From assembly GCA_010909165.1 (NCBI GenBank), contig MU008172.1, positions 496,001-560,000 of the forward strand: 64,000 nucleotides of DNA, read 5' to 3'. Positions 1 through 64,000 of this stretch are shown here, one piece after another. The position numbers were made by a program, and so were the translations under genes. Origin of the DNA: Anthoceros angustus (taxonomy: Eukaryota > Plantae > Anthocerotophyta). Within the stretch, counting starts at the first letter, position 1. Each line of letters begins with the position of its first letter. The notes beneath the pieces were generated by a model. That model ran no database searches. It was not told where the DNA came from and was given only the letters and a program-made list of their open reading frames with translations.

Positions 1-73
1 TCTTCGTTACTTGGATCAGCTATATCTAGCTAAGCAATATGACGGGCACAACCTTTTGCTTTGCTCTATGTAG

Positions 74-105
74 AACAGCGTCTGTTTAGAAAGGGGTTTC
101 TCCTG
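74..105 (+). repeat. Left TIR aacagcgtctgtttagaaaggggtttctcctg
   Basis: Exact reverse complement of 11796-11827. Confidence 0.95.
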
Positions 106-773
106 TCAAAAGGGGTTTTGGAAAAAATCCCAACCCTCTTTCGCCGGAAACTGAAGTTGGTTTGGTTTTTGTTGGTTTTTGTAGGTAAACAGACTCCGCG
201 CAATATCGGCGGATTCTTGAAAGCCTCTTTTGCGCTTTGGGCGGAGGTTGCCACCCCTTTCTCATATCAAGCAAAACACGTGTTTTTAAAAGAGATGTCT
301 TTGAATGGCGAGTTCCACTTAGAACAATGTAAGTAATATCGAGGTTTTTCCATGTATGCACACTTTTGTTTGGTCGCGGTCGTCCGTGCCACCCTTAGAC
401 TTACTGGGAAAGGGCAGAGTGCCAAGACTATGGGTCCAAAACACGTAATATGCATTCAAATCAAAGTCGCATTTTCCACGAAGGGTCAAAACGGAATTAT
501 ACCGGTCAGCGGACGAGCCCCTCATCTACAAGTCACAGCTACCCAAAGGGTCATCTACTTCAACCAAATTGAGCTCGAATCGCACCGTTTCTACATTTTC
601 CAAATCCACGCCTTTGTGTCACCAAAGTCATCGCCTTCAACCGCAAAACAAAACGCCGGAGCCTGCTGGTGGTAGTGTGCCGTTTTCATCCCATATTGTC
701 AATGCCGGTTGGTCTTCAACCGCCGGCCGTCTGGGTCCTGGAGTCCTTCATTCGACCCTTCTTTCCAAGCAAG

Positions 774-1638
774 CTATACACTTGCATTTTCGCCAATGCC
801 TCCGTCTGCATCTCCTTTGCCCAAAACTTGCTGTGGCCCCGAAAACTTATCTGTTATTTCTTGAACTCGTCCGTACCGCCCAACCTGCTCACTGCCAGAC
901 ATATACATTGAGCATCGTGCGTCTTTGTCAATGGCCACAACGTTCCTTTTCCGTTGTATCCGGCCACCAAAATGATCCCGATCCCGCAAAGGCCAACAAT
1001 CCGATCGTCTTCGTTGGAGAACATGTTCACCAACATGCCTAATAAGCCCACGTGTTCGATATGGCGATACGACCATCTTATCACCGGTGGTAAATCGCCT
1101 TCTTCACCACAGTCCCATGTCGGATAACTCTTGGCAGCACCTGTTTGATGTCTTTGCCGGGAAAAAGAGGAGCTTTTCCGACATTGGACTCTGTCCTCAC
1201 TGCTCTTCCCACTGTCAAATATTCCACTGTTTCCACAGCACCACTGTTAGGTGGGATGTTGGTTTTCTCCCATACCAGGGTCTGAATGACTTCTTTCCTG
1301 CACCAAGACCTCAAAGCCTCCCTGGCTTGAATCACCCCATCCACCCCATGCATAAGAATTATCCGGAACACATCGCTCGTGGTCTTCTCGTTGAAAGAGC
1401 TGATGATCTCTTTCAATTCTTCTTCAACGAAAGCCTTGTCATTCTCATGCTGTAAACCTCGAGGGAGGTCGCAGAAAAGAAGAGTATACCTCCTCGGTGG
1501 CAAAAATCCTTTCATATCCAAAATGTCTCGATGCACCACCGATATGCCACTTTGTCCAAGACCTGTGCACTCAAACCGCCACCGCATCCATGTCCTTGTC
1601 GGCCATTTGTTTTCGCTCTTCTTCCATCCGCTTCCCAT
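774..1638 (-). pseudogene. Beta-class N4-cytosine/N6-adenine DNA methyltransferase domain, frameshifted
   Basis: Minus-strand motifs in beta-class order: LLFCDLPRG (motif IV-like, 1470-1459), LVWEKTN..., VEYLTVGR, SPY..RGLIR/MLVNMFSNEDDRIV, AFAGSGS (motif I FxGxG, 990-976), LVAGYN, RNVVAIDKD. Reading all motifs needs several 1-bp frame changes. Confidence 0.8.
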
Positions 1639-1945
1639 GCGCTATAAACAAAATCTTGGAAAGGTTTTGGCGAGCTTTCAAATCCTCAATGTCTCCGGTT
1701 TACGCAAGCAGCGAGGCGGTGGTCGACAACTCATTGACAGAAGTGGAGGCGCCGCCGCGCACGATTGTGGCGCGGCCACCGGCGACTCCACCATGAACCG
1801 GCGGGCAATGCGTGGAGGCGCCGCTGGGCCGGTCGACTGGCGCACCGACCGCACCGCGCTGCGCCACGCACAAAAACAGAGAGTGGCGCCCGGCCACGGC
1901 GATTGCACTCACCGACCGCGACTCCCCAACGAATACACTCACTTA

Positions 1946-3680
1946 CCACTTCGCAAAAGTCGCTTGAACTTCGCCAATTCCTTGGCCTCGGTATGTTGGG
2001 AAGCTGTTTGGCGACTTTGAAGGTCGACACTTCATAGCCTTCGAAGGCATGCTCGATAAGGTTAATCTTCTTCCTGCCAACATCGTATCCATATCTTTTA
2101 GCTGCGGTTTCCTTGGATGACCTTCGGGTCACTATCAACATCTCTTCACCTTCTCGTCCTTCGGGACTCCTTGAATGCTCTCCATGCCCTTCCGAGCATT
2201 GGAGCCGGACGAGGGGCTTAGGACCGGGCACTGCTGTAGTTGGGTCTTGTGGCTTCCGCCGCCGCTGCCGTCCGACTGCGGCCGCCGCCTGGGAGTTCGC
2301 ACTTCTCCCACATCCGGAAAATGGTGTCCACGTTCTCCCACAATTTACCCACCTCGCAATCCTCAAGCAGTCTTCCATCCACCATCTTCTCGTACATAAT
2401 GGTCCTTGAGTTCCTCCAAAGATCCCCAAAGAACTTGTACACATTGAACTTCCCGCATCGGTTTTCCATCGGTGTGTCCGTGCCAAATCTCAAGCTCATC
2501 ATGTATGTAGCGACTTGTTCAATAAAACCAAGCTTCTTCCTCTTGTCGCATACACATTGTGATCAACCCAAGACCCGTGATTTCCCAAGCTCATATACAT
2601 GGCCCTCAAGCCATTGAAATTTATCTTCCGCGGATACATTTCGCATGTTGTCTGGCGATGCGATAGCAATGGTTCCCTCCAGCACCCCTAGGGTGTAATG
2701 GGCTCGATCTCCTCCGGTGCATCTTCTTTCTTCAAAACCGGTCTTTGGATCAATCATGCACAAAAGTGGGAGCGTCCCTTCCTTCACAGGACTGCGCATC
2801 GTCGAACAAGGCACTTCATCCATGCCTCATCCACCTTCCTTATCTCGAGCATCCGCCGTTAGAAATGAAGCGACGTGAAAAGTAAATGTGAATGTCGAAT
2901 GTTGTGGTTTGCACCCGCTTCTTGTAGGCCCGAGTGCGAACCATCTCCGATAGTCATCCTCCTGCGAAAGGAGCTCCGATCGTTCGGCATCGTGGTCGTC
3001 CGCAACCTCTTCTCTGCATGCTTCCTCGACTTCCTTAATTTTTCCGCCTCGCCCACTCTTCTCCATCACCAGCGAGATCTTGCCTTCCTCTTTCGCTTGA
3101 TTGGTGTGCTCTGCATGGAAATCAAAACAAGATGCTTCAATTCTTACATGGGTTCGAATTGCGGAGGGCGAGTTAGGAGCATTCTTACCAGCCATTCGCC
3201 TTCTCATCTTCACGAGACTGGAGCTGGATTCCCTTCTTCTTCTTTCTGGCGCCGGGCCGCTGCGACCGTCCTCTCTGACGAGGAGGGTCACCTCCTCCTC
3301 AAAAGCCTCGATTCAAGACCCCGAGGCTGGACATGTTGCGAGCCATGGCGGCCGTCGAGCTCGCCTCCGCCGGACCACGAGGCCGAGATCGCTCCTCCTC
3401 TTCCGGAGAGCTCGGCTCGCCACCGGAACCTCGTCCTCCTCCATCTCCGGTTGCATAATCCGGGCATCGTTCTGCACACAACCCACCGGGCCTGACAAGC
3501 ACCATGCCTCGCACCGCCTCGCTGCCCGATCACCGCGTCGATCACTACACTGCTCTTCAGACCCCTTCGTGGAGTAGAAGCAAAATTGTTCTCCCCTGCT
3601 CATTTTAAAGAGGAAAACAATGAGTATACCAAAGATGCGAAACCCTAATCGAAAATGGGAAGTGATACATGGTGACATAC
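1946..3680 (-). pseudogene. N-terminal part of the methyltransferase gene: charged region plus ParB/Srx-like domain
   Basis: Co-directional ORF pieces upstream of the MTase: IRKVDE..(copy at 4653)/MRSPVKEGTLPLLCMIDP, a GNH motif after a frame change, WLEGHVY, KKLGFIEQV. This resembles the ParB pattern R..D...V..L..S....G.L.P.LV...G.H. Probable donor GTAAGT at 1946. Confidence 0.5.
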
Positions 3681-6447
3681 AACCGACTTACATCTTGAAC
3701 ACTTTTGGAATCACGCAAGGCCGATTTCAACTGGCCGGCTCACAACGAGGCATTATCTTGGCAGCATCCATTATCGCAGGAGATGTGTGTTGATGTCATC
3801 GTTTATGTGCAAATGAGGTTTCTTGGTGACCAAAAGCGTATGTGCATATCTTCGCCCATTCCGTCCCTTGTTGCATAGAATCCATCCACTCTTGCAGGAA
3901 TCCCCTCAATACCATTGTAACCGTTAATCCATAAGGCCGAGTGGAATCCAAGGCAGCCCGGATCTTGGGTTCTTCTTCCGCAACAACGCTCCACTCTTTA
4001 TGCATGTTGTACCGCGGAAGAGAATCGGAGCTTTTTCACCGAAAGCTGCTCCACAAAGTTAAAAGCATGAGGAATCGCGGTGCATTTCCACCGAGGTTGG
4101 TGCTCTCGGCCATCAATGTCTTCATATCCTCTCCGTTGAGTACCCTTTGAGGTGGACGTCCGGACACTACCATGAGAGGATTCTCTCAATTGCATAATAG
4201 CGGTGGGGTTCTGTTACCACATTCGCGGGGATGCATCCCCTCATCCTGACGCCCTTGCGCGCCGATCCTGCCGCTCTTGCACCGCCATCGCATTTTTCCG
4301 CCGCTCGATGCGTGGCGGCGCCTCCAACGCAGGGGGTCGATCTGCATGCTTATTGCTGTGGCGCCCTCGCGATCACCATCCCGCAATCTTCAAAACCTCA
4401 TGCGGGAAGTTGGCGGGAGGAAGTAAGAGAATTCGATCCGGACTCTCGAACTCTTGATGAAAAGGAGAGGCTCGAGCCTGGAAATGAAATATGGATGTTT
4501 GAACGCATCAACGGGATTACGATAAAGCCTTAACACCGCTAGTTACGCTAAACGGCTCAAGTTGTAGCAACTCACAACGAACACGGTCATCATTCATTTA
4601 ACCTCAAATGCCTAAAATAGGCCCATCACAAATTCGATGCATCCACCTCATCTTATGCCTCATCCACCTTCCTTATCGAGCATCTGCCGTTAGAAATGAA
4701 GCGGACGTGCGATGATGTGAATGTCGAATGTTGTGGTTTGCACCCGCTTCTTGTAGGCCCGAGTGCGAACCATCTCCGGATAGTCATCCTCCTGCGAAAG
4801 GAGCTCCATCGTTCGGCATCTCTGTCAGACAGCTTCCTCTTGCATGCTTCCTCGACTTCCTTAATTTTTCCGCCTCGCCCACTCTTCTCCATCACCAGCG
4901 AGATCTTGCCTTCCTCTTTCGCTTGATTGGTGTGCTCTGCATGGAAATCAAAACAAGATGCTTCAATTCTTACATGGGTTCGAATTGCGGAGGCGGGCGC
5001 GAGGAGCATTCTTACCGACCATTCGCCTTCTCATCTTCACGGACTGCAGGCCGGATTCCTTCTTCTTCTTTCTGTGCGCGGCTGCGGCGGTCTTCTGGAG
5101 GAGGGTCACCTCCTCCTCAAAAGCCTCATTCAAGACCCACAGGCTGGACATGTTGCGAGCCATGGGCGGCTCGTCGAGCTCGCCTCCGCATCGGACCGAG
5201 GCCGAGGCGCCTCCTCTTCCGGAGCTCGGCTCGCCACCGGGAACCTCGTCCTCCTCCATCTCCGGTTGCATAATCCGGGCATCGTTCGATGCACACACAC
5301 CGGCCGCTGATAGGCGGCGGTGCGTTCGCACCGCCTCGCTGCCCGATCACCGCGTCGATCACTACACCTCTTCTTCACCCTTCAGTGGCGAGTAGAACGC
5401 CAAAATTGTTCTCCCCATTCATTTTAAAGAGGAAAACAATGAGTAAACCGATGCGGCGAAACCCTAATCGAAAATGGGAAGTGATACATGGTGACATACA
5501 AATACATCTTGAACACTTTTGGAATCAGGCCGATTTCAACTGGGCGCTCACAACGACGAGGCATTATCTTGGCATCCATTATCGCAGGAGATGTGTGTTG
5601 ATGTCATCGTTTATGTGCAAATGAGGTTTCTTGGTGACCAAAAGCGTATGTGCATATCTTATTCATTATCCTGTGCACATAGAATCCATCCACTCTTGCA
5701 GGAATCCCCTCAATACCATTGTAACCGTTAATCCATAAGGCCGATGGTGGAATCCAAGGCAGCCACGGATCTTGGGTTCTTCTTCGCAACAACGCTCCAC
5801 TCTTTATGCATGTTGTACCGCGGAAGAGAATCACGGAGCTTTTTCACCGAAGCTGCTCCACAAAGTTAAAAGCATGAGGAATCGCGGTGCATTTCCACCG
5901 AGGTTGGTGCTCCCTCGCGGCCATCAATGTCTTCATATCCTCTCCGTTGAGTACCCTTTGAGGTGGACGTCCGGACACTACCATGAGAGGATTCTCTCAA
6001 TTGCATAATAGCGGTGGGGTTCTGTTACCACATTCGCGGGGATGCATCCCCTCATCCGTGCAGCGCCCGCGGCGATCCTGCTGCTCTTGCGGCCGCCAGC
6101 ATTTTCGCGCTTCGATGCGTGGCGGTCGATCTCCGCATGCTTATTGCTCCGTGGCGTCCTCGCGATCACCATCCCGCAATCTTCAAAACCTGCATGCGGG
6201 AAGTTGGCGGGAGGAAGTAATTCGTATCCGGACTCTCGAACTCTTGATGAAAAGGAGAGGCTCGAGCTTACGTGGAAATGAAATATGGATGTTTGAACGC
6301 ATCAACGGGATTACGATAAAGCCTTAACACCGCTAGTTACGCTAAAAGCGGCTCAAGGTAGCAGTTGGAGTCAACACGGTCATCATTCATTTAACCTCAA
6401 ATGCCTAAAATAGGCCCATCACAAATTCGATGCATCCACCTCATCTT
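2822..6447. repeat. Tandem duplication of about 1.8 kb (2822-4654 and 4655-6447)
   Basis: Both units start atgcctcatccaccttcc and end ...gatgcatccacctcatctt. Matching ORF fragments occur in both (e.g. AIRTHVRIEASCFDFHAEHTNQAKEEGKISLVMEKSGRGGKIKEVEEAC). Confidence 0.95.
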
Positions 6448-7289
6448 ATGCCATTTTCTAAGGATGTGGCTGCACTCTCATTCAAGGTCCATCGAACTGC
6501 TACGCCATCACCCCATCAATGCAACCGCAATTATAAATCATCCAACACCACACGGTACCACCTTATGTCACATGTCTATAATTGTGGGTGTGACTTTGAT
6601 CTTGATTCAAAGTGCGTTCTTCCTCGCATGCACGTAGCTCTTGAAAATTTGCCGATGTTGAAGCGGTGGAAGGAGTTCTTGAAGTCAAAGGACTTGGATG
6701 CTATCGGTCGGAACGCGAGATTCCTCCGATATGCAACACTCGGTCGAGGCATCAACCAGCGGTTCTACTTTGAAATGCCTATCGGCGCAAGGTATTCAAG
6801 TTGAAGAGGAGAACTAGATGAATGCGTCGCAAAACTCGTCGGAAATCGATTGCATTCAAAGGCTCTTGAACATGATTCCGGATGTGTGTTATTCGTCTGC
6901 AGTGCACGGCCTCCACCACTTCCGCACGCGATAAGCGCATCCATTCCAAGACACCGCCTGCGATTTGTTGGATTCCATTCACGGAAGTCCTTCTCCGCCA
7001 GATGCCGTACATCCCGACCATCCGCAAGACTACTCCTCCAGGAAGTGCTCCACGGACGACACCGGATGGATATGGCCGCTGGGGTGAATGCCAACTCGGT
7101 TTGCAGCCGGTTGTATCTAGAAGATACTGCTTCCACTGCCGGCCCCAAAGACGTTCGGTGGAACTGTTGTGGAGGAAGAGGACTCGATGATGGTGCATTT
7201 GAACATCCACCTCCAAAGGCGTACATACAATTTGAAGCCCGGTCCGAATCATTTATCGAGCATGGCGGACCACCACGTAGACGCAAGTG

Positions 7290-9480
7290 ACGGCAATCTA
7301 AAGTGCACGAGATGAAATGTGAAGAGGTTCGTATTACCGTGATTTTCGCAAAACTGTGGTAGACAATGCTTGAGGACAATAGGGAAGGCAACCTTTCGAG
7401 ATTTGAGGTATCGGTTCCTTAGAATGTGCGCGGGAGGCGGAGATGCACCTACAATCCCTTTTGATGTCGATTATGAGGCGATGGAAGGGTTAGGGTAGAC
7501 TCGTTTCTTGTCGGACGAGGAAAAGTGTATTGTTGTAGAGGCCTTGACGCGTTTATTGTATCGGGTCTAGCGCAGCGAAGAAGCAAAGCGAGCAATCGGA
7601 AACATTGCGTGGTCCGCCTTCCGCGAGGCGATCAATCGCGTCGCAACAGCCTCTGGGCGTGGATGAACCAACTGTTTATGCTTATTGCCGAGAGAATGCC
7701 AAACATTGAAGTGTATCACCTTCGACTCTTACTCAAAAGGCGAGGTGTTTCAAGAATACAAGCAACATATGCGCTGGCCAAGAAGATCTGATGTTTCTCA
7801 TTCCTACTTTTGTCGACTTTCGACTTCCACAAGGTGAAAATTCAAGAGCAATCGGTTTGCCTTGTGCACAACTGCGATTACCTCAAAGCGAAATATAAAG
7901 AGCGAGAAAAGCAGAGAAAAACAAGGTGAGGCTTGATGTGAAATTGTGTTTTGGCAGTGCGGTGGGGATGGTGCGCCGGTCACCGGCGCTGCAGGTTGTG
8001 CGCGCCACCGGCGGCGAAAGCGCCGGCCACCGGCACAATATACGCGCCGACCGGAGTAGTTTGAAGCGCCCGTCGGCGCAGACTCGGTTTATTGCTATCC
8101 TCCTTCCAGGCGCTTTTATTCCTCAATGTTGTTTGGGTGATTATTTTGCAGAAGCATTTGAAGGCGATCCGAGGCGAGTACCATCAAGTCGAGAGAGAAA
8201 ATGCATCAAGCACCGCGTGAAATGTTATGGAGACCCGGCAAAGTATATCGGGATATCCATCGACGGATGGACCAACGAGACACCGGCTTCCACATTTCAC
8301 GCGTTTACCCAAGGACTGCCGATGTAGGTTTTGATCGGCGTCCATGTTGTGGGGTGCATGATTTATAACTACACCATGTCGGCGGAACTCTTCATGGCAT
8401 ACGGAACATCCAACGATGCAAACTCGACTATAGCCAATATCCAAGATGTCATTTCAAATTACGAGGACTACTACCAAAGGTTCTTTATCTTCAACTCGAC
8501 AATCTGCACGGGAGAATAAGAATGCCGCTATTCGCTTACGAATATGTTGGTAGAGCTTAAGGTTTTGAGAAGGTAAAAGTAGGATTCCTCCGGTTGGGCA
8601 CACTCATGACCAGTTGACGGATGTTTTCGAGGTTTTCAAGTGCTTGCGAAGGAAGCTTTACGTTGCCCAAACCGACGGTATTTTGGAGAATGCATATACG
8701 CCCAAACCAAAAATTATGGAGGTGAAAGAAGTTCCGGACTTCAAAGTTTGTGTGGCCAATACCTTATGGTAAGGTCGGCTATAAAAGTTGTTGCAGGAAA
8801 GCACAATATATCTTTTCAAAGATTCAAAATAACCCGAGAACGCGAGGTGAGCGGACTTGTTGTGATGAGGGGCAAACAATATTCCACGATGAATACCGGT
8901 CACCGGACGAGGGTTTGGAGTTTTGAATAATGTCCCATCTACTCCTATTCAAGCTCGTTTGGTTCATTTGGAGGTAAAAAGCGGTTGCGGAGGAGAGATC
9001 CGAAGAAGTCTTGCAAAGAATGCGTGGGAAACTAGAGGAAAACTCGGGACCCATTTGGGCGCAGTGAGGATATTTGGTGGGAGGAATTCCGAGCAATCAC
9101 CATCGTGGACAAGATAGCATGTGAGCATGCCGAGGAATTGAAGACCCCTTGGCAATGGTACGATAGAACACATAATGAAGAGTTGCATCGCCTTTGGTTG
9201 TACAGTGAGATTTTACAGATCCAATCGTCGCAAGTGCCCCGACATGTATGGATGTACTGGCGGATGATGCGAAGGCGGAACAAGAAAGCTTGAACGGCGA
9301 TGTGTTGGAGATACAAACAGTCACATGATTGCGGTGCCTTGTGAGAGATGTCGATAATCGACCATTCTCGCTCGCAAAAGTTCTGGTGGACTTCCAATGT
9401 GACGCCCATTCATTAAAGTCCATTGGTGGGTGACTAAATGCACCGACGCATTTGAAGGCGGTACCTAGAGGAGATGATTT
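7290..9480 (+). pseudogene. Sola-like (DUF7869-type) DDD transposase, frameshifted, one intron
   Basis: Fragments: CGRQCLRTIG, WMNQLFMLIAERMPN, FALCTTCDYLK, KYIGISIDG, VHVVGC, LPKVLYLQLDN..ENKN, EKVKVGFL.VGHTHDQ.D.MFS, PWQWYDR, HMIAVPCE, VHWW...AFEG. Intron 7926-8151 (CAAG|gtgagg...ttttgcag). Confidence 0.85.
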
Positions 9481-10687
9481 TACGATCGCCCACCAACGCT
9501 CGTGGGGTCGCTCTCAACGACGGAGCATGAGGTTGCGGAAACACGTCGACAAATTGCTTCTTCGACACATTCATCTTGGCATACGGGTTTTCTCTAACAA
9601 AGCGAAGCAACTAAATGCAAGGACGAACCATAATACGGAAAAACATGTACGTTTTGCGCCTGCGCGGGAGGAAGCTCGGAACATATGGAAGGAAGGGACG
9701 TCATGGATAATGGCGTTGCGAAGATGTTGCATCCAAGGCGAGGACATTGAAACACTTGATGAACATGGTTCATGGAGTTCGATTAGTTAGTTTTCGATTG
9801 ACCATGGACTCCTACTAGTGCGGAAGGTATGCCGGGGCCGCACTTCCAGGAGTGGATAGGTTGTGTGTTCCCCATGGACATAAACGGCTTAACCAAGTGC
9901 GAGTATGGGCACACAAAATGACGGTACAACACTTTGCGATTATGTTCCAAATCGGCCAAAACCGTGTCTCTATTCGATGGACCTTATTTTTTAGGACAAC
10001 ACATGATAAGACCGGCTACGACAAATGTTCAAACGCATCCACAGTTCGTCCCACACTTTTCCAAGTTTTGGAGGAATGAATTCAAAGACAATAATTTTTT
10101 GGCCACGTTCTTTTCCGGTCACGAAAAGTGGATGCCAAATTTCTTCAAAACCATAATAACGTACATGGTTTCGGGACATGCTTTTTGAATATGATGATGG
10201 GAAAGTTTATCGCTTTTGCCCGGAGCCAATTCAACTAATCCGATATTGCGCGTATTAATCGTTGGTATTCATCCATCGGTTTCGGGCATTCTCGGCCCGC
10301 ACCACTTCTTGTCGAGTCATTTACATCACCGGCGCCTTATACTCGAGTTCATGGCGATTTAGTCGGTGTGATGAAGGGCCAAATGACCTCATTGTTCCAT
10401 AATTTCGTCATGTCCATAGTTTACGCATTTTGTGTGGTTTTGTATGTTTGTATACTGGGGGCCTAGGCGCCGCATAAGTGCGTGCCTAAACAATGCTATG
10501 TGCAAACTTGTACATAATGTGCAAAAAGAACGCGAAAATGATCTTCTAATGGGGAAGCATGTCCTTTTGGCGTTCGAGGATGCCGAACTCCGACAAAATA
10601 ACAAGTAGCGACATCGCGGAGGTTCACCTAGACCACTCTTATATACCTATCCTATGCCCTAATGCGACGAAGAACACCCTTTATTTA

Positions 10688-10930
10688 CGGCGCGCACGCG
10701 CACCATGGGGCAGGCGCCACGCGCGCGCACCATGGGGCAGTGCGCGCACGCGCGCGCACCATGGGCAGGATGCCCGGTGCGCGCACTTGCGCCGCACCGA
10801 AAGGATGCCCGGTGCGCGCGCACCATGGGGCAGGATGCGGTGGGCGCACTGGGCGCGCACTGTGGGCAGGACAGCGCCGCACTTGCGCCGCACGGGGCAA
10901 GGAGGCCCAAGTGTGCACACGCGCACCCAA
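10688..10930 (+). repeat. CpG-rich subterminal array (GCGCGCACCATGGG / GCGCGCACTTGCGCCGCAC motifs)
   Basis: About five copies of gc(gc)gcaccatggg plus three of gcacttgcgccgcac-type motifs, about 900 bp inside the right TIR. Confidence 0.9.
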
Positions 10931-11795
10931 GGTCAAGAAGGGCTCGGGAGCATGAACCCAAATGGTTCATGCCTCCTAGTGCATTCCTAGGCAGTTCATC
11001 CAAAGAAAAAGAGCAAAAGTCTTTAAAACCCTAAAACCCTTAAAATTTACAAAAGTCCAGTTTTTCGAGTTTGGCACAAGCTGGCGCAAGATTGCTCTAA
11101 AATTTTGACAAATTTTTGCATTTTTGTATTTGTTTTGATATTTTTGTTGTTTTAAAGGGTTCCTTTTGGCGTTTTCAACCTTTTTGTGCAGCACCCTAAT
11201 GTGGATATGGTCTTATCTTTACTTAACCCTCATCTTTTTCTAGTGGTTAAAACTTTGAACTAGTAGTGAAAACCTTTTGCATCTTTTGAATCTAAAGACG
11301 CCCGGCCCACTTGCGCACCATGCCACTCTCATTCTCGCACTAGACGTGGATCAAGAGCATCAGGCCAAAGAAGATATTATTGTCCCAATGTCTAAGGAAC
11401 AAAGTCTTGTAAAATTCTCGGAGCGAGAGTATAGTCATAAGATTGACTAGTATGAATGAAAGGTAGGTGCAAACAAGTTTGCACCAAAATTACAAGCCCT
11501 AAAAACTCTAAATGTTTGTATCGTCCAACACCGCAATGATTGCGAGATGTTGGAGACTTTAGATGTATGCGCATAAGTTTGCAGTGCCCAGTCTAGTTTG
11601 AAAAAAGCCGAACGAGAATGGGACTTTAGGTTTTGCCACGTGCAATCTACAATCTCAAATAACGTGTATCAAAACAATTATTCAAAAGGTTGCGGGTAAC
11701 ATGTTTGCAGAGAAATATCAAAAAGCCTGATTATAGTGCGGATTTTTTCAAGTGCAAAAAGGGGTCCGGCCAAGTCCGTGTGCAAAAAGGGGTTT

Positions 11796-11827
11796 CAGGA
11801 GAAACCCCTTTCTAAACAGACGCTGTT
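11796..11827 (-). repeat. Right TIR
   Basis: caggagaaacccctttctaaacagacgctgtt, followed by GTAG. An extra aaaggggtttc at 11786-11796 makes an 11-bp hairpin with the TIR. Confidence 0.95.
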
Positions 11828-12085
11828 GTAGGGAAGTGAGCTACTCTAACTAGAGATTTATCACAATAAGTAAGATCTTAAAATCTAATAATTCTAGTTT
11901 GAGACTATACTTTAAATCACATATCCTCATATAGTATTATATATGTACAGCACATCTACAATATAACCTGGTTGTATCATTATTGGAGATAATAGTGTTG
12001 AGTCATTAGGGTTTGGTTATATCCACATATATACAATGTAATTAATAATATGTTAATTGATCTGCACCCATTACATATTTTGTTA

Positions 12086-12097
12086 TGGTATCAGAGC
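12086..12097 (+). promoter_or_regulatory. Primer-binding site (tRNA-iMet), copia A
   Basis: TGGTATCAGAGC directly after the LTR end. Confidence 0.9.
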
Positions 12098-13289
12098 CAT
12101 ACAGGGTATAGATTGCATTCATAAGAATGCACATTAAATTGTGCACATCTGGATGTGCACAAATGTGTGTTTGTGTTTGTTTCTTGTTTAGAAAATAAGT
12201 TTCTAATGAGAAAACAAGAAAATGATCAAGAAACCAACTTGTAGTTTCTTTTCTTGATTTTTATTTAGAAAATTTGCATTTCTAGAGTCATCCTAGTGCA
12301 CTGTTGTCAGTTATGTAGAGCAATTTGACACTAGGTACACTAGAACAAGCTACCCAGTGGCACAAATCTTTATATAAAATCATATAGAATTACAAAAATG
12401 GTTCTTGAAAATTTCTAAAACACAAATCCTGGCCAAATGAATGGCCAATCTACTGGACGGGCAACAATGGCTGCCACGCCACGCGCATTCCGTGAGAATC
12501 GCGCGGAGGGCAAGGAGTGCAAGCCGCTAGGCAAACGATTGCAGAACTTCTATACCCACAAACTCAGGAATGGACAGTTCGAACGAAAAATCAGCCCGCA
12601 CTTGCTCTTGAAGTGAGGGAGTCATTCAACACTTTGATTGAGACTCTCTTCCCTGAACAGCGCCATCGGTGTTTGCCCCTCCACCTAGAAACCCTAACAA
12701 TCTTCCAGTGCGTGTATTCATGGGCAGTGCATATAAGTCGAGTAATCAGGTAATCGACATTTACGTTTCCTAACCACATGTCGCACCACACACAAGTGTA
12801 TCGCTTAAATGCGGTGAAGCACACCGGCAACATGTTGATAGGCGTTTTCAAAACATCGATCGAGAAGCGTCTTTGTATGTAGACTTACAATATCGAAAGA
12901 GCAAATAGGACATTTGGACTTCAAGTTGCTTACATTGTTAAAGCCCGCTTTACTTGCTAACCCATTTTCGGTGTTGCATGTAAGCGTGCAAATAAAACAA
13001 ATAAGCGCCATTTGATGCTCCAAATTCATGTCCCTCTTGCTCCACCTATGCATTTAACAATGTGGGAGATTAGAAAACAAAGGATTGCAAACAAAGTTCA
13101 AATGCATATTTTCAACCTACATGGTACGGACTTGCTAACCCTTGTATCGGCGCTTGCAGCCCATCTTTGATGCATCAATAGCATCTTAGATACCCTTGAA
13201 CCATTAGCCTGACCCATGCGTTAGGTCGAGCAGAGCATTAGTCTAACGACCATAAAATTCCTAACGGAAGGACCTACAAAATCCTAAAC

Positions 13290-15555
13290 ATGGTTGAGCC
13301 AAACACTAACCTTGGTGGAGATGGCTTCAAGGAAAAGAACGGGGGAGATTATGATATCTAGGTTATGCGGATGCGAGAGCACTACAAAACAAGCGCTATG
13401 AAGCTGGCCAAAGGGAGGACAAGTTTCACGCCATTGTGCACCACTCCTTCTATTCGAAAGAAGAATCGGGATGCATGGACTATTAGGGATGAATGCCATG
13501 TACGATCCGGAGTGGGTTGACCTCGACATCTACGGACCTCTGGATGCAAGACTTGGTGAGATATGGTCCAGGCTTCAAGATCTATACAGACAAATACCAC
13601 ACGGCGACGGCAATGTTCGGCGCAAAATGAGAGCGGAGATACAATTGAAAAACATCTTGGACTCTTTAGAACCTTTGGTTTCTAAGTTAGAGGCGCTTCT
13701 CAGAACCTCTCAAGGATGATTTACTCACATTGTACTTCATGATGTCACTCCAGTCATGGTCACACTTTGTGGCGTCCTACAACGCAGCTTGAGGCGGAAA
13801 CTAGCTAAAGGCGCAGGCTTTACCCTTCCCCAAACAACGTTTTGAGTTAGTGAGAGCTCTTCTCGGAAGAAGCAACAAGAGGAACCGCGAGGCATCTTGG
13901 CAAGCGAGGCTCTTTACACCAGCGAAACAAAGGCAGCAAGCCTAACCCAGGTAAGCAGAATACCTCAAGTGCTAGCACTCACTGAGCTACTTGAAGAAAC
14001 CCAAGAGGAAATGCCGGTGCAGATTCGGTCATTGGGAGAGCGAGTGTCGAAAGAAGCGGTCGTACCTGCAAGGAGGCAAGCTCACTTTTGAGACTGCGCC
14101 ATGGTGAAAAGCAAGCTTCCTTCATCACAGCGGTAGGGACTAGGGTTTTGCTCATCCTTGCTAACCCACATGTCGCACCACACACAAGGGAGACGATATT
14201 AGTGGTACCTTGATACAGTGCAAGGCGCATTAGTTTCGATAAAGCGCATTAATCTATATAGACCGGTAAAGATCGTTCGTTTACAGGTGACGATAGATCA
14301 CTTATGTCTCGAGAATAGGCACGGTGAAAATTCCGGTTCCTTGAGGATCACACTCTTACTCAGATGTGTATCATGTCCACAAATGACTAGGAACCTCATC
14401 TCATAGGAAGCTCAACATGGATAACAACATCATCTGTTCACTCCCACAGAAGGATCATCGATGCATTTGATCGAAAGTAATGCTTATGGTTCCAGGACCA
14501 TGATCTATTCGTTTGCACACAGCGATGCTAGAACACTTAGCTTCTAAGTCTTGAGACAAGCGCAAGCGGCGCAAGCGATAGAAAAAGCTAGGTTATGGCA
14601 TGCGTTTAGGTCACCCTCACGGTGCCAAGTTCGAAACTAGCGGTGGTGACATGTATGGTGATGGAAAAATTGGCGGTTTGCCACCCTTACCACTTTGTTA
14701 GCACGTGTCTTGTCAAGCGTCATCAGCCCTTCAAGAACCAAGCTCCTCACGGGGCTTCATTCGTTCTTGAGCTCGTCCGACATATGTGGGCCACTTTCAC
14801 CCTCAATTGGTGGTGAGATATTTCCTAACATTCCACAGACGACAACCGGTTGTCATGGCTTATATTCGAAAGCCAAAGTGAATACTTCTCCACATTTAAA
14901 GACTACATGAGTATAGAGATGGGTGGAAAAGCAATTGAAAACCCTCCGATTCGACATGGTGGTGAATTCATCAAAGCAATTTCAAGCCTATTGTGCGGAT
15001 GAGGGATAGGGCGACAACTTACGATCGTACCACAACAAAAATGGGTATGGAGCGCTTGAATTTGCTGCGAGATGGTTTCTTCCTTGTTCCACCAAGCCTC
15101 ACTTGCCACTCCCATCTGGGTGAGGCCCTCATGAGCTGTTTATTTATGGTTGCCCTGCTGCGATCTTAGGGGAGACCCGTTATGAAGCTTTCTTTGGTAG
15201 AAAACCAGCTATCCTTCATCTTGAACCTTGTTGCATAGCTTACGCTTTCATTCCTAAGGCCAAGAGAACCAAGTTATGCTAAGGCCAAGAAATTCCTTAT
15301 GATAGGATACACGAAGGTATAAAAGCTTACAAGCTTTATGGCGTACCTCGAGAAAAAGGTGGTCTACCTTTGATGTCACCTTGATGAAAGCCGGACTTGC
15401 AAGTGGGGCTTCCCACTACACAGGAGGATTTACCTCTCCTCTTCCACAGCGTCCTGTTTTTCACGACCGCTTTGAGAGATTGCTCTGCAGGGAAGAAGAA
15501 CATGACAAAATGATGAGGCGGATGAAGCAATTTTGCTAATGACTTCTAGCAGAAC
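13290..15555 (+). pseudogene. Copia gag-protease-integrase, frameshifted
   Basis: NGGDYDI*VMRMR (gag N-terminus), knuckle remnant near 14070, WYLDT (protease, about 14205), LWHA.LGHP (14593), LELV..ICGP, TPYEAFFGRKP, AYAFIPKAKRTKL, IGY..GIKAYKLY. Stops at AEP (about 15553), where RT would begin. Confidence 0.85.
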
Positions 15556-15606
15556 CTCCTCCGTCCCAGCCATCGTCGGGCCAGCCATTATCGGGCATTA
15601 GGCGCC

Positions 15607-16135
15607 TTGTTGTAGATTACGTTGTAAAGCCTTTTTCTCAAATTTTGATCTTTATTTCTTCAAAAATATTTTTATCATCATTAATCAAAAATATGATTGG
15701 AAGCCATTTACAATAGCAATTGATGATGTGGCTTCCTTGTTATAGATTACATTGTAAAATATTTTTCTCAAAATGTATTCTTTATTATTAAAACTCTTTT
15801 TATTATTAATCAAAAATATGATTTGAGGTAATATATATCGATTGATGATGTGGCTCCCTTGTTAGATTACGTTGTAAAATATTTTTCTCAAAATGTGTTC
15901 TTCATTTTTAAACTCTTTATTATTGTTATTAATCACAAAAATATTATTGAAGACCATTTGCGGTGGATTGATGACTCCCTTGTTGTAGATTACATTGTAA
16001 AATCTCTTTCTCAAAATTTGATATTTGATCTTTATTTCTTCAAAAGTCTTTATTATTGGTATTGATTTCAAAATATGATTAGAGTTCATTTATAATGAGG
16101 ATCATGATGTGGCTCCCATGTTGTAGATTGCGTTG
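15607..16135. repeat. AT-rich tandem array, unit 120-140 bp, about 4 copies
   Basis: Recurring gatgtggctcccttgttgtagattacattgtaaaatatttttctcaaaat at about 15607, 15737, 15858, 15979 and 16118. Confidence 0.9.
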
Positions 16136-16439
16136 TGATATAAGCAACATTGTAAAATGTAAGCAAAGTTATAAATTTGGTGGACTAGCAAGGGGCTAGG
16201 TGGAGCAGGGAGGAAGGGGAGGTATTTTAAATTTGGTGGGGGATGATGAACTCCATTCAAATGTATGGAGGCGTGCCACTCGGCCGCACTCCATTAATCC
16301 CAGCCCTTACACATGCGCCTAGGAAAAGTCGGCAGGCCTAATACTAATCGTCGCTCTTTGGCATTTTCTTAAGTGTTCTTATTATGAGCAGGTGCCACCT
16401 CTACACCCACAAGCAAGTGCGCACTCGATGGTACATGTT

Positions 16440-17047
16440 TGTACATGCCGCCTTTATGCGGCCATTGTATAGCCAGCCATTTATCGTACCATTGTATTGG
16501 CGTTGCGCCATTCACGGATTTTGGCCAGCCATTTTATGCCCGCCATTGTCGGGCGCCACACGACCGGCCATCCGGGCCAACCATCGTCGGGCCCGGCATT
16601 GGCGTTGCCATTCTTGGTGGCCATCCATTGTATGGCGGCCATTGTCGGGCCGCCATTGTGGCAAGCCATTGAGGCCGTTGTATGGGCCAGTACCATTGGC
16701 GGGCCAACCATTGTCGAGCCAGCCATTGTCGAAGATGCTGGCCAGCCATTGTCGGGCCCGGCCATTGTCGGGCGGCCATTGTGGCGGCATGTAAGGGCCA
16801 GCCATTGTAGCGCCATTGTGCCAGCCATTGTTGGCCAACCATTGTATGGCCATTATGGCCAACCATTGCATTTATAGCCAACATTGTATATATGGCCATT
16901 GTGTGACCATAAATGACCATTGTATGGCCAGCCATTGTGGGGGCCGAGCATTGTGGGCCAGCCATTGTATCCAGCCATTGTAGGCCCAGCCATTAGGGCC
17001 AGCCATTGTATAGACATAGCGTTGGGCCCATTCTTGATTTGGCTGAC
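16440..17047. repeat. Degenerate GGCCAGCCATTGT minisatellite
   Basis: Dozens of (g)gccagccattgt-like units; the same motif also occurs at 15560-15605. Confidence 0.9.
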
Positions 17048-17050
17048 CAT

Positions 17051-19495
17051 TGTCAATAATACTAATAGTTAGTATCTTAGTTATATCTATATATAGAGTG
17101 TGCACTTAGATTTAATTTATTACCCTTTCATTAGGAGTTACGTCCTTTAGCAAGTCATGCCTTTTCATTATTAAGTTAAGTCTAGTTCTGCTTTCATATA
17201 CTTGTTTTCCTTATATACACATATATACAATATAATTAATATATTAATTGATTGCACCCATTACATATTTTGTTATGGTATCGAGCTATCAGGCATAGAT
17301 TGCATTCATGAGAATGCACATTAAATTGGGCACATTTGGATGTGCACAAATATATGTTGTGTTTGTTTCTTGTTTAGAAAACAATTTTCTAATGAAACAA
17401 GAAAATGATCAAGAAACCAACTTGTAGTTTCTTTTCTTGATTTTTATTTAGAAAATTTGCATTTCTAAAGTCGTCCTAGTGCACCTGTTGTCGATTGCGA
17501 GCAATTTGACACTAGGTACACTAGAACAACTGCCATTGGCACAAATCTTTATATAAAATCATATAGAATTACAAAAATGGTTCTCGAAAATTCTAAAACA
17601 CAAATCCTAGCCAAATGAGTGGCCAATCTGTTGGGGCAACAATGGCAGCCACATACTGTTCCATGATCAGAGGCAAGGAGTGCAGTGTGCACTCGCGCCA
17701 CCAGACACGGGAATGGGGATTCGAGCAATCGACTGCACTTGCTCTTGAAGTAAGGCAGTCATTCAACACATTGATTGCGACTCTCTTCCGCAGCCATGTT
17801 TGCCTCCACCTAGAAACCCTAACAATCTTCCGAAGAAGCTATTCATGGCGTGCCATATAGTGTAATCCAGAGGTTTGTAATGTAGCATTCTAACACCCCA
17901 AGGGTTTCCTAACCACACATGTCGCACCACACACAAGTGTATCACGTTAAATGCGAATTGAAGCACACGGCAACATGTTGATAGGCGTTTTCAAAACCGA
18001 TCGAGAACGTGGCTAAGTAGAGATGCGAAGAGCGATAGGACATTTGGACTTGAGTTGCCCGCAAGCCGCTTTGCCCAGCCTCCGGGGTGTATGTAAGCGT
18101 GCAAATAAAACAAATAAGGCCATACATTTGATGCTCCAAATTCATGTCCCTCTTGCTCCACCTCGCATTTAACAAGTGGGAGATTAGAAAACAAAGGTTG
18201 CAAAGCAGTTCAAATGCAGCACCACCTTCACGTGGCTTGAGACATGCTAACCCTTTGTAAGCGGCGCGGTTTACAGCCCATCTTTGATGCATCAATAGCA
18301 TCTTAGATACCCTTGAACCATTAGCCCTGTTGACCACACGCGAGTTAGGTCGAAGGGGCATTAGTCTATGACCATAAAATCCTTACTAGGAAGGACCTAC
18401 AAAATCCTAAACATGTGAGCCAAACACTAACCTTGGTGGAGATGGCTTCAAGGAAAAGGACGATTTGGGAGCGATTATGATATCTAGGTTATGCGGATGC
18501 ACGAGGGCACTACAAAACAAGCAGCTGGAAGCTGGCCAAAGGGAGGACAAGTTTCTGCCATTGTACTTGGCTCCACTCCTTCCATTAAAGAAAGAAGAAT
18601 CGGGATGCATGGACAATATATTAGGGATGAAGTGCCATGTACGATCCGGAGGGTTGACCTCGACATGCTGAGACGGACCTCTGGATGCAAGACTTTGAGA
18701 TATGGTCAGGGCTTCAAGATCTATCTTGAGGCACAAATACACAAATCGCTGCCTTGAGTTCGGGCGCAAAATGAGAGACGGAGATACAATTGAAAAACAT
18801 CTTGGATTCTTTAGAACACTGGTTTCTAAGTTAGAGAGCGCTTCGTGAACCTCTCAAGGATGATTTACTCACATTGTACTGCGATGTCACTCCTGCATTC
18901 ATGGTCACACTTTGTGACGCCCCACAACGCCGCATTCCGTATGTAAGATAGCTAAGGTCGGAGGCATTACTCTTCCACAAACAACGCCAGAGTTAGTGGA
19001 GCTCTTCTCCGTGAAGAAGCAACAAGAGGAAATAATGTGCATGCCGCGCGAGGCTCTTTACACCACAAATGGCAAAGAAGCCTAACTCGTGAGGTAAACA
19101 GTACCTCAAGTGCTAGCAAACACATCGTTACTGGCCGTAAGAAACCCAAGAAGACTAGAAAATGCCACTGCGCGATTCCGTGTCATTGGGAGAGCGAGTG
19201 TCGAAGAAGCCCGAGTACCTCGCAAGGAGGGCAACCCACTGAGACACACGTCATGGTGAAAAGCAAGCTTCCCTTCACCTTAATCAGAGGGACCTTTGTA
19301 CACATCCTCTGCTAACCTACATGTCCAACAAGCACACAAGGGAGACCAATATTAGTGGTACTTGATGTGCAACAACAAGACATTAGTTTCATAGGAAACG
19401 CATTCGGACATGCTGGGCGTACTGCCTAAAGATCGGGCTCACTGGTGACGACAGATCACTCCACGAATAGGAAAAGTGAAAATTCCAGTTCTCAG
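17051..19495 (+). mobile_element. Ty1/copia copy B, truncated after the protease start
   Basis: LTR tgtcaataat...catattttgtta (17051-17275), PBS tggtatcgagc (17276), leader and gag colinear with copy A (ATG about 18413), protease remnant about 19357. Homology ends near 19495. Confidence 0.85.
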
Positions 19496-22400
19496 GGTCT
19501 TAGCTAGTTAGGTATACCACATTTTGTGACATATGCAAATGTGCAATATGTGCATATACCCCAAGTTTCGATTATCCAATATTTATCTTGAAGTTAAGTC
19601 AAATTTTGGAACGTGAACATGTCATGTACAAATGAACTTGGGAACCGAAGTACTGCGTGAAGGTGTGGCGCTTCATCTTCACGCTGGAGCTCTTCGAGGC
19701 GCCGCCCGCTATCGACCATCGACATTTGGAGTGTTCACGGGAAGGGAGGAGGGTGCCCACCAGCAATGAGGTCCCCACGCTTAGAGGCTGCACGGCGGAA
19801 GGAGAACGGCAATCACCGCCGGGAGGACCAAGTTCGCAGCCACCAACTGCAAGGTGCGAGGTTGCTCAAGCCGCATTCACCGGGGTTTAGGGTTTTGCGT
19901 TGTCGCCATGGTCCCGCCTCGACTACATCCGTGCTCAGAGGAAACGCCCACCTAGGAGCTCGGAAGCGATGCGGATGCCCTCCGTACTACATGTTTCCTA
20001 GTGGCGCCTCGTGGGTGAGGTGGTAATCGTGACGTGAGGAGTGTTTTGCGCTCAAGGGGAGGCACCTCCACTCGCATGTCCCGAGGCCCAGCTTGTGGAG
20101 CCCTCCCTCGAGCCCGGTGTGGGGGCCACGACATGGGCCTTGTCCGCACGGCGAGGGTGCGGATGGGAGGACGAGGGCCTAGGCGATGGTCGCTTGAGGC
20201 ATGCCTGCCGAGGGGCATGGTCGACCCGCCCAAAGTTGTAGCCGCCGAGGCAAGGGCGAGCCTGGTGATGGAGGCCCACCTAAAGACGCGGTGATGGCCT
20301 CGCTAAAGAAGGCCCGCCACGAGGCGTGTTTTCATAGTGCGATGTGGAGGGTGGCTCGTGTTCCTCATGCTCCATTTGACATAATGGGTCCATGTTCCTC
20401 ATGGTGTCTAAGGTTGCCTTGTGTGTGCGGAAATGCCTCTAAGTCCGCATACAGGGAGCTTGAAGAAAGTGAGGAGGCGAGATGTGGAAGACAATTATCG
20501 TGGGAGCTGGGCACTCATCCGATGCGATTTAGATTGCGAGGTGGAAGCAGCTCACGAGGTGCCCAAGCCAAGTGATCCATGGTATCCAAGAGCGGGCGGA
20601 AAAGCGGAAAAGGGAAGGCCGGCGAAGAAGAAAGAGAGCGCTTGGAGGAATATGGGCGGCGAAAAAGGGCCCATGGCAAGTTGGACATGGAGGGCGGTGA
20701 TGGCCTCCAGTTGTCGGGGTGGATGTCAAAGACCTGGGACTCGCAAATGGACTGAGGGACAGGTTGGGGAACGAGGAGGTGGAGAGGCTTTTTGGGCCCC
20801 CTAGTTTTAATGAGGGGCATGGCTGGCGGGAAACTGATGCCCTTAGCGAAGAAGAATGGAGGGAAATTGATGTTCTTATTTTTGGCATGTACGAGCTGAG
20901 GCCCAGCCTCGGGGAGAAGCGGATCCCTAGGCTCATGGCCCTTGGAATACTGAGAAACTTGTTGGCCTCGACGTGAATCGGAAGACCTTCCACGAAGACA
21001 CAAACAGGGAGGAATAAGAAACGAGAAGTCCGTGAGGGAAAGCGGCGAGGCGGTGAAGGCTGCAGGAGTCAAGGAGGAAGAGCCCTACTCGGGGGGGCCC
21101 AAAGGACACACGCGGGCTTGGTAGGCTACCGTGCTTTCAAGTTTGTCTCACCTTGTGCTACATGTTTGTCATGCCCGGTCGCTAAGTCCTCTCGCCTACT
21201 ATCATGTGAGGTGCACCCTAGCCCTCCGGTCATTCAACCTAGTTTGCCATGGTGTAGGGTCATGTGAAGTGCACCATGCTGGTTGCCTTGGTCTCACTCG
21301 GACCAAGTTGTTGAGCAACATGCATTGTATCCCGGTCATTTGCTGTGTTTCTCCTCCACTTGATGTGCCCAGATCACTTTTCCTTCACGTTTGCTCGACC
21401 GTGGGCACATTGCTACTTTCCTCGCAATGTGTCCCACTAGATCCACCGATGGGTGATTTACTTGCCTTTGTACTTGTGAAGGTGAAGGAAGCTCGCGAAG
21501 GAAGACCAAGGTATACCGTGCTCGCAACCACCGATCCGTATCGGAGGAGATGTAAATGTCCAACTTGACAAGGTGGATTGCAAAGGAGGTAAAGCATGCT
21601 TTGACCGGAAAACAGAGGCTTGGGAGGTGGCGTCGACATCTGCAAGTGTTCCTGTGAAATGGAGATGGTGAAGAGCATCGAAGATGACGAGACTTTTGAG
21701 GACATTCAAGGGCACGATCCTTGGTCGCCACCTTCGGCCGCTTCAAGCCTGTATGCTCCGGAGAAGAGCTCAGATTTTGGGTTGAGGAGCTGGCGACGGA
21801 GGACTCGTGCTCGCATGAGCTTCAACAGCAGCTTGCGGCCGTCAAAGGAACGGATGTTCAACGTCCTCAAGTCCTTGGCAGTCATGGATGTTGAAGTGAG
21901 GGGAGGCCCGGTCGCACCAACTTCCTTCCAGCCTTGAGCGGATGATGCCGACCATTGTTGTGAATGCTTGCCCTATATGCGCTAGGTATGCTTTTGGTGT
22001 ACCGTGGATCCGTGAACTTGTCCGCCTAGTGCTTGCCGTGTTTCTCACCGAGTACATGTCATTGCGGTGGTTTTGCAATGAGCGTTCTCATCATGCGGGC
22101 ATATGTACCATGAATTTTGCCTCTTTTCTCATTTGCACCAACAAGCATTGTGCCCTCAAGAGCAGATGGAGGTGGACATGGTACGTCAGCGGGGGATCCG
22201 CATAGGAACAGGCTTGAGGCATGATGAACAACTCAAGGAGTGGAAGTCCGAGTACCTTGAGCTTGTAAAGGATCCGGATGGATTGCTCTCGCCTTGAGAA
22301 GATTCGCCAAGTCACCGCCACCATACCGCAGCAGATCTGTGTCAGGCAGGGGTGTGAGGAACGGGATTTCCTTTTCCTTGTATTGCTTTCCTCCAAAGCT

Positions 22401-22689
22401 AATGCTATCAATGCTTTTTGCAGCTACGACAAGTTGCCTCGGCGTCAAGTGCCAGGAGTGTTCCCATTCGAATACGGCGACTGCTTGCCACCGCGGCGGC
22501 TCGTATGGCTCGGTTTTGGCGTCGGATCGCCACGAGGGGGTTCCTTGGACCCGCCTCGGTGAAAAAGGGTGCCAACGCAGGGGCATTCAGAGTAGGGCTA
22601 GGGAGAAGTGCTGCTGCAGGAAGACAATGCAGAGGCGGGGGATCGAGGGGACCCAAAGGCATTTGCACACTCATCAGGGAACAAAGTGG

Positions 22690-23200
22690 TGGGGGAGAAG
22701 GCCACAGGCTGGAGAAGGCCAGGAGAACACCACCCCGCGTGAGAATGCCACACCTAATGTGGAGAAGATCACGATTGAGGTGGACAAGGACACAATGCGA
22801 GAAGGCCATACGAGGTGGACATAAATGCAAAGTGGAGAAGGCCATACGAGGTGGACACACAAGGGAGAAGGCCACACCGAGGTGGAGCCGGACACGCAGC
22901 GGTGGAGAAGGCCATACCTAAGGTGGACACAGCGTGGAGAAGGCCATACGAGGTGGAGAAGGGCATAGCCGGAGTGGAGAAGGCCACACTTGAGGTGGAG
23001 AAGGCCATGCCCGAGGTGGAGAAGGCCACACTTGAGCAAGAGAGGCCATACATGATGTGGAGAAGGACACGTGACGCGGAGAAACACACACATGATGTGG
23101 ACAAGGACAAACCCGGGTGGAGAATGAGGTCACAATGAGGCGAAGAAGGGTGCATCTCAACTAGACAAGGACACACCGAGGTGGAGAAGGACCCGAGCCG
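22690..23200. repeat. Tandem array of about 21-bp GAGGTGGAGAAGGCCATAC units
   Basis: More than 15 degenerate copies of (g)aggtggagaaggcca(t/c)ac. Confidence 0.9.
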
Positions 23201-24359
23201 GAGAATGACACACCGAGGAGCTGCATTGTCTCAAAGTTGGGAATGTGAATGGGCATTGTGCAGCAGATAATAGTGAGGCTGTGAGCATGGGGACCCGCCT
23301 GGGAAAAGAGGCACGGCGAAGGCTCCAAAGACACCAAGCCAAAGACATTCAAGAAGATCAAGACTAGTCACTTGCCTCAGTGCAAGAGTTGGAGCACAAC
23401 TATACTAATGTGAGCCGTGCAATATAGAGAACGTTAACTTCTACCGTGTGTGAAGGGTGTGCACAAACTCGAAGCGCGGCATGAAGACAAATTTTGGAAG
23501 GGTCTTCCCATTCGCAAAGGCGCTGAGGTTGTAGAGGGTAATTATTACGTGGAAGTAGGGCCACGGCTATACGAGCTTCTGAACAAGGGAAGGCTTGGGC
23601 AAACAGTGGTGCTGCGGGCAGACTACGTGGTGCAGGCCAAAGTCGAGATGCTGGAGCAAGCCAAGCTGGATCCCCACAACAAGAACGAGGTTGTCAAGTA
23701 TTGGGTAAGCCCTCCAGGCAGCCACGCTAGAAGAAGCCCTAGAGGCACGGACCAAATGAATTGTAGGTGGCTAGACTTACGGACAATGGAGAGACTTGAA
23801 TGGACAAAAATTGGGAAACTTGACTCCAATGTTGGACAATTTTGACGTTTTCACTAGTGAATCAAGAGAGCCTCCGCATGTGCATAGGGAGAGCCTTCCT
23901 TCAACACACACTCCCGAGCACGCAAGAACAAACATGGGCGGAAAATAGTCTCGACATGATACACCTCTAGTTTCCCGCTTTCTTGATTCCTTCTTGAGAC
24001 TAGCTTGACCGCACGGATTGTGTATCCTCACTCTCATCTTCCGTGGGCCACCGATGTCTATGATCACCGATCGCCGGACGTGGGTAGTCTCTCAAGCATC
24101 ACCGCTGCCGGATCTGCGGCCGGATCACCGCCAAATGACCACGCAGAGTCTTCCGGACACTTGCCCGAGGGCTGCCCGAGCCATGAATGGTCTCGCCGCC
24201 ATCGCTTCAGATCGCTCCAACCCCGTGCCCGCCATCGCACCCACACTGCCTCCCGCAATCGCACCGACACCCGCTCCCCGCCATCGCGACCCCCGCCACC
24301 GCAGCGAACACCGCGCCCGCCAAACAAAGCAACACCCGCACCATCTCCGCAGCCATGGC

Positions 24360-24505
24360 TCACTTGCTTCAAGCTTACCTGTAAAACCTCGGGGGTTTTC
24401 ACCGGATTTTGCGTTAGAGCTTATCACCCGCAATGCCGCAAGTGCAAAGTGCTCCATATTCATGCGGAGTGCATCGAGACCTTTGCGTGTGAAGATGGTT
24501 ACTGA
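24360..24505 (+). pseudogene. PHD-finger-like remnant
   Basis: LTCKTSGVFTGFCVRAYHPQCRKCKVLHIHAECIETFACEDG matches the PHD core C..YH..C pattern. Confidence 0.45.
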
Positions 24506-24989
24506 CCATGGTATTTAGAAGTCGATCAAGGTCATTTCGTGAAGGCATGGGCATATGTCCTAGTTTCCCTCCCTCACAAGCTCTTTAAAGGACTCGGCCG
24601 TGTCCGAGTCCGCACATACAATAGCCGGCCTCCTTCCACTGCTCCAACAGTGGGAACTTGCACTCTCACGCAGTTGAAAGAAGGGTGACCTCCGGAATCG
24701 TAGTCCAAAGTGTACACACAACCATCCGGCTCACGCCGAGTAGTATTGCCCACAACTACCTTGTCACCGGGAGGAAGTTTTGCTTGCTCCATGGATGGTA
24801 ATGTGCTCCGTGGTCACATGCACTGCAATGTGCATTTTGCCAAAAAAACTTGAACCTTCATCCCTAGGATCTGACGCACTGAAAGTTGTCTCCAAGCTCT
24901 AAGAGGTCTGCGAGTTCGAGACATCCTCATTTGCAACCTCGTCAATGAAGCAGCGCCCATCCTCCGGAGCATTTAGCATGGTGCACCGC

Positions 24990-25700
24990 TGGTCCGACAC
25001 CGGATCCCTTGTCCTCCAAAGTAATCGAATGCCGGATGCAGATGGGGCATCGACTCACATGCCGCATGGTCACCGCCCATGCAAATAGCACAAAACACGC
25101 TAGATGCATCTTGAGCCGAGGGTTGGTTGCATCCACGAGTCCCCGTAAATGTCGGCATGCCTTTAGAACCCGGATTGGTGCACACCCCACCGCTGCGGTT
25201 GACTTCATTCTTTCCCACCAACCAAAAACCCTCTGCACCGCCTTTCGCCACTTGCATAGGAGGATGCTTGAGATATCGAACGCAGAACTCGACAACGCTC
25301 GCGACTCTGCTGGAAGGTGATTTCTCCACGTAGTGCCCTCTTTAATATGGCACCGCCCCATCGTTCCCCTTTTCCGTGTCGACCCAAAATAACTCAAAGA
25401 TTTTGCATCCCCAGTTAGACTGGGTACCGCCACAAAATAGCTTGGTCTCAAGCCTTAAACCGAAGTCACCATCCGACCACATCCAATGCTCCGTGGCCTC
25501 TGTATCCATTGACAGCAACCCCCCAGTAGCATAAGGGCATGCCGGACAAAGAGAGTGTCGTCGCATGTCATCACTAATGTAAAAGTGGTAAAACTTTTGA
25601 ACATTGCAATAGGGGTCCTCCTCTACCACCGCCCCATCCGCATATATGTAACATGGACTAGGATAGTCACTTGATCACTATGCCGTGCATTGATTGTATC
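24990..25700 (-). pseudogene. Two PHD-finger-like remnants
   Basis: PCYIYADG...PYCNVQKFYHFY...SLCPAC and FCAICMGGDHAACESMPHLH. Confidence 0.45.
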
Positions 25701-26469
25701 TCGTTCGAACTTGGAAAGCATAGTTCGCGAGAAGTCCATAATGAAACTATCACATCCTCGAAACCAATCAATGCATTTCAAACCTGTGGCTTGCCATCTT
25801 TGGACGTAATCATGTGAAATGAAGGCAGCCACTTATCTTGAAGGAATTCAATCATCGCCAAGGATGAGTTTCCCTATAGACTAGCTTTATTCGGTCTTAG
25901 AGGTTCCGTCCTCATTCACTCCCACTTCTGGTACTCAAAGCACCGCCACTTCAGCCACCTCCGAAAATTGCTTGTGAAACCTCCTTAGGATGAGGGCCTT
26001 AGAAACTCCACAAGCACGCATTTAGCAAACATTTTCGCCTATGGCCCCTCATCGGTGCTCTAGGACATAAAAAGATTGCACCATCTCTGGACGGAGGTAA
26101 AACATCTCAGGAGCGTAGCACTTGTCCCCTCCTCGGGTTTCTCCACACACCCCACAGTGCACATGTGAGGTGCACTTTGATGTGGCATCGTAGCAAGTTC
26201 AGCGTCCTTCAAAACGCCATCTCGACATGGTACCTACAACAATGACATTTCTCTCTTGGACTTGATGAAGAAGGCAGCTTTCTCAAATGCTCGTTGGCCA
26301 ATGTTGATGTTCGGATGCTCCTTTCGAAAGCGAAAAAAAACTCTGCAGATCAAACACGACAATGCATGCTCGAACACAACCCTCTAAAGAGCCACATGAA
26401 GTGCCTCCCTCTCAAAGAAAGTGAGCCTGGACATCCTCAAGTGAACTGGGTCTACAAAGAAAATGAGCA

Positions 26470-26690
26470 TTGCATACAGATGAAATGAGCAAGAGCAAGA
26501 GCAAATGAGCATTGCACGAACAAATGACGAGGCAGCCGCAAATGAGCATTGCACCAACAAATGACGAGACCAGCGCAAATGACGAGCCGCAAATGACCAG
26601 GAGCTAGCGAAATGCCTGAGACAAATGACCGGAGCCGTGGCAAATGACCGGAGCAGGTGACCAGGCAAGCCTGCAAGCAAAATGATAGAA
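26470..26690. repeat. AAATGA(C/G)-based minisatellite
   Basis: Repeated caaatgacgag / caaatgagcattgca / caaatgaccggagc units. Confidence 0.8.
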
Positions 26691-29139
26691 GCACTCGCGA
26701 CAATCAGCCACACGGAAGGAAGGGCTGAACATGGAGAGGACAGGTAGCGAACGCAGGGGTCACATGTAGTGGTGACGGATGGCGGTGTAACAACTTACAA
26801 GGTTAGTGGCGGTTCACAAGCATGGGCGAGGCACTAGGCAAGGAGAGCGCCACCACCGGGCGGTGCTCACCATGGAAGTAGCAAAGACAAAACACGTTGA
26901 ACGATCACGAGAGGTATCCGGAAATGGATTATGTGGGTGTGGAATACAAGAGGAGCCACCTTGCCGCCTAGCATCCTTGGAGTTGGAGGAAGGCCTTGAT
27001 GCCGTCTCCCAAAATTGCAAAAGCTTGCTTTACCTCTTGGGTCAAACAATCGGAACGAGCCTCCCCACCACACCGCACCTCCTCGGTGCACTTTGCAAAT
27101 CGGGGAAGATGGCGTGCCACAACACTGCCGACCCCAAGGACCCGGCCAAGGCGGATGCTCCGACTTCTTGCCTCACATCCTCGAGAAGCACAATATTCAT
27201 GAAGGTTTGTCTTGCCTTCAACTTATCGACGCTTGTACACTCGCAGCTTCTTCATGGCACCCGATGTTCCGGAAAGCTAGGGATGTGGCTCGAGCCTTCA
27301 CCCCTACCGCAGAGGAAGAACTCCTTGAGGCCAGCCCGGAAAAAGCATCTAGCACCTTGGCCTTGCTATCGAATTGAAGTGGGCAGATGTAAGAAAATGT
27401 GACCAAGTTCACGAGCAACACGGCCACACTGCATCACAACGCCCCATCACACTGGTGAGATCCCACCGCCTTGCTGCAGAACCGCCTTGACCGCCTGGTG
27501 GATGAAAGAGGTGTTGTTTGCTCGCCCTCCGCTCCGTTCTTCCACAACAACATTCAATCGTGGATTAGATCCCTTCTCACCATGGGTTCCTCCACAGCAA
27601 AGATGCTCCACATCTTGCCTAACATCTTCCACACACAAAGATACATTTGAAATTGCTTTTCCTCCATCGCCCAGCGTGGTTTCGCTCTCTTAAGTGCACT
27701 CAAGAGGGATGCCGCTGGAGCCATTCGATTCCTTGGCCCGCCTCGGGCTCCCTTCCGCCTCCCTCCGTCGCCGCAGCTCACAATACTAGGCACATGGTTC
27801 ACACACGGTGGGAGCGCCTCGGTGAAGGCGAAAAGGCTCGCAGCGCAGATCGGAGGTTATGCTCTCATCAAAGATGAGCGCAGAACTTGGGTACCTCGTT
27901 TGAAATTCCGCTTACCCAAACTTTGAAATTCAAACAAGTTTACACTTGTTTGTGACCATGCCTCACTTTTAGTGTTCCTTCACTTGAGGATGGTTTGAAA
28001 TTCGCCAAAGCCGGACTTTGAAATTCCTATTCCAAACTTTGAAATTTGAACAAGTGCCAAACTTGAGTGTGATGACTCACTCTGTTCCGTGTTCACTTGA
28101 TGGGATGGTTTGAAATTCAAATGAACTTGGGTTGTGTGTCTTGTGCTCACTTTTTGTGTCCAAAGTTCACTTGTCCATCCGTGATCAAACAATTAAATAC
28201 CATATGCACAAATCATATCCTTTAACTCGAGCATTTTAATGTGGACTTGTTGCCTTGCTCTTAGTTATGGGAAAAAAATTGAATCATTTCGATAGATATT
28301 CTAGTGGGAGAATTTTCGTATAATATGTCCACATGTGGACATAACACGCTGCGTCCGTCCCCACATAATGTGGTCTACCTAACTGCGTGTTGGACCCTGT
28401 GGATCACACTCTTCCACTCACAGTGTACCTTTCCTTTTCCACAGCGTAGTCTCGAACAATTCTCAAGATCCTCCTCTATGTCCCTCGCCATTAAGACACC
28501 ATTGCTCGGACGCCTTTCTTCCTCTTCGGCGATATATCCCTTGCTCTTTCTCGCCGGATACATGCTTGGATGTTTTCTGACTCTTTAATATTTGTTCCAC
28601 CGATGGCAAAACAACTGATTTTCTGGAATACATTTGAGGACCGCTTTGATAGTCCTCACTTTGGGTCTCCTCATTCCTATTCATCCATCATCCGCTCAAA
28701 TCCACGGCTTCACCATCCGCCTCCTCATCGTCGCTCCCTCCTCTTCGCGATCCACTACTATACTCGCTTCATCCTCAACTCTGTCCATTCACCGGCCTTT
28801 CATACTCTATCTGTGATTCAGTCCATGGAGTCTTCGTCGGATAGTTCTTCCCCATAGTCAGACGACGGCGCTTAGCAGATGTTGCAAATTACACTGCCTT
28901 CCTTCCATGGCTGCCTTCTCCACAATAGGTTGACCGCCCATGCAACATCGGCCATCTTTGTCATAATTAAGCCAATCCACATCTCTTGCATGGAGAAATG
29001 TAGGCATTCTACAAACGCGTCGTGGAAGAAAAACCGATGAGGATTACCATCACCGCCGACAAAAAATACAACAACCAAGACAACTTCATCGCATAGACAT
29101 CGGCTGGTGCAGCATATAATGTGCGCAAGACTTGAGCTG

Positions 29140-29480
29140 CCAAGCACCATGGTGCGCGCGCGCGCCACTGTCAGGCTGTGAGGGGCCATGATGCGCACGC
29201 GCGCGCACCATGGGCCCCACAGCCGAGGGTGGAGTAGGTGCGCGCACTTGTGCGCGCACCCGCGAGGCCCGTGCGCGCCGCGCGTGCACCATGGGTCCCG
29301 GGGAGGGGCGGGCGGCGCCGCGCGCGCACCATGGGCCCCGGAGGCCATCGCCGGGTGCGCACCTTGGCCTGGAAGCGCGCACTTGTGCGCCGCACCCAGC
29401 TCGATAGCCTGCGCATGCGCGCGCACCATGGGTCCCGGGGAGGGGCGGGGAGGTGGGGCGGTGCGCCAAGTGCGCGCACT
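29140..29480 (+). repeat. Second CpG-rich GCGCGCACCATGGG array
   Basis: Same motifs and same orientation as 10688-10930; probably part of a fragment of a related element (about 28.4-29.6 kb). Confidence 0.85.
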
Positions 29481-30599
29481 GCCTAAGATAGAGGGGCCTT
29501 TACGCACAAGAGCACCAATGAGGGCGGCCCGTCCTCATCCAAACTACCCGAAAAGAACTGAAGAACCAGGGGAGTTCTGAAGCTAGATTCAATGAATCTA
29601 GCTAAGAACCTCGGTTCTATGTCAATGACATTGACTTGGTTATCTGTCTTGATAGTTGTGCAGGTAGGAGTGGCAAGCCTAATGTAATGCCTGGGTAGAA
29701 AGAGGTTTCTCCTTAATAAGGGGTTTAGGCAAAAGTCCGCCTTTCTTAGGCAAAACGCCCGTGATGTTTTCCGGTTTTCCAAGATGTGCACTCGACTTGG
29801 AATAGAGTGATCTATTCGGTGCCCTTGCTCGCATGTTTTGGCCCCACTGCACTTCCATTTAGCAAAGTAAATGAGCCATTTAAGAAGGTGTAAATGAAAT
29901 TAAATGTGTTTTGATAGGTTTTTAGCATGTCTTCATGTCATCCAACGGGGTTTGCCGTCGCATCCAGATATGAGTGCGCGCACAAGTGCGCGCACTCACG
30001 TTCCTCATGCACAGAATTATATATTGGGTCTGCTATCCAGAGAATGATTAACATATGAAATTATTGGACAGATGAAGTTTGCAAATCAACTGCAATGCAA
30101 AATCGCTATTATTCCAATGTAGGTGATACTCACTGGCTGGTGTGCAGGAAGATCATCTCTTCCATCTACCATTAGGGATCGCAATTACAGAGGACAAACA
30201 TGGTCATTACACGCCTGCTTCTAGTCCGCTTCTGACCGTTGGGAGCTATCTTCAAACATGCCTTCAAAACCCCGAGGTTAGGATCTCCAATACCTCCCGG
30301 TGTCCGCCTCGCAATTGGTCCAACTAATGCTTTGATGGACTCGCTGGATCATCCTCAACTCGAACATGGTCTTGGGTTTTAATATCATTGACCATGGTGG
30401 TGAAACGCTTTCCTCGCCTCAAGGTGGTGGGTGCCCCTTGTCGTTATTCCCGCCTTCCGCGATTTGCATATGGTGGAGTTCAAATAGCTTGGTCTTTATG
30501 AGCTCTTGGGTTCTCACATAAAGCGTCTCTCGCCGTGGCAAACCCATATGAAAGAATAAAGGTCTCCGCCACCACAAGGCAATCGAGATGCTCGACGCT

Positions 30600-32900
30600 T
30601 CCTTTGACGAGAGCATTCTTGTCCGCATGGTGGCAAAATCTCTTCTGCATATAATCGCCTTCAAATGCATTGCGTTTCCTCAGAACCCACCATTGCACGA
30701 CTCACGGTTCGTCACGAAATCTAGGTTCTCCACCGCAACCCAAAAGGCCTGCTTTTGGTCATCCGCCTCACATGCAACGGCAATCATATGGCCACGGATC
30801 TCACCACATCTCCGTCAACTGCACTTTCCTTGCCCTTGCCGCCGGATATAATTACCAAGGTACATTGCCTTGGCCCTGCCTTTCGACCGAGAGAAGCGTA
30901 ACATCCGCACAAGGATGGTATCGCTATTTCGCAGCCTCTACCCGATTGTACCATCGCCATGGTATCTCTAGCTCATGGTCGACGCCACCGGAGATTTTCG
31001 AGACGCCAGTGACTCCCAAAAGCCGCTCCACCATCTTGCTCAACCGGTAAGGTACTTCAGATCGGCTCCGAAAGTGCCTCGATGCCATCCAATGATCTAT
31101 GAGGGTTGGGATCCGAGCTTTCCCATGTACTTGTAGTGCAGAGGTGCCCCATATGGGGTTTCGGGATGAGGCGAAGAAACTCAAGTCCCTCGTCGGGTTC
31201 CCGTGAGGCGTGGTTGATAAATATTTGCCAAGCACTACAACCATGGCTCCGCGCTGCTCTTCCTCGTGATTTTAAATTGATGTTGATAACTATGGTTGTT
31301 CAAGCGTCCAAGAGCATCCGTGCCCCTTTTACCCATCGAGGCCATACATACCTTGATCCATAACACCGGTAATCACTTTCACTGGATTTGGGGTATACGC
31401 TTGTTCAATAAGCGCCATCGTAGCTGGTATACATTGCCTTCTTATGTCTTAGACTTTTTGAAAAACAAGAGAACATTTGATCCACTAAATCATGGTGTGC
31501 AAGAAGGAATCCAACTTTAACCTTCTCGAATACCCGCTTCTTCACCGGCATACTCGATATGCAAACAACAAAGATATTCTTGTTCTCGCCGTGTTGTCCA
31601 ATTGAAGGTAAAGGTCTTTGGCAAGACACCGTCATAGTTGAGTATAATATCTTGAATAATATGTATCGTCAAAGTTGGCATCATTGCGGATGTTCGGATA
31701 GTTGACATACACCTTCGCCTTCATCACATTATTGTATACCAAACAACCAACAACATGAACACGAATTAACCCATCGGAAATCTTTTGGAGGCCCCGTGAA
31801 GTGCGGAGCTCGCCTTGCTCGTCCATACCATCTATGGCAATTCCAATATATCGGTTGGTTGTCCCACAGACTTCAGCCGATGCTTCGCTAGCTTCACCGC
31901 TCTTGTTTTAATCGAACTCGCGCACCGCAGCCGCCTCCAAACGCTCGCCAAAGGAACCATGACGATGTGAGATTCAGAGGCAGGCGCTGCAAGGAGAAGG
32001 CGCGCCGCAGAGGGGCCCACCGTACGGCGGGTTGCGCGCGCACAAGCAAGGGCGCCGACTTGCTGCGCGCCAAGGCGCCACAAGGCGACTGGCGCATGCC
32101 GCACTTGGCGCAACGGTGCGCATCGCACTCCTCCGTGCACGCCGCAAGGCGCACTCCTCCTTGGCGCCAAGGCACTCCTCGCGCACACTTCACAGTCCCA
32201 CTTGACCTACCTTGATCTCGCCGATCCGTCAGAATCAATGGCCGTCTTGATAGTTTCACCGTACACATTTGGAAAAGCGGTCGACTTTGGGATCTTGACA
32301 TTGGGAAGTGCATCTTCCATAATGCGCAAAATGAGAGTGAGATCGTTTGACATCCCCGCCTGCCACCTCCCGCTTGTAGTCTTGGAAGATCTCGCAGATA
32401 GAGTCGCAGTTGAACACGCAATGTTTTGGCATGCGCTATCTTTTAAAAATTGGTCCATCCAAGCAATGCATTCTAGCACATGGTCTTGCTTTGGACGGGC
32501 TTGGACCTTCATTCGATGACCATGGTGTGTTCCGAGAACCTGCTCACGATCGTGATACCTTCTCCATCCAATGCGTAACACCTTACAAAACTTCAACACA
32601 ACATTGCGTTCGAGGTCTCCTAAAGGTAGTTGATCACCTTTGTTGTGTCGGGATAGACTTGAACTACCTCAAGCGGACTTTCCAAATACGCCTCAAGGTT
32701 TCGACCCATTCCCAAGAAGCGATACGAGGTTTTCTATATGTTTCCTTCCAACTTTCAAAGCAAACACCTTTGCTACAACAATGCGACGACCATGCACTCG
32801 AACCGCCAAGAGAACACAACCTTTGGCACGCTTCCACCGTCGCCGGGATATTGCCGACGTTTTTGAGGGCGGCTCGCACGAAAGTCTCCATAAGCTTTGG
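30600..32900 (-). pseudogene. Sola-like DDD transposase, frameshifted, one intron
   Basis: CCSKGVC, AWMDQF, FCALWKMHFPNVKIPK, RYIGIAIDGMD, IRVHVVGCLVY, LPKTF..LDN..ENKNIF, FEKVKVGFLL.H.DLVDQMFS, IPWRWYNR, GHMIAVACE, WWVL..NAFEGDY. Intron 32210-31987. Confidence 0.85.
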
Positions 32901-33664
32901 GATTGAAGTTTGCTCAAGTCCTCCAAAACCACCGTCTGATGTCGCAATCTTCGATGGAACAGGGAAACGCTTCGCCCGTCGCATCGTAGAATAGCCGCGC
33001 CCGCCTCGAGAGCATCTTCTTTGGCTGCGAGATCCACGCCCCGCCACTTCCTTGTTCCGTGAGTCACAAAAGATTAGGCCTTGGGAAAGAAGAACTTTCG
33101 TCATTCTCTAATGGAGTCGATCCATGACCATTACCCGCTTTGGAATAGAAGCATCAGCGTAGTTTCCATAATAAATAACCTGCGCTGATGTCTCGATGCC
33201 CACTCTCGAGGCGATTTGAAACCGCCCCTCAATCGCCTTCATTCATGCTGCCGCCTGCAAAATCGAATGCCATGCCGCCTCGATTTTGCCATAGGTTTCG
33301 GAGGGCTATGCATTGCGATGTCGGATCAAATATCCACACGGTGTGAGACGAGAATGTGAAAAAGGATAGTGGCCCCGTAATCCGAACGTTCAAATTAGGG
33401 GACTTCATGGTTGGACATGATGACAGCCGCCACAAAATAAACTCTCGCAACGGCAACCCGACGCCGGCGAAGTTTAGTAAACCCATGGTTACTTAACCCT
33501 TGGTTAAAAAACTCAGGGTTCAAGCCTAGTTAATTAACCATGGTTCCATCTTAACCGAGGGCATCCTAAAAAACGGGAAGAGCCCGTTTTTAGGGTTTCC
33601 TCCACATGTTTTGGCGCGGTGCGCAGCCGGCCTTTTCATCACCGCTATGTCCGATTTGGATTGT

Positions 33665-34110
33665 CTCGGCGTGCCAGGCGTGCCAGGCGTGCAGGCGTGC
33701 CCAAGGGCGCGCAAGGAGGCGCGACCGTTGATGTGGGGAGTGGCAGATGCACGCCTCAAATCTCGGTGAGGACTCGCCTTCAGGCTTGCTCACAGCGCGC
33801 CAAGGCGTGCCCACAGCGCGCCAAGGCGTGCTCACAGCGCGCCAAGGCGCCAAGGCGCCAAGGCGCCAAGGCGTGCCCAAGGCGCCAAGGCGCCAAGGGC
33901 CGCAACCAGTCAACCGCGCCGCTGGCGTGCAGGCGCCAAGGCGTGCCAGGCGTGCCCAAGGCGCCAAGGCGCCAAGGCGTGCCAGGCGTGCCAGGCGTGC
34001 CCAAGGCGCCAAGGCGCCAAGGCGTGCCCAAGGCGTGCAGGCGCCAAGGCGTGCCAGGCGTGCCCACAGCGCGCCAAGGCGCCAAGGCGCCAAGGCGTGC
34101 CCAAGGCCCG
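33665..34110. repeat. GCGCCAAG / GGCGTGCC octamer array
   Basis: About 45 short units such as gcgccaag, gcgtgccag and gcgtgcccaag. Confidence 0.92.
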
Positions 34111-34650
34111 CCATCATCTCAGCGCCCTTGCCTCGGCCTGCATCGCTTCGCCGCTTGGAGGGAGGTTACCGTGGAGGATGGTCCACCACGCTGGCGTGTT
34201 CACGGACTTTTCTCCCACCAGACATATTCACGGAATCAAAACACGTAGAATGAAAATCGCCACATGTTAGCAAACTCGAGAGAAGACAATTGAAGGGCAC
34301 CAACCGCTATTTCACAATTCTAGAAGATCGGTGATGATTCTTGCAGAATCCTGCGAGAACACACGTTTCACGCCTCTCAGAGCCTCCACTACTCCGCAAA
34401 TCACCAAAGCATTTTCTTCGTGTCGGTTATGAACAGACACGCGCTTGGAAGCTTGGGGCCGCCCGCAGACCGGGAAGCGAAGGGGAAGGTAGGGGTTGAT
34501 GGCACTGGTGTGGTGAAACTTGAAGGCCAAGGAACCGGGCCAGTCTGAGGATTGGCACATGGAACTCACAAGGGAAGAGTGGGCGTCCCAAGGGGCTTCT
34601 GTATGGGAAGAAGAGGAAGGGAGCATCAAGAATAAGATAGTACCCAGACA

Positions 34651-35115
34651 TTGTTTGACGAATTAGGCATTGTTCCAGGCACTACGCTCGAGAACCCTTT
34701 CACTTCGCTAGAAAGGACTGCCTTGAAGGAGATATGTGCGCATCTTCCTGAACAGGGTCTACTTGACAAGGAATGGTGCATCCATGAAGAAGGCACTGAT
34801 TCCACTCAGGCCAACTTTGATCCAATCCCAGTGTTATGGGTCAATGGATACATGGACCTGTTGAAGACACAGAAGATAGTGGTGGGCTACATCCTATGGG
34901 CTTGGAAGTACGAAGTCAGATCAAATGTGAGAGTGAAGCTTTTGATCTGCACTATGAAAGAGAAGTTTTACATGAAGACTTCTAATTGTCATCGGATGCT
35001 TGTCTTGAGCGCGGACAAGTTGATTGCGAGACGCTGCAACACACCGGATCTGAGGACAGGACTTGACGTTGCTCTTACACTCGACAAGGTGAGTACTCCA
35101 GAACCAAGCACGTAG
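34651..35115 (+). CDS. Hypothetical 154-aa ORF, probably TE-associated
   Basis: Uninterrupted ATG-started ORF with protein-like composition inside the TE cluster. No family recognised with confidence. Confidence 0.35.
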   Translation: MFDELGIVPGTTLENPFTSLERTALKEICAHLPEQGLLDKEWCIHEEGTDSTQANFDPIPVLWVNGYMDLLKTQKIVVGYILWAWKYEVRSNVRVKLLICTMKEKFYMKTSNCHRMLVLSADKLIARRCNTPDLRTGLDVALTLDKVSTPEPST

Positions 35116-35519
35116 AAGTGGAATACCACTTCATCAGGGATCTCATCAAATCAGGACATATTATGCTGGAGTATGTGCCCACAGTTGATAACCCAGGAGA
35201 TATTTTTACTAAGTCCCTCGGAAGGGAACTACACTAGAAACACATTAAAAGTCTGGGCATGGGCAGCCATGAGGGCTACCCAGATGCCATACCTAAACCC
35301 TAGCCTACCAAGCTAGGTGCAGCCCCAGTCGTTACCGTCATCATCGTCAGTGTCATGATGTCCACTCGATGGGTAGTCTGAAAGGACCCCCTGTTGACAG
35401 ATGCTGTTGAGTCCGAAATCTTCTCCCAAGATGCAAGGCTGACAGACTCTGAGGAGAATGTCTCTCCACCAGAGCGAGGAGAATTCCTTTTCTTCCTCTC
35501 CTGGTATGAGATCCGCTCC

Positions 35520-36097
35520 TTGGTCTCCTGGCTTCCTTCTTCTTCTAGCCGCTCCTCGGATCCTTTACATGTGAGAAGCCAGTGGGAGCGAATATCAGCA
35601 GCAAGACACAAATGAGGACGGCCACTGGGGGCCAATAGGTTAGATTACCAAAAGACAAACTCGAACAAGAAGTTGTAAAAGCTTATGATGTGGTCCTCAT
35701 ATTCTGGGCATCGCGCCATCCGAACCCGGATCATTTTACGCCGAAAGCGTGCACTTGTACCATGCCTGACCGCCGAACTCTACTGCCGAGTGTGACTATC
35801 TTGGTCTCCCGGCTTCCTTCTTCTTCTAGCCGCTCCTCGGATCCTTTACATGTGAGAAGCCAGTGGGAGCGAATATCAGCAGCAAGACACAAATGAGGAC
35901 GGGTTTACAGGGGGCCAATAGGTTAGATTACCAAAAGACAAACTGGAACAAGAAGTTGTAAAAGCTTATGATGTGGTCCTCATATTCTGGGCATCGCGCC
36001 ATCCGAACCCGGATCATTTTCTGCCCAGAAAGCGTGCACTTGTACCATGTCGGACTGCCGGAACTCTATCAGTGCCGAGTGTGACTATCTTGGTCTC
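35520..36097. repeat. Tandem duplication, unit about 281-289 bp, 2 copies
   Basis: ttggtctcc(t/c)ggcttccttcttcttctagcc...gtgtgactatc repeated at 35520 and 35801. Confidence 0.93.
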
Positions 36098-36235
36098 GGA
36101 GAGAACGCCTTTAGGAGCTGGGAACTTAAGCGGCACAGGCGAACAGTGATCAGAATTCTCATACCCAAACTCACCGTAGGTGAAGCGGCGTCTATCTATT
36201 GTAGCTCTTGTGTAAGGCACCCTCTCAGGCGTTGG

Positions 36236-36535
36236 TTACCTAGGAGGCGCTCCCATGCCAGGTGCTCTCACAGTAGTCACTTTAGGAGCAGCAGCCACTT
36301 GACGTCTCTGCTCAAGCACCGCTCTTGTGGTTCCTCTCGGCCTACCTCTCGGACGCCCTAAGCCGCGTACTTCTCCAGCTCCATGTTCAGCTGTGGGCGC
36401 GGCCACTTCTCTCTCCACACCACGAGAGGAGGAGGCAGTTGTTCTATGTGTAGAGGCGAACCTGCCTCGGGAATCCCTCTGATACACACGCGGCTTGGCA
36501 GGGGACACAGTCTTGTCAGGCTCGGACGACGCCAT
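36236..36535 (-). CDS. Short basic ORF with AT-hook-like GRPRGRPR, probably TE-derived
   Basis: MASSEPDKTVSPAKPRVYQRDSRGRFAS...GRPRGRPRG. Confidence 0.35.
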   Translation of the reverse strand: MASSEPDKTVSPAKPRVYQRDSRGRFASTHRTTASSSRGVEREVAAPTAEHGAGEVRGLGRPRGRPRGTTRAVLEQRRQVAAAPKVTTVRAPGMGAPPR

Positions 36536-36786
36536 GCTCTCCAGAAACTTGAGCCTACGCTTCAAGAGCTTGGACAGAATGAATGATGAAGCGTAAGTGC
36601 AAGCTAGTATCCAAATGGCACACCTGCAAGAGGCCGTCTTCACAGTGCCCATCGCGCTCTTAAAAGACTGGGCCAGTAGGATGCAAATCCAAAGACACAC
36701 TGGACATAAAGTAAACAACCCATAGTCTCCACAAGTTACCTGCGGAAGAGAAGACTGTCCGGTCTGTAATGATCAACAAGTGGGAG

Positions 36787-36891
36787 TATTGGAGATAATA
36801 GTGTTGAGTCATTAGGGTTTGGTTATATCCACATACATACAATATAATTAATAATATGTTAATTGATCTGCACCCATTACATATTTTGTTA
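36787..36891 (+). repeat. 3' 105 bp of a copia-A-type LTR
   Basis: Near-identical to 11981-12085 (tattggagataatagtg...catattttgtta); no PBS follows it. Confidence 0.9.
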
Positions 36892-37045
36892 ATCATCCCC
36901 CGTCCCTCTTAAAACTCGCTCCAGACTAGTATTGAAGCTCTATCTACACGAAGATTTGAAGGAGAAAGAAAGTTCGAGACCACACTAAAAGCCATTTTGA
37001 CATTAAAAATCGCGTGGGAAAACATATTATGAAGGAACATAGCGT

Positions 37046-37205
37046 TAGACCTCCAAGTGGAATTCTTAAGTAAGCTTCTATGACCTTCTAGTTTCCAAAG
37101 GTAGTTAGACCTCCAAGTGGACTTCTAGAGCCCGTAAGCTCCTATGACCTTCTAGTTTCCAAAGGTCATAAGACCTCCAAGTGGACTAGTGGACTTCTAG
37201 AGCAC
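37046..37205. repeat. About 62-bp tandem repeat, 2.5 copies
   Basis: agacctccaagtgga...tatgaccttctagtttccaaaggt at about 37047, 37107 and 37170. Confidence 0.85.
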
Positions 37206-38460
37206 CTTCTTATTCACAAAGCTAGTTTTTTAATATCCCTGCGGCTCATCCTAATTAGGCCATTGTTAACCCCAGAAAGGATTCGATAATCACACAAACC
37301 ACCCAGGCTACCGACCTCATAATTCAGCGTCGCATGCTACCACACTCTATGAATGAAGTGAACCACCCCCGTACTCATGTACTTCAGCCCGTTAACGATA
37401 CATAGAGGTTTACTTTCATTTCCTTGCACCATAAAGGTTTACTTCACTTCCTTTCAGAACCTGTTACAGATAATGGGTGACATTCTGAGTTTTGTAAGGT
37501 GTAACGATCAAAAAATAGAAGAAATGGGTTTCTTAGTGGCGCGACAGCCATCTCAGCTTTTGAATCTGACTGCAACTTCGAATCCATAGTGCAAGAACGG
37601 AAGGAGCGCCATGTAGCATATACTCCCCTATAGGAGTGAAGGCACAATAACCATTTCTTCAACTTAATTGGGTTCATGAAATCTAGAGTGCCAAGACGGT
37701 AGGAAGGTGCGTTCCCTTCAAGCTGGAGCACTTTGACATGTTCACAGCATGGCTCCATCGAGGGTAGAAGTCCATGAATAGAACCCTTTCTGACTTGCAA
37801 CGAAGCCTGCATCTGGCGCTTAATGGCTGATAGCAGTAGAAACCTGAGCATTATTCACAGACAGTGAGCCAGCAGGACGTTCTTTCAAGCTAGATCTGTT
37901 AAAACATGAACTGTACCAGCGAGTAAGGCAACGGAAATGAGAGGCTGCAAGTCAACCTCAACAACTTTGTCAGCTAATAGCAAGCACATGGTAAGCACCT
38001 GGGACGGGTCGATGGGCCTTGTGCGTTATCCACTTGTAAGCACTGCAAAAAGGTCAATGAACCGTGATAAGCAAGGAAAAGAACCAGAATGTCTCCAAAA
38101 GATGTATCTCCAAGGAGATTCCAACCTTTGCAGAGTTGAAGGTCTGAGATGCCTTTGACTCTCACCTTTGTATCAACCGCATCTTGTATAAAAACTTCCG
38201 GAAGAGGTCCTGTGATTGCTTCCTTCTTGCACCCAGATCATCCGTTGGTACCATATCTGAATCAGAGTAAGAGATTCTTCTCCAGTTCTTCTCCATTGCT
38301 TATCATTTGTCATCTCATATCACAGCTCAAACCCGAAATTGTAGATCGGCTTCAGAAGTTTCAAGGGGAGATGATCTTGTCCCAAGTAACCGAATAGATG
38401 CTCCACCAAGTAAGCTCATTAATCCCGAGCTCATGTGCAATTCTGCAACTCCAGGCTCAG

Positions 38461-41400
38461 CTACACTGCTGCCACACAAAAGCCATGCAACACCTGGCAA
38501 GTTTTGCTTTCAGACCTCTCTCCCTCAGCAGCTGAGGTGGATGGCTTCTTCAGGCACGAGTCATCACCTACTGCTCCAGATGCTCCTAGTGTTGAGACAG
38601 AGGGATGGCGTGAAGCTTGAGGTGCCAGGAAAGATGAACCAGCACCTTCAGTCGCAGCAGTACAGAAGAAAGGATGAAATCTAGGGACTACCTGCTGCCT
38701 GGCTGCCTGCTGAAAATATCCTGGAGGTGAAGGGTTCATGTTATACAGTCCAAAATTCTTACTGGGTATCCCATGTGTTGGCGTCTGTGCCTGAATGTCT
38801 GCATCTGCCGACCAGGATGGCCGACATAAATGGGGATCCAAACCTGCAACTCGATTGTAGGAAATGCCAACCTGATTGTTCCGGATGGGCTCATTGCCGT
38901 CCAGAACTGCCTTTGCTGCCACAGTTCCAGCCAGCCTCCCAACCTTTTTTGCAGTCAAGCTGCCGGTAGGAGGCCTGATCCTGTATCCTTTCTGTGCATG
39001 CATGCCTGTAGCTGGGGCAAAAGTTTGTGCACACAACGTATTTAAATGAGGAGCATCAGTGACCGGAGGCCATGGGGAGGCAGGAGACTCGACATGAGGA
39101 AGGGGCATTCCGCTATAGGTACATGACAATGAAGTCGGGGGGTTCTGCACAGTAAACCGTGATAATACACGGACATGAGGAGGAAGGTTTACAGATGGCA
39201 AATCAGGTGAAAGTTTGACTGTTCGAATTGCAAGTTTTCTGCGAGAGTGGGCTCCAGAAGATTGGTTATGCGGCAGACGCTCACGAAAGCTGGCACCTGG
39301 ATAGAAAGGGAGAGATGGTATAGGGGATAGTTCTGAAGACTGCTCGGACCCAGTAGCTGTTGTCCTTATCTGCAGTGGTCTATTTCCCACCTGTTCAGCG
39401 GTCTGCACTTTCATTCTCTTGCGTTTAGTCCTCCCATTCGATGGTACTTCAGCATCAGATAGAGTGGCAACAGCAGCAGTGATTGTTTGAGAAGAATAAG
39501 GTTTCCAATCTGCCAAGAAGGCATCTTGGATGAGGTCATTCTCTTGACCACCACAACTGCCTTCTGGGTTCTGCTTCTGCTTCATGGCACAAGTTGCATC
39601 CCCACTTGCACCTTGATAAACCTGCCAACACATTCCTCCCATGAGTACAACAGGACTTCCTACCAGCGCAGGGCAGATAGCTGTAGAAGCCACTTACCTC
39701 TGTCCCTCAGACCTGGACAGGAGAAAACACCTCTCACCTTAACTATCTGAGAAGCCATGCTGACAACACGTTTCTTTGACTGTGAGCAGCAGCGTCTATT
39801 TGCTTCATATGATCTGCACCGTTCTTTGCGTATCTGATTAGTTTTGTATGACTTCTGGATCCCATGAGCTATCCGCCACTGTTTTGGCAGAATTGTAGGG
39901 TCACGATAAGGGACAGAATGTTGCCACACTTTGGCCCAATCAAATTTGAAGAATCTTAACGCCTGCATTTAGTGCAACAAATATCAAACTACTGGGTGGT
40001 GGGAGCTTAATTATAGCAGGTAGACCTAGAAACTTGTATTCAGCATTGTTTTTGGTTGCTTCGCCTGGTACAATCGGATCTGCTTCTTAGTAAAGACCAG
40101 ATTTTAACACAGGAGCACCTAGCATATGCCCGTAGATGATACGACCAGAATTCTAGAACCAAGTTTTGTTAAAGATCTAGAAGGTGTCAAGGGATGGTAG
40201 CAATCAGCAAATGGTGCTAACAGTAGTCCCTGCAAAGAGCTATATTACCTAAGAGAGTGCTTACCTCATGAATAGAGGCCCTCTCAGTTGCCGTCAGAGT
40301 GGATGATTTGAGCCTTCTTACAGCCTGCTCCAGAATTGACATTGAACAGTACCAGCGTCAGTGTGTAGAGAGGCCACCAGAGATGCAGGTAATACACATA
40401 ACTGGAAGTCCAAAATAACCTTAATGGAGTTCTCAGGAGCCCTTGCTGAACTCCTATTTTTCTGCCGTACAAAAATCTGATAATATGAACCACTACAGTC
40501 AGTGTGACGTCGAAATCCCAAAGTCCATATGGCTTCAACAACATTGTGACTTTTTAATCTTACCTGATGCATAGTCTTAGATGGGAGGAATCGCTGTTGT
40601 ATAGCTTTCCAATCAGTGTTGTACGTCATCAAGCCCATCGCAAGAAGTCTGTAGTAGCCACCAAGTAGCCAACAGCGTTGGTTGCAATAGGAGAGCACAT
40701 AAGCAGAACCCGCAGTTACAACCTCAACCACATCATGTAAACATATACACTCTGATGAAACAACCAAGGCTTCTGCAGGCAATGAGACTTACTCATCCTC
40801 TGAGTCAGTGAACAGCAGCCGGTTTGCTGTTGCAGCCGGTGGAGGTTTGTGAGGAAAGAAGGCTGGGTTGAAGAGTGGCCCGAACGGCTGTATTGCTTTA
40901 GCAACCCCCTTAGGAACCAGAGCTATACATTGCCTTTTTGTACTTTCCACAAGAGCAGCTGCCATTGTCTTCTTCACGTGTGGCTTCAAAGAAGAAAGAC
41001 CAGCCACATCATCGCTTCCTGACCCTGATGTGGACCAGCCAGTTTGTTGCTTCTGAGAGTCAGGGTCGGGAGCCAATGGCACTGAGCTAGCAAACAAGGT
41101 TTCCCTTTCACATTCACTGTGATAACTTCCACTTTCCACGTGCCGCTGCCTGTAGTCTTGAACAACTGCAAAGCAGAAAAACAAGGAAGCTTCTTAGGGT
41201 CATCAGTTCGGGGCTGCATGACTGGATGTTTCCAGCTTGTTTTGATGGATAATGGGAATCTTTGAGAAACTCAGCCCAAGACTGCTCAAAGAAGATACAA
41301 AGGGATACGTACCTGCAGCGATTTCTGTGAGGTACTGTCGCACTGTGGAAATTGGTGCAACATCAAGCAGAGAACGGACAGGTCCAGAAGTTGATGGCAC

Positions 41401-43288
41401 CCATGGTGATGGATATCGTGAATCACTGTTGGTCCCAGTGGTGGACTTGGTGACCGGTGAATCAGCACACGTATCTGCAGCAGAACAAGAAATGTTTGTA
41501 CAGCAATCGAGAACTTTAGCAACGAGAATCCTATAAAGACAGCAGTGAGAAACTGAGCCAAACTAGGAGCTCGGAAAGATTGATATGTTTATCCCACAAC
41601 CCTGCAACAGAGCTTATTGCTGGATTCCCAAGGTTACCTTGAGACAGACATTCAGATTCACCCGGTGATCTCTCGGGAAGGCCACTGGAACCTGAATTAC
41701 ATGGTTCGGTAACGGATGGGTGGATGTAAGGTGGCCTGAAACAAAAGTCAGGAAAGGCAGTCTCCTTCCAAGATAAAATGGTGTCTCTCTTTTCCACCAT
41801 TTCCACAAGCATCTTGTGAGTGTCAATAGCTACTTGTTGCCGCGACGGCTCCAAAATGCAAAGAGAAAAGACCTGAATAAGAAGCTGCACGTGCTCATGA
41901 ATCAAGCAATGCAGCTGTCCTATTTGATGGGCAGTGAAACCATTAACCGGGGTTTTCTTGAGCAGAGGAGTTGGCAAGTTGCTGCTATCGCTTGAGCATC
42001 TGGTGTCCAAGGAAGGCAGACTGTCTGATGCGAATCCAACATAAGGGACCAAATGTCGCAACTGAGATGTCCCAACACCAAGAAGCCTCTCTTTCTTCTG
42101 CCTTCGAGATCTTTCCCGTCGTTTCTCCCTCGTTTCAATCCGGTGTCTCCGTTTCCTTGATCCAGCTTCATTCTTGTCCTCACGGTCACTCTCTAGTGCT
42201 TCCTCAATCTCAAGTTCAAAGTCTCCATCATCCTCATCCTCATCCTCCTCCAGCACAAACTCTTTTTTTAGCTCGCCATTAGACTGCGACTCTCCTTCTT
42301 CTAACACCGCAGCGAGGAACTTGCGGTACTCTTCCTGGTCATCCACATTCGGAAAGTAATCCTCTTCGTCAGACTCTTGCAGGAACGTCTCCAGCTGATC
42401 AAGAGACATGTCAGTCAGGGAGTAGTGTGCTCGAGTTCTCTTCGATATAGCATCCGAGGTATGCACTTGCTGTTCGCGTAGGTTGTGATCCACGCCACCG
42501 TCGACAGGGAGCTGGGGATCAGTGAGAGCATCCTGGGTCCCAAGGGCAAGAATGGAAGGTGAAGGCGCTGCAAACTCCTGGTCACCAACGGGTCCTCCAT
42601 CCTGGGCTTCCACCTCGGCTTCCTCCCCCTCGACCTGACAGGCATACTTTTGTCCTTGTCCCTCGTCGTCATCTTCCTCCTCGTAGTTGTATTCCTCTTC
42701 CTCTACCTCACTCCCAAGCTCTACGAGATCATCGTCCTCATCAAAGTGCTGCTCTTCTTCCTCCCCTGGCTGCTCGGATACTTGCTCAACCTCACCTCCA
42801 TCATCGCCTTCGGAGCTCAAGATCGTAGACGCTTCGAAAGAAGGGGAGAGCTGTGCGAAGGGGTTGAAATCCACATCATCCTCGTCATCTTCAACCGCAT
42901 CCTCATTGCGAGCCAAGACCTGTTGCAATTTTCCTTCACCGTCTTCGTTCTGCCTTTTCTGCAGGTCATCGATGCAGGCCGGCTCAGGTGCGTCAGCAGC
43001 TTCAGCAATGTCCAGAAAGAGCTCGTCCTGAGAAAAGCGTCGATTTTCGCCGTCCACGCCCCCAGCTTGCTGGCTTCCCGAAGAGTTGTACTGATACACC
43101 GGGCCGTCTGGTTGCATAATCTGAGGGCTATGATCTACAGCGTCCGGGAGGCGGAGATAGTGAGCATCATCCTGTAGTGATCCATCCAACTGCAACTGCG
43201 ACGCATAGTGATGGGACGCGCTCAGATCCTGCGCCTCGTCACCAAGGGCATCATCCCCGTCACCAAAAAAGCGGTCTTCCATGTGCAT
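38461..43288 (-). CDS. DUO3: DUO POLLEN 3-like (GON-4L-related, Myb/homeodomain-like) nuclear protein, multi-exon
   Basis: DAISKRTRAHYSL..SLDQLETFLQESDEED...DDQEEYRKFLAAVL, GFTAHQIGQLHCLIHEHVQLLIQV, LFTDSEDELLAMGLMTYNTDWKAIQQRFLP, FVRQKNRSS..APENSIK, YRDPTILPKQWR. GT-AG exons: 43288-41601, 41530-41313, 41165-40793, 40648-40564, 40476-40420, 40324-40265, 39962-about 39700, 39659-. The 3' structure is unresolved and further exons may lie at 37.4-38.4 kb. Confidence 0.92.
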
Positions 43289-44193
43289 TCTTCCGCCTAC
43301 AGACTGCCCTAGCTCACCAGCAGGCTCCCCGGCGCCATCTCGATGAATTGTGACCAGCCAGGCGGCTATTCTTGTGAATCCCGACAGTGACTTGGAACGC
43401 AATTCACGATGTCGTGCAAGAGCAGCAAGGAGCGACTATCTTGCAATTGCTGGCAAGCCGATCGTGAGCAGGCCAGATTCGTGCAACGCTGCAGCAACAG
43501 CAGCAGCCGCTGCTGCAAATCCATCAGGAAGAAAAAGCGAGGAAGGCGTGGGGAAGAAGCGATTTCCCCAACACATGAGGAGCAGAAGCAGATCCGTTAC
43601 GCTGACACCGCCGGGACAACAACAGGCTGGATTGGCTGGGCTGGAGCTCGCGACTGGCGGCCCGCCTCGCATCTCACAGCGTCTGCGGCCACGTCATCGG
43701 CCCGGAGGCCGGGCCGGACCTGGAGCCCCGAGCCTTGTGGCCATCGGACGGTCACCGGCACGTTGTCATCCGTTTCCGAAGGGAAGGATGCCGCCCGGGC
43801 CAAGTCGGACCGGGACAGACGGCGTCGAGTCTATCCGGCGGGGCCCCGACACAGCTTCCCGCCCCAGCTTCCCGCCAATGTCGCGCGTGGCGGCAAAGAC
43901 AGCCCCGCCAAATACAGTAAGTTCAAACCGCAACTAACATGCATACATAACTAGGGTGCAGCAAGTACAATCCGCACAGATCCATGCAGACAACAGTTAA
44001 ATCTGTCACACAGTAACGCCTCAATCACCAATGGGTACATACTAGAATACGGAAATGCTTGTGCACGAAGCATCCGCCGGCTCGGAATCCGAGCAAACAA
44101 TACAAGCTGCAACTTCCGAGGCACAACAAGTGACGCAAGACACAACCAGAATGCCCTAATAACGTTTTATAACCTCCAAGCTTGACAATCACC

Positions 44194-44736
44194 TTAAGCT
44201 TGGTGCAGGTCACACTGAGTTGGAGGCTGATGCTCCACAAGCCGACTGAGCTCACTCCAGAAGGGGTGATCGTCCCCAGCATGCAGCAATGGCACTCTTT
44301 CAGCATTGTCATCGGAGTCGGGCATACCCGGGAACTTGATGAGCTCCATGGGACAGGCTCCCAAGGTCCGCAATGTCTCCTCCGATATGCCCACCGTTCT
44401 CTTCTCTTCCGAGCTCAGGCTTCCCAGGAAGAAGCTCCAAGTGTGATCTGCAGAGCTACGTCCTACAATCTGCTCAATCTTTTCGATTGCCATGAGGACC
44501 ATCAAAGCGCGGTGGATGACTCGTCCATAACCGTGCACGCCTTGGAAAAATTCGAGCCCCTTGTCAATCTTCCTGCCCAGGGTTACGAGCTCGGTAAGCG
44601 CCAGGCTGACATCACATTCTTCAGCCAGTTCGCCAGTCTGCTCCAGCAGCAGGTCAAGCTCCTTCTCTAGCCGCAAGAAGTGAACATTCAGCCGCAGCAG
44701 ATTGCGCTCCGAACTCGTCATCCTGTAGCCTGCCAC
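44194..44736 (-). CDS. Hypothetical 180-aa single-exon protein
   Basis: ATG-started, stop-free ORF with helical, Leu/Glu-rich composition in the gene island. No family recognised. Confidence 0.5.
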   Translation of the reverse strand: MAGYRMTSSERNLLRLNVHFLRLEKELDLLLEQTGELAEECDVSLALTELVTLGRKIDKGLEFFQGVHGYGRVIHRALMVLMAIEKIEQIVGRSSADHTWSFFLGSLSSEEKRTVGISEETLRTLGACPMELIKFPGMPDSDDNAERVPLLHAGDDHPFWSELSRLVEHQPPTQCDLHQA

Positions 44737-46253
44737 TGCTCAATTTCGGTCGCTGCAACTATCGCGCTGCCGCATCCTACTTCCTAGACCAGTTCTGCAC
44801 TCGACTCCACCACCGTCACGCTGTTACCTCCTTCCGTTGCCAAACGCACGCCAAGATAGCAACTTTTTTGCAATTCCGCAACCTACCGATTCTTGCACTG
44901 CATCGCTGCATGCAAGCCGATTTCCAATTCGCTATCAGATTCAGCCACAACCTGCAATCTTGATAGTACAAAACTGGACCGTCAGCAACTGTACAGTCAC
45001 AGGCTTGCAGGCCAAGGCAAGTTCAAAGACGGAGCACCTAATTTACCAGCTGTTGATGTGCAATCTCGAATTGCAAGACTGAGCCTGGCGTAAAAGCGGT
45101 AGTGCCAACGCTCCGCAGCTCTTCTCAACAAGCACGCGGCCAGAGGGAGCGGCAGGCGTGAAGAGGAATGGCTTGCATGCAGGGCGGGTAACTATGCAGT
45201 GAGGCGTCTCGGCAACCGCACGAGGCTTAAATGCCTTTGCCTGCATGTCATGCAGGCGGGCTTGGTCATGGCCTTCTTCCAAAACACCAAGTATGACTTC
45301 TTTTATTCTGCATTTTGTCCACAACTGTGGAGAGTTTATCCTGCTGCTTGACTCCTTTATGTTTTCTGCATCACATGGCCACGTTGTGCAGGCTTGTTCA
45401 TCTGCATTCGCGTACACACCTATGTCATCATCCCCAGAGGCCTATATCACGGATTGTGCTTCAGAACTTCCGTATCAAATGTGTGTCCCTTCCATAGAGG
45501 TCCATAGATATCTACACGTAGCTTGTAGATATCCATGGATGTTGTACGTGAATCCCAAAGACAACGAAAGGACAACACCAGCACATGGTTGTTGAAAACC
45601 TACCGAGTGTCTCATGCCTTGTAGAGCTGGTTAATCTACCCAGTACCGCTGTATCACCCCAAAAATGATACAATCCAGTTGCAAAAAGTGACTTCAGCTA
45701 CCCTGTCTGCATGCTGAAGGAGCTACCCCCTGACTGCATGCCCTACAGTAGCAGCAAGAACAAACACTTGTAAGCAGAATTCGCTGTCCCCATTGTTCTA
45801 AAGATGGCACCATTCCTAGGATCCAAGGATTCAATTTTGGAGCCATTTCAGCTACACCCTGTGTGCATGCTGTTGAAAACCTTTACAGGCGAGGAGGGGA
45901 GTAACAAAGCCTGATATTATATGATGGTTTGGTGGGGGGAAGTGCTATTGCAGCCATACCCCGTGCGACACGACGTTCGGAGAGCAAGATTCATGAACGC
46001 ACAACTCGACCACGTCCCCGGCCGACGTAGCGCTCTGCCTGTGCTTAGCCTTCAGATCCGACACAACGCAATGTAACCGACGACCTGGTGCTGCGAACGT
46101 AGTCTTTGAGCATATGTTTAATAAGGAGACTTCTGCTCGCCTCTCATTGCGACAACCACGGCTTTTGATCCTCAGCACCAGCCTTTGATTGTAACCTCTT
46201 ATTGCGAACCCATACGTGAGAAGAGTAAGAACATTGTAACATCAATATACAAC

Positions 46254-49200
46254 TTACTTGCTTGTCACTCCATGGCTTTCCTCTTGAGGTGTCTCCTTAG
46301 GAATGCTGAGAAGTGACTGAAGAGGGGCTGCGGTGTCAGCAACATCTGGACTAATGCTGATGAGTGTCTGAAGTGGCGCTGTCGTATCAACTACATCTGG
46401 TCTACCAAGAACCACGTCAGGGCGTGGCTGTTCCAGGTTCCGCAAACCTGAATTCTCTGACTGCGGAGGAGCCTCATCGTTGTGAGCTTGCAGGCCAGTA
46501 AATCTTGCAAGATCCACCCATTGCTGCAATACACCAGGCAAGGAATATATTGTCAAACCATTGGGAAAATGCGTGCCATCACAAAAAACACTTGAATTTA
46601 GTTGCCTTTTCTTCCATGCACGGACACACCAAAACATTGGAGGCATAACAGCAGACCTGGGAGCCCCAATATGAATTTGCAGTGCGAGCAACAAAAGATA
46701 GCACGTTTCCCACTAAAGGTTCCGAAGCAAGCAGGTAGTCAGCTACCCAGTGTTCCACCAACCCAGCAATTGCCTGCACAGACAGTAGCAGCAGGAACCC
46801 ACACTTGTAAGCAGAATTCGCCATCTCCATCGTTCTGAAGGTGGCACTATCCCTAGGATCCAACAAACCAATTTTGGACTTCAATCGTAAACAATCTGAC
46901 AGCAAAGCAGACCTGATAACGGAGATTCGCTGATGTCCCAAGAAATGACGCATACAATAGAGCAGTCTTGAAAATAGGCGACCTCTTGTTTGATCGTCTC
47001 TTGACTAGCTCTGGATTGAATTGTTGCCGCACAGCCAAAATCGTGTTTGTGATGCTCACTGTGCCCAGACTAGAAATAAACCCTACACCAAACAGCTTCA
47101 CCCCACCAACAACAACTGCTAGTGCTCTGGCCTTGAGGTCCCAGAACTCTCCAGGTCGTGCTCTTTGGAAAGCATTATCAGGCACTGATCCCAATAACCC
47201 TTTCAGTCCCTCAAGAGCAACAAAGCCTCCTTCGTTAGATTCGGGATCCAGGGAACGGAATGATAACGTGGGAGCTGGTAACCAGACAGTGAAGAAATCC
47301 ACCACTGCACCTCGAACCGTGTCAGTAATCACATACTCCAGTTCTTGCCAGAAACGAGGTCCCCGTCGTTCATACTGAGCTATGAGAGTTGTTGTTATGG
47401 AGATGCTTTCCTCAAGAGCAAGCCGTTGTAGGAAACGAGGGTCAGCCAACCATCTTTCCCGCAATCCCTGGACAGCAAATTTAGACGAAACTTTAGTCAG
47501 ACCTGCAGAAACCAAGCACTGCACACCAAAAGTTCGAATTTCCTCCTCCCTGCAGCTCACCTGAAACCGTTGTGTAAGGTCTGCAATAAAAGGCTGCTTA
47601 TCAAGGTCAAAGAAAACCTTTAGCAATTCTGGGGAGACTAATCCCTGATCTATCCCTGCCTGGAGATCCTGTAATGGAAAGGTGGCGAAAGTCAGCTCGG
47701 CAATCCATTGAACATCTCCACCACAATCGGAAGTGATGAGGTCACCATCAAACCCAGCCAGCTAACTAGTATTCCAGAAAGCACGTATCTTGACACATGA
47801 ATATGAGGACCCTGTATCTGACCTTTGGCAGTGCATCCCGCCTTCGGCCCGCTGCATCCATAACCCGAGCAATCTCAGCTCTGTTGAAACAGTTTCTCGA
47901 GCACCCCTTTGCTGAAGAATACCACAAGAAATCTGCTTCTGGCACATCACCTTCCTGGCGGATCCGCTGCCGCTCAGGATTTAGCAACACCACAACTTGG
48001 TTCTTCCTCTGCAGTCTCTTTGGAACTCTGGCTGGCACACCAGAGCCTTTTACTCCATATTCCACATGAGATGCCCCAGTAATCAGAACTAGCAACCCAG
48101 TGGCATTCCCCTCTGCCAGATACTCCGATACAACCTGTGCCATAGTGTTTTCAGAAACTATGCGCGCCTGAGCAAACTGATATGGACCCCTCTGGAATAA
48201 CTCGTTGACCACCGGGAAAGGCAAGGAGAGTGCTCCGTGACGAGTCCCACCAACTGGGACATACAACTTCTGATCTGCTCCAGTCAATGATTGCACTCCA
48301 TTTGCTTGGATTTTCCGTAGAACCTGTAGGCAGCAAGTCACCGGTTAGCCAGCACTCTTTGCCAGCACAACACGCAGAGAACTGGAAGCATGGAGTGCAA
48401 GAGTAGGGACTAGAACCTCACCTCCGCTGGTGTACCACATGCCAGTATCCGAACACCGTTGTCTCTGCAGTACCCTAACAGTGGCAGAATTTGTTGCCAT
48501 TGCTCATCAGGTAGCTGGGACAGAGAGCTCCTCAACTCCTCGCTCGACAACCTGCACGAGAACACAGCATGTCCACCTCCTCAGTTTGCTTGTCAACAAA
48601 GCAGAAGTCCAAAAGCAGAGCCACCCTCACATAAACAAAAGCACTCACAATGGCCTGCACACAACCTCTCGAACCACCACTGGATAGGTCGAGGTCATAC
48701 TCTTTGCTCAAGAACTGATTCAGCTGAGGTTGCAAAGGCCGTGGGAAGACCTCGAGGGCCACGGACACAGCTCTCTGCTGATCGCCACACTTTTCCCGCA
48801 AAGTCCTGACAATCTCCATTTCCAGCAGCTGCCAACCTCTTCCAAAACAGTTGCCCCTTGACGTCAGCACGTACGGCCCGTCAAGCACAGAACAGGCATC
48901 ACACCAGCTGGAACCAAATTCCTTCACCACACACCTTGTCTTCAGGGTCCGGAACCAGCTCCGCCTCTCCGAGATAGATAATTCGCGCAGCAAGCAGCTT
49001 ATCCCACACCCTCGACTTGTCACCCCCAACCGTGGCAGGCTCCCCCAGGACAGTGGCATCGTACACCCTAGACTGCCTGTCCCCTGCAGGACCCGCATTC
49101 CCCAGCTCCTGCAGCGACGGCAGCAGATTCTTCAAGGGCCCGGGCACAGGAGGCAACCCCGCATCCCCGCTGGCCAAACCGGAAGACACGACGGTGGAGA

Positions 49201-49414
49201 GCGCCACGCCGGACACCACTGCCCCGAACAAGACCCTCCTTCCCAGCCTGAATTCCGAAGCCCCCCCACCTCCATCCCCGTCCATGGACGCAGCCACAAC
49301 GGCCCTGCTCAGGGCGGTCCTGGCCCGGGACGGCCCGGCCGTGCTCCCGCCATGCCCTACTCGAAGCCAGGGAGCCGCCGGGGAGACGACGAAGCGGGCC
49401 GTGGAGCAAGCCAT
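46254..49414 (-). CDS. RER5/RER6: RETICULATA-RELATED 5/6-like plastid protein (DUF399 + DUF3411), multi-exon
   Basis: Transit-peptide-like start (MACSTARF..., alternative ATG at 49498), [124 protein letters not shown]. Confidence 0.92.
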
Positions 49415-49947
49415 TCGGGAAGCCACGCAGGACGCGGATCCCCGGGCTACAGGAGCATGCGGGCAACACGGCCCTTCGCCTCGTCGCTGCAGCCGCATGC
49501 ATCCATCAGGCCGCCCAGAACCGGAAATCGGAATTCCTGCAAACGGATCGGATTGTGTGAATGCCGTGGAAGGAGTGTCGGAGAGGCTCAAGCTTATTTT
49601 GGCAACAGCCCCGAGCCAATCAGAGCATTTCCCAGAATCTTCGCTTGCTTCCTTTCCTGCTGCTGCCGCGCTGGATGCAGGTGCAGGTGCCGCTACATGG
49701 ACCCCAAGAGGCCCGAGGCGCCGCAATCACCCACCATTTTCCTTTCTGCTTATCTCGGCTCTTGTCTGTTGGTGGTGGTAGGGACCACGATCTGCCATGT
49801 TTGGCCCTGATTCGCTTCGCTTTCCTTCCCTGGTTCTACTACAACCCTCAAAAACCCCTCCGCTATTCCAGCATTATCTCTCCATTGCTGGATCTCACGG
49901 TCTTCGGACAGGCTACGGAGTCCGACAATCGGGACGGGCTGGTGGCC

Positions 49948-50640
49948 ATGGCGCCCGGCGACGGCAGCAGCAGGAGCTCAGATTGCGGGGAATCGTCCTC
50001 GGGGCGGGGATGGGACCCGGCGCTGAAGGAGGTCCTGGCGGAGGTGCGAGATGTGTTCGAGCTCGCGACTCAGATGGCCGGGAAGTGGAACGAGGAGTAC
50101 GCCCGCACCTGGCACGAGGCCGACAAGCTCGGACACTGCGAGAAGCGATGCCGCGGCTCCCAGGACTGCGTGTTGCGCGAAGTGAGGCTCACCGCGGCGA
50201 GGGCCAGGGACCGGCACAGGACGGCCCTGAGATTCGCCTCGCTGCTCATGTCCTTCACCGTGCAAGGCGCGCACAGTCTGAGGCCCAATCTGCACCAATT
50301 GAAGCACCTGCTGCGGGAGCTGCTCCGCGGGAACGACATCCCGGGAAGCGATTTCTTCTCACAAGAAGGCAGGAGAGGGCCGGTTCGGCGGCTGTGGCTC
50401 ACGCTCCAGGTTTTGCCTGCGCCGGAGATTCCGCTGCCGTCCTTTCCTTCCTTGTTCGCCGACGAGGATATGGCCGACAGCGATGCCGGGGGGGTTTTGG
50501 CTGTGACGCGGGTTGATGGGCCCTGCCGCTGCAGGGGCAAGAGGAAACGTGGCCTTGGCCTTGACGCTGAGCCTCCTGTCACCACGCTGAATGCGCGGTC
50601 GAATTCGTTGGGTTCATGTTCAGGAAGTCCCGGATGCTGA
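49948..50640 (+). CDS. Hypothetical 230-aa single-exon protein
   Basis: ATG in gccATGG context and a GC-rich open frame to the stop at 50640. Contains a basic RGKRKR patch. Divergent from the RER gene. Confidence 0.5.
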   Translation: MAPGDGSSRSSDCGESSSGRGWDPALKEVLAEVRDVFELATQMAGKWNEEYARTWHEADKLGHCEKRCRGSQDCVLREVRLTAARARDRHRTALRFASLLMSFTVQGAHSLRPNLHQLKHLLRELLRGNDIPGSDFFSQEGRRGPVRRLWLTLQVLPAPEIPLPSFPSLFADEDMADSDAGGVLAVTRVDGPCRCRGKRKRGLGLDAEPPVTTLNARSNSLGSCSGSPGC

Positions 50641-51585
50641 GCTTGGACATGGGGAGCTTACTCTGCTCTACTATGGCTGCCGCCGGCCGAAATTTGGCGG
50701 TCCGAGTGAAGGGAAAGTTTGAAGAAGCCCAATCCAGTTCAAGCGGCACCGCATGTAATTAGACAACCATTTTGAACAGCGAGGGACACGTCTTTCCGAG
50801 GGGAGGATTAGAATAACTAGTGGGACGTAAAACATTTTTACTCGCACGGTAGCGACTGCTGTTAGTTCGGTAATTAATATGTAGGCCATTCAATCTCCTA
50901 TTATATAATTTGTAGGCCTTTTAATCTCCTAGTTATGACATCGTAGGCCCTGTAGGTGACTTCAGACATGAAGCATCCTTGATGGGTTCATCTATCTCCT
51001 CTTTCCTTGATAAAAACGGAACATCAGTCCTAAAACAAGGTACGTAGTGCGTCAGCAAATGGAGGGAATTCGAAACTGGCATTTGAGCCGACTCATCAGC
51101 CGGCGATGGGAGCGGGTCAGGTCAGGATCTGACTCGAAGTTTCACGCACTGCACGATACTCGAAGGCCAAGTTCTGCAGTTTCCGAGCACGGCTTTAACG
51201 CGGCATGAGCTCAAGATAGAGTGTTCGACTCGGTCTCTCCACCTCCGCCCAACTCATCTCCGTGTCCGTGTTGCTTTCTACATTCTACATAAGCTCAGTG
51301 GGCGCCATCTCCTCCTCTCATCAGTCCAGTCCTCTCCGCACCGCCACACCTTCCTCCAGTGCACCTCCCGTTCTCAACCCAGAACTCTCCGCACCGTCGC
51401 ACCTCAGCCTGGTACGCATCGCTCACGGACTCCAGCGTCTTTTACCCCGACTCAGTCCGCAGCCCTGACCGCACCTCCACACCACTCCGGCTCTCTGTCC
51501 TTGACGTTGTGCGTCGTCAGGTTGTGTCTGCGCGGCTCTGCCGTAGGAGGGAAGAAGCAGCAGCAGCACAGGGCAAGCGGAAGCC

Positions 51586-52500
51586 ATGGGTTTCAGCAAC
51601 AAGGTCACCGGCTTCATCAACTTTATCGCAGTGTTGGCGTCTATCGGGGTGATCGCAGTCGGAGTGTGGCTGGCCCGGAAGCACACCACGGAGTGTGTCA
51701 AGTTTCTGCAATGGCCCGTCATAGTCCTTGGAGTCTTCATTCTGCTCGTGTCTGTGGCGGGCTTCCTGGGGGCGGCCTGCGGGTCCTCGGTGATGCTGTG
51801 GATATACCTGCTTGTCATGTTCCTCCTCATGCTGCTGCTGTTGGCCTTCACCGTCTTCGCCTTCGTGGTGACCAACAAAGGGGCGGGCCAGTTCTTGGAT
51901 GACCGAGGCTACAAGCAGTACCGGCTGCAGGACTACTCCTCCTGGCTGCAGAAGGAAGTGAACGACAGCAGCAACTGGAGGAAAATCAAGAGCTGTATTC
52001 AGGATGCCAACGTCTGCGGGGGCTTTACCGACAAGTACCGCAGCCTGGACGACTTCGCCTCTTCCAAGCTTTCTGCCGTTCAGGTTGGCATTCCTTTCAC
52101 CTCTTCTCCCTGTCTCTGCTCCCGCACAGCCTGCCCCAGTGCTTTCATCTCACTGGCTTCGTCGTCTGTGTGCTCTCTTTGCCAGGCCGGCTGCTGCGCT
52201 CCTCCTTCAGAGTGCGGATTCCAGTGGCAGGGGAACAACACGTGGGGTGGTGCCAGTGCTTCCACCAACCCCGACTGTTCCACCTGGAGTAACGATGTCA
52301 CAACGCTCTGCTATGACTGCAACTCGTGCCGCGCTGGTGTGCTGTACAACGTCAAACATGACTGGCGCATAGTTGCGGGAGTGAATGTCGCCCTCTTGAT
52401 CATCCTCTTTGTGGTGTACTCTTTTGGATGTTATGCCTACAGAAATGTGCGCAGGGACGGCTACTCGGGTGCCTATGGGAAGCACAGAGCCTACGCATGA
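51586..52500 (+). CDS. TET: Plant tetraspanin (2 exons, intron 52084-52185)
   Basis: Four hydrophobic segments, TECVKFLQWPVIVLG, AFVVTNKGAG, YKQYRLQDYSSWLQ, W.KIKSC, LSAVQ|AGCCAPP (GCCKPP-like motif), LCYDCNSCRAGVL...DWR. Confidence 0.96.
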   Translation: MGFSNKVTGFINFIAVLASIGVIAVGVWLARKHTTECVKFLQWPVIVLGVFILLVSVAGFLGAACGSSVMLWIYLLVMFLLMLLLLAFTVFAFVVTNKGAGQFLDDRGYKQYRLQDYSSWLQKEVNDSSNWRKIKSCIQDANVCGGFTDKYRSLDDFASSKLSAVQVGIPFTSSPCLCSRTACPSAFISLASSSVCSLCQAGCCAPPSECGFQWQGNNTWGGASASTNPDCSTWSNDVTTLCYDCNSCRAGVLYNVKHDWRIVAGVNVALLIILFVVYSFGCYAYRNVRRDGYSGAYGKHRAYA

Positions 52501-53212
52501 GGACAGATGCTCTTCCTAATCCTACTGCTTCCACAGGCTTTTCTCTTCAACAGCAACGTCATGGCGTACCATTTTGTTCCCTGGCCACATTCTTCAATTG
52601 TGCTCTCACGACTTATGTTTGTGTGAATTGGAGAGATGTAGCTGTATGACAACAGCATTCCAGAGACGATTGCATTTTGTATCGGAACTTGGAGCGCCTA
52701 TTGTTGCACCACTTAGAAATAGGCTCATACATTTTCCTCCGTGGGAAGTTGGAAGATTCAATTCTTGTATTTAAAACGGCTTCTCTTCTGACCACTTGTC
52801 AGCGTTCTCCAGTGCACAAATGGATCTACCTGCTAGCTTGTATGAGAGAAGCAATTGCCTTGGAAAATGTGCATTCTCGAGATTGGGAATCCTCTCAGCA
52901 GGTAAGGAGGTTTCGAGGCCTCGTTTCCAACAAAACACCGTGCAAAAATGACCTTACGCTGACTTAACTCCCTTATCACCAGTCGACGTATACACACATA
53001 CACCCTTCGTAAGCCATCCGTAAGTTTACGTAACGGCAGGTTAGGACGCTTGATAAATCACGTTGTGAAGTGCAACCTGTCGAGAATCCATTTTACTTAA
53101 CGCTGATAATCCCTTGCCAGCGCTGGCGTAGCCTGTGTGTGCAGCTGCTCCATTCCCTTTGCATATTTCGTTGCCAGCCATTCCAAAAATTGGTGCAGTT
53201 TCCACCACTCCG

Positions 53213-55458
53213 TCACTGCACCCAAGCTTTAATCGTGCCCTCAGACTTCTCCACCCTGGCTGCTCGGCCGATGGGCCCTATGGCTTCTCCAAAAAGGGTC
53301 CTCAGTGTCAGCCTGTGGCAAGGCTCACAGTAACAGAAGAAGGAAAAATGTCCCTCGCTTTCCAACTTGTGAAGGTGCACCTGTGGAAGCATTCTCTTGG
53401 CAAAGTCGTTCATAGCTGCTGGAACCATACGGTCATCTGTCCCCTGAAAAGCGAAGAGACAACACCCTCAGAACTGAAAGGAGATAACCTCGAGACAGGA
53501 TGATAAGGTGATGGCATGGCGAAGATGAGATGCACACCTGCCAGATGTGAACTGGGAATGAGAAAGTTTCCACCTCCTTCGCTTTATAGATACCAAACCA
53601 CCTCTGCAGAAAACCTTGATTGCGGGATGATCCATGAAACAACTCCGAGATAGAAAACCCCCAATCCTTAGCATACAGAATTATTTCTTCCACGTGGCTT
53701 GCATCACCCTGTCTTAGAGACTCCTTCAGATCCTGCTCCCAGCTTGACGCAAACTTGGGGTGCTCAATCAGAGCTCGATCCTGTACGCAAGGTGTAAATG
53801 TCGTGACAGTTCAACATGTAAAAGGAGGACATGAGGGCATTCCAGGCATGGGGCAATCATCTGGTATCACAGCGTACCTTAGCACCTAAGGTTCCCTGCA
53901 AGGCCCTCATAATGCGCTCCGGCTTGCTGCTGGTCCGCAATCTTCTCAGGGCGAGAGGCACAAACGATGGAATGCGGCGAGCAAGCGTGAACAAGAGCTG
54001 CCTCTGGAAGGTCCATGCGCTCCAGATATTGTGCTGTTCATCTTTCGTCATATTCGCGGCAAAAGGATTCCCCATCGGTGCGAACATCGCCACACCTGCA
54101 AATCGACACTCAGGGTTGAAGTATTGTGGTGAAGTGAGCCGTATAACTAATCCACATTCTTCTGGGGAGACCACGTACCAGCCAACCTCTCAGGGATGTA
54201 CTTGATTGCAGCCCAGGCATGCGGCCCTCCACCTGCATACCCAAGCACCCAGAACTTGTGCCCGAGTTTCAAGAGATCCGCAACATGCACCATATCCTGT
54301 GCAGACGTGTTGAAACTCCTGCCTGGATGAGGGTCGCTCTGCCCGTGCCCTGGCCTGTCGTAGGACACAATGCGCACCCCGAATTCTTCAAGCATCCTGG
54401 GATCGATCCCGGGAATCCCTGTGACCACAAGAACACGGCCTCTCAGGCACCGCAATCCCTCCCTCCCTGCCTGCATTGCAATACCAAACTAGTACCTACC
54501 CGCAATTCGAGATGACATGAAGTCATGCACCACAAGTATCTGATGCCGTGCCTCCTCCGCAGGCACGCCCTCCTCCCGGTACGCGATGTACCGCCCGTCA
54601 GGCAAGCGTATTCGAAGAGCCGGACTGTCCGACACCGGGCCCGCTTTCGGATTCCACGACCGCAGCTTCCCAACACCTGCGCACAACACCGACACACAAA
54701 GGGGCTCAATCAGCACCCCAGCTCAAGAGCGTGCGTGCGCGCCTACACCCACACTGCGTTGCACAGTCACAACCTGCGAACACGATCACCACAATGAGCA
54801 GACTGGCGCTGAAGAGATAGAGCGGATTGATCCCCCCTTCCTTCAATCTGTCCCTGAACGCCTCCGCCTCCTCCCAGCAGGCGTCCCAGGCGTACTCCGC
54901 CCTGTCCAGAACCTCCCCCTTCCATTCCTCCGTCTTCTCAGCCCAGAACTCCTTATCCTGCATTCGAGCCCAATAGCTGCTCTCCTGCAGGCGGGCCTTG
55001 AGGCTGTCAGCCCCGTCCTGGTAGAGCGCGGAGAGCGTCTGGATGCTGGAGTGCAGCGCCCTCTGCAGCGAATTGCAGCTGCTCTCCCAGTGCGTCTGGA
55101 GCTCGGTCTGGAGCGTCCGTATCTTCACGCCCAAATCCTCAGCCGCCTCGGCCCCGGCCCCGGCCCCGGCCCCGGCAGCATCCGAGCCTCCTTCAGCCCG
55201 GTCGGCGCCGGACCCCCGGGGCTCTGGAGGTGGTGCAGGCGCCACCTTGTCGTCGTCATAAACCGGTGCGGAATCGGAATCCTTCCCGCCAACCAATTCG
55301 GGCTCCTCCTCCTCCTCATCCTCCATCTCCCTCTCCTTCTCCCTCTCCTTCTCCTTCTCCTTCTCCTTCTCCTGCTCCTGCTCCTCCTCCTCCTCCTTCA
55401 CCTGCTCCTTCACATCGGACTCGGGCCTGTCCGCAGCATTATCAGGAGCGGACGCCAT
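53213..55458 (-). CDS. Alpha/beta-hydrolase fold protein with acidic N-terminal extension and a predicted membrane anchor, multi-exon
   Basis: RIRLPDGRYIAYREEGV, GIPGI...EFGVRIVSYDRPGHGQSDPHPGR, FWVLGYAGGGPHAWAAIKYIPERLAG, DWGFS, PVHIWQGTDDRMVP, EGHFSFFCYCEPCHR. Confidence 0.92.
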
Positions 55459-56231
55459 GGCGAAGAAGGCGAGCGAGGGCAACTACAGCGGCAGTTCAAA
55501 CAAGGCAGATGCTCGCCTCCTGTCCGGCACTGTCACCCCTTGCAATCGCAGTGAATAATGAGAGAGCTAGCAAACCATGCTGCAGCTGCCGTACAATCGG
55601 GTGAGAGTCTCACACGCAATTGGCAGCTCCGGCGGCGCGTGCACACAGGATGATTCGATCCAGTCTAGTGTGGAGAAGGGGAAGCAACTCGCAGCGACAG
55701 CGTTTCCGGGAGGGAAGCCGACGCCGGAGCCGGAGCCGGAGCTTCAACTGTACCGCACTCTCGTACGGACGCGTCATCAATGCCATTGTTTGAGTTGCCG
55801 GAGAAACTGCAGTGTCTGAATGTATGCGTTTCCTATTCGTCACTCCTGTACGCTACCTTTCCACCCTTTCACCCGGGGTGGATTGGATTCGAATCGAAGA
55901 AGCCCGCGCCAGGAAACGGATTAAGGCTATTTAAAGAACCTAGACAGACGTTGAAGTATATTACGTACATTAAACGCGACATTGCCCAGGCAACGCCTTG
56001 AAGTCGAGTGGAGACGAGACTTGGGGAGATGAAAAGCAGCAGCTCCTTTATTCCGACTGTGTGCAGGTACCGCAGTCGAGTAACCAAGTGATCATGAGTG
56101 ACCATTACACCAAAGCCGCCACAGTTGAACCAATCCGCCACAATGGCCACGGATCCAAGACAAAGTCGTGAACTGCTTGAAAGAATACAACCTACATGAA
56201 TCTCACTGCCATCGTATGGCACTGATACAGA

Positions 56232-59100
56232 TTACAATACTTGTGAAGCCTTCCCGTAGTACCTGTTGATGAACGGAGACTGCAACCACCACGCAAAACC
56301 CAATCCAGGTGCCTCAGGCGTTAAGTCCAGTTCACCCAAACCTTTGCTCTAAAACCAAAACGACAGAGCAATGTGCGAACAGCTTATTCAGACCTTGACA
56401 GAAGAAATGTCAGGAGCGTTGGGATTAGCAACGGGATAAAACTTAAAGAACTGCATATTTTTTAAAGCATTCTTGGTCTCTTCACTCATTTCCTCTATGG
56501 CTTTTTTCCTTGCTTCTCTGGCCTGAGTTCCAGTAAAACCCACTTGTTATAAATCTGCCTGAAAAACTTCAATGCTCCAGAAAACAGCTGAATTTGAATG
56601 CACGTTACCTCGCGATTCTTCCTCTTTTCTTCCTTCACCCTGTCCTTTACAAAATTCTGAAAACGGTCCACCCCAAAACCAATATCAAGAAAACAAGCCA
56701 AAATTACTGGTAAAACTACAGGAACTACACTACCCGATTACCCCGTAACTGCCCTGAAATACCTGGAATTTAACTTTTTCTTCCTCAGGGAGAGCCTCGT
56801 CCTGTATTAAGTTCTGTGTAAACTCCTGCAAAACGAAATAAAACCTACTCAAGACCACCAGTCCGAACCTCACCCACACTCTCTAACTTAGCATAAAACT
56901 AGGACTATGCCAGAGCATGCTATGAAAGACGCCACTGAATATCCTACGATCTGGATACAAGGCCCATACCTCAACTTCGTCGAATTCCCAATCAAAATCT
57001 GTAACTATCTGGCATAATGGGAACCAATGCACACTGTCAGCAAGCAGCAACACTGATAGAATGCAAAACTTCCCAGATCTAGATAACTAAGACTCATGAC
57101 ATGCACCTGCCTAGAGACAGCATAAAATTGAAGGCAAATACATAGGGGGAAAATAGTCACCGGAGGTTTATCATCCTCAAATGGGTACATGATGGAAACT
57201 GAGGTCTCCTGTTGTAAATCTTCTTCCTTGAGAGGTTGATACAGATCTACAAAACAGCGGGGACAGAAAATAATAATAATAATAATAATAAGTGTAGCTC
57301 AGACTTAAATGGATTTAAGACTGAGCTACCTTACCAACTGATTCAAGAATACTATCTACCATGAAATCACACGAAGCTTTAGCTATCACTTACATCCATC
57401 CTACACCATAAAGATCGGACTTACAGGGTAGGCAGTACTCATACTTCTTGATCCGCTCCTGCTTCAACTGTTTCAAGGCTGCTCTGTTAGCAACAACCGA
57501 CATGACCTCAGTTTCAATCACCACCAAAGTCTGATATCACTAGAAAAAAATCCCTCAGCAAACCACAAGAATCAAGCACCGAGAAAGAAAAAGCAGAAAA
57601 ATACCTCCTCTGAGTGCACTTTAGAGTGTATATTTGACTTTGATAGCGTTCCAGAGAGGTATGACTGCAAGTATTATCCACATTGGAGCCAGCTGACTAC
57701 CATCAACATGCAGAAAGAAGAAAATAGATAAGAGCCATAGGTATGGACATACCTGTGGATTTCCTCAGGGACAAATGGTACCCAATCCATCTTCATCTCC
57801 CTCATTGGTACAATTGTCTCCCCCTCCATTTGGACAGACTTTATTCCAATTTTATCAGAGGGTGGGAAAGGTGAAGTAACCTACATCATATGCAAAACAG
57901 ATCAGCTGCCCGACAAGACTCCACACTATCAGTTACTGAAAGCCACCTTCAGCCAAAGCTGGTGAAAGTAAAGGCTGGTGCAGAAAGACCACAACGGCTT
58001 TGAAGTCATAACTAACTAAGTTTACTTGAGCACTGACAATTTGACAAGCAATGCACCAAGGTAGCTTGAAACGCATGAAACTTTCAACAAACAATCACAT
58101 GCCTGAATACAAAAGATGGTCAGTCCAGTAAAAGCATTTGATGCCATAGAATGTGTTCCTCACTTACTGCTACTACAGCAGGAATGTGGATGACCCTGGA
58201 CTTGTCCTTGAAAGGCACCAATTGTGCTGCACTCAAAACAGCTCACACAATGAGTACCAGCTGTTGCTTTGAGATACGCGACCAGAGGCACGCCAGGAAA
58301 TCACCAAAACATTGCCAGCAGCTTACGTTCTGTGCATCCAAAAAGATAAACCCTCTTGTCATACAATATCCCCCCCTCTTCAAAAGCTTCCTGTGCAGCA
58401 AAGAGGGTAACCCTTAGAGACACCTTCGGTGATACATCAACCGGCAGAAACCATAATGCAAAACGAACTTACTTCAAGGTTTGAGAAGTCCCAATCTATT
58501 TCGTAAACACGCTCATACTGATCCCACTGTAAACACCAGATACCAATGCTAACATGTCAGCCAAAGAACGGACTGAAGACTAAATTCGATTCAACAGCAG
58601 TTGCTACCGAAATATGTACAAACACACGGAGACGAGTACCTCGGTGCCGACGGGGAAAGCCTCTTTCCATAAATCCCCCTGAATGGAAAAAGAGTTAGAT
58701 TTTGCCGCATGCGACAGATTGGAACGGCGACAGAAACAGCCAACAATTCGATTCAGATGCAGAATCCGGTATGCAAGCATCGCAACAGCAAGGCAAACAC
58801 AATGTCCGCGTCACTGACAAGCGGAGAGAGCATGAATCAAGCCCTGCAGCAGCGCCAAAGCGGTTGCGCAACATGGAATTCATCCTCCTTCACCCGTGGC
58901 CTGAACGGAACGGGAATTCTAACATTGAATTGAGCAGGCAAGGCATTGAGAACGCGAGAATGAAGGTAGCTGACCATGGTGCCGTCGGAGGCCGAGCTGG
59001 GGCCGACAACCGGGCCGGGGCCGGGCTCCGGGCCTGCCCCGGACGACGAAGGCTCCGCAGCTTCGCGGGGCCGTTTCCTGCTACCCTTGGGTCTGGGCAT
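56232..59100 (-). CDS. HIT4: HEAT INTOLERANT 4-like protein, multi-exon
   Basis: Exon fragments MPRPKGSRKRPRE..., GDLWKEAFPVGTE|WDQYERVYEIDWDFSNLE, SPFPPSDKIGIKSVQMEGETIVPMREMKMDWVPFVP, SPFINRYYGKASQVL*. Confidence 0.93.
57269..57291. repeat. (AAT)7 microsatellite in a HIT4 intron
   Basis: aataataataataataataataa. Confidence 0.9.
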
Positions 59101-60536
59101 CGACAGGTGTGAGAGTCTACGCCAATCTCTGCAGAAGGCGGAGAAGGCTGCTGTATGCCAATCAGAGAGGAGCAGCAACAGCGGGCGGGCCGGGAAGGCA
59201 GGCCCTGGCGGCTTCTGAGCTCAAAGGGCTACTCGCGGACTTAGCTTCTGCCTCTTCACCCTGGCCAGGTGCTGCTCTCAGAGTTCAACTCAAATCCACC
59301 ACTTCTCACGGGCATCGAGTCAAAGGCAAACCCTACAACAAGGGCGCCCGAATTCGAAATTGTGGGCGGGTTCACTACCAACACGACGGTCAGTACCTAG
59401 ACTAAGGTAGCCTATACAAATGACTATGTAGTCCGCATCGTGCACACATAGTTATTTAAATGGTCTCAAAAAGTCGAAATAGATTCCCAAAAAATATACC
59501 ACCATATCGGGTAAAGTGTTATACGCTAGGTACAAAGATAGAAAGATATGATTAAAAACTTTTCATCTTCATTTTTTCTCTTCAATTCTTTTTATAATTT
59601 TGATAATTTTAATATTTTTATATCTGTTCAAGATCATGTATTAAGGCTTATTTGCCACGGCCAGCTATCGCCGTGAGCCGGTAGTGAAGAAGCGACTCAG
59701 GGCTGGACACGATCGGGGCGTCCGGATGAGGTGCGGCATCGAGTAATGGCCGTGAGCGAACGCGTGGGCATGCCTAGGACATAGCCGCTAGAGCTAGACA
59801 AAACAAGGTTAGAACTAGAGGTTGGTGGCGGATTAAGCTAACTCAGCTTAGTCACTAACCCATCCGGTGAATTAGAGTTAGCTCGGGTAAAGCGGTGAAC
59901 CGGGGCAGAAGTACAAACCAGTGCTCCGAGCTCTTTCGATTCTGCGAGCTTCTTCACTTCTGGTGGTCGGACCCCCAAGCTCGTGAGATGTCTAGGCGCA
60001 TCTCTGCTTACATCTGGTATCAGAGCCGATCGATCAGGCAGGAGACATGACTCCAAGAGATCGCCAGATCTTTGATTGGATTTGTGCCTACAGGTACGGA
60101 AGCTCACGACGGACGATGCAGGAGTGGGGAGTGATCACCGGAGCAGGAGCGTGGTCATTCTGGGCAAGCCTCTGGACAGAAAGTGTCTTGATTCTCCGTT
60201 GGCTCGGGATCTGGTGGGAATCCCACGGTAATTTCGAGGGGGCAGAGGCCTTCGTCAGAGAGCGGATGTCAAGGCGGGATCCTTACCCCTAGGAGAAAGG
60301 AAGATGGGGAGTGCACTGGGGAAGTGCCAGAAAAAAGAAGGCAAGAAGCAGAGCCACTTGGGCAGGGCAAGAAAGATCGCAGTGGGCGGCCGGTGGGCGG
60401 GAAGGATCAAACGGAAAGGCGAGCGAGCCATGCCGTTCGGGTGGGCGAGCGCTCCCACCATGGTGCAAAAATGTGTGATAACTGCGATGGTAGAGAAAGA
60501 GGAGAAACCGCACCAAGGCCAGAGGATTTGAGCTTA

Positions 60537-60800
60537 AGGAGACTTGTCACCTTGCGATCGTGGTCTTGGACCCAAGACGATGCAAGAGGCGTTCGGCCTT
60601 CAAGTTCTTGTCACCTTGCGATCGTGAGGTCTTGGACCCAAGAGCGATGCAAGAGGCGTTCGGCCTTCAAGTTCTTGTCACCTTAGTCGTGAGGTCTTGG
60701 ACCCAAGACGATGCAAGAGGCGTTCTGACGCTTCAAGTTCTTGTCACCTTGTAGTCGTGAGGTCTTGGACCCAGGACGATGCAAGAGGCGTTTTGTGTCA
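60537..60800. repeat. About 58-bp tandem repeat in the gypsy leader, about 4.5 copies
   Basis: cttgtcaccttgcgatcgtgaggtcttggacccaagacgatgcaagaggcgttcggccttcaagtt repeated. Confidence 0.92.
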
Positions 60801-61690
60801 CAAGTCGAGATCACGGGACACACTAAACGTAATTGGCGTGTGGTTGAGGGCGTGGGATGTCACTTGTCGTGCTTAAGTGAGTGTTGAAGTTCTGAACACC
60901 GGCGAATGCGTGGTTAAGCAAGCGATCGAAACTTGCAATCTCGGGTGCACGGCACAACGAGTCAAGTTGGCGTCGTGTGATGATCATCTTTGTAGTTTCA
61001 AAGACCGAGAGGATTTCCAACTAGTCGCAAATACGAGCGTGAGCGATGAGCAGATACATCTTGAGATCGGTGAACTTGACGTATCGGTACTCACATGGGC
61101 TCGCACCCTTCTAGTCCAAAGGAAGGTCTACAAGGCAGCAATCAGCAGCACCCCGTTGGAAGCACTTGCGGCGATTGATAGCGATGCCAGGACTGAAGCG
61201 AATCCGCGATCGCACGATGCCGATGGAATTCAATTTCGATTCAATTTGCCTTGTTGCAGGCCATCAGTCCATCATCGCGTGAAGAAGGGTGCAAGGAGAG
61301 CTTAAGTGCACCAAATCGGAATTAAGTGTCGATCGCCATGCTCTAACATTTCAATTCTATTTTATGCAATGGAAGCCGGTGGGATCTCGTCACGGCGAGA
61401 AGCGGGCGGGGCTGCGGCCGATGTGGGCGTCGAGCCAAGCCACGGCCAGTATAGGAGTTAGAGCGAGAGGGGCGTAGCGACCAGGCGGTGTAAGAAAGAA
61501 GCCGGGGCTGACGCGAAAAATCGGCATGCGGGCGCGAACAACACGCTAAGGCGTCGAGAGCAAGAGGAAGGGTGTGAGCGAAGGGAGGAATGAGCACGAA
61601 ACTTGGCGACATGTGATGGAGGAGAATCGTCTGGGCTGGTCTTGAATCGCGGCTTCCGAGTGAGATCCGATTGGGAGAGCAGGCAGCGCA

Positions 61691-62716
61691 GTGCAGGCGC
61701 TCATAGAGGTAGAGGCTCAACATGACGCACCTGCTGCGAGGAGCAAAAAGCAGCATGAGGCGGTTGCGGTGGCGGCACAAATGCGGCGAGCGGACGTTGA
61801 GAGATATGCTCACCCAGGTGCTTCAAAGACCAACCTCAGGACAAGAGAGCCATCGACTAGAAACGGCCTTGCCACAGGTCAACCATGATCATGGAGGAAG
61901 TGATGATCCTGTCCCCAGCAACTTGCAGCCCGCTACTGCAACGACCCCCAGCAGATCTGCTCACCCTACCCAGCCCACGACTGTGTCAACGACAGCTCTT
62001 AAGCATTTCAGAGTTCAAGGTCTGGCACAAGAAGAGCAAGAGGACCCCAAAATAGCGGAAATTGCAAGGAGATTGCAAGTAGCTAGGCATGCAGGCTCGG
62101 ACTCAAGCGGTGGCCGAGCTAGTCGGAAAGCTTGCTTTTGATGAGGGACTGAGCCATCCAGAGCCACGACTTGAGGAAGCGTGCCAAGTTCAAGTTTTGA
62201 GTCGGCATGAGTGCAGCCCGAGCAAGTCATGAGGAGGCATGCATTCTCGACCTACTTGAGCGATGAGTATGACGAGAAAGGAGAAGGTTGATTGCATTAT
62301 ACACTTCCACTTGGCGGGCGTGGTGGGACAACGAAAGGAAGCGACAAAAGAGGAGAGAGCCTACCATCCAATCTTGGGATGTCATGAAGTCCGAGCTGCT
62401 GCAGACCTTTTTGCCCAAGGATCACAAAGAAAGGTGTTGGTCAGCATGGTACGCGTTGAAGCACACGGGAGCACTGGAAGAGTTTCACCTTGCATTCATG
62501 AAGGCAATGTTAAAACTGCCGGATCTCGAGCAAGAAGCAAAATTAGCAAGGTACTGCGATGCGATCAAACCTGAATACAAGCTCGGGATTAAGCAGCAGC
62601 ATTGTAAGACAGTGGAGGAAGCTATGCAAGCAGCCATGGACATCGAGCACTACGGTGTGAAGGCCCACGTACCAGCTGTTTCAGTCTCATTAGCGCCACA
62701 GTGCAATTACTACTGA
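61691..62716 (+). pseudogene. Gypsy gag, frameshifted
   Basis: AWWDNE...IQSWDVMKSELLQTFLPKD...LKHTGALEEFHLAF...KLARYCDAIKPEY, a retrotransposon gag pattern. Confidence 0.8.
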
Positions 62717-63148
62717 CGGCCAGTCCTACCACACCGGGGTGAAATACCACGCTCCCACATGGAAGCCAAGAGTCAACTGCAAGGCCACTACAAATGAGCG
62801 GCAAGGAGAATTAAAGCCCATCGAATTCAGCAAAGTGATGGAGAGAAAAAGAATTCATGGCCAAAGGGCTTTGCTTCATAGAAATGAATCATGTGGCTAG
62901 AGGTCGCCTTACAACAAGATATGGTAAGTGAGAGCCGCCAGAAATAATGGAGCAACACCTGGGCATGCGTTGCCAAAGTTAATGCTTGCACAAGAGTGCA
63001 GCCCGAATCAAGTGATGAGCTGCACAGCCTGCACATCGAGAGCAACCCAAGTCAGATGGTTGTAAAGAATGGCGCTGCCAGAGTAGAGGGCTGGAAAAAA
63101 CCAAGACCTGCAGAAGGTGAGACTTACGAACATCTTAAGCACCAGTCC

Positions 63149-64000
63149 ATGACTGTTGATGGCATGTTGGGTGGCAGACCAGTGTCCTTTCTCATTGATG
63201 GAGGCTCAACACACAGTTATGTGCGGGCAGCAGTAGCCAGAGATGCACCAGGTGTCAAGTGGTTTTGCAAGGAAATGGAACAATACATGAAGTTAGCCAA
63301 TGGAGCCATCGAAAGAGTAAACATGCACGAAATCCAAGCTGACATCTCCTTTCAAGGGTATGAAGACAGTGTCAGGCTCGAAGTCCTAGATGCACTGTCA
63401 CATGGAGTCTTGTTAGGACAGGATTGGCTATGGCAGCTTGACCCCGAAATATCATTCAGGAGGCATGAAATGACGTTGAGCTGGAAAGGAGAGAGGGTGG
63501 CGGTCAAGGGCTCTCACCAACGTCCAGGCGTCAAGCTCTTTTCAGCCAGATCTGCAAGGAAGGCCATCAAAGCTAGAACGTTGGAGTATACTGCCTTCTT
63601 GTTCAGCTGCAAGAACGTAGAGCAAGAGCCTACAAGCCTGCACAAGCAGCGGATGTACGAACCACCCAGTCAGATCAAAGGAGAGAACGAGGAACCCCAA
63701 GAGCTGAAGGAAATCTTGGAGCAGTTCAAAGACGTTTTTGAGGAGACACAAGGATTGCCACCAAGACGTGATGTGGATCATGCAATAGATCTCATCCCTG
63801 TAGCCAAACCTGTGGCCCGTCCGCCCTATAGACTAGCACCACCAGAGAACTTACTGGTGCAAGCTGCAGTGGACGACCTTTTGAAGAAAGGCCTCATAGA
63901 GGAGTCTGTGTCCCCATACGCAGCTCCAGTGCTGATTGTCAAGCACAGGAATGGCAAAGTGCGCATGTGCATAGACTACCGAGGGTTGAACGCTTCCACA
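63149..64000 (+). CDS. Gypsy pol (aspartic protease and RT N-terminus), open to the window end
   Basis: VSFLIDGGSTHSYV, LLGQDWL, LEQFKDVFEE..GLPPRRDVDHAIDLIP, PYRLAP, SPYAAPVLIVKHRNGKVRMCIDYRGLN. The frame probably opens further upstream (about 62950). Confidence 0.92.
   Translation, partial: MTVDGMLGGRPVSFLIDGGSTHSYVRAAVARDAPGVKWFCKEMEQYMKLANGAIERVNMHEIQADISFQGYEDSVRLEVLDALSHGVLLGQDWLWQLDPEISFRRHEMTLSWKGERVAVKGSHQRPGVKLFSARSARKAIKARTLEYTAFLFSCKNVEQEPTSLHKQRMYEPPSQIKGENEEPQELKEILEQFKDVFEETQGLPPRRDVDHAIDLIPVAKPVARPPYRLAPPENLLVQAAVDDLLKKGLIEESVSPYAAPVLIVKHRNGKVRMCIDYRGLNAST

Follow-up and report, generated by a model that had tools for sequence, protein, structure and literature searches.

A probable Sola1 transposon of Anthoceros angustus with an oppositely oriented ParB-type and amino-methyltransferase-like gene

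The closest described counterpart of the locus studied here is Sola1-1_Ec32 from the brown alga Ectocarpus, i.e., a Sola1 element with an accessory gene on the opposite strand that combines a ParB and an N4C/N6A methyltransferase domain (Genome Biol 2025, PMC12477816). It is 21.5 kb long, is bounded by imperfect TIRs of 282 bp and encodes an accessory protein of 1104 aa; its transposase finds Repbase Sola1-1_PPa as best blastp match (PMC12477816). Sola elements are known for 4-bp target-site duplications (TSDs; PMC3627910; PMC12477816 supplement). A related arrangement is found in the giant Plavaka (CACTA-type) transposons of red algae, which carry N6-adenine methylase-like and ParB-domain genes (PAG2/PAG3; Bostrychia preprint 10.1101/2025.02.11.637652). 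A transposon that brings along a module for DNA binding and DNA modification could mark itself, a logic that differs from host-imposed silencing. This idea was raised only in 2025, for the brown-alga Sola1 and the red-alga Plavaka elements, and is still a hypothesis.

We studied 64,000 nt of Anthoceros angustus contig MU008172.1 (positions 496,001-560,000, forward strand), referred to as the window in the following. It contains an element of 11,754 bp (74-11827), read from the sequence between its TIRs and a GTAG target duplication, which is very probably a Sola1 cut-and-paste transposon with a second, oppositely oriented gene of ParB-type and amino-methyltransferase-like character. Respective coordinates are collected in Table 1. 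The perfect 32-bp TIRs and the GTAG TSD reported in the earlier note are both recovered, and the TIR pattern has no other occurrence in the 64-kb window (0 chance matches expected). That the TIRs match perfectly and the TSD is preserved points to a recent insertion. As also claimed before, the genes diverge, with the transposase-like gene on the plus and the accessory gene (ParB-like plus methyltransferase, 777-2826) on the minus strand. We regard the element boundaries and the homology of both genes as established.

Table 1. Features of the element and its flanks (window coordinates).
Feature	Position	Strand	Remarks
Left TSD, GTAG	70-73		identical to 11828-11831
Left TIR, 32 bp, AACAG start	74-105	+	32/32 complementary to 11796-11827
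Subterminal CAAAAGGGGTT motif, candidate protein-binding site	107-117	+	related to AAAGGGGTTT core inside TIR
Methyltransferase-like gene, C-terminal half (AdoMet-binding, motif I)	777-1103	-	VVSPY, FAGSG, NVVAIDKD; from profile A2, tblastn, three-frame read-out
Methyltransferase-like gene, N-terminal catalytic half	1084-1641	-	intact 186-codon ORF; DLPRGL (motif IV position, 1456-1470), VWEKTN
ParB-like accessory domain remnant	2221-2826	-	upstream of methyltransferase, same strand; profile A3; one frame
Internal tandem duplication, ~1.8 kb	2812-6452 (2812-4659 + 4644-6452)		89.5% identity; between both genes
Sola1-type (DUF7869) transposase gene, frameshifted	7343-8930	+	tblastn, tblastx, motifs
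GC-rich minisatellite, units 27-35 bp	10693-10838		near element 3' end
Two subterminal CAAAAAGGGGT motifs	11755-11765, 11783-11793 (11755-11793)	+	motif count
Right TIR, 32 bp	11796-11827	-	32/32 complementary to 74-105
Right TSD, GTAG	11828-11831		identical to 70-73

The subterminal motif, written as CAAAARGGGKT, is found three times in 64 kb versus 0.15 occurrences expected, and all three lie at most 75 bp from the element ends. No coding content is recognisable in the internal tandem duplication. A second remnant of Sola1-like character occupies about 29.7-34.2 kb of the window; beside it lies a minisatellite (29193-29432) similar to the one listed in Table 1.

Within the transposase gene, the N-terminal CC..C and C..C region maps to 7343-7926 and the catalytic core (SIDGW, LYLQLDN, VGHTHDQ) to 8106-8888, while 8569-8769 gives a weak DUF7869 match. 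DUF7869 proteins align to the gene in three frames (tblastn), and tblastx matches the related contigs L001 and L006. The intact transposase ORF of L006 is assigned to DUF7869 with E 2e-50 and has 390 relatives, among them sequences from Riccia, Ceratopteris and marine invertebrates. ORF pieces further downstream, to ~10185, may represent the C-terminus of the transposase. By eye, the motifs DN..ENKN and GHTH.QIDQ.FS are common to the transposase and the curated Sola1-1_Ec32 transposase. The Sola-like cut-and-paste transposase announced in the earlier note is thus specified by DUF7869 homology and these motifs as Sola1, an assignment based on the comparison by eye with one published sequence, the 4-bp TSD (GTAG at both ends) and the termini, where the AACAG start compares to AACCG of Sola1-1_Ec32 as single reference.

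On the minus strand, DLPR (1459-1470) and FAGSG (976-990) are read in one frame and VAID (927-938) in another, i.e., all three motifs are present where they had been noticed before. Motif IV (DLPR) precedes motif I (FAGSG), which is the permutation of the beta class, and the same order is seen in the family alignment. The N-terminal half (1084-1641) has 9 relatives by phmmer (best E 7e-14) and matches positions 64-223 of the family profile A2 with E 2.3e-28. In the C-terminal half, the match switches frames: profile positions 223-234 and 270-289 are found in that of 777-1103, positions 237-267 in that of 857-1246; tblastn with the homologues P0002, P0004 and P0005 agrees on the 777-1103 segment. 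Reading this half requires about five frame changes between ~1083 and ~930. Across them, the AdoMet motif I is present as FAGSG with VVSPY upstream, where the relatives have YQKP and D..SGSG.

The identity of this gene as a methyltransferase is derived from homologues and profiles, which share the load as follows. By itself, none of the window's own pieces reaches a Pfam model, PF01555 and the ParB models included, so that the direct PF01555 hit proposed as a check is absent for the window itself; it is obtained for homologues (P0002, P0004, P0005, P0006, P0009), which score 30-50 bits given a gathering cut-off of 26.7 bits, and the window pieces match the family profile as given above. Homologues share about 30-42% identity with the window methyltransferase. 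Searched against the PDB, the family profile finds TTHA0409, CcrM, RsrI, MboIIA, DpnA and the rotifer N4CMT (E 1e-9 to 2e-6). The comparison with bacterial ParB-methyltransferases by hhalign yields a probability of 99% (E 3.7e-18, 212 columns), with DlPrGl aligned to DPPYNV. An AF2 model of P0004, a clade homologue of the window's broken gene, reaches a pTM of 0.79 and is matched by Foldseek to CcrM, M.BceJIV, MboIIA, RsrI, HpyAVI, PvuII and N4CMT (E 5e-14 to 1e-9), and this predicted structure confirms the beta-class fold for the family. Homologue scores, profile, hhalign and homologue model agree with the earlier reading as a beta-class amino-methyltransferase of prokaryote/phage type.

For the ParB-like domain, only suspected before, the evidence comes from the window remnant and from homologues. 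When profile A3 (the ParB-like family) is compared with the six-frame pieces of the window, the best match is 2221-2562 on the minus strand (E 0.0013), i.e., at the expected position, and the homologues L007 and L008 match the same spot. The match is collinear once the in-frame TGA at 2563-2565 is read through as X; the profile covers the C-terminal part, while the ParB-N core part of the window remnant is not significant on its own. Modelled with AF2 (pLDDT 78, pTM 0.58), the L008 homologue has the ParB N-terminal domain and HTH fold, and its top 30+ Foldseek matches are ParB, Noc, KorB, PadC and sulfiredoxin (E 1.6e-6 and weaker). Together with weak sequence matches (Spo0J HTH, E 0.057; Pfam HTH_ParB, E 0.043), this bears out the suspicion. 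In place of the GxxR (arginine/CTP-binding) box of ParB, the DIPY-clade family has an invariant GGNH, and the position is not conserved in the window's own clade, nor in L004 or the window. In P0011, the ParB-like C-terminal part is fused to the methyltransferase in a single ORF. ParB-methyltransferase fusions are also common among the bacterial relatives recovered. With hhalign, no relationship emerges between the ParB-like family and the ParB domains of bacterial ParB-methyltransferases, so that an acquisition of the two domains together, in one event, is conjectural.

The methyltransferase family adjoins a DUF7869/Sola1 transposase on four further contigs (L001, L006, L008, L009), which stem from four or more different samples and represent two deep clades. 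In the tree, a single clade with 100/100 support unites the transposon-linked methyltransferases; it is divided into DLPR and DIPY subclades. Across the two deep clades, the methyltransferase stays linked with both the ParB-like gene and the Sola1 transposase. This bears directly on an alternative reading, in which the methyltransferase-like gene would be a piece of host or bacterial DNA picked up once (Pack-type capture or contamination) that plays no part in the transposon family; the earlier note had named such a one-off fragment as a finding that would speak against its own reading. Such a capture would fit the single copy with these TIRs in the window as well as the second Sola1-like remnant, which shows no methyltransferase. 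But the gene is located within the TIR/TSD boundaries in eukaryote-like DNA, its ParB-like partner is likewise conserved, the Ectocarpus Sola1-1 has the same architecture (PMC12477816), and because the methyltransferase recurs beside the transposase on the four contigs it is no one-off but a conserved family trait. We consider this reading extremely unlikely and already largely refuted. A further question concerns the reading frames, which are broken in both genes of the window copy: the copy is either defective and mobilised in trans, or intact with frames damaged by indel errors of the assembly. The copies of the tandem duplication differ by 54 substitutions versus 77 gap events, mostly of 1-2 nt and mostly outside homopolymers. 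A gap/substitution ratio of 77:54 far exceeds that of usual natural divergence. Moreover, the frame changes in the methyltransferase fall within ~200 nt, yet all segments keep the family-conserved residues including the canonical FAGSG, and TIRs and TSD are flawless. While this indel pattern suggests assembly error, such errors would have to be very patchy, because the 558-nt stretch 1084-1641 is free of frame breaks and host ORFs of up to 1872 nt are intact; in addition, the TGA in the ParB-like remnant is a substitution-type break. That all breaks are unpolished long-read indel errors within a repeat, and the element in truth intact and possibly autonomous, is hence a reading we hold to be possible, if rather doubtful.

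The catalytic motif (D/N/S)PP(Y/F/W) is replaced by DLPR in the window and in P0001-P0005, and by DIPY in the sister clade. Motif IV retains D, P and the next G without exception; its first Pro is replaced, and in the DLPR clade also the aromatic residue. Since phage-like relatives carry DLPY, the first Pro is dispensable. To our knowledge, no active amino-methyltransferase has Arg at the aromatic position. In N4CMT, the joint mutation of S and Y of SPPY abolished activity (PMC8885841). With DLPR where DPPY is expected, methyltransferase activity of the DLPR clade is putative only, and the 4mC or 6mA marking envisaged in the earlier note finds no support, given this motif and the broken frames of the window copy. 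The members of this clade, including the window copy, might be dead pseudo-enzymes that serve solely as DNA-/SAM-binding regulatory partners. What points in this direction is DLPRG, where Arg has replaced the aromatic residue and which is retained in the window as well as in P0001-P0005 (31-42% identity); moreover, METTL14 as well as the methyltransferase domains of DIRS1 are held to be inactive because of such substitutions (PMC4738411). On the other hand, the AdoMet-binding motif (D..SGSG; FAGSG in the window) and YQKP stay conserved in the clade, which one would not expect if the domain had ceased to use SAM, and the phage-like DLPY relatives show that the first Pro can be dispensed with. 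We take the pseudo-enzyme to be a serious, though tentative, possibility. The opposite case, i.e., an active DLPR-type enzyme with a previously unseen catalytic motif that is targeted via the ParB-like domain to the element's own subterminal repeats, writes 6mA/4mC there and so controls transposition or blocks host 5mC silencing in a land-plant-like genome, appears improbable. Even less credible, namely highly unlikely, is that N4-cytosine methyltransferases of plant hosts, Marchantia DN4MT1 for example, descend from the transposon-borne family, a route the earlier note had suggested as possible and which finds no support here. Both groups are of PF01555 type in plant-like genomes, and the liverwort Riccia is rich in related transposases, but DN4MT1 has TSPPY and clusters with prokaryotic N4C enzymes, in contrast to D[LI]P[RY] of the transposon family. 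Furthermore, no protein from a named plant was returned when the whole library was searched with the N-terminal half from the window, nor in the profile search (proteins of ~229-728 aa). On present evidence, the element does not explain the origin of plant DN4MT1.

For the transposon with its accessory gene, the following mechanism can be proposed. The transposase would recognise the TIRs and the subterminal AAAGGGGT repeats, move the element and leave 4-bp duplications. The accessory protein would bind the element's own DNA through its ParB-type domain and methylate nearby bases; since D is the first residue of motif IV, adenine N6 would be a likelier target than cytosine N4. Alternatively, for the DLPR clade and thus the window copy, it would act as a SAM-binding and DNA-binding partner without catalysis. 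Either way, the accessory protein may tune transposition or counter host silencing.

The clearest counterparts of the ParB-type and methyltransferase domains are found in bacteria and phages. The respective ParB-N6_N4_Mtase fusions (PF02195+PF01555) have the same ParB-then-methyltransferase order, FAGSG as motif I and homology over the whole domain, and DLPY variants of the methyltransferase occur in phage-like context. The transposon-linked family, in contrast, forms a separate long-branched clade, and its partner is a transposase of eukaryote type instead of terminase or R-M loci. Bdelloid N4CMT and Marchantia DN4MT1 belong to the same Pfam family and have the same permuted fold, with N4CMT structures among our fold matches. 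They differ in being single-copy host genes with proven 4mC activity and in their motifs SPPY (N4CMT) and TSPPY (DN4MT1), compared to DLPR in the window. DNMT-bearing retrotransposons, DIRS1 and Mariner in giant viruses share the theme of DNA-modification enzymes on mobile elements (PMC5890265; PMC3627910; PMC4738411), but use other transposition mechanisms and other methyltransferase families (C5-DNMT, PCIF1-like, Methyltransf_26). The Plavaka elements are likewise DNA transposons for which binding and modification of the element's own DNA has been proposed (10.1101/2025.02.11.637652). Their transposase belongs to another superfamily, and their domain combinations are different, namely ParB with a 2OG oxygenase and the methylase with a SET domain, each as a fusion.

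Sola1-1_Ec32 is closest, given the shared transposase motifs, the 4-bp TSD, AAC..G termini and the opposite-strand accessory gene. The window element differs by its length (11.8 kb), short perfect TIRs, plant-like genome, DLPR motif and broken frames, where the accessory proteins are compared by description. That the family might be undescribed, as considered before, no longer applies given the Ectocarpus publication of 2025 (PMC12477816). Since an accessory gene of the Sola1, ParB and methyltransferase type was already noted in a brown alga, the element is not a new kind but a further member of a little-studied one. What the comparison adds is that the pairing of Sola1 with ParB-methyltransferase is widespread and old, comes in two deep clades and two gene arrangements, and extends to a plant-like genome. 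One of these clades swapped the catalytic aromatic residue and kept the SAM-binding motifs, which provides a natural and testable contrast between active and altered forms.

Window positions 70-105 read ctatGTAG followed by AACAGCGTCTGTTTAGAAAGGGGTTTCTCCTG, and positions 11796-11831 hold the exact reverse complement of this left terminus, then GTAG. A repeat finder reports this TIR pair as the longest inverted repeat within the first 13 kb, and a search of the window with the 32-mer, tolerating up to 3 mismatches, returns only the two termini (0 sites expected by chance). The matching TIRs (74-105 and 11796-11827) and the flanking GTAG thus delimit an element of 11,754 bp with a 4-bp target duplication, which bears out the TIR- and TSD-bounded transposon proposed in the earlier note. 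Subterminal CAAAA(A)GGGGT motifs (AAAGGGGT repeats) are confined to the element's two ends and are candidate binding sites. Using blastn against the remaining window, we find no second copy; the matches are confined to 44 TIR-like nt, an array rich in GC and a transposase stretch at 69% identity. Related contigs show no DNA similarity to the element in blastn, its TIR motif is missing from all related loci retrieved, and a TIR search on these contigs gave nothing convincing.

All three methyltransferase motifs that had been reported from the sequence (DLPR, FAGSG, VAID; see table) were found, with motif IV preceding motif I, i.e., in beta-class order. A Pfam scan of 20 stop-free window pieces gave nothing meaningful apart from a weak DUF7869 match of one plus-strand transposase piece. 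The expected PF01555 match is absent from the window pieces; it is present in five relatives of the 186-codon ORF 1084-1641(-), which exceed the gathering score. This ORF has no phmmer match in the PDB and 9 relatives in the whole library (8/9 in its own family; 30-42% identity). Full-length relatives show the order D[LI]P[RY]G, W.K.N, YQKP, D..GSG. Among solved beta-class enzymes, the family profile matches TTHA0409, CcrM, RsrI, MboIIA, DpnA and the rotifer N4CMT. It also aligns with bacterial ParB-methyltransferase fusions (hhalign probability 99%, 212 columns), where DlPrGl falls opposite DPPYNV. Respective structural evidence comes from the AlphaFold model of the homologous protein P0004 (pTM 0.79), whose top matches are CcrM, M.BceJIV, MboIIA, RsrI, PvuII and N4CMT. 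Searched against all six-frame window pieces, the family profile matches the accessory-gene locus alone (1084-1641 with E 2.3e-28). Here, one part of the motif I region reads in the frame of 777-1103 and another in that of 857-1246, and a three-frame read-out reveals about 5 frame changes from ~1083 to ~930, with conserved family residues kept in every segment.

On several related contigs, the methyltransferase is preceded on its own strand by a conserved ORF. This ParB-like ORF has no Pfam domain; its family comprises 29 database relatives, 3 members of which touch Pfam HTH_ParB, and the best PDB match of the family profile is the Spo0J HTH region (E 0.057). Essentially all top Foldseek matches of its AlphaFold model (pLDDT 78) are ParB, Noc, KorB, PadC and sulfiredoxin, starting from E 1.6e-6. 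We also compared the family by hhalign with the ParB domains of bacterial ParB-methyltransferases, which gave no sequence kinship. Since a single ORF of the homologous protein P0011 holds the methyltransferase and the C-terminal part of the ParB-like protein, both parts probably form one gene. Within the window, the ParB-like profile has one significant match among all six-frame pieces, 2221-2562(-) with E 0.0013, immediately upstream of the methyltransferase. Reading the in-frame TGA at 2563-2565 as X yields a collinear match, in which the ParB-N core is without significance. At the ParB arginine box, the better-conserved clade (motif IV variant DIPY) has GGNH, and the window's clade does not conserve this position.

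Both genes of the element have broken frames. Between the internal 1.8-kb tandem duplicates (2812-4659 and 4644-6452) there are 77 small gaps, for the most part of 1-2 nt, and 54 substitutions. More small indels than substitutions between duplicates is an unnatural ratio; it suggests uncorrected long-read errors in this assembly's repeats and weakens the reading as a simply decayed pseudogene. Together with five frame changes within 200 nt of otherwise well conserved coding sequence, it speaks for a copy that is really intact and only appears broken by unpolished long-read error in a repeat. We nevertheless consider real intactness somewhat doubtful: 558 nt of the methyltransferase gene are free of breaks, as are host ORFs as long as 1.9 kb, and one stop is of the substitution type. 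In any case, the indel excess bears on every pseudogene call in the window's repeats.

A second question is whether the methyltransferase-like gene is cargo of the transposon, as the earlier note held, or a one-off capture. On contig L001, a transposase N-terminus diverges from a ParB-methyltransferase unit, i.e., in the window's arrangement, and on L006, L008 and L009 methyltransferase and Sola1 transposase lie tail to tail. These four contigs stem from at least 4 samples. A tree that set them against bacterial and metagenomic relatives only (34 of these) unites the transposon-linked methyltransferases in a single clade at 100/100 support, divided into DLPR and DIPY subclades. Because the linkage recurs across contigs and the linked enzymes form one clade, a one-off capture is very unlikely. 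The ParB-methyltransferase gene belongs to the transposon family, and cargo status is upheld on four further contigs. By its motif and best matches, the window gene falls into the DLPR subclade. Outside the clade, DLPY is present in the proteins closest by profile score, one of which neighbours HNH-endonuclease and intein-bearing genes of a phage-typical sort.

The related contigs show further features. L001 (16 kb), which carries the closest relatives of the window methyltransferase, also holds, downstream, a Ulp1-type Peptidase_C48 gene at 11918-12892(-) and a RecQ-like helicase fragment at 15394-15961(+); both could be neighbours or extra cargo of a larger element. Recurrent palindromic units of ~40 nt with core AGCGATACCGGTATCGCT occur on L008 (25-67, 2919-2949, 4160-4382, 5724-5748) and L009 (1287-1325, 3595-3633, 4919-5060), between and inside the ORFs of the related elements and frequently where an ORF begins or ends. 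Possible readings are protein-binding arrays or hairpin elements carried by introns.

The plus-strand transposase pieces at 7343-8930 resemble mutual continuations in different frames. Adjoining the family methyltransferase on L006 is an intact 500-aa ORF matching DUF7869 (E 2e-50), with 390 relatives whose named sources are Riccia sorocarpa, Ceratopteris, Adiantum, sea urchins, amphioxus and bivalves. DUF7869 proteins align with window positions 8106-8888 in three frames; a literature search on this domain found no paper. A curated Ectocarpus Sola1-1 transposase is provided in the supplement of PMC12477816, from an element with a 4-bp TSD and AACCG termini, and the best blastp match of Sola1-1_Ec32 is Repbase Sola1-1_PPa (PMC12477816). 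The contexts MDG.NQ, Q.DNT..ENKN and VGHTH.QIDQ.FS are common to this transposase and the DUF7869 proteins. Based on these shared contexts plus TSD and termini, i.e., an unscored comparison by eye with one published transposase, the window transposase appears to be of Sola1 type.

A second Sola1-like element on the minus strand at 29690-34200 is more degraded than element 74-11827. It shows transposase remnants at ~30.9-32.7 kb (IDGMDEQ, GENKN, LLAHHDLVDQMF), a single TIR-like terminus at 29696-29712 (TAGAAAGAGGTTTCTCC) and a GC-rich repeat at 33.6-34.2 kb; another terminus, a methyltransferase and a ParB-like gene were not detected within it. The two elements also resemble each other in a GC-rich minisatellite with GCGCGCAC.. 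units of 27-35 bp, which is found close to the 3' end in the first (10693-10838) and adjoins the terminus in the second (29193-29432). The CpG observed/expected ratio is ~1.04 in the first and 1.01 in the second element, compared to 0.68 in the gene-bearing right half (36000-64000). Neither transposon shows CpG depletion. Long, intact ORFs resembling host exons in the right half (see table) suggest that the host is plant-like.

Methyltransferase motifs and host-exon-like ORFs in the window
Feature	Position	Strand	Remark
DLPR	1459-1470	minus	motif
FAGSG	976-990	minus	same frame as DLPR
VAID	927-938	minus	frame other than DLPR/FAGSG
Acidic 623-aa ORF	41531-43402	minus	long, intact, host-exon-like
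RETICULATA-like membrane protein ORF	46853-47626	minus	assigned by eye; long, intact, host-exon-like
Tetraspanin-like ORF	51586-52500	plus	long, intact, host-exon-like

With regard to function, a D opening motif IV is the adenine-type signature, and most N4C enzymes have S (PMC8885841). The window's clade has Arg in place of the aromatic residue, with AdoMet motifs still conserved. Judged from these residues, this would be compatible with an altered enzyme or a SAM-binding non-catalytic partner. We infer that the element may bind and mark itself, which is the published hypothesis for this class (PMC12477816; Bostrychia preprint 10.1101/2025.02.11.637652).

A reading of this kind of element as undescribed is not supported, given that a Sola1 element with a ParB/N4C-N6A methyltransferase accessory gene is already in PMC12477816 (September 2025). 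The 21.5-kb Sola1-1_Ec32 encodes, opposite the transposase strand, a 1104-aa protein with a ParB-like and an N4C/N6A methyltransferase domain (PMC12477816). The window element thus joins a recently recognised kind and is not new in this respect. Plavaka elements also carry ParB and N6A-methylase accessory genes (Bostrychia preprint 10.1101/2025.02.11.637652). The 2016 survey of eukaryotic adenine methyltransferases reported ParB-HTH-fused Dam-type enzymes in chlorophytes and haptophyte enzymes derived from a phage ParB locus; the transposon-linked family is not included there (PMC4738411). In DN4MT1, which groups with N4C enzymes, the motif is TSPPY, as against DLPR in the window's clade. The present analysis contributes the family's breadth and depth, structural evidence in favour of a ParB-like domain, the division into DLPR and DIPY subclades and the presence in a plant-like genome.
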